NCBI RefSeq assembly: GCF_000008365.1
Contig: NC_006908.1
Location: 480,001 to 512,000 of the forward strand
DNA length: 32,000 bases
Source of the DNA: Mycoplasma mobile 163K
GTDB taxonomy: Bacteria > Bacillota_I > Bacilli_A > Mycoplasmatales > Metamycoplasmataceae
Direction of reading: 5' to 3'
In this document: positions 1-32,000 of the stretch, one piece after another
Position numbering within the stretch: position 1 is the stretch's first letter
Layout: each line of letters begins with the position of its first letter
Made by a program: the position numbers and the translations under genes
The notes under the pieces: generated by a model
Seen by the model: the letters and a program-made list of their open reading frames with translations, nothing else
Database searches by the model: none
Told to the model about the DNA's origin: nothing

Positions 1-1070
1 CTTGCAGTGTCAAAAATATGTAGTTTATTTTTGTCAAAAGTAAAGGTATAATTTTTTTCAACTTGAATATTAGCAGAAGAGTGTAGTGATGCAACAAAAG
101 AATGCTTTCCATCAATTACAAAAAAAGCTTGTTTTTCTTTTCCTAAAATTTCTACAAACTCAGATTTTGCAATAATTTTATCTTCATTATTTTCCTTAGT
201 TAAATAAATATCTTCTGAACGAACACATAAAGTTATTTTTTTTGAACCTTTTATTTGAATTTTTTCATTATCACTATCATTTAATTTAATTTTTAAAATT
301 CCTGATTCACTAATAAAATAACCATTTTCATAACTACCTTCAAAAACATTAATTGTAGGATTTCCAATAAATTTAGCTACAAATAAATTTACTGGTTTAT
401 TGTATAAGTCTAATGGTTTTCCAATTTGCTGAATTTTAGAATTATTCATAACAACAATTTTTGTACCCATAGTCATAGCTTCTAGTTGATCATGCGTTAC
501 ATAAATAGTTGTAGATTCTAATAATCTATGAATTCTTACTAATTCAATTCTCATTGATTCACGTAATTTAGCATCAAGATTAGAAAGAGGCTCATCCATT
601 AAAAATAACTTAGGTTTTCTAGCTATTGCTCTACCTAATGCAACTCTTTGACGTTGACCTCCAGAGATATCTGAAGGTTTATTTGAAAGATACTCAGAAA
701 TTTGTAAAATTTTTGCAATGTCTTTAACTCTTCTATCAATTACATCTTTTCTTTCTTTTCTTACTTTAAGACCAAAAGCAATATTTTGATAAACAGTCAT
801 GTGTGGGTATAAAGCATAAGATTGAAATACCATAGCGATATCTCTATCTTTTGGACTTAGACCATTAACTCTTATTCCATCAAAAACTAAATCACCTTTT
901 GTGATTGAATTTAGGCCTGCTATCATTCTTAAAAGTGTACTTTTACCACATCCAGAAGGACCTAAAATGATTAAGAAGTCATTATCATCAATAGAGAGAT
1001 TTATGTTCTCCAAAGTATAATTTTCTCTTCCTTCATATTTTTTTGCAATATTTCTTAATTCTATTTTCAT
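1..1070 (-). CDS. Sugar ABC transporter ATP-binding protein (MalK/MsmK/UgpC family); 3' end runs off the window
   Basis: ATG at 1068-1070. Translation MKIELRNIAKKYEG...ILGPSGCGKSTLLRMIAG (Walker A), DISGGQRQRVALGRA (ABC signature), LFLMDEPLSNLD (Walker B), YVTHDQ (H-loop). The frame is open to base 1 with no stop of any kind, which is why it is missing from the ORF track. Confidence 0.93.
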   Translation of the reverse strand, partial: MKIELRNIAKKYEGRENYTLENINLSIDDNDFLIILGPSGCGKSTLLRMIAGLNSITKGDLVFDGIRVNGLSPKDRDIAMVFQSYALYPHMTVYQNIAFGLKVRKERKDVIDRRVKDIAKILQISEYLSNKPSDISGGQRQRVALGRAIARKPKLFLMDEPLSNLDAKLRESMRIELVRIHRLLESTTIYVTHDQLEAMTMGTKIVVMNNSKIQQIGKPLDLYNKPVNLFVAKFIGNPTINVFEGSYENGYFISESGILKIKLNDSDNEKIQIKGSKKITLCVRSEDIYLTKENNEDKIIAKSEFVEILGKEKQAFFVIDGKHSFVASLHSSANIQVEKNYTFTFDKNKLHIFDTA

Positions 1071-1080
1071 AATATCTCCT

Positions 1081-2793
1081 TTATTTTACAGCCCCTGATG
1101 TTAATCCACCTACAATAAATCTTTGTGCAAAAACAAATAATAAAGTAATAGGAATGGAAGTGATGATTGCTCCTGCAAGATATTCATATTGGAATATAGG
1201 TGCTCCTGGAGAAGTTGAAATTACAAGTGTTCTTAAACCAGCAGCTATTGTTAATTGCTTAACTGATGCTAATGATCCATCAGATAATAGAATTGGCAAG
1301 ATAATATCTCCAAATGGTCCTATGAAAGATCATAGTGCAACAATTGCAATAATTGGTTTTGCTAATGGAACTAGTATACTTCTAAAAACTTTTAAATTAG
1401 ATGAACCATCAATTTTTGCTGCTTCATCTAAATCTCTTGGTATTGAATCCATATAACCTTTTATAACAAATGTATTCCCTGTGATTGCTCCACCACTATA
1501 AATTATAATCAAGAATATTAATAGAGGTAATTGGGTTAATTGAAATAAAACTAAAAATGCAGTTAAAGATGCAACAGAAGGAACAAGTTGTAAAACTAAA
1601 ATAATAATTAATGAACTACTTTTACCCTTAAATCTAAATCTTGAAAAAGCATAAGCTAGAAATGTTGTAAAAAGCACTGTGATAATCATTGTTGAAATAG
1701 CAACTATGATTGAATTTCCTAATCATAAACCAAAATCTGTTTGTGTAAATAATTTCTCATAGTGTATAAATGAAAAACCTCCTCCTATATTTTCATTATC
1801 TCCTAGAGTATTAACCCCTGATCCATCAAAAGATAATATTAAAATTTGGAAAATAGGAAACAAAATAATAATAGCTCAAATGATAATTGTTATGTAATTA
1901 AAAATTAATGAAATTACTCCAGAAGGTTTTAAAGGAGCTAAATCAGAAAGAGAAATTTTATCATCAGTTTCTGAAATATGTGTTTGAAATTCTGCATAAT
2001 TATCAATGATTTTTTCTGAATAAAAGCCTACTTTTTCATACTTACTAGCAACTTCTTTTGAAATTAAATCAAAAGATAAATTTTTAGCAAGTGAATCATT
2101 TTTTTCACTTTTGATGTAACTACTAATTTCATTGAACAATACTTGATATTGCGCTAAATATAAATATGCTTGTTCTAAATCATTTTGATTTTTGCCTGTT
2201 ATTTTAAATACTTCATTTGAAATGATTTTTGATAAGTATTGAATTTTATTTCAAAATAAATTTCTAATCTTATCGATTTTTTTGTCAATTATTGTTTGAC
2301 TTATTTTTGCATATTTTTCTAAATCAAAAAATAATGATTTAAGCTCTTTTGCAAATTCATCTGAATATTTATTTGCTAAATAAATAGCAAAATTCTCCAA
2401 ATCTTTACTTACTAATTGCAATGATTTTCTCAATCCTCTAAATTGAATTGGGTATAGAGAAACAATTGAAGCTATTTTTATAGCACTTAAAAAATTAATA
2501 ATTCTAGGATTACTTTTAGTTTTTTTGTTTTTAAAAATTTCTTGTGTAAAAATAGTTAAAAAATTTCTCGTATCAGATTTATTTAAAAGTTTTTTTATTT
2601 CACTCATCATTTTAAAATTTAACTTTTCTTTTTGTTTAAAAATAGTTAATTCTGACTTTATGTTTTTTATTACATTATCACTTAAATCTAATCTAAAGGA
2701 TTTAACTTTTGAAGTTTTAAAAGGATTTAACTTTGAAAACATTTTATTTAATTCAAGATTTTGCATCTTGATTACATTTGCTTGTTTTAACAT
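1081..2793 (-). CDS. Sugar ABC transporter permease (MalG-like core) with a ~290-aa N-terminal soluble extension
   Basis: One frame is open from ATG 2791-2793 (AGGAG Shine-Dalgarno at 2798-2802) to TAA 1081-1083. ORF-track pieces 2251-2793, 1876-2139, 1330-1689 and 1081-1299 are all in this frame and are joined only by TGA codons; I translated the gaps and found them open. EAA loop: DSIPRDLDEAAKIDGSSNLKVFRSILVPLAKP. The first TM segment (GVISLIFNYITIIIWAIIILFPIF) appears only near 1930. Confidence 0.85.
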
Positions 2794-5462
2794 TATGCTC
2801 CTTTTTCTTTAAATGATTTACTACGTATAAATACAATAGATGAAATCACTACAATAAATACTGATACTAATAGAGTAAATGCTGATGCTAAAGCAATTCT
2901 ATTAGGGGCTGTTGTTGTTAATTTAAAAATTAATGAAATAATAATATCTGTTGCGCCAGGACTCCCAGCAAGTGATTGCCCAACTGCTGGTCCTCCACCA
3001 TTAAATAGGAAAATTACTCCAAAGTTATTAAAGTTAAAAACAATTTGACCTATTAATAATGGTAATATTTGAACAAGAATTATAGGTGCAGTAATTTTAA
3101 CAAATTGTTTTCATTTTGAAGCTCCATCAATAGATGCTGCTTCATAAAAATCATTAGAAATACTTTTCTTTACTCCTGAAATTAATAGGAATATATAAGA
3201 ATGTCCTAATCATATTTGAATTAAAATAACAGTTAATCTTGCCCAAAATTATGAACCTTGGAAATCTATTGTTGTTCCAAAAATTTGATTATATATACCT
3301 GAAGTTCCATTCCCAAAAGCAATTGAGAAAAATAGAATTGTGGCAAATGCTGGAATAGCTCATGGCAATACATAAATTGTAGATCAAATAATTTTACCTT
3401 TAATTCTTTTATTATCAACAATAATTGCTAATAGTGTTCCGATAAATATAACACCTAAAGAAACTGAAACAGTTCAAATTATAGTTCAACTTGTAACAAA
3501 GGCAATACTTGGACCAAAATCACCTGTAAATATTCTATCAAAATTACTAAAACCAACTCAGTTTAATGGATTGGTAATACCAGGTATTCCAATTCGAATT
3601 CCATAATCTGTAAAGGCAAGTAATATTGTTGCCATTAAAGGTAGAATAACAATTAGTGCTATTAAAACAAAAGCAGGTGTTAAGATAATTAAAGGAGAAC
3701 CATTATTCGCTAAATAATTTCTTAAGTGTCTACTATTTTTTGATCTTATTCCTTGAGATAACCATTTACCAGTGATATAAGCATCTCTCATAGTTGTTAA
3801 AATAATTACTAAACTTACAGATAAAGTCATAATAGCAATTATTCCTTCAATTAATCTGAATCGAGCATCTAAAAATATATCACCTAGTATTATTCCTCCT
3901 ACATTAGGAGAAAGAATCCCTAAACCAAAAACACCATCACCTTCTGAAGATCCTATTCAACCAAATGTTAAAGGTATTAGAAAAGCTCACATAAAAACAG
4001 AAATTGCTAAAATAATTGCACCTTTTACATATTGTCTATTTAAAAGTTGTCCTAGACCTGGAAGTAAAAATGAAAAGAGCATAGCTATTCATTTTTGATA
4101 TTTTGGCATTTTAGTAGGAATATTTTTCTGAGCATCATCAATTGTTGAGTTCATTATTTTGTATTCTTTTTCAATTTGTCTTTTTTTATCAATATATAAA
4201 AATTTCAATTTTTCACTTGCTATTAAATATTGATTAATTAAGCATGCTGAATTTCTTTCGAATTTCAATTGCTTTTTAGCAGATATAATAGAATTCTTTT
4301 TAGATGATTTAGAAAATTTACCCATTGAATAATCTTTTTTAATTCTCATAATTTCTTTTATGTAATTATTTTTTGCAATTATTTTTTGTTTTTGAATTTG
4401 CAAAACAATTTCAGGAGATTTTTTAGGAGTATTTGCTAATTCTTTTTTTGCATATTCAATTTGACTTTTATAATTTTCTAAAATTGACAAAACTTTAATT
4501 TCATGTTCTAGTTTCACTGAATATTCTAAAATCTTCAATTTTGAATTAAAACTATTATCAGACATTTTTTGATAAACACTTAATTTTGCTTTGATATATT
4601 CAATTTTTGCTTTTTGTTCTTTAAAAGGTTCATTTTTAAATTTTTTTAAAAAGCTTCTTCTTGAAGAAATTTTTCTCAATTTTTTTACTTTGTTTTGAGA
4701 AATTTTTTCTTCAATTATTGGTTCAAAAAAAGCATTTAAATAAATTTTTTTCTTTAATAAGTTTTTTTGTGAAATTCTAGCTTCAGAAATTAAACAGTGT
4801 TTTTCTTTTCACAATTCAGCATATGTTTTTCTTTTAAGTCAAAAATTCTTAATTCTATATTTTACTAGTTTAGATAGAAAAATATTCCTTTCCAATTTTA
4901 GTTTCTTTTTTTGATAATTCAATTTACTTTTTAGTGTTGTTTTATTTTTTTGAATTTGACTTTTTAAATCATTTTCAAGAGAATAAATTTTTTTATCAAT
5001 ATCTACTTTGCTTTCGTATTTATTCAATTCTTCTCTTTTTTGTTTGTAGATTTGTTCTAAATCATCAAGAGTTTGACTTAATTTCAATTTGTCATCTATT
5101 GAAAAATAGGCTAAACTTTTTTCTTGCTCTAATTTTTCATTTAAAACTTTAATTGAGTTTTTAATAAAAATAGATTTTTTTGAATCAAGCAAAATTTGCT
5201 TTTCTTTTAAGAAATTTCTTTTCAAAACATCAAATTCTATTTTACTGTTTTCTTTTAGTTTTATTAAAGCAAGTTTGGATTTAGTGTAACTAGATTTAAT
5301 AGAATAGTAATCTTTTTTAACTAATTCTTTATTAGTTTTTTTAAAGATATCTTTTTTAATTTTATTACCATTTAAAGAACTTTTAATATCAGCTTTAAGA
5401 GCAATTGCTTCATATTCATTTTTATCAGCATATTTTAAATTTAAATTTTTAATGAATTCCAT
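2793..5462 (-). pseudogene. MalF-like sugar ABC permease with a ~457-aa N-terminal extension, interrupted by one in-frame TAA (candidate pseudogene or sequencing error)
   Basis: ATG 5460-5462 with GGGAGGT Shine-Dalgarno (5471-5477). One frame runs to TAA 2793-2795, which overlaps the next ATG as TAATG. ORF-track pieces 4839-5462, 4089-4679 and 3558-3830 are in frame and joined by TGA. The core is conserved: YVLPWAIPAFATILFF..., IQIWLGHSYIFLLISGVKKSISNDFYEAASIDGASKWKQFVKITAPIIL. A genuine TAA at 3249-3251 (...TTIDFQGS*FWARLTVIL...) leaves a 737-codon N-terminal reading frame (3249-5462 with the stop). The EAA-loop portion lies downstream of it. Confidence 0.7.
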
Positions 5463-5463
5463 T

Positions 5464-5895
5464 TTATTTAACCTCCCATATTTTTTCTACTTCCATACTT
5501 CATTTATCACAATTAGGGCAAAATAGATTTTCATTCATTTTTTGTACTATTAAAGCCTGCGCATTTTCATATTCTCTTTTATATAATTTTCCATCAATTT
5601 TTAAAAATAACATGGGCAAATATTTGGTACTTTTTTCCACATAAAAAGTATTAATGTAAAAAGAAGCAGATTCTAAAATATTATTTTTTAATAATTCAAT
5701 TTCACCTTCAAATAAGTTATCGATTAATAATTTTTTTTGCTCATTACTTAATTTTTTAAAAAAATCTTTTTCTTTAACAAGAAGATTTAAAACATCTTCG
5801 ACTTTTTGAGTTTGATTAAGCTTACCGTGTATAAATTCAATTTTTGTTTCACATTTAAAACACTTAGCATCTATTCTAAATGCCATTACTACCAT
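5464..5895 (-). CDS. Hypothetical zinc-ribbon-like protein (two CxxC pairs at opposite ends)
   Basis: The ORF-track piece 5500-5895 continues through TGA at 5500 to TAA 5464-5466. CFKC lies near the N-terminus and CPNC near the C-terminus. Alternative ATG starts are at 5893-5895 and 5884-5886; the second avoids overlap with the upstream stop. I recognise no family. Confidence 0.6.
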
Positions 5896-6374
5896 CTTTC
5901 TTTATTTTTTAAATAAAAATTATTTTGGTGAAGTAAGACAAATAAATAAAATAAAGCAATAATAGCACCAATTGAAATTAATGTTGCAAAAATGCTATAT
6001 CATAATTCGTTTGTTAATAATCAAGAACTTAAAATATTTCCAATTCATAAGAAGGTTCAAAATATTACAAATACATAACCTACTTTTATCTTGCTATATC
6101 CAAAATAAGAATATATTCCGAAAAAAATTATAACTATTGAATTGACAAAAATTTTGACTATACTTTCTAGTTTGAAGCGATCAAATGCTTCAGTCATGCT
6201 TAAATTCTCTAATTTTTTTTGTATTATAAAACTATTTAATTGATCAGTAGATAGTAAAGAAACAAGACCTGAAATTACAATTAAAATCACTGAAATTAAA
6301 GAGATACTAAGAAAAGAATAAAACAAAATGTTATTTAAGTTAACTTTGCTTTGTGATTGTGTAAAAAAATTCAT
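5889..6374 (-). CDS. Hypothetical small integral membrane protein (~161 aa, about 4 hydrophobic segments)
   Basis: ATG 6372-6374. ORF-track piece 6057-6374 continues through TGA codons at 6057, 6045, 6021 and 6000 to TAG 5889-5891. Hydrophobic stretches include ILFYSFLSISLISVILIVISGLV, IVIIFFGIYSYF, VFVIFWTFLWIG and IFATLISIGAIIALFYLFVLL. No convincing Shine-Dalgarno sequence. Confidence 0.55.
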
Positions 6375-6392
6375 TTTATTATTGTTGTTCTA

Positions 6393-7877
6393 CTATTCAT
6401 TATTTGATCTATTAATATTTTGTTTAAAAACATTATAAAAAGCATCAGCTGTACTAAATGTTGCAGCAGAAAGTCCAAGTTCATCTCAAAATTGTCAATA
6501 TCTTCCAAATTTAGCAATAGTTGGTAAAGGAACATTATTTTTACTTTGATCTGATACTGATGATATAACACTTGTATAAAGTGCTGAAAGAGAATCAGCA
6601 AAACCTGTTGTAGATACTCAATCAGATAAATTAAGTTTGGAACCATTTGGATTAGTTGGATCAGTTAATTGAATAGAATTAATTATATCGGCTGATAAGT
6701 TAACATTAGCTCCTTCAGTTGCGGAAATTCTACCTGTATTTAGAAATCAATCAGTTGCTAAATCTTTAGAAGTAATGGCAGCTAAAATTCTTTTTGATAA
6801 GTCCAATTTTTTTTGTATTGCAGCAGTATTAGTTGCTCCTAATTTAGCTAAACCAGCTCTATTAAGACTATAACTTCATCCGCTTAGAAAATGAGATGCA
6901 TTTTTATTAGCAACTTTTGGCAAAATTGCAGTTTTTATATTTTGCAACATTGTTACCGCAGCTGCTTTATTAGTTTGATTAGCAAGTAAAATTCTTCCTA
7001 CTAAATCATTTATCATCCAAGGCCCTTCAATTGTAGAAGCTACATCACCTGAAGCTAATCCTTGTCTAATGATTGTATTTCTATCTGAACCTTGAGCTTT
7101 ATTTGCAAAATTTTGGTAACTAGTATTTGTTGATTTTCTTAAATTATTATTATATTCTCATAATTTAGTAACAGTTGATTTAATTTGTGTAGCAATATTA
7201 GTTTGATCTAAAAAAGGTGCTGTTACAGTCGTTCCTTCTTGTTTAATAAATGCTGATGAACCATCAACATACTCTGCAGGACTTAATGTTGCTCCTGCGT
7301 CTTTAAATGTAGATAGTAAAACAGATGATGCATGTCACATATCTGAATATTGTGTTAAAAAGTTTTTTTGATCATTTATATTAGTCGCAATTGCATCTTC
7401 ATAATTTAATCAACCTGTTTCATTTCCGATTAAATTTTTATTAAATATCTGAATTACTGATTCAACATTTAGTGTATATGAATAATTTTTTCCATTAACT
7501 ACACCAAAATTTGTTGTAAATGTAGGAATAGTTCCTAAATCTTGTACTATATTTGACTCAACTAATTGTGAATATCTATCTGCAGGAGCTACAAAAAGAT
7601 CTGCAGCATCTGTTGGTCTAAGAATTACTGTTTCTAATAAATATTGAAGTGAACCTTCATTGGGAATCGGAACTAAATCGACAAGCGCTCTATCTTCAGC
7701 ACTTAAACTATTAAGTCCTTTTAAAATAACTGGTCTTCATGGTTCTTCAAAAGAAAGTTTTACTCTTTCATTTGCTTGAGAGGTTCCGGTTGTTGTGCCA
7801 CAAGCTACTACAGCTAATGGAGTTATTAATGAAATCGCTCCTGCTGTTCCAAAAATAATTTTATTCCTCTTTTTCAT
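6393..7877 (-). CDS. Sugar/maltodextrin ABC transporter substrate-binding lipoprotein, paralog A (494 aa)
   Basis: ATG 7875-7877 with AAGGAG 11 nt upstream (7889-7894). Signal peptide plus lipobox: MKKRNKIIFGTAGAISLITPLAVVAC. I translated the whole gene and it is open except for TGA=Trp. Double stop TAG TAG at 6393-6395 and 6390-6392. MalE-like features: PADRYSQL, EGPWMINDL, FLSGWSYSLN. It is invisible in the ORF track because of frequent TGA codons. Confidence 0.88.
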
Positions 7878-7932
7878 TATGTTATTTTCTCCTTGATTAT
7901 TGATATATAAAATACTAATATATCATATATAT

Positions 7933-7938
7933 ATTATA
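7933..7938 (-). promoter_or_regulatory. Candidate -10 box (TATAAT) for lipoprotein gene A
   Basis: The minus strand reads GGGGTATAATATATATATG, about 55 nt upstream of ATG 7877 and upstream of the AAGGAG Shine-Dalgarno sequence. A weak TTCACT lies about 19 nt further upstream. Confidence 0.4.
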
Positions 7939-7995
7939 CCCCTACTGAATAATCATTAGTGAAAAACTTCAAAAAATAATTGCAAAATGAACTAT

Positions 7996-8029
7996 TTTTT
8001 TGCACAAAATAAAGTTTTTGTGCAAAAAA
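7996..8029. promoter_or_regulatory. Perfect 14-bp inverted repeat with 6-nt spacer upstream of lipoprotein gene A only
   Basis: ttttttgcacaaaa (7996-8009), taaagt, ttttgtgcaaaaaa (8016-8029). The equivalent position in unit B (about 10494-10525) reads tttttgcataaaataaagttttagcgcgaaa and cannot pair. Confidence 0.45.
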
Positions 8030-8053
8030 GTTATTAAATATTTAAAATTAGTC

Positions 8054-8076
8054 AAAAAAATGCAAATATTGCATTT
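8054..8076 (-). terminator. Duplicate of the GH65-stop hairpin/palindrome in unit A
   Basis: aaatgcaaatattgcattt at 8058-8076, preceded on the plus strand by an A-run at 8054-8057. Identical core to 10553-10571. Confidence 0.35.
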
Positions 8077-8912
8077 ATTTTATTATTTTAAAAGTTTGAT
8101 TCTCAAATTTATTATATTTTTCTGAAAGCATAACTTTTTTATTATTTACAAAAACTTCAATATCTTTGCCTTTAATTGTGATCTCAAATTTTTCTTCGAA
8201 TAGTTTTAATGCAATTAAAGTTTTTTTATTCGAACTGTGTATTCTAAACTTTTTCAATTCTCATTTAGTATTGGATTAAAATGAGCAATATCATTATAGT
8301 AATGAAATCCACCATATCCAAAAACAAATAATTGTCAAATAGCTGCTAGTGAACCTGCATGATAACCTGCATCTGAAGAGTGAAAATTAGTACCTAAATC
8401 AATTTGAAGAGCATATTCAAATAATTTATTAGCTATTTCAAGTTCTCTTAATTCAATACCTTTAAGTGCATAAGTAACTGCACTTAAAGAAGAATCATGT
8501 GTTGTCTTATCCAAATAGTATTTAAAGTTTTTTCTAATAACATCATCTGTAAAAAGTTCTTTGAAGATGTAAGTTGTTAAAACAACATCAGCTTGTTTTA
8601 CAAGTTGTCCACTTAATCTCTTAATACCTTCCATTGTATTAAATAACTTTTTACCAGCATCTCCTAAAAGTTGAAATTCACTTAAATCAAATTCAGGAAG
8701 TTTTAAAAATGTATCATTTCTGAATAATACTTTTATTATTTGGTTGTTGAATTTTAATTTTTGAAGCTACTTTTTTGATTAAAGATTTACTTACTTTATA
8801 AGGAATTCTTTTTAAAACATTTTCTAAAATATTTTTACCTTCAATTGTTTTTTCTAATTTATCAAAATATTTTAAAGCCAGTTCTAAATTTCTTTTTGCA
8901 ATTTGATTTGTA
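8075..8912 (-). pseudogene. 3' remnant of the GH65 glycoside phosphorylase gene (copy of 10570-11410), 5'-truncated and frameshifted
   Basis: Nearly identical by eye to the last ~840 bp of the intact gene at 10570-12969. It begins abruptly at the duplication junction 8912/8913. Relative to the intact copy it has three 1-nt deletions (about 8225, about 8719, about 8723). ORF-track fragments 8335-8634 and 8075-8257 lie in different frames. Confidence 0.85.
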
Positions 8913-8920
8913 TTGTTCTA

Positions 8921-10393
8921 CTATTCATTATTTGATTTTTTAATATTTTCTTTAAAGACATTGTAGAATTGATCAGCTGTACTAAATGTCGCAGCAGAAA
9001 GTCCATTTTTATCTCAAGAATCTCAATATCTTCCAAATTTAGAAATAGTTGGTAAAGGAACATTATTTTTACTTTGATTTATTACTGATGATGTGACACT
9101 TGTATAAAGTGCTGAAAGAGCTTCAGCAAAACCTGCTGTAGATGTTCATTGATCTAAATTAAGTTTAGACCCATCTATTTTAGTTGGATCAGTTAATTGA
9201 ATAGAATTAATTATATCGGATGATAAGTTAACATTAGCTCCTTCAGTTGCGGAAATTTTACCTGCATTTAAGAATCAATCATTTGCTAAATCTTTAGAAG
9301 TAATTGCAGCTAAAATTCTTTTTTCTAAATCCAATTTTTTTTGTATTGCAGTAGCATTATTTGCTCCTAATTTAGTTAAACCAGCTCTATTGACACTATA
9401 ACCTCATCCACTTAAAAAATGAAATGCATCTTTAGTAGCTACTTTTGGTAAAATTGCAGTTTTTATATTTTGCAACATTGTTACTGCAGCTGCTTTATTA
9501 TTTTCATTAGCAAGTAAAATTCTTGCTACTAAATCATTTACAATTCAAGGTCCATCAACTGTAGAAGATATAGTGCCTGAAGCTAAACCTTGTCTAATAA
9601 TTGTGTCTCTGCTTGAACCTTGGGCATTATTTGCAAAATTTTGGTAACTAGTATTTGTTGATTTTCTTAAATTATTATTATATTCTCATAATTTAGTAAC
9701 AGTTGATTTAATTTGTGTAGCAATATTAGTTTGATCTAAAAAAGGTGCTGTTACAGTCGTTCCTTCTTGTTTAATAAATGCTGATGAACCATCAACATAC
9801 TCTGCAGGACTTAATGTTGCTCCTGCGTCTTTAAATGTAGATAGTAAAACAGATGATGCATGTCACATATTTGAATATTGTGTTAAAAAGTTTTTTTGAT
9901 CAGTTATATTAGTTGCAATTGCATCTTCATAATTTAATCAACCTGTTTCATTTCCGATTAAATTTTTATTAAAAATCTGAATTACTGATTCTACATTTAG
10001 TGTATAGGAATAATTTTTTCCATTAACTACACTAAAATTTGTTGTAAATGTAGGAATAGCTCCTAAATCTTGTACTACATTTCCTTCAATCAATTGTGAA
10101 TATCTATCTGCAGGCACTACAAAAAGATCTGCTGCTTCTGTTGGTTTATTTGTAATAGTATCTAAATATTGAATTGAACTACCATCAGCAATTTCAACAA
10201 AATCTATAAATGATTGGTCTTCAGCACTTAAAGTCTTAAGTGCTTTTTCGATAATTGGTTTTCATGATTTTTCAAAAGAAAGTTTTACTCTTTCATTTTG
10301 TTCAGATGTTGTTCCACAAGCTACTACAGCTAAAGGTGCTAGCAATGAAACCATTCCTACTGTTCCAAAAATAATTTTGTTTCTTTTTTTCAT
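8921..10393 (-). CDS. Sugar/maltodextrin ABC transporter substrate-binding lipoprotein, paralog B (490 aa)
   Basis: ATG 10391-10393 with AAGGAG at 10405-10410. MKKRNKIIFGTVGMVSLLAPLAVVAC lipobox. I translated the whole gene and it is open except for TGA=Trp. Double TAG at 8921-8923 and 8918-8920. Colinear with paralog A. Confidence 0.88.
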
Positions 10394-10436
10394 TTTATAA
10401 TTTTCTCCTTATAAGATATTAATTCTCATATATATA

Positions 10437-10442
10437 ATTATA
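10437..10442 (-). promoter_or_regulatory. Candidate -10 box (TATAAT) for lipoprotein gene B
   Basis: The minus strand reads AAGAAGTATAATTATATATATG, at the position equivalent to the unit A hexamer. Preceded by a small palindrome, CTTACAATGTAAG. Confidence 0.4.
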
Positions 10443-10547
10443 CTTCTTACATTGTAAGAAACTTCAAAAATAATTGCAAAATGAACTATTTTTTTGCATA
10501 AAATAAAGTTTTAGCGCGAAATAGTTATTAAATATTTAAAATTAGTC

Positions 10548-10571
10548 AAAAAAAATGCAAATATTGCATTT
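10548..10571 (-). terminator. Weak hairpin plus T-run immediately after (and overlapping) the GH65 stop codon; alternatively a palindromic operator
   Basis: The minus strand reads TAAATGCAA-TAT-TTGCATTT followed by TTTTTGAC: an 8-bp AT-rich stem with only 2 GC pairs and a 3-nt loop. The core TGCAAATATTGCA resembles LacI-family half-sites (TGCAA). Confidence 0.35.
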
Positions 10572-12969
10572 ATTTTATTATTTTAAAAGTTTGATTTTCT
10601 AATTTATTATATTTTTCTGAAAGCATAACTTTTTTATTATTAACAAAAACTTCAATATCTTTACCTTTAATTGTGATCTCAAATTTTTCTTCGAATAGTT
10701 TTAATGTAATTAAAGTTTTATTTATTCGAACTGTGTATTCTAAACTTTTTCAATTCTCATTTAGTATTGGATTAAAATGAGCAATATCATTATAGTAATG
10801 AAATCCACCATATCCAAAAACAAATAATTGTCAAATAGCTGCTAGTGAACCTGCATGATAACCTGCATCTGAAGAGTGAAAATTAGTACCTAAATCAATT
10901 TGAAGAGCATATTCAAATAATTTATTAGCTATTTCAAGTTCTCTTAATTCAATACCTTGAAGTGCATAAGTAACTGCACTTAAAGAAGAATCATGTGTTG
11001 TCTTATCCAAATAGTATTTAAAGTTTTTTCTAATAACATCATCTGTAAAAAGTTCTTTGAAGATGTAAGTTGTTAAAACAACATCAGCTTGTTTTACAAG
11101 TTGTCCACTTAATCTCTTAATACCTTCCATTGTATTAAATAACTTTTTACCAGCATCTCCTAAAAGTTGAAATTCACTTAAATCAAATTCAGGAAGTTTT
11201 AAAAATGTATCATTTTCTGCAATAATACCTTTATTATTTGGTTGTTGAATTTTAATTTTTGAAGCTACTTTTTTGATTAAAGATTTACTTACTTTATAAG
11301 GGATTTTTTTTAAAACATTTTCTAGGATATTTTTACCTTCAATTGTTTTTTCTAATTTATCAAAATATTTTAAAGCCAGTTCTAAATTTCTTTTTGCAAT
11401 TTGATTTGTAAAGGCATTATTATTGATATTCCCCTTGTATTCATTAGGACCCATAACATCATTTATTTCATAATGATAATCTTTTGATTTTAATGATTGA
11501 ATTTTTTCTACTCTTGAAGTTCAAAAAACAGCAGTATCAAAAATTATTTCATATCCGTATTTGTTCATGAATTCTTCATCCTTAGTGACAACATAATATT
11601 GATCTACAGCAAAAGCAACATCACCAGGAACATGAATTTCATATTCTCTAGAAGCAATTGGTACTTGAACTCCGGTTTTAACATCAGGCTGCCCTCAATA
11701 TGGACACACTTCTCCATAATTTGGTCTTGCCATTTCCCAAGGATATTGTGCTCCTTTTAGTTTTTTCTCTTTTGCTTTATTTCTTGCGCCTTCAATTCCA
11801 TGATATCTATAAAGCAAAAGATCTCTTGCTACTTCAGGTTTTATAAATAAGTAAATTGGAAAAACAAAAAATTCTGTATCTCAAAATGTATGACCTTGAT
11901 ATCCTTCGCCGCTTAATCCTTTTGCTCCTACATTTAAAAATGAATTATCTTTAGGTACAAAATTATTTATGTGAAATAGAGCAAATTTAAGAGCTAAATT
12001 ATGAAATTCTCCTTGTTCTGTTTTAGCACTAATTTTTACATTGAAATCATTGTAAATTTTTTCAAATGTTTTAATATTTTCACTAAACAATTCATCATAA
12101 GAACTTTTGGATAAAATTTTATAAGTATTATTAGCTTGTGTAACAACTTCTTCGAATTTCATTTCTTTTTCAAAATCAGCAGTAGTGTTAACGGCCATTA
12201 ATTTTTCCATAATAAAAGGTTTTTTAGTAGAAAGAATTGTATTGATTTTAAAACCTACTTGTCTTCTTGCCATGGTAATAACCATGTCATCACTTACTCC
12301 ATTTTCAAAAAATGATTTTGCTTCTAAAGTTTTAGTATCAAAATCTTTATATGCTTTAACAACCATAGTATGAATAACATTTATTTTTGATCAATTAGTT
12401 TTTTCTATATATTGAATTGTTTTATTATCTAAAAGTTTTTTAATTCCTTCTTCTAAATGTTGATTACCTGAATTAGTTGTTTGACCATTAATAACGGGGC
12501 TAATCACAATTTTAGAATCAGTTCCTTCTAATTGTTTTAGTATAATTTTTTGAGCATAAATATTTTTTTTAATATTACTTACAAATGATTCTGTGCTTAG
12601 CTCAAATTTCTTATTTTCTCTATTAAAAGTTATTATCCTTTTTACTTTTCCATCACTTAAAGATAAATATTTTTGGTATTTATCATTTTCATTGATAACA
12701 AAAATATTTCCATCGATTTTAATTTGCATTTGCATTAAATTTGCAAGATTAGCCATTTCTGGAACAGAAGCATCATCACTTTTGTTAAAAATTCCATTCA
12801 CAAAGAATCCTTCTTTATTAAAAGAAGAAAATTCTAGATCAACTGCTCTAATTCCTAAATAACCATTTCCTTGAGCAAAAATTGATTCAGTTTTTGCAGT
12901 ATCTTGATTACTATAACCTTCCTGAATTATCTTCATATTTTTGTAGTCATATAAAATTTTATTTTTCAT
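10570..12969 (-). CDS. GH65 glycoside phosphorylase (maltose phosphorylase-like), ~799 aa
   Basis: ATG 12967-12969, TAA 10570-10572. ORF-track pieces 12391-12969, 11881-12366 and 10831-11454 share one frame and are joined by TGA; I translated the gaps. GH65 hallmark GLSGEGYQGHTFWDTEFFVFPIY...YRYHGIEGARNKAKEKKLKGAQYPWEMA. It sits directly downstream of pgmB (2-nt gap after the pgmB stop), the usual partner of maltose, trehalose and kojibiose phosphorylases. Confidence 0.9.
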
Positions 12970-12971
12970 TT

Positions 12972-13635
12972 TTATTTTCCTTTTAAATTCATTATTTCTT
13001 TAAAATTAATATCTTTTGTTTCTTGATAAATAAGATCAGCAATTTTTCAATTTTCTTTTACTCCATAAGTAAAGGCAACAACATACATTTTTGCCGAAAC
13101 TAATCCTTGAACACCAGCAATTGCATCTTCAAAACCTACACACTCATTTGGTTTTAGCTCAAAATGATTCATTACATCTAAATAAATATCAGGTGCAGGT
13201 TTTCCATTTTTAATAGTTGCCGGATTAGAAATATAATCAAATAAATCATATATTTCTAATGTCTTTAAAATTATAGGAGCATTATGTGAAGAAGAAGCAA
13301 TACCTAGTTTTAATTTATGTTTTTTTGCTTCTAATAATAACTCTTTTATTTTAGGTAAAATATCTTCTTTAGTTAATTTTGTTTTTAAATATTCTTTATA
13401 CAAGTTGTTTTTTATTTCACATAACTCATTAATTTTTACTTCTGTTAATTTTTTATCTAAATTATGCAATTTTAAAATTTGTAATAAAGTATCTTTTCTA
13501 CTTAATCCTTTTAGTGAATCATTTTCTTCTTTAGAATAATTAATACCTAAGTGTTTTTTTACAATTTTTTTTCAAGCTTCAAAATGCAAAATTGAAGTTT
13601 CTGTAATGACACCGTCTAAATCAAATATAAATGCC

Positions 13636-13643
<8 letters not shown>
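12972..13643 (-). CDS. pgmB: Beta-phosphoglucomutase (HAD superfamily)
   Basis: ATG 13641-13643. N-terminus MIKAFIFDLDGVITETS (DxDG motif). Continues in frame through ORF-track piece 13047-13469 and TGA 13047 to TAA 12972-12974. GKPAPDIY and FEDAIAGVQG motifs. Confidence 0.88.
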
Positions 13644-16434
<2,791 letters not shown>

Positions 16435-16435
<1 letters not shown>

Positions 16436-17580
16436 TATTTTTCCTTCCCATCATATAAAATGATTCCATCTTCTTCATTCAATGATTGATTATTTAATGA
16501 ATTTAAAACCATCTTTTCTTTTACTACTGTATTTTCCATAATAATTGTTTTTTTAATAAAAGAATTTTCACCAATTATTGCATTTGACATTATTACAGAA
16601 TCTTCAATAATTGTATTTTTACCAATTTTAACATTTTCAAAAATTACTGAATTTGAAACATGTCCTTCTATTTTTGCTCCGTTTGCTACTAAAGAATTTA
16701 CCACATTACCACCACTTGTTATATATTGAGGCGAATGAGATGAACTTTTTGTAAAAATAGTTCAATTTTTTTCTCTTAAGTCTAAATTTTTATGATTTTT
16801 TATTAGATCTAAATTAGCCTCATAAAAAGTAGAAATTGTTCCAACATCTTTTCAATAACCATTAAATTCATAGGCAAATATTTTACTATATTTTTTTAAG
16901 ATATAAGGTAATATGTTATGTCCGAAATCTTGAAAATTATTACCTTTACTTTTTAACTCTTCAAAAGTATCTTTTAATAGTTGGTAATTAAAAATATAAA
17001 CACCCATAGAAGCTTTTGTAGATTTAGGAATCTTAGGTTTTTCTTCAAATTCTTCAACCATATTATTTTCGTTTGTATTTAAAATTCCGAATCTTGAAGC
17101 TTCTTCAAAAGATACATTAATGGTTGCTATTGTTACATTAGCATTTTTTTCTTTATGAAAATCTAACATTTTAGAATAATCCATTTTATAAATATGATCT
17201 CCACTCAAAATTAAAGCATAAGTAGGATCATATTCATTCATAAAATCAATATTTTCAAAAATCGCATGAGCTGTTCCTGCATATCAATAACCTTCGGATT
17301 CTTTTACATATGGACTTAGCAAAACAACTCCACCATTTAGTCTATTTAAGTCAAAAGGAATTCCCGAACCTATGTGTTTTAATAATGAAAGAGGTCTATA
17401 TTGAGTTAAAACACCTACTGTGTCAATTCCGCTATTAATGCAATTTGACAATGTAAAATCAATTATTCTATATTTTGCTCCAAAAGGAACTGCTGGTTTA
17501 GCGATTTTTTTTGTAAGATTTTTTAATCTTGTACCTTGACCACCCGCAAGAATCATTGCAATCATTTCCTTTTTTACCAT
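16435..17580 (-). CDS. glgC: Glucose-1-phosphate adenylyltransferase
   Basis: ATG 17578-17580 (GAAGGT Shine-Dalgarno). [47 protein letters not shown]. Pieces 17284-17580, 16852-17241 and 16435-16704 are in one frame and I checked the gaps. The TAA at 16435-16437 overlaps the glgD ATG (TAATG). Confidence 0.93.
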
Positions 17581-19748
17581 TACTTTACCTTCTTTTTGTT
17601 TTTGATGAATATGTAAAATCCATGTGCTTCTATAAGGATTTTATTATTTTTAATTTCATTATTTTCTAAATTTTGACTATTTAAAATACAAGTTCAAAAA
17701 TTACTATCTAAATCTATTTCAATGTCATTCTGGTTGATATTTATATTAACTTGAATACTATAATCAGAATCTTCTAAAAGATAATAAATTAAGGAATTAT
17801 TGCCAACAAAAATTTTTACATGTTCTTTAACAAGTTGAATTGTTTCAAGTCTAAAAAGATTATATTTTTTTCTAATTTCAATAATTTTTTTAATAAGCTC
17901 AACATTTCAATAATTCTCTTTTAATTTATTTCATTCGAATCTATTTATTTCAATTGGGAAATTATAAGAATTCTCTACATTATATTTTGTTCTAAAAATT
18001 TCTTGTCCTGCATGAATAAATGGTATACCTTGAGAAATAAGTGTAATAGCTGTTGTTAAAGCATGAATTTTTTTAATTGTAAAATCAGAAAAACTACTTA
18101 ATTTTATTTTAAAAAAATCAAATAAAGTATAGTTATCATGACATTCTACATAATTAACACTTTGACTTAAAAAATTAAACTTCTTTGCATATTCATATAA
18201 TCCTAAAGATCCAGTAATAGAATTTAAAGCTTTATGTCCTTGTTGTCAATCACCAGCACTAAAAGATTTTGAATAAACATTCCATTGATTTCCTTTAAAA
18301 ACATCTCTAAAATAATCATTGAAAAAACCTATGTTTGCTAAAAATCTAGAATTTTCCATGTTAGCTAAAATCTTCTTAGTTGATTCAGAATTCATAACTC
18401 ATCCTTCACCATAAATAATGAAATTACTATTATTATTTTTTGTATTTTCGTCCACTTCTAAAATCGTTTCAATATCTAAAAGGCCCATTAAATCAAATCT
18501 TAATCCATCAATTTTGAATGTTTCTTGTCAATGTTTAACAACATCTACAATATATTTGCGAACCATTTTCTTTTCACTTGCAACATCATTTCCTGTACCT
18601 GACATATTTGATAAACTTAAATCTGTGTTATATCTATAAAAATAATGAGGTGCAAGAATATGTCAAGAAAATGAAAAAGCATCATAAACGTGATTAAAAA
18701 CAACATCCATAACTACATCAATATCATTTTTATGAAAATTATTTATCATTTTTTTTGTTTCTATTAGTCTTAAATATGGATCATAAGAATTTGTAGAATA
18801 AGAACCTTCTGGAACCATTCATTGCAAAGGATCATATCCTCAATTATATTGATTTTCAACATCTCTTTCTTCATCTACGGTTGCAAAATCATAAAAAGGC
18901 ATAATTTGAACTGTATTGATTCCTAGATTTTTTATATGATCAATTCCTATTGAAAAACCATCTTTATTTTTAATACCTTCTTCAGTTAAACCTAAATACT
19001 TACCAGGATATTTAAATTCATTAGAATCTGTAAAATCTCTAATACTTATTTCGTAAATTATTCTATCTGTTTTATTTGCTAATTTACTTTTATAAACAAA
19101 ATTATATTTTTCTAGAAGATCTAAATTAATTACATAAGAGTATTTTCCATTTGCAGTTGATGCTTTAGCATAAGGATCTATAGTTTCACTTGTTATAAAA
19201 TTATTTTCAACTTCATATTGATATAAATAAGATTCAAGATCTCTTGAAATTGTTATTTGTCAAATTCCTTTTTCTTGTCTTTCCATATCAAAATATTCTG
19301 CTATATCATTAAAACTTTTCTTTATTTTTAATCTTAATTTATATGAAGTCGGAGATCAAACTTTAAATGTGGTACTTTGTTTAGAGTATGTTGGACCTAA
19401 ATCATTTCCAGAATAAAAAAAGATTTCATCAAAAATTTCTTTTTTTATTATTTGACCAAATTTTAAAGCTATTTCATAATTATATTTACCAATAATTTTG
19501 TAATAGTTTTTAAAATCTATAAAATTGCTTTTTATAAAAAGATGTAAATACGAAAAAGTATTTTTATCATCAATATATGCAATTTGAAGATTATTTAACT
19601 TTTCATTTGTATTTATATTCTCAAGAGAAAATGAATCATTATGAGTGTAAAAATTTTTTGGTGCTTTAATAACTATTTCGTTAAAATCATCTAAAAATGC
19701 TTCTAAATCATGTGGATTGTATAAATCAAGTAATGCTGTTTTATTCAT
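17580..19748 (-). CDS. pulA: Type I pullulanase / glycogen debranching enzyme (GH13), 722 aa
   Basis: ATG 19746-19748. I translated the whole gene: ...[16 protein letters not shown]..., [45 protein letters not shown]. The TAA at 17580-17582 overlaps the glgC ATG. Confidence 0.88.
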
Positions 19749-21621
19749 TTTTTGCCTTTCTTTGAACTTTGAAAAAAGGTTTCAAAACAAAGCCACTAAG
19801 TGGAGCTATTTTTACATTTACTTCACTATTTTTAACTTCAATTATTTTTCCTATGCTATTTATTGCTCCAGTACCTGCAAATTTTAAATCATCAGTATTA
19901 ATCATTTCCTTGTAATAAGAAGCAGTTGGAACATTTTTAATAATATAATTTTCAAAATATTCAATTGAAAAATTCAAAACAATAAGACTAAAATCTTCTT
20001 TATTTTTAGAATGTCTAGAGAAAACTCAAATTCCTTGTTCTTCGTTTAAATGAACTCATTTAAAAGTTTCATTGCTAAAATCTAATTCAAATAAAGACTT
20101 ATTATTTACATAAAAAGAAAATAATTCTTTTGAAAAAATATTTACTCTTTTGTTTTCTAAATTAAAAGAATCCTCATTTAATAAATGTCAATCAAGACTT
20201 TTGTTTTCATTTCACTCATCAAATTGCGCAAAATCGTGTCCCATAAAAATTAGTTTTTTACCAGGATGTGTAATTAAGTAAAAAAGCATTAATCTAATTT
20301 GAGAAAACTGCTTATCTCTTAATCCAAAAGATTTATTAAGAAGAGATTTTTTTAAATGCACTACTTCATCATGTGAAAAAGCAAGTAAAAATCTTTCATC
20401 AAAATAATATGCCATGCTAAAAGTTAATTTGTGAAAATTATTTCCTAATCTTTCTCAATATGGTTTTTTTATAAACTCAAATAAATCATTTGAAAAACCT
20501 AAATTTCATTTTAAATCAAAGCCAAGTGAATTATTAAAATTATCACCAGTAACTTTTTTGTAATAACTTGAATCCTCAGCAATCATTAGAATATTAGGGA
20601 AATCTTTTTTTACAATTGAAATAATGTGTTTAATAAAGTTTACTCCACTATTGTTTATCCCTCTTTTTTCAAGACCTCCATAATATATTAAATTTGATAC
20701 AGCATCGAATCTTACTCCGTCAATATGAAATTCTTCAATTCAGTAATATAAAATAGAAGTAAAAAAAGATTTTACTTCATTTTTTGTTAAATTAAAATTT
20801 TGCGTTCCTCATAAATAATTTTCTCTATCAACTTCATTTTCATATGAAAAAAGATTTGTTCCATCAAATTCTCTAAGACCATGATCATCCTTACAAAAAT
20901 GTACTGGAACAAAATCAAAAATTACTGCAATTCCATTTTGATGTAATTCATTAATTAAATATTTTAGTTCCTCAGGAGTCCCATATCTAGATGTAGGTGA
21001 AAAAAAACCTGTTATTTGATAACCTCAAGATCCTAAAAAGGGGTGTTCAAAAAGTGGTAAAAATTCCACATGTGTGTAATTCATTTTTTTTAAGTAAGAT
21101 ACTAGTTCCTTTGAGTAATCTTTATAATTTAAAAAGCCATTATCAGGTGTTTTTTTTCAAGAACCTAAGTGAACTTCATAAATTAATATTGGTGAATTAT
21201 GTGCATTTTTAATTTTTCTACTTTTCAAAAATGCTTCATCACTTCAAATAAAATTATTTAAATCATAAACAATAGAATCAAAATAAGGATATTGATTAGA
21301 ATAAAAAGCAAAAGGATCTGCTTTTGTTAGTAATTTATTATCTATAGTTGTGACTAAATATTTATAAGCTGTTCCTTTTTTTAAGTTTGGAATAAAAACT
21401 TCTCAAAAAGCTTCATTTATTTTTGCTAGTAAAAATTTTTCTCCATTTGCAATTAATACTTCAATTTTTTTAGCATTTGGTGCTCAAGTTCTAAACATAA
21501 CTCCACTTTTTCCATTTTTAGTAGTTAAATGAGAGCCTAAAAATTTATAAAGTGCAGTTTCATATCCTCCATAAAATGGTTCTAAATTGAGTGATAAATT
21601 TTTCGAAGAAATATTTTTCAT
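19741..21621 (-). CDS. glgB: 1,4-alpha-glucan branching enzyme
   Basis: ATG 21619-21621. I translated the whole gene: [95 protein letters not shown] at 19741-19743 (8-nt overlap with pulA). Confidence 0.93.
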
Positions 21622-21624
21622 GAT

Positions 21625-23055
21625 TTATTTGTAAATACTTTCTAAATATTTCTTTGCAATTTCTTCTCATCCAAATCTTTGATCCATTCCAAAATAAATA
21701 AGTTTATTTCACTCCGGTTTGTTATTATAAAATAAATTTTTTGCTAATTTCACAGATTTATATAAAGCTTCTGGAGTATATTCTTTAAATAAAAATCCAT
21801 TTGCATTTTCTTGTTTGTCATTATAAGAAGTAATAGTATCAATTAATCCGCCTGTTGCTCTAGCTATTGGTATACAACCATATTTAAGTGAAATTAATTG
21901 AGTTAATCCACATGGCTCAAATAAAGACGGGATTAAAAAAGCATCAAGTCCTGCATATAATTTATGACTTAATTCATCACTAAATTTATTAATAAACTTA
22001 AAATTTCTTGGATATTTATTTCCAAAAGATTTTAAATTAGATTCATAATTTACATCACCTGTTCCTAAAACAACAAATTGAATATCATTATCTTTTACAA
22101 TATTTCATAAGGAATTTAAAACTAAATCAATTCCTTTTTGATTCGCTAATCTTGAAATCATTCCAATTAAAAAGATTTTTTTATTTTGTTCAAGATTTAA
22201 TTCCTTTTGCAATGCAATTTTATTGATTAATTTTGCCTCTTTATAATTTGACACATCATATTTTGCCTCGATGTATTTATCAATACTTGGATTAAAAATA
22301 TCATAATCTAACCCATTTATAATTCCTCTTAATTTACTGTTATATTTATTTAAAACTGACTCAAGACCCATACCTTGCATTGGTTGTTTTATTTCTTCTT
22401 TATAAGTTTCAGAAACAGTTGTGACAATATCACTAGAAATAATTCCAGCTTTCATAAAATTAAAAATATCATTACTTATGATTTCACTTAAAAGAGAATT
22501 CGATCTTTCTTTTTCATTTAAATATTTTAAAACATTTGAAGCTCCAAAAACTCCTTGATATTGTAAATTGTGAATTGTGAAAACAACTTTTAATTTGGAA
22601 TTTTCATTTTTTTCACCAGACAAAAACAAAGGAAGTATTCCTGTATGTCAATCATTTGCATGAATAATTTCTGGTTTAAAAGCACTTAATTCTAAAAATT
22701 TTGAAATTGCTTTATTAAAAATTAAGTAAAAAGTAGAGTTTTCATGTAAATCAAGATAAGCAGTTCTTTCAATGTTTTTAAAACTTGGGTCATTAAAAAA
22801 TAAATATTCAATATCATCCATAACTAAAGAAAAAATTTCAACAGGAAAAGATTTTCCATTTAAATCCAAAGAAAAAAAGTAAGCGCTACGCATCTTTTCT
22901 TTATATTTTTCACTAATTGAGTCACTATAGATTAAAAAAACTTTTATATCATTTCCTAATTTTTTTAAAGTCTTAGGGAAAGAATAAGCTACATCTCCTA
23001 GTCCTCCAGTTTTTATGAATGGAAAGCATTCAACACTTATATATAAAATTTTCAT
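21625..23055 (-). CDS. glgA: Glycogen synthase (ADP-glucose type, GT5)
   Basis: ATG 23053-23055 with GAAGGT Shine-Dalgarno. MKILYISVECFPFIKTGGLGDVAYSFPK (KTGGL motif), FLIPSLFEPCGLTQLISLKYGCIPIARATGGL. Pieces 22648-23055 and 22105-22629 plus the tail I translated down to TAA 21625-21627. Confidence 0.93.
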
Positions 23056-23547
23056 TTTTAACCTTCAATATAGAATATAAATAGAATTTTTCATAGTAAT
23101 TTAATTCACAAATTGAATATAAACTAATTGAAACTTTTTATTTTTTTTACTTCATTTAAATTATATATATTTTATATATATATTTTTTAAAAATATGTGT
23201 ATAAACTTGATATTTTTTTGTTGAACTTATTCAAAACATTAAAAATTTTTGAAAAAATGATAAAAATATGTTCAAAAATTAAAAATTAATATAAAAACAT
23301 GACTAAATCTTGTTGTATAAAATGAAATTTAAAAAGGGAAGTTAAAATAGTAGACATAATATTTAAAGAAACTAAAATTTTTCAGATAATTTTCAACATA
23401 TCATTTAAGTTTAAAAGTAAGAATAGAATTTTTGTTTAATATTTTAAGTAATAATCAAATATGCAAATGCATTATTTAAATATAAATTTTCTAAATGAAA
23501 ATGTTTAAAAAGTTAGAATGTTAAAATATAAATAGATTTTGCTTTTT

Positions 23548-23555
23548 GCTATAAT
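23548..23555 (+). promoter_or_regulatory. Extended -10 promoter element (TGcTATAAT) for lepA; geometry implies a leaderless mRNA
   Basis: tgctataat at 23548-23556 region, with the TATAAT hexamer at 23550-23555. Only 6 nt (gaaata) lie between the hexamer and the lepA ATG at 23562. No Shine-Dalgarno sequence. Confidence 0.5.
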
Positions 23556-23561
23556 GAAATA

Positions 23562-25358
23562 ATGGATAAATCTAAAATTAGAAATTTTTCAATAATAGCT
23601 CATATTGACCATGGAAAAAGTACTTTAGCAGATAGAATTTTAGAATTGACTGAAACAGTTGAAAAAAGAGATTTAAAAGCTCAGCATTTAGATTCTATGG
23701 ATCTTGAAAAAGAACGTGGAATAACAATAAAGTTGAATGCAGTTCAAATTAAATATAAAGATTATGTTTTTCATTTAATAGATACTCCTGGACATGTTGA
23801 TTTTACATATGAAGTAAGTAGATCTTTAGCGGCTTCTGAAGGCGCTATTTTACTTGTTGATGCAACACAGGGAATTGAAGCTCAAACTTTAGCAAATGTT
23901 TATTTAGCTATGGATAATGGTTTAGAAATAATTCCGGTAATAAATAAAATTGATTTACCTTCTTCAGATCCAGAAGCAGTAAAAAAAGAAATTGAAGAAG
24001 TGATTGGAATAGATGCTTCTGATGCGATTTTAATTTCTGCAAAAACAGGTAAAAATATTGAAGATGTTTTAAAAGCAGTTATTGAAAAAATTCCTGCTCC
24101 TAAAAATGCAGATGATAATAAGCCTTTAAAGGCCTTAGTTTTTGATTCATATTATGATCAATATCGTGGTGTTGTTTTGTTGATTAGAATTTTTGAAGGA
24201 AAAATAAAAGTTGGAGATGAGTTTTTCTTCATGCAAAGTAAAAACAAGTTTCATGCAACAGAATTAGGTGTTAGAAAACCAGTAGAATTAAAAAAAGATA
24301 GTTTAGAAGCTGGAGAAGTTGGATGACTATCGGCTTCAATTAGAAATGCAAAAGATGTTAGTGTTGGAGATACAATCACTTTATATAATAATCCAACCGA
24401 AAAACCATTACAAGGGTATAAAAAATTAAAACCTGTAGTTTACACAGGATTTTTTCCTATCGATTCTCAAGATTATGACGATTTAAAAGAATCTCTAATA
24501 AAAATTTCTTTAAGTGATTCTTCAATTTCTTTTGAACCAGAAACTTCAAAAGCTCTAGGTTTTGGTTTTAGAGTAGGTTTTTTAGGGATGCTTCATATGG
24601 AAATTTTACAAGAAAGACTTAGTAGAGAATTTAATATAGATTTAATTGCAACAGCTCCTAGTGTTGAATTTCATGTCACAACAACTAATGGTGAAATGTT
24701 GTCTATTTCAAATCCTTCGTTGTTACCAGAGAAAAATTATATCCAAAAAATAGAAGAGCCTTATATAAAAGCAAGCATAATTTTACCTAAAGAATATGTT
24801 GGAGCTGTAATGGAAATGTGTCAAGGTAAAAGAGGAGTTTATCAAGATTTAGAATTTTTAGACGAAAATAGAAGAAGACTTGTTTACAATTTACCTTTAT
24901 CAGAAATTGTTTTTGATTTTTTTGATAGGCTTAAAAGTTTAACAAAAGGATATGCTTCTTTTGATTATGAAATAATTGGTTATTTAGAAAGCGATTTAAT
25001 TAAAGTAGATGTTCTTTTAAATGGTGAAAAAATTGATGCTCTTGCAATCATTGTTCACAAAGATTTTGCATATAGTAGAGGTAGAGACTTAACTGTAAAG
25101 TTAAAAGAAGTAATTCCAAGACAAAACTTTGAAATTCCAGTTCAAGCAGCAATTGGTGCAAAAGTAATTGCAAGAGAAACAATTAAAGCTTATCGTAAAG
25201 ATGTTACAGCTAAATTATATGGTGGAGATGTAACAAGAAGGCAAAAACTTCTAAAAAAACAAAAAGCAGGAAAGAAACGAATGAAATCAATTGGTTCTGT
25301 TGAAATTCCTCAAGAAGCTTTTTTGGCTATTTTAGAAACTGATGTAACTAAAAAATAG
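23562..25358 (+). CDS. lepA: Translation elongation factor 4 (LepA)
   Basis: [25 protein letters not shown]...DTPGHVDF...NKIDL. One TGA=Trp at 24324 joins ORF-track pieces 23562-24326 and 24588-25358; I translated the gap. TAG at 25356-25358. Confidence 0.96.
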
Positions 25359-25366
25359 GATGTAAG

Positions 25367-25624
25367 ATGTTTGAAGAAAAAACAATAGATTTGCATGGAT
25401 TAGATTCATGAGAAGCAACAGGAGTTATTTTGAATGAGCTTTTTGTTCTTGAAGAAAATTCAGACTACAAAAAATCTATCCTTTTCATAACAGGGAAAGG
25501 AAAAGGTGTTTTGATTGAAACTCTTCTTGAGATTTTAAAATCAGAAAATTATTATTATAATAAAATTACTGAAGGATCATTTCGTGTTTATGCAAAAAAA
25601 GAAAAAATTAAGGAATTTTTTTAA
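25367..25624 (+). CDS. Small Smr-domain protein (85 aa)
   Basis: ATG 25367-25369 with AGGA 7 nt upstream. MFEEKTIDLHGLDSWEATGVILNELF...ILFITGKGKGVL matches the Smr pattern (LDLHG...hGkG). TGA=Trp at 25409. The ORF-track entry 25430-25624 is only the downstream part of this gene. Confidence 0.75.
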
Positions 25625-25628
25625 ATAA

Positions 25629-26465
25629 ATGAAAATAATTTTAGCAGGAACTCCTGATTTTTCAGTTCCAATTTTTGAAGAAATAATAAAAAAATATGAA
25701 GTTGTCGCAATAATTACTCAGCCAGATAAACAAGCAAATAGGGGGCTAAAAACTCAAGAATCTCCTGTAAGTTTTTTAGCTAATAAATATAAAATAAAAT
25801 TATTTAAACCTGAAAAAATATCTCAAATTTTTCATGAATTAGAAAAATTAGATTTTGATTTTTTTCTTACAGCTGCATTTGGACAATATATCCCTACTAA
25901 TATTTTAGAACTTCCAAAGAAAGCATCTTTAAATATTCATGGCTCATTATTACCAAAATATCGAGGAGCAGCTCCAATTCAACATGCAATTTTGAACGGG
26001 GATTTAAAAACAGGTATCTCTTTAATCTATATGACAAAAAAAATGGATGCTGGAAATATTTTAAAAACAGAAGAATTCGAAATATATGATAATGATGATG
26101 CGGATTCTATTTTTTTAAAAATGTCTTTAATAGCAAGTAAGAAAATCAATTTTTGGTTAGAAAGCATTATGAAAAATGATTTTGAAGAAATTGTTCAAGA
26201 CGAATTTTTTGCAACACAAGCTCCTAAACTTTTAAAAGAAGATGCAAAGATTGATTTAGAAAAAATGACTTTTGAAGAAATAAAAAATAAAGTAAGAGCA
26301 TTTAGTTCTAATCCTGGATCATATATTTTTTTAAACAAAAAAAGAGTTAAAATTTTTAGAGTTTCTTTAACAAATAAAAAAGGATTAGAAATTAAATATA
26401 AAAATGGTTTGTTGTATGCAACAAAATATCAAATTGAAGGTAAAAAAATTGTTGATTTAAATTAA
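25629..26465 (+). CDS. fmt: Methionyl-tRNA formyltransferase
   Basis: MKIILAGTPDFSVPIFEEII..., ITQPDKQANRGLK, NIHGSLLPKYRGAAPIQHAILNGD. Intact 278-aa ORF in the track. Confidence 0.9.
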   Translation: MKIILAGTPDFSVPIFEEIIKKYEVVAIITQPDKQANRGLKTQESPVSFLANKYKIKLFKPEKISQIFHELEKLDFDFFLTAAFGQYIPTNILELPKKASLNIHGSLLPKYRGAAPIQHAILNGDLKTGISLIYMTKKMDAGNILKTEEFEIYDNDDADSIFLKMSLIASKKINFWLESIMKNDFEEIVQDEFFATQAPKLLKEDAKIDLEKMTFEEIKNKVRAFSSNPGSYIFLNKKRVKIFRVSLTNKKGLEIKYKNGLLYATKYQIEGKKIVDLN

Positions 26466-26467
26466 TT

Positions 26468-26498
26468 AAAAAAGATCCTCGTCATGAGGATCTTTTTT
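26468..26498. terminator. Bidirectional rho-independent terminator between convergent fmt and ptsH
   Basis: aaaaaagatcctc-gtcat-gaggatctttttt: a 13-bp perfect stem (GC core gatcctc/gaggatc) and 5-nt loop, with an A-run on one side and a T-run on the other. It lies 3 nt after the fmt stop and 8 nt from the ptsH stop. Confidence 0.85.
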
Positions 26499-26505
26499 AA
26501 CAAAA

Positions 26506-26772
26506 TTAGATTAATTTTTCATCAATTAATACTTTTTCAATTTGTTTGATTGCTGCTGCTTCATCTTCGCCTTCAGCAGTAATTTTAATTTTTTCACCAT
26601 GTCTAATTGCTAAAGACATAATATTTATTACTGATTTTAAATTTCCAACAGTTCCATCTGCTTTAGTTATTTCGATTTTTGAATGAAATTTTGAAGCTAC
26701 ATTCACAACTTTCGAAGCTGGCCTTGCATGAAATCCAATTTTGTCAATAACAACTGCTTCTAATTTTTTCAT
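26506..26772 (-). CDS. ptsH: Phosphocarrier protein HPr
   Basis: 88 aa. GFHARPAS (His15 site) and NLKSVINIMSL (Ser46 regulatory site). AAGGAG Shine-Dalgarno upstream of ATG 26770-26772. Confidence 0.95.
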   Translation of the reverse strand: MKKLEAVVIDKIGFHARPASKVVNVASKFHSKIEITKADGTVGNLKSVINIMSLAIRHGEKIKITAEGEDEAAAIKQIEKVLIDEKLI

Positions 26773-26805
26773 AATGTCTCCTTATAGTTTTTATTAACAC
26801 AAATA

Positions 26806-26811
26806 ATTATA
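26806..26811 (-). promoter_or_regulatory. Possible internal -10 box (TATAAT) for ptsH, overlapping the ileS stop codon
   Basis: The minus strand reads GTTATATTATAATTATTTGTG. The hexamer is about 34 nt upstream of the ptsH ATG and would give a leader that includes AAGGAG. Confidence 0.3.
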
Positions 26812-29464
26812 ATATAACTTTCGAACATCTAACACATAAATTATCTTTATCTATAAAATCAAAATAAATTCTACATCTTTCGCATAAATGACCTTCATAG
26901 TTTTCAATTTTATTTTCTTTAGAAAAGATAACTTTACCCACCATTAAAAGATTTTTCAAATCTAATGTTTTTAAGAATTCATCAGTTTCTTTTATGTAAA
27001 CTAATGCTTGATTTGCGCTTTTAATAAGTTTGTCTTTAATTGCTATTTCAATCAAAGCATAAACTTTATTTTTTAATTCAAAAAAGGAATTTCACTTTTC
27101 TTCTTGAATTGTTTCGATACTTGATATTCCAAAGAAATTTTCTAAATGAACACTTTCTTTTTTGTTTGCTTGATCAAATATTTGATAAACTTCTTCGATT
27201 GTAGTTGGTAAAATTGGAGCTAAAATTAATAATAAAGTTTTTGTAATGTTGTAAAAATTAGTTTGAATCATTTTTCTTTGTAAATCTTCTATTTTATTTG
27301 CATACAAAATATCTTTTGAAAAATCAAGATAAAAAGAAGATAAGTTATAAACAAAATTATTTGTTAATTTTATCACATTTGTAAATTGAAAATTTTCATA
27401 AGCAATTTTTGTATTAAATTTTAAAGTCTCTAGTTGTTCTTTTATTAGTAAATGAATTCCTGTCAATTCTTTTAAATCTTTTTTATAATCAAAATCTACT
27501 AAATTAGCAATTAAAAATCTAAAAGTGTTTCTAAATTTTCTATATATTTCAACATTTTGATTAATAATATTTTCTCCAATAGTTACATCAGAAGTATATT
27601 CACTATTTGCAACTCACAATCTTAAAATATCAGCACCAAATTTAGAAATTATTTCTTGTGGTAAGACAACATTACCTTTTGATTTAGACATTTTATTACC
27701 TTTTTCATCTAAAACAAATCCATGACTTACTAATTTTTTAAATGGAGCTTGATTGTAATAAACTACTGAATTGATTAAAGATGAGTTGAATCATCCGCGA
27801 TATTGATCACTTCCTTCTAAATAAACATCTCAAGGAACAGGAGCACCTTCAATTTTTACTCCCATTGAAGTTGTTCCACTATCAAATCAAACATCCATAA
27901 TATCTTTTTCTTTTGTTCAATTTTTATTTTTATATTTTTCTGGTAATAATTCATCTGTTGATTTTTCAAATCAAATATCAGTTCCATATTTTGAAACCAA
28001 ATCTATAATATGATCAAATAATTCTTCTTCAAAAACAGGTTCATTTTTTTCATTATAAAAAATTGGGATTGGAACTCCTCAAGCTCTTTGCCTACTAATT
28101 GTTCAACTTGTTCGATTATCAATCATAGTTTTCAAACGGCTAATTCCTCAAGTTGGATATGATTCAACATGTTCGATAGATTTTGTGATTTTTTCTTTAA
28201 TTGGATCAATTGAAACAAACCATTGATTTGAACCACGATAAATTACAGGTTTATTAGTTCTTCAATCATGTGGATATGAGTGATATAAAAATGAATGATG
28301 CAATAACAAATTATTTTGCTTTAAAAATTCATTAATTTCAGGATTTGCATCTCAATAAAATTTGTTTGCAAATTGATTGCCAAATTCATTAATACTTCCA
28401 TCATCATTAATGTGCATAATTTCTTCTAATTTTTCAACTCTTCCAATGATAAAATCATCCAATCCAAAAAGAGGTGCCATATGAACTAGACCAGATCCTG
28501 ATTCTAAAGTTACATGGTGCCCTAAAACAATAGGAGCTGTTTTTTCTTGTTTAATAGGTCTTTGATATTCAATTCCTACTAAATCTTTACCTTGAAAACT
28601 GGAAATGATTTTAAAATTTTTTCAACCAAAAATTTCTGTTACTTTTTGAACTAAATCAGTTGCAAAAATATAATTTTTATTTTCATAATTAATTTTTGAA
28701 TAAGAAAATTCTTCTTTAACACTAACTCCTGAATTTGCAATTAAGGTTCATGGGGTTGTTGTTCAAATAACTAAAAAATCATTTTTTTCAACAAATTTAT
28801 TACCTTTTACAATTTTAAAAGCAGTATAAATTGAGTGTGATTTATGTTCATGATATTCTACTTCTGCTTCAGCTAAAGCTGATTGAGAAGATGGAGATCA
28901 AAAAACAGGCTGTAAACTTTTGTAAATTAAACCATCTAAAGCCATTTTTTTAAACACTTTCAATTGTTCAGCTTCGAATTTAGGATCTAAAGTTTGATAG
29001 TAGTCTTTAAAATCAGAAAAAAGTTGCATTGTTAAAAATTGTTTTTTTTGATTTTTTATCTGAGATAATGCATATTCTCTTGCTTGTTTTCTTAGTTCTA
29101 AAGTGCTTATATTTTTATGATCATCAATTTTTAATTCTTTTAATATTTTATTTTCAATAGGTAGTCCATGAGTATCTCAACCTGGAACAAAAGGAGCATA
29201 AAAACCTGAAAGGCTTTTATATCTTACCACTATGTCTTTTAAAATTTTGTTTAATGCATGTCCAATATGTAAATCTCCATTAGCATATGGAGGCCCATCA
29301 TGCAAAATAAAAGGTTTATTTGTTTTATTTTTTTCTAGTGCTTTTTGATAAATTTTATTTTGATCCCAGAAGGTTTTAAATTTTAACTCTTTTTCTATTA
29401 AATTGGCTCTCATAGGTAAAACATCTTGAGGGATATTAAGAGTTTCTTTATATTTATTTTTCAT
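26807..29464 (-). CDS. ileS: Isoleucyl-tRNA synthetase
   Basis: ATG 29462-29464. [19 protein letters not shown] (HIGH), [18 protein letters not shown] (KMSKS), C-terminal CERC...CVRC zinc motif. I translated the whole 27466-29177 gap; it contains only TGA=Trp. TAA at 26807-26809. Confidence 0.96.
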
Positions 29465-29474
29465 ATTTTTATCT

Positions 29475-31085
29475 CTATTTAGAGTTTAACTTTCTCTTTT
29501 TTATCGATTGTATAAACGCACTAAATAATTTTTGTGGCTCAAGTGGAGTAGAATTAAATTCAGGATGATATTGTGTTCCTAAATAGAAATCTAAATTTTT
29601 AACTTCGCAAATTTCTGGTGTATTTAGTTTTTTATTAAAACCTGAAAATATAAATTCATCATCTGATAGAATTTTTTGAAATTCTGGTTGAACTTCATAT
29701 CTATGTCTATGTCTTTCGGAAATTTTTGTGCTTTTATAAATATCAAATGCTAATGTATTTTTTTCTACATTTACATCATATTCACCTAATCTTAAAGTCC
29801 CACCTAAACTACTTCCTTTTGTAGACTCCTGGATAGTGTTTAGAACCATTGTTCCTTTTTTGCTAAATTCTGCTGAATCAGCATCCTTAATACCTTTTTC
29901 TCTTGCTTGAGCAATAACCATTGCTTGAAAACCTAAACAAATTCCAAAAGTTGGAATATTAACTTTTTTCAATCATGAAGAAGCAACAATTTTTCCATGT
30001 CATCCTCTAATTCCAAATCCTGGTAAAATGACAACTCCATCAAATTTTCCAAGAGTTAATTCAATATTATCTTCTTTAATATTTTCACTACTTAATCAAG
30101 TAAGCACTACTTTTACATTTTCATAAGTAGAAGAAACAAATAGAGCTTCTACAATTGATTTATAAGCATCTGGAAATTCTGTATATTTTCCTAACATTGC
30201 CAATTTTATTTCTAAACCTTTTGGTTTATCGATTAAATTAACAAATTTTTCTCATTTTTCTAAATTAGGAATTGGATTTTCCATTTTAAAATGATCAAGA
30301 ATAATTTTTGCGACATTTTGTGCTTCCAAATATAAAGGAATTTTATAAATTGAAGATGAATCTGGAATAGGGATAACATTTTCATATGAAAGTAAAGAAA
30401 AAGTAGAAGCTTTTTCTCTTATGAAAGATGGTAGTTCTTTTTCACTTCTTAAAAAAAGCATGTTTGCATTAATTCCAAAACTTCTTAATTTTTCAAGTGA
30501 AACTTGAGAAGGTTTTGTTTTTCATTCTTGTGAAGATTGCAAATAAATAATGTAAGAAACGTGAATAAAAAAAATGTCATCACGATTTTTTGCACCTAAT
30601 TGTGCAATTGCATAAAAAAATGGATTTGATTCAATATCTCCGACAGTACCACCAATTTCGGTGATAATAAAATCAGGTTGATATTTATTTGCAGCATTTT
30701 TTATAACTGCAATAATTTCATCAGTTACATGAGGAATTACTTGAACGGTTTTACCTAAAAATTCTCCTTCTCTTTCCCTTTGGATGATATTATTTAAGAT
30801 ACTTCCTGAGGTATAGTTACTTTCTTTAGTGAATTTTGTATTAATAAATCTTTCATAATGCCCTAAATCTAAATCTGTTTCTCCACCATCTGAAGTAACA
30901 AAAACTTCTCCATGCTCATAAGGTGACATTACACCCGGATCAACATTTAAATAAGGATCAAGTTTTTGAACAAAAATTGAAAATCCTCTTGCTTTTAAAA
31001 TATTACCTAAAGAAGCTGCTGAAACACCTTTTCCTAGTCCCGAAACCACTCCACCTGTTACAAAAATAAACTTTGTTTTTGACAT
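29475..31085 (-). CDS. pyrG: CTP synthase
   Basis: Preferred start is ATG 31083-31085 ([20 protein letters not shown]) with GGAGG 6 nt upstream. The ORF-track start at 31097 would lie on top of that Shine-Dalgarno sequence. GATase domain GICLGFQ...HRHRYE. I checked the gaps. TAG at 29475-29477. Confidence 0.94.
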
Positions 31086-31114
31086 TTTTTCCTCCATTTT
31101 TACTTATGTTCTAT

Positions 31115-31120
31115 ATTATA
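31115..31120 (-). promoter_or_regulatory. Candidate -10 box (TATAAT) for pyrG
   Basis: The minus strand reads TTTATAATATAGAACATAAGTAAAAATGGAGGAAAAAATG. The hexamer lies 29 nt upstream of the ATG, leaving a short leader that carries GGAGG. I found no convincing -35. Confidence 0.4.
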
Positions 31121-31483
31121 AATTAAAAAAATAAATTAAAAAAGTATTTTCAATAATTAAAAAACAATTGAAAAAAGCTGCTTAAAAATCCATTAAATTA
31201 GTTTTTTCTTAGTTTTTAATTAACACTTTGATGTTGAATTGTAATAAATTACTTCTTAAGTTATAATATTTTTTGCATTAAGAATTTTTAGTCTTTTATG
31301 TATTTTAATTATGAATTTTTATAGTTAAAAACTTTAAATATTTTATGATTTTTAATTTTAATAATTATTCACAATATTTATTAAAATTAAAAAAATAGAT
31401 TAAAATTTATTTAAATAAATAAGTTATGAATCTTTAACCTCATTATTTCAATTTAAAAATAAAATAATTAAGAGAAAATCTTG

Positions 31484-31489
31484 TATAAT
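31484..31489 (+). promoter_or_regulatory. -10 box (TATAAT) 6 nt upstream of the glycosyltransferase ATG
   Basis: ttgTATAATtttttaATG. The spacing is the same as at lepA. The nearest purine-rich stretch (aagagaaaa) is about 20 nt upstream, too far for a Shine-Dalgarno sequence. Confidence 0.4.
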
Positions 31490-31495
31490 TTTTTA

Positions 31496-32000
31496 ATGGA
31501 AAAAAAATTAAGTGTTATTATTCCTTGTTATAATTGCGAAAAATTTATTGAAAAAGCAATAAATTCTATTTTTGAAGAAAATAAAAAAAACATTGACAAT
31601 ATGGAGGTTCTTATTGTAAATGATGGATCAAAAGATAATTCCGAAACTATACTTAACGAGTTGAAAGATAAATATCTAAATCTTAAAATTTATAAAAAAG
31701 AAAATGGAAATTGAGGAAGTGTTATTAATTTTGTAAAAAATAATAAATTAACAACAGGAAAATATTTATCTATTTTAGATGCTGATGATTGATATATAAA
31801 GGGTGCATTAGAAAAAATCTGACCTATTTTTGAAAAAAATTATGATTTAATTATAAGTGAATTTTCAAAATTAAAAAAGGGGAAACAAACAAGAAATAAT
31901 GTTGGATTTTTTAGAAAAACTGGGCGAATTTCTAAATATAGCGCACTTACTCCATGAAGTATGCCTTTAGGTAAGTTTGTTAGAAATGAAGTTTTTTACA
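31496..32000 (+). CDS. Family 2 glycosyltransferase, 3' end runs off the window
   Basis: ATG 31496-31498. MEKKLSVIIPCYNCEKFIEKAINSI...VNDGSKDNS...ILDADDWY (DxD). TGA=Trp codons at 31712, 31790, 31820 and 31955. The ORF-track start at 31481 is a TTG inside the promoter. Confidence 0.85.

What the first reader, a model, noticed from the sequence alone, without database searches (positions are those of the whole stretch)
6385..11410. Head-to-tail ~2.5 kb tandem duplication gives two binding-lipoprotein genes separated by a GH65 gene remnant
Unit A (6385-8912) and unit B (8913-11410) are colinear. Each carries a complete solute-binding lipoprotein gene, its 5' intergenic region (Shine-Dalgarno, -10 box, palindrome) and the last ~840 bp of the GH65 phosphorylase gene. 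Both units start with ttgttctactattcattatttgat and end with gcaatttgatttgta. The 8912/8913 junction fuses an internal GH65 codon directly to the stop region of lipoprotein gene B. No transposase, integrase or terminal inverted repeats flank the units, so unequal crossing-over or replication slippage is the likeliest origin. The result is one ABC transporter operon with two binding proteins, each keeping its own promoter copy. This is an amplification caught in the act in a reduced genome.
Basis: seen in the sequence. Interest (0 to 1): 0.72.

Follow-up and report, generated by a model that had tools for sequence, protein, structure and literature searches.

The report
Diverged tandem duplication of sugar-binding lipoprotein
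A real 2.5 kb head-to-tail duplication in the published Mycoplasma mobile 163K genome gives two maltodextrin-binding lipoprotein genes and a dead fragment of a sugar phosphorylase gene. The duplication is old and patchily re-homogenised rather than "caught in the act", so it is an ordinary case of gene-family evolution.

Summary
Window 6385-8912 and 8913-11410 are colinear direct repeats, 91% identical over 2,545 aligned columns. Each holds an intact lipoprotein gene of about 490 codons, with SD and -10 box, plus the last 838 nt of the GH65 gene. The window is Mycoplasma mobile 163K (genetic code 4). The genes are already annotated: MMOB3920 and MMOB3940 as "maltose-binding protein", and MMOB3930 as "hypothetical protein", which is really an ORF inside the frameshifted GH65 remnant.

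An assembly artefact is excluded. The copies differ at 191 substitutions and 40 gap columns. An independently assembled contig from another sequencing run spans the 8912/8913 junction at 100% identity.

"Caught in the act" is not supported. Divergence is strongly mosaic: dS is about 0.36 in the N-terminal part of the binding-protein genes, 0.05 in the middle and 0.17 in the C-terminal part, and the GH65 part differs by 1.7%. There are identical runs of 238-256 nt against about 62 expected. This points to an older duplication followed by gene conversion. Three other mycoplasmas carry one copy.

The downstream MalF-type permease gene has an in-frame TAA that removes its conserved core, so the transporter these proteins should serve may be inactive in this strain. 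Interest is low.

The parts
6385..8912 (.). Duplication unit A (2,528 nt)
   Evidence: BLASTN self-match and MAFFT alignment; boundary strings
8913..11410 (.). Duplication unit B (2,498 nt)
8898..8926 (.). Novel junction (8912|8913): the last base of GH65 codon 520 is joined to the sequence 8 nt downstream of the SBP-B stop. There is only weak AT-rich similarity (8 of 12 bases) between 6373-6384 and 8901-8912.
   Evidence: confirmed at 100% by independent Logan contig L006 = window 8077-9073
6393..7877 (-). SBP-A: lipoprotein, 494 aa, lipobox AVVAC. GenBank AAT27878 'maltose-binding protein' (MMOB3920 by position in the accession series). It lies directly upstream of orf161, orf143, malF, malG and malK.
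   Evidence: profile match to solved sugar-binding proteins 9kha (E 5.5e-8) and 2zyk (E 2.6e-7)
8921..10393 (-). SBP-B: lipoprotein, 490 aa, 82% identical to SBP-A. GenBank AAT27880 'maltose-binding protein' (MMOB3940 by position). It lies directly downstream of the intact GH65 gene.
8075..8912 (-). GH65 remnant: codons 521-799 plus stop. It is 98.3% identical to 10570-11410 but has frameshifting deletions at 8224/8225 (1 nt) and 8721/8722 (2 nt). It contains the ORF annotated as 'hypothetical protein MMOB3930' (8218-8634).
10570..12969 (-). Intact GH65 glycoside phosphorylase/hydrolase gene (799 aa). Its last 838 nt form the right part of unit B.
   Evidence: Pfam Glyco_hydro_65N/m/C; NCBIfam; AAT27881
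7099..7342 (.). 244-nt run identical to 9627-9870, inside a 95-100% identical block (7140-7539) in the middle of the SBP genes. Inferred gene-conversion tract.
8225..8719 (.). 495 nt with a single difference from 10721-11215 (identical runs of 238 and 256 nt). Inferred gene-conversion tract between the GH65 remnant and the intact gene.
7540..8038 (.). Most diverged block (73-78% per 100 columns, with indels): the SBP N-terminal region and its 5' intergenic region. This block sets the minimum age of the duplication.
7889..7939 (-). Unit A expression signals: AAGGAG 7889-7894 and GTATAAT 7933-7939
   Evidence: consensus matches only; no expression data
10405..10443 (-). Unit B expression signals: AAGGAG 10405-10410 and GTATAAT 10437-10443
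8058..8076 (-). Short hairpin AAATGCAatatTTGCATTT plus T-run straight after the (pseudo)GH65 stop. An identical copy lies at 10553-10571. It looks like a weak terminator.
8000..8025 (.). Perfect palindrome TTGCACAAAA-N6-TTTTGTGCAA in unit A only. The unit B counterpart (10494-10519) has 4 mismatches.
2793..5462 (-). MalF-type permease gene of the same operon, interrupted by an in-frame TAA at 3249-3251. The 151 codons after the stop encode the BPD_transp_1 core.
   Evidence: same sequence in independent contig L007; GenBank product AAT27875 is the 737-aa truncated form

Best explanation
This is a fixed, fairly old tandem segmental duplication in the alpha-glucan (maltodextrin) utilisation locus of Mycoplasma mobile 163K.

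Origin (inferred). An illegitimate or unequal exchange joined a site inside GH65 (after codon 520) to a site 8 nt past the stop of the binding-protein gene. No mobile element and no long repeat was involved. The exchange copied one 2.5 kb unit: the GH65 3' end, the intergenic promoter region and the binding-lipoprotein gene.

Later history (shown, except the conversion mechanism, which is inferred). The internal GH65 copy had no start and decayed into a frameshifted pseudogene. Both binding-protein genes stayed open. The two units diverged by up to about 20-27%, and gene conversion between the tandem copies then repeatedly erased the divergence in patches. These patches are the middle of the binding-protein gene and most of the GH65 segment.

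Function (inferred). Each binding-protein gene can be transcribed from its own -10 box. The pair provides extra dosage and/or a somewhat altered ligand range for one MalFGK-type importer, as in other ABC systems with paralogous binding proteins. In the sequenced strain that importer is probably disabled by a nonsense codon in malF.
For: - Identity of the organism and genes: exact matches to M. mobile 163K proteins AAT27875-AAT27881.
- Duplication and boundaries.
- Reality of the junction: an independent contig spans it at 100%. A second run yields a collapsed contig that ends exactly at the repeat edge and carries variants of both copies.
- Single copy is the ancestral state: M. agassizii, M. 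amphoriforme and M. testudineum each have one binding-protein gene, followed by orf161, malF, malG and malK.
- The nearest relative found (Logan contig L002, 56-59% aa identity) has GH65 directly upstream of the binding-protein gene, as in M. mobile. Both M. mobile copies are closer to each other than to it in every region.
- Age: dS is 0.175 overall and 0.36 in the N-terminal third, against 0.9-1.1 to L002.
- Mosaic divergence. Substitutions per site: 0.114 (SBP C-terminal half), 0.020 (middle), 0.196 (N-terminal part), 0.118 plus 25 gap columns (intergenic) and 0.017 (GH65 part). The longest identical runs are 256, 244 and 238 nt. The mean longest run in 5,000 shuffles was 62 and the largest was 132, so none reached the observed value.
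- Selection contrast: all indels inside the two binding-protein genes are in frame (3 codons and 1 codon), while the two indels in the GH65 remnant shift the frame.
- Binding-protein assignment: lipobox; profile matches to solved oligosaccharide-binding proteins; the top structural neighbours are cyclo/maltodextrin-binding proteins, though from a weak model; the gene is linked to malF, malG and malK.
Against: - No second M. mobile lineage was available, so the timing, the polarity of conversion and any copy-number polymorphism could not be observed directly.
- The mosaic could also come from recombination with diverged alleles imported from another strain.
- The 98.3% identity of a supposedly neutral pseudogene fragment requires conversion tracts that together cover about 840 nt. 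This is plausible but is inferred, not seen.
- Promoters and the terminator-like hairpin are consensus matches only. The promoter scan found no more sites than in shuffled sequence.
- Ligand binding and the expression of each copy are untested.
- The malF stop codon makes any present-day transport role uncertain.
Confidence: 0.75

Rival explanations
1. Recent duplication caught in the act. On this view the GH65 part, at about 98% identity, gives the true age, and the binding-protein genes diverged quickly under positive selection.
For: The GH65 segment differs by only 14 substitutions and 2 indel events in 843 nt. dN/dS in the diverged parts of the binding-protein genes is fairly high, 0.5-0.65.
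Against: Synonymous divergence is itself 10-20 times higher in the diverged blocks (pS 0.27-0.34) than the total divergence of the pseudogene segment (0.017). The non-coding intergenic region is also highly diverged, with 25 gap columns. dN/dS stays below 1. Positive selection cannot explain synonymous and intergenic change.
Confidence: 0.04
2. Recombination with foreign alleles. Either a fairly recent duplication was followed by replacement of parts of one copy with DNA from a diverged M. mobile-like strain, or the duplication itself formed during unequal integration of donor DNA. The diverged blocks would then be imported rather than aged in place.
For: The mosaic of sharply bounded blocks with three divergence levels, about 2%, 11% and 20%, is also what allelic import produces. 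From general knowledge, large-scale chromosomal transfer that produces mosaic genomes is known in the hominis-group species M. agalactiae.
Against: It needs at least two imports of different divergence into the same 1.5 kb. Both copies are each other's closest relatives in every block. No second lineage or third paralogue was found in 5.8 billion proteins. Gene conversion between adjacent direct repeats is the simpler process.
Confidence: 0.15
3. Assembly artefact: one locus written twice.
For: None beyond the a priori possibility.
Against: The copies differ at 231 alignment columns. The junction and the left edge are reproduced at 100% in assemblies from two other sequencing runs. A collapsed contig from one run contains variants of both copies.
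Confidence: 0.01
4. Decaying locus. With malF truncated, the importer is dead. The two binding-protein genes are then either on their way to becoming pseudogenes or are kept for a role that does not involve transport, such as a surface glycan-binding lipoprotein.
For: There is an in-frame TAA at malF codon 738 and the permease core lies after it. The same base is present in an independent run. dN/dS of 0.5-0.65 suggests relaxed constraint.
Against: Both genes of about 490 codons are intact and their indels are in frame. malG, GH65, pgmB and GH13 are intact, as is malK up to the window edge. The stop could be a recent laboratory mutation, since both runs probably derive from strain 163K. This explanation bears on present function, not on the origin of the duplication, so it is compatible with the best explanation.
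Confidence: 0.3

Closest known systems
hisJ/argT of Salmonella and E. coli: tandem paralogous periplasmic binding proteins that share the HisQMP2 translocator (textbook case, cited from general knowledge)
   Same: The two binding-protein genes arose by tandem duplication, sit next to one set of membrane and ATPase genes, each has its own promoter, and they are about 70-80% identical.
   Different: Here the proteins are lipoproteins of a wall-less bacterium with a predicted sugar ligand. The duplication scar (a GH65 fragment) is still visible. Gene conversion has kept blocks identical. Sharing of the translocator and any difference in ligand range are untested.
Multiple binding-protein paralogues serving one ABC importer (for example Borrelia OppA1-3, Streptococcus AmiA/AliA/AliB, Thermotoga MalE1/MalE2; general knowledge)
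   Same: There is more than one binding protein per translocator, giving higher dosage or a broader substrate range.
   Different: No biochemical evidence exists here, and the cognate MalF gene carries a nonsense codon in this strain.
Cyclo/maltodextrin-binding protein TvuCMBP (PDB 2zyk/2zyo) and other family-1 extracellular solute-binding proteins
   Same: The profile match is E 2.6e-7 over about 115 residues and this protein is the top Foldseek neighbour. The genes are linked to malF, malG, malK, GH13, GH65 and pgmB.
   Different: Identity is about 15%. No Pfam SBP_bac_1 hit was found at E <= 0.01. The protein is about 100 residues longer, and the structural model is poor (pLDDT 52).
Concerted evolution (gene conversion) of tandem bacterial paralogues, for example tufA/tufB and rRNA operons (general knowledge)
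   Same: Long identical tracts are embedded in diverged sequence between two copies in one genome.
   Different: The tracts here include a non-functional pseudogene fragment that is kept similar to its functional parent.
Single-copy orthologous loci in M. agassizii, M. amphoriforme and M. testudineum (L001/L003, L004, L005)
   Same: The cassette is the same: binding protein, orf161, an extra ORF where present, malF, malG, malK. In two of the species GH13, pgmB and GH65 are also present.
   Different: They have one binding-protein gene and no GH65 fragment. GH13, pgmB and GH65 lie downstream of malK rather than upstream of the binding-protein gene. Identity is 31-37%.

Membership tests
Tandem (head-to-tail) segmental duplication | Two colinear direct copies that abut without a spacer | tested here: met
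   6385-8912 and 8913-11410; a single colinear BLASTN match of 2,545 columns at 91%
Tandem (head-to-tail) segmental duplication | A novel junction that joins the right end of the unit to its left end and is present in real DNA | tested here: met
   The junction string is unique, at 8898-8926. It is reproduced at 100% in independent contig L006.
Tandem (head-to-tail) segmental duplication | Single-copy state in relatives | tested here: met
   There is one binding-protein gene in each of three mycoplasma species. Only one was found in the closest relative's sample, but that contig is too short to be conclusive.
Recent or ongoing amplification ('caught in the act') | Copies nearly identical throughout, with neutral divergence near zero | tested here: not met
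   The copies are 9% diverged overall. dS is 0.175, rising to 0.36-0.45 at the N-terminus. The intergenic region is 12% diverged with 25 gap columns.
Gene conversion / concerted evolution between paralogues | Identical tracts significantly longer than expected from the overall divergence, and heterogeneous synonymous divergence | tested here: met
   The runs are 256, 244 and 238 nt, against a mean longest run of 62 in shuffles (0 of 5,000 reached the observed value). dS is 0.046 in the middle against 0.36 and 0.17 in the flanks.
Gene conversion / concerted evolution between paralogues | Donor and recipient polarity and independent events shown in a phylogeny of several lineages | not testable with these tools
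   No other M. mobile-clade genome with this locus was found.
Mobile-element-mediated duplication | Transposase or integrase gene, or terminal inverted or long direct repeats, at the unit ends | tested here: not met
   The flanking ORFs (orf161, orf143) have no significant Pfam or NCBIfam match. No inverted repeats sit at the edges. The edges share only 8 of 12 AT-rich bases.
Family-1 extracellular solute-binding protein (MalE-like), lipoprotein form | Signal peptide with a lipobox cysteine | tested here: met
   MKKRNKIIFGT...PLAVVAC in both copies
Family-1 extracellular solute-binding protein (MalE-like), lipoprotein form | Significant sequence similarity to the family | tested here: inconclusive
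   No Pfam hit at E <= 0.01. The NCBIfam MalE match is far below its cut-off (17 bits against 291). However, a profile of 4 homologues matches solved sugar-binding proteins 9kha (E 5.5e-8) and 2zyk (E 2.6e-7) over 115-200 residues.
Family-1 extracellular solute-binding protein (MalE-like), lipoprotein form | Two-lobe periplasmic-binding-protein fold | tested here: inconclusive
   The AlphaFold model has mean pLDDT 52.5 and pTM 0.51. The top 13 Foldseek hits are all sugar-binding proteins, but with TM only 0.23-0.44.
Family-1 extracellular solute-binding protein (MalE-like), lipoprotein form | Genetic linkage to MalF/MalG-type permeases and a MalK-type ATPase | tested here: met
   BPD_transp_1 is found in malG and in the malF tail. 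The same cassette occurs in three other species, where the ATPase carries ABC_tran and OB_MalK.
Family-1 extracellular solute-binding protein (MalE-like), lipoprotein form | Binds maltose or maltodextrin | not testable with these tools
   Needs purified protein and ligand-binding assays.
Functional MalEFGK-type ABC importer | Intact genes for both permeases | tested here: not met
   malF has an in-frame TAA at 3249-3251. Homologues read through this position, the permease core lies after the stop, and there is no restart codon for 133 codons.
GH65 glycoside phosphorylase/hydrolase | N-terminal, central catalytic and C-terminal GH65 domains in one open frame | tested here: met
   For 10570-12969: Glyco_hydro_65N, Glyco_hydro_65m (E 6e-120) and Glyco_hydro_65C. 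The 8075-8912 copy has only codons 521-799 and two frameshifts, so it is a pseudogene fragment.

The most novel reading that the evidence does not exclude
The two binding lipoproteins may have split their function, with different alpha-glucan ligands or different regulation (only unit A keeps the perfect upstream palindrome), while gene conversion keeps their translocator-docking core identical. A further possibility is that they are retained for a surface glycan-binding role that no longer depends on the truncated MalF importer.
Probability: 0.1. Interest if true: 0.4.

Novelty: new member of a known kind. Interest (0 to 1): 0.2.

Why it matters
The practical value is modest. First, it corrects the annotation: MMOB3930 is a GH65 pseudogene fragment, not a hypothetical protein. 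Second, it flags a nonsense codon in malF. Third, it gives a clean small example of tandem duplication followed by patchy gene conversion in a 777 kb reduced genome, showing that such genomes still gain and maintain paralogues. It opens no long-standing question and would not surprise a specialist in mycoplasma genomics or ABC transporters.

Tried and rejected
- ORF calling with table 11 fragmented every gene. Code 4 fixed this.
- The first genome-contig scan, with the SBP-A protein, found nothing, and M. mobile itself appears to be absent from that collection. The second scan, with a profile, found only three distant single-copy loci.
- The metagenome-contig scans, one with the profile and one with the exact junction string, found nothing.
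- Two large protein searches returned only 4 and 5 family members, so no second M. mobile lineage and no third paralogue is available.
- The M. mobile genome paper could not be opened. Literature searches for the locus tags or for a description of this duplication found nothing relevant.
- Structure prediction with a 5-sequence alignment gave a poor model (pLDDT 52), so the fold search is only suggestive.
- A relative-rate test of SBP-A against SBP-B, with L002 as outgroup, was not significant (35 vs 22 derived residues, p = 0.11).
- The Rfam and tRNA scans of the window were empty.
- The promoter and terminator consensus scan was no better than shuffled sequence.
- Logan contig L008 at first looked like a natural A/B recombinant of the GH65 segment. 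It ends exactly at the repeat edges and alternates A and B variants four times in 943 nt. I read it as an assembler's collapsed consensus, not as evidence of recombination.

Full report
**What the window is.** GC content is about 25%. Table-11 ORFs are fragmented, whereas translation with code 4 (TGA = Trp) gives long genes. The two lipoprotein products match, at 100% and 81% identity to the SBP-A query, proteins named "maltose-binding protein [Mycoplasma mobile]" from a 777,079-nt contig. Exact look-ups identify seven products as M. mobile 163K proteins AAT27875-AAT27881. All genes discussed here are on the minus strand:

| Gene | Window coordinates |
|---|---|
| Glycogen and pullulanase genes | 15260-23094 |
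| GH13 alpha-glucosidase | 13636-15285 |
| Beta-phosphoglucomutase-like HAD | 12972-13679 |
| GH65 (799 aa) | 10570-12969 |
| SBP-B | 8921-10393 |
| GH65 remnant | 8075-8912 |
| SBP-A | 6393-7877 |
| orf161 | 5889-6374 |
| orf143 | 5464-5895 |
| MalF-type permease | 2793-5462 |
| MalG-type permease | 1081-2793 |
| MalK-type ATPase (cut by the window edge) | 3-1070 |

These assignments rest.

**Check of the observation.** BLASTN of 5500-13500 against the window gives one off-diagonal match, 6373-8912 vs 8901-11410, at 91.08% identity over 2,545 columns. The junction string is unique, at 8898-8926. The three edges read as follows:

- Left outer edge: ...TTCATTTTATTATTG|TTGTTCTACT...
- Junction: ...GCAATTTGATTTGTA|TTGTTCTACT...
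- Right outer edge: ...GCAATTTGATTTGTA|AAGGCATTAT...

The junction follows the last base of GH65 codon 520 and lies 8 nt past the TAG stop of SBP-B. The only similarity between the recombining sites is 8 of 12 AT-rich bases, which is weak. No inverted repeats or mobile-element genes flank the units. There is one small correction. The large palindrome (TTGCACAAAA-N6-TTTTGTGCAA, 8000-8025) is perfect only in unit A, and its unit B counterpart has 4 mismatches and does not fold. The SD, the GTATAAT box and a short hairpin with a T-run after the GH65 stop are present in both units.

**Not an artefact.** The units differ at 191 substitutions and 40 gap columns, which a spurious assembly duplication would not produce. 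Public assemblies of other sequencing runs also reproduce the structure:

- L006 (SRR4046664, 997 nt) equals window 8077-9073 at 100% and crosses the junction.
- L007 (SRR29904084, 7,159 nt) equals window 1-6545 and crosses the left outer edge.
- Both contigs stop at the equivalent repeat position (6545 corresponds to 9073), as expected where a de Bruijn graph branches at a two-copy repeat.
- L008 (SRR29904084, 943 nt) covers exactly the GH65 repeat (7972-8912 or 10466-11410) and alternates between unit A and unit B variants. I read it as a collapsed consensus. It does show that both variants are present in that run.

**What the parts are.** The intact GH65 gene has all three GH65 domains. The unit A copy holds only codons 521-799. 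It has a 1-nt deletion at 8224/8225 and a 2-nt deletion at 8721/8722, so it reads in three frames. GenBank's "hypothetical protein MMOB3930" (139 aa) is simply the longest ORF inside this remnant.

The two lipoproteins have a lipobox (AVVAC) and give no Pfam hit. A profile of four homologues matches solved sugar-binding proteins 9kha_A (E 5.5e-8) and the cyclo/maltodextrin-binding protein 2zyk_A (E 2.6e-7). An AlphaFold model was poor (pLDDT 52.5). Its best Foldseek neighbours are all oligosaccharide-binding proteins, led by 2zyo, but with TM scores of only 0.23-0.44. Taken with the conserved linkage to malF, malG and malK in four species, the assignment as a solute-binding protein is well supported. 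The ligand is inferred only.

**Age and history.** Identity along the units is strongly mosaic:

| Block | Substitutions per site |
|---|---|
| SBP C-terminal half | 0.114 |
| SBP middle (7140-7539) | 0.020 |
| SBP N-terminal part | 0.196 |
| Intergenic region | 0.118, plus 25 gap columns |
| GH65 part | 0.017 |

Nei-Gojobori estimates for the binding-protein genes follow the same pattern:

| Columns | dS | dN/dS |
|---|---|---|
| 1-115 | 0.36 | 0.52 |
| 115-250 | 0.046 | 0.28 |
| 250-498 | 0.17 | 0.65 |

The longest identical runs are 256, 244 and 238 nt. In 5,000 shuffles of the differences the mean longest run was 62 and the largest was 132. The GH65 remnant is a pseudogene and should drift fastest, yet it is the least diverged part. 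Positive selection on the binding proteins cannot explain high synonymous and intergenic divergence. The simplest account is an older duplication whose copies diverged and were then partly re-homogenised by gene conversion between the adjacent direct repeats.

For scale, dS to the nearest relative found (L002, a 1,988-nt Logan contig, 56-59% aa identity) is 0.9-1.1. In every block the two M. mobile copies are closer to each other than to that relative. The duplication therefore postdates that split but is far from fresh. Import of diverged alleles from another strain remains a possible alternative source of the mosaic, and no second M. mobile lineage was available to test it.

**Ancestral state.** M. 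agassizii, M. amphoriforme and M. testudineum each carry one binding-protein gene, followed by orf161, malF, malG and malK, with no GH65 fragment. L002 shows the end of GH65 directly upstream of its single assembled binding-protein gene, so the GH65-to-SBP adjacency predates the duplication. The contig ends 37 nt after the stop codon, which is too short to establish copy number.

**Selection.** All indels within the two binding-protein genes are in frame (3 codons and 1 codon), and both ORFs of about 490 codons are intact. The indels in the GH65 remnant shift the frame. This contrast indicates that both binding-protein genes have been under purifying, if relaxed, selection. SBP-A has slightly more derived residues than SBP-B (35 vs 22), but the difference is not significant (p = 0.11).

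**Function and caveat.** By analogy with other ABC systems that have paralogous binding proteins, the pair would raise binding-protein dosage and/or widen the ligand range for one MalFGK-type translocator. SBP-B is probably transcribed on its own up to the hairpin at 8058-8076. SBP-A would be transcribed together with the downstream genes. These statements are inferences from sequence signals only.

The malF gene carries an in-frame TAA at 3249-3251, where homologues read through (E in M. amphoriforme). The 151 codons after the stop encode the BPD_transp_1 core (E 2e-13), and there is no restart codon for 133 codons. The same base is present in the independent contig L007, and GenBank lists the truncated 737-aa product. 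In the sequenced strain the importer is therefore probably inactive. Whether this is a laboratory mutation or the natural state is unknown.

**Comparison with known systems, and verdict.** This is a standard tandem segmental duplication with a visible scar, followed by concerted evolution. Its closest classical analogue is hisJ/argT sharing HisQMP (general knowledge). It lies in a genome published in 2004, with both genes already annotated. I found no paper that describes the duplication itself, and I could not open the genome paper. Interest is low (0.2), and I rate the novelty as a new member of a known kind.

Noticed in passing
window 3249-3251 (malF-type permease gene 2793-5462, minus strand): An in-frame TAA at codon 738 truncates the permease before its BPD_transp_1 core. 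Homologues read through this position. The same sequence is seen in an independent Logan contig, and GenBank annotates the 737-aa truncated product. The maltodextrin importer is probably inactive in strain 163K.
   Followed up: yes
window 8218-8634 (minus strand): GenBank's 'hypothetical protein MMOB3930' (139 aa; RefSeq also has a 180-aa version) is an ORF inside the frameshifted GH65 remnant. It is probably not a real gene.
   Followed up: yes
L008 (Logan SRR29904084, 943 nt) = window 7972-8912 / 10466-11410: This contig alternates four times between unit A and unit B variants and ends exactly at the repeat edges. It looks like a collapsed, bubble-popped consensus of the two copies rather than a natural recombinant.
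   Followed up: partly
window 8000-8025 vs 10494-10519: A perfect 10+10 palindrome (a 13-bp stem with its T/A flanks, z = -2.9) lies about 60 nt upstream of the unit A -10 box. It is degenerate in unit B (4 mismatches) and absent from the relative's intergenic region (L002). It could be an operator or an RNA hairpin; its role is unknown.
   Followed up: partly
window 5889-6374 (orf161) and 5464-5895 (orf143): Two small genes lie between the binding-protein gene and malF. orf161 is a multi-pass membrane protein conserved at this position in M. agassizii, M. amphoriforme and M. testudineum. orf143 has CxxC...CxxC motifs and is labelled 'expressed protein' in GenBank. Neither has a Pfam or NCBIfam family, and they may be unrecognised accessory parts of this transporter.
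   Followed up: partly
window 3252-5462 and 1081-2793: Both permeases carry long lysine-rich N-terminal extensions that look like coiled coil (about 450 aa in MalF and about 290 aa in MalG) ahead of the membrane domain.
   Followed up: no
window 15260-23094 (minus strand): There is a complete glycogen-type gene cluster in a 777 kb mycoplasma genome: starch/glycogen synthase (GlgA-like), branching enzyme, pullulanase-type debranching enzyme, and two ADP-glucose pyrophosphorylase-like genes. It lies directly upstream of the maltodextrin genes.
   Followed up: partly
window 13636-13679: As called here, the GH13 gene (13636-15285) and the phosphoglucomutase-like gene (12972-13679) overlap by 44 nt. 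The true start of the latter may be an internal ATG.
   Followed up: no
L001/L003, L004, L005 vs window: Gene order differs between species. In M. agassizii and M. testudineum, GH13, pgmB and GH65 follow malK. In M. mobile and its closest relative (L002) they precede the binding-protein gene. The cassette is shared by mycoplasmas that I recall belong to different phylogenetic groups, which hints at horizontal transfer.
   Followed up: no

Follow-up and report, generated by a model that had tools for sequence, protein, structure and literature searches.

Blocks of unequal age in two tandem MalE-type lipoprotein genes of Mycoplasma mobile 163K, probably left by partial gene conversion after an old duplication

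Gene content of the locus and identity of the lipoproteins

The window analysed here is the whole 32,000-nucleotide stretch of the Mycoplasma mobile 163K chromosome from position 480,001 to 512,000 (NC_006908.1), in which genetic code 4 (TGA=Trp) is in use and two lipoprotein ORFs, termed A and B, lie on the minus strand. No long ORFs cross the region when it is read with table 11, and code 4 restores the genes. Both are intact, with 9–10 in-frame TGA codons, and they are the only two full-length copies in the genome. The features of the locus are as follows.

6393..7877, minus strand: lipoprotein gene A, 494 aa (code-4 ORF and translation), a MalE-type substrate-binding protein
8913..8920, minus strand: duplication junction (three-way alignment)
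8921..10393, minus strand: lipoprotein gene B, 490 aa, sharing 82% amino-acid identity with its paralog A and differing from it at 88 residues
10570..12969, minus strand: intact GH65 glycoside phosphorylase/hydrolase gene (Pfam Glyco_hydro_65N/m/C)

Each gene is part of a tandemly duplicated unit of ~2.5 kb (6393-8912 versus 8921-11410), the two copies of which are 91.3% identical over 2526 columns. The three-way alignment places the end of the unit 9 nt past the lipoprotein stop codon, where it is fused to an internal site of GH65 with a microhomology of only 3–4 nt. The GH65 remnant, a pseudogene fragment, corresponds to the last ~840 bp of the intact GH65 gene, which are its source or partner.

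Both proteins begin with a signal peptide and a VVAC lipobox (MKKRNKIIFGT...LAVVAC(26)G), the Cys26 of which is invariant across the family alignment. An AF2 model of A (pLDDT 79.4, pTM 0.79) was matched by Foldseek at probability 1.0 to cyclo/maltodextrin-binding proteins, MalE and MalX, with 2zyo/2zyn, 5tu0, 1urg and 2xd2 as top matches (E 5e-14 to 2e-12, TM (target) 0.63–0.73), and a family profile matched solute-binding proteins of the PDB at 3e-11 to 1e-7, in the N-lobe only. No Pfam family, SBP_bac_1/8 included, was found in the lipoprotein at E<=0.001, and its score with the NCBIfam MalE model was 17 bits, far below the cut-off of 291. The two lipoproteins are thus remote relatives that fall outside the curated MalE models, and the analysis defines a small branch of MalE-like binding lipoproteins, specific to Mollicutes, which these models miss. 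The two-lobed fold is common to A and B and to the MalE, MalX and cyclo-maltodextrin-binding proteins (PDB 2zyk-2zyo, 5tu0, 1urg, 2xd2, 1anf), from which A and B differ in being ~120 residues longer, lipid-anchored and only 13–18% identical in sequence.

As in MalE systems, the genes share an operon with permease and ABC ATPase genes, all of which follow downstream on the lipoprotein strand: a MalF-like gene (3249-5462), a MalG-like gene (1081-2793; NF008231, 1e-39) and an ABC_tran gene (3-1070). The order lipoprotein/permease/ATPase recurs in three other species, M. agassizii, M. amphoriforme and M. testudineum. The upstream neighbours of the lipoprotein genes include GH65, GH13, pullulanase and glycogen genes. 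Judged by the modelled fold, A and B are divergent MalE-type (CUT1) binding lipoproteins, with a sugar ligand predicted from context; fold and profile searches thereby bear out the "MalE-type" label that a first-pass annotation, made from the sequence alone, had guessed. From a motif alignment and the ligand contacts of E. coli MalE, D100/R101 and E139 of A are taken to be the counterparts of MalE Asp65/Arg66 and Glu111. All three residues are identical in A and B, and two of them, D100 and E139, do not vary anywhere in the family alignment. The position that we presume equivalent to MalE Trp62 holds Ala in A and Val in B.

Mosaic identity along the duplicated unit

Divergence between the two copies is far from uniform, as had been described in the first-pass annotation. 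BIC-optimal segmentation of the unit alignment gave four blocks.

6393..7102 (partner 8921-9630), minus strand: block 1, 3' part of the gene, 88.0% identity, no indels, ML dS ~0.58, of intermediate age
7103..7547 (partner 9631-10075), minus strand: block 2, gene core, 98.2% identity, ML dS 0.09–0.12
7548..7971 (partner 10076-10465), minus strand: block 3, divergent island, 72.9% identity with indels, ML dS ~1.15, the oldest sequence
7972..8912 (partner 10466-11410), minus strand: block 4, 97.6% identity

The block borders are sharp. Heterogeneity across the unit in 100-bp bins is extreme (chi-square 281, p=1e-45), and the longest identical run measures 256 bp for the whole unit and 244 bp for the CDS, above the respective maxima of 156 and 117 bp reached in 10,000 permutations (p<1e-4). 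The 244-bp run lies in the gene core and is exact (7099-7342 = 9627-9870), just where the first reading had seen no difference by eye; similarity stays high beyond it, as was also claimed, and ends at ~7547 rather than at about 7600. Block 3 comprises ~110 5' codons together with the RBS, the 5'UTR and the -10 region, in which each copy has a putative TATAAT box, and its non-coding 91–113 nt adjoining the start codon are the most divergent stretch of the unit (66% identity, with indels). Within the coding sequence indels amount to 4 codons, all in the 5' part; these are the small indels noted earlier, and the variable peptide strings reported with them are present in the translations at residues 44–90 of A and 41–86 of B. 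Block 4 holds the distal spacer, an out-of-frame GH65 tail and the GH65 3' remnant, with a single A/B difference within 8225-8719. The near-identity ascribed to the remnant and most of the intergenic region holds for the remnant (97.6–99.5% identical to its partner) but extends to no more than about half of the intergenic spacer proper.

Silent and amino-acid divergence

Raw coding differences between A and B comprise 106.5 non-synonymous and 51.5 synonymous changes. The description of the differences as mostly amino-acid-changing is therefore correct as a count, and such an excess is expected even with omega below 1 because 78–88% of sites are non-synonymous. Maximum likelihood dS was 1.13, 0.09, 0.59 and 0.58 for the 5' block, the core and the two 3' parts, respectively. 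A model with one shared omega (0.17) and block-specific dS fitted no worse than the full model did (p=0.15), whereas a selection-only model with one dS and block-specific omega was rejected (p=4e-6); the dS of the 5' block differs from that of the 3' block (p=0.0003). Absolute dS depends on the method (NG86 0.39 / 0.04 / 0.18 and ML 1.15 / 0.1 / 0.58 for the 5', core and 3' parts), and only the ratios are robust.

None of these four coding parts has an ML omega above 1. The estimates are 0.11–0.14 in three blocks, or by part 0.11–0.17 in the 5' block, 0.14 in the first 3' part (3'a) and 0.40 in the second (3'b, the last 114 codons), and omega=1 is rejected for the 5' and 3'a blocks (p<1e-6), though not for 3'b (p=0.06–0.11). 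In a post-hoc test the last 114 codons differ from the rest (0.40 versus 0.13, p=0.022). Nei-Gojobori windows gave omega of 1.2–3.5 in one 5' window and in the last ~110 codons. Simulation at the base composition of A and B showed that NG86 inflates omega ~2.3-fold, so that a true omega of 0.40 returns a median of 0.81 and a 95th percentile of 1.68, the observed value being 1.30. The NG86 omega above 1 at the 3' end is thus largely a method artefact at 25% GC. Both genes are under purifying selection along their whole length, with somewhat relaxed constraint in the last ~114 codons, where omega is still below 1. In very AT-rich genomes an excess of amino-acid changes, and even NG86 omega above 1, can accordingly arise under plain purifying selection.

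Silent divergence is as heterogeneous as amino-acid divergence, with omega below 1, a combination that the first-pass annotation had itself listed as a refuting outcome and tied to an old duplication with conversion. Because silent and non-coding sites are equally patchy, the mosaic consists of blocks of different age and does not record rapid adaptive change of the protein. For mosaic identity of tandem paralogs in general, blocks of different age are the simpler reading.

The best outside relative recovered in big-database protein searches is 56% identical and lies on a 2-kb Logan contig of sample SRR26596557. With this outgroup, third-position identity in the core is 0.96 between A and B and 0.63 between either copy and the outgroup; the identity of the core is therefore not due to constraint at the nucleotide level. 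The outgroup is more distant from both A and B than they are from each other, whichever block is taken. A relative-rate test with it gave no significant asymmetry between the copies. Derived residues number 36 in A and 23 in B, a difference that is not significant, and A/B differences are rarer at family-invariant columns (5/49 versus 72/262, Fisher p=0.011). Homologs among 41 species-level relative genomes are only 31–32% identical, and a scan of named genomes returned homologs only in M. agassizii, M. amphoriforme and M. testudineum (31–33% identity). A metagenome scan for closer relatives found nothing, and none of the relatives, named genomes, protein databases and metagenomes scanned yielded a second genome or contig carrying the two copies together. 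Two ~510-aa ORFs in M. testudineum were suspected of being an independent duplication, and the first proved unrelated (14–17% identity).

Origin of the mosaic

The account we favour, and consider probable, is an old duplication whose copies have been repeatedly and partially homogenised by intrachromosomal recombination. An illegitimate, microhomology-based tandem duplication would have copied a 2.5-kb unit made up of the last ~840 bp of GH65, the spacer and a lipoprotein gene whose MalE-type product belongs to the downstream MalF/MalG/ATPase transporter, which both proteins may now share. This event would predate most of the identity seen today, its oldest surviving trace being the promoter-proximal region and the first ~110 codons. 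RecA-dependent recombination between the direct repeats, by gene conversion and possibly also unequal crossing-over, would then have overwritten parts of one copy again and again, leaving sharp-bordered blocks of at least three ages: very recent tracts (the 244-bp run of the gene core and ~500 bp of the GH65 remnant), recent sequence at 2–4% divergence (the remaining core, remnant and distal spacer), the 3' 700 bp of intermediate age at 12%, and the old 5' island at 27%. Block 2 is, on this account, the most recent conversion tract of the gene.

Patchy gene conversion, one of three options offered by the first-pass annotation, fits all the data, including the mosaic dS and the long identical runs. 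Intact recA and ruvB are present (RecA 439 bits, RuvB_N 184 bits). Conversion is favoured because a second, unrelated tandem pair shows a matching pattern: two Lipoprotein_17 proteins at genome positions 408072-413482 have a 300-bp core of 100% identity with flanks graded to 62–79%. RecA-type homogenisation of tandem surface-protein genes would thus have acted at two independent loci of a reduced genome. It is also favoured because one process covers all identity levels. The cost of conversion is that, the duplication being old, a useless GH65 fragment must have persisted in a reduced 777-kb genome for a time equal to a dS of 0.4–1.1, recognisable only through repeated conversion.

That freshness of a functionless fragment is more simply explained if the duplication itself is recent, at the 2–4% divergence of the remnant, and sequence from diverged relatives was imported into one copy, replacing the ~425-bp 5' island in one event and the 3' ~700 bp in another. 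Copy A would be the probable recipient, since the 3' block reaches the very end of the unit. The 5' island at 7548-7971, short, sharp-bordered and flanked by 98% identity on both sides, looks just as an imported tract classically does, and the presence of recA and ruvB would serve import too. We nevertheless regard import as somewhat unlikely. Donor-like sequence was not found in the collections searched, in which the nearest relative is 56% identical and sampling of the lineage is almost nil, and base composition offers little sign of a foreign source (GC 0.314 versus 0.282 in the 5' island and 0.306 versus 0.297 in the 3' block, with similar GC3). Two blocks with significantly different dS call for two donors or two events, tracts at 0% beside 2–4% divergence still require conversion, and the graded mosaic recurs in the unrelated tandem pair.

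Diversifying selection on a surface-exposed lipoprotein after a recent duplication, whether for ligand specificity or immune escape, could draw on the NG86 windows, on the threefold higher ML omega of the last 114 codons and on the larger, though not significantly so, number of derived residues in A. As the cause of the mosaic it is largely refuted and very improbable: dS climbs with dN and divergence is higher still in the non-coding sequence beside the 5' block, a pattern beyond the reach of selection on the protein, ML omega stays below 1, the NG86 excess falls within the range of its simulated inflation, and the differences avoid conserved columns. In M. genitalium (MgPar) and M. synoviae (vlhA), antigenic variation proceeds by recombination with silent cassettes. 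Like those Mollicute systems, A and B would have undergone segmental recombination among repeated surface-protein sequences; unlike them, they comprise two copies with no reservoir of silent cassettes, recombination would make the copies more alike instead of diversifying them, and omega is below 1. An assembly artefact, in which mis-joined or collapsed repeat copies create the mosaic, is hardly credible. Long identical tracts in tandem repeats do assemble poorly, but those seen here span only 244–500 bp and are anchored by divergent blocks on both sides, both ORFs with their in-frame TGA codons are intact, and the assembly is a single closed contig of 777,079 bp.

An old duplication with conversion leaves room for the island having been kept different by selection against conversion. 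The island carries its own -10 box, 5'UTR, signal peptide and the start of the N-terminal lobe, and the two lipoproteins might be sub-functionalised in regulation and in the alpha-glucan ligands that they deliver to one MalFGK-type transporter, an unlikely proposal under which the relaxed constraint near the C-terminus (omega 0.40) would likewise point to functional divergence. Should the copies indeed bind different sugars, the locus would be a compact case of one ABC importer with two binding proteins. In Thermotoga maritima, mal1 and mal2 encode related maltose-type binding proteins with overlapping but different sugars, mal2 taking maltose and trehalose, and no gene conversion was reported (PMC2246101). 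Two close maltose-type binding proteins in one genome are common to both cases; in Thermotoga whole operons with their own permeases were duplicated or acquired, whereas here duplication affected the binding-protein gene alone, which lies upstream of a single permease set.

Most likely, the A/B pair is an ordinary case of concerted evolution. As in other bacterial paralogs under gene conversion (such as tufA/tufB and rRNA operons; survey in PMC6053082), identical and diverged tracts are mixed, silent sites are homogenised, homologous recombination is needed and both copies are functional. Unlike in those cases, the pair sits in a young-looking tandem unit with a pseudogene fragment, homogenisation is incomplete and has spared the promoter-proximal region and N-terminal lobe, and conversion is deduced from one genome rather than phylogenetically.

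Elsewhere in the genome, a pair of neighbouring giant ORFs (4738 and 3188 aa) presumably encodes Gli521 and Gli349.

Gene neighbourhood and the paralogous lipoproteins

The genome of M. mobile 163K is a single contig of 777,079 bp with 25% GC, in which TGA is read as Trp. Every gene under discussion in the window is carried by the minus strand.

Genes of the cluster, in reading order
15260-23094, minus strand: glgA, glgB-like, pullulanase-like and two glgC/D-like genes
minus strand: GH13 enzyme and HAD-type phosphatase/mutase, after the glycogen genes and before GH65
12969-10570, minus strand: GH65, intact gene preceding lipoprotein B
10393-8921, minus strand: lipoprotein B (490 aa), between GH65 and the GH65 remnant
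8912 to ~8075, minus strand: GH65 3' remnant, between lipoproteins B and A
7877-6393, minus strand: lipoprotein A (494 aa), after the remnant
minus strand: two small ORFs, between lipoprotein A and the MalF-like permease
minus strand: long MalF-like permease, MalG-like permease and ABC ATPase, ending the cluster

The glycogen gene set of this 777-kb Mollicute genome is complete, and the genes for maltodextrin utilisation follow immediately downstream of it. The MalF-like (3249-5462, 737 aa) and MalG-like (1081-2793, 570 aa) proteins are far longer than their E. coli counterparts, with permease models matching their C-terminal parts only, and are similarly long in relatives (870-879 and 554-559 aa, respectively). 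An ORF of ~160 aa (5889-6374) with no Pfam match directly follows the binding-protein gene; because this position is kept in M. agassizii (161 aa), M. amphoriforme (162 aa), and M. testudineum (160 aa), the ORF is a genuine, family-specific component of the transporter operon. Two giant ORFs (4738 and 3188 aa) were also seen side by side in the same genome.

In both lipoproteins the N terminus is a signal peptide with the lipobox LAVVAC (Cys26), and neither protein matched a family in a Pfam search. A profile built from seven known family members matched the solved solute-binding proteins 9kha (3e-11), 2zyk, Lmo2125, and MalX, and an AlphaFold model of lipoprotein A (pLDDT 79, pTM 0.79) matched cyclo/maltodextrin-binding protein, MalE, and MalX with a probability of 1.0 and TM up to 0.73. 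By motif alignment, read against the E. coli MalE sequence and its known sugar contacts, D100/R101 and E139 of A, which are the same in B, presumably correspond to MalE Asp65/Arg66 and Glu111. On these fold and profile matches, the description of the proteins as MalE-type in the first-pass annotation holds in the sense of a remote structural relative.

Identity along the duplicated unit

The lipoprotein genes belong to a tandem duplication whose units (A, 6393-8912; B, 8921-11410) are 91.3% identical. Identity had been noted by eye to vary strongly along the unit, and this observation is real and was accurately measured: heterogeneity among bins had p=1e-45, identical runs as long as those observed were never obtained by permuting the differences (p<1e-4), and the 244-bp stretch without differences (7099-7342 = 9627-9870) is correct to the base. 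The BIC-best segmentation of the unit alignment consisted of four blocks.

Blocks of the unit alignment (unit A coordinates)
6393-7102, minus strand: 88.0% identity, 3' part of the lipoprotein gene
7103-7547, minus strand: 98.2% identity, gene core
7548-7971, minus strand: 72.9% identity, 5' coding part and proximal upstream sequence
7972-8912, minus strand: 97.6% identity, distal spacer and GH65 remnant

Two points of the first description are corrected: the high-identity core, placed there as reaching ~7600, ends near 7547, and near-identity covers only about half the spacer, since divergence within the unit is greatest (66% identity, with indels) in the ~100 nt of spacer adjoining the start codon. 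A single difference lies within 8225-8719 of the GH65 remnant. An AT-rich palindrome upstream of copy A (TTGCACAAAA-N-TTTTGTGCAA, 7996-8029) has a degraded counterpart in unit B (TCGCGCTAAA...TTTTATGCAA, 10490-10523), and there is none in the spacer of the outgroup, a 56%-identical lipoprotein homolog on a Logan contig (sample SRR26596557). A small GC hairpin and T-run immediately past the GH65 stop position are preserved in the two units, each unit retains its own TATAAT and AAGGAG signals, and the 5'UTR of A carries extra inserted bases.

The unit ends 9 nt past the lipoprotein stop, where 3-4 nt of microhomology connect it to a site inside GH65; this junction indicates that the duplication arose by illegitimate recombination. 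The gene order binding protein, ~160-aa protein, MalF, MalG, ATPase is common to M. agassizii, M. amphoriforme, and M. testudineum, in all of which the binding-protein gene is single-copy, and the GH65 3' end also precedes the outgroup lipoprotein on its 2-kb contig. It follows that GH65 and the lipoprotein gene were neighbours ancestrally and that only the M. mobile lineage has the duplication. The outgroup contig (1988 bp), which holds the sole close lipoprotein relative found (56% identity), begins 297 nt ahead of the GH65 stop and runs to 37 nt past the lipoprotein stop, near the position equivalent to the duplication junction; it could have been broken at a repeat boundary, and low coverage explains its end equally well.

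Silent sites and selection

Nei-Gojobori dS was 0.39 in the 5' block, 0.04 in the core, and 0.18 in the 3' block. Under a pairwise GY94 model (code 4, genome-wide codon frequencies) with a single omega of 0.17, dS was 1.13 (5'), 0.09 (core), 0.59 (first half of the 3' block), and 0.58 (last 114 codons). A model of different ages (one omega, block-specific dS) fitted as well as the full one (p=0.15), and one of the same age with different selection was rejected (p=4e-6). Because dS differs between the 5' and 3' blocks (p=0.0003), at least three age classes are present. Non-coding sequence follows the same mosaic, with identity at 97.6-99.5% in the functionless GH65 fragment and at 66% in the proximal spacer. 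As silent and non-coding sites share the mosaic, protein-level selection alone cannot yield it, and recombination must take part. Constraint on the nucleotide sequence as the cause of the identical core was ruled out, third positions there being only 63% identical to the outgroup.

Diversifying selection, one of the readings first proposed, fails as the cause of the mosaic by the refutation test set along with it: dS is mosaic like dN and the point estimates of omega are below 1. Maximum likelihood omega was 0.13 in the 5' block, 0.11 in the core, 0.14 in the first half of the 3' block, and 0.40 in the last 114 codons; this last value exceeds the rest in a post-hoc test (p=0.022); as a point estimate it lies below 1, and its difference from 1 does not reach significance (p=0.06-0.11). 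NG86 windows gave an omega of 1.2-3.5, but these are mostly a method artefact, since in data simulated at M. mobile composition a true omega of 0.17 returned an NG median of 0.40 and a true 0.40 returned 0.81. Positions at which A and B differ are under-represented among the columns that do not vary in other family members (5/49 versus 72/262, p=0.011). Polarised by the outgroup, amino-acid changes fell at 36 sites in A and 23 in B, and nucleotide changes at 67 and 55 sites (p=0.32); both copies have gathered changes, and both genes are intact and constrained.

Conversion or import as the possible source of the blocks

Gene conversion and import of a divergent allele both predict sharp-bordered blocks of different age, which one genome does not formally separate. 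We favour recurrent conversion, in which an older tandem duplication would have been followed by repeated exchange between the copies, leaving blocks of different age. This one process covers every divergence level (0%, 2-4%, 12%, and 27%), A and B are nearer to each other than to any other sequence in every block, the divergent blocks show no compositional oddity, the genome has recA and ruvB, and a second tandem pair of M. mobile genes, unrelated to A/B, gives the same picture. Import after a recent duplication draws its best point from the useless GH65 fragment, which looks fresh and for which a recent duplication is the simpler account; we nevertheless consider import unlikely.

The proteins encoded by the unrelated pair (genome 408072-413482) are ~850 aa long, and each contains six Lipoprotein_17 (PF04200) domains. 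Identity between the members of this pair is 91% over their whole length; it reaches 100% in a 300-bp block (genome 409700-410000) and falls by degrees to 62-79% in the flanks, so that the mosaic of the binding-lipoprotein locus is seen again. That tandem paralogs evolve in concert is well documented in bacteria (e.g. PMC6053082), and the A/B locus, as a tandem duplication that is ordinary and partly homogenised, is probably such a case. Unlike the antigenic-variation systems of Mollicutes, it has two copies only, recombination that homogenises, and omega <1. Paralogous MalE proteins of Thermotoga have different specificities (PMC2246101), but there, unlike at A/B, whole operons are involved. 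Presumed variable surface-protein genes occupy another part of the genome (24700-43750), where several ~2.4-kb tandem units with 94-98% identity (24.7-38.0 kb) precede ~4 kb of sequence (39.6-43.7 kb) that repeats internally with a period of 66 bp at ~76%.
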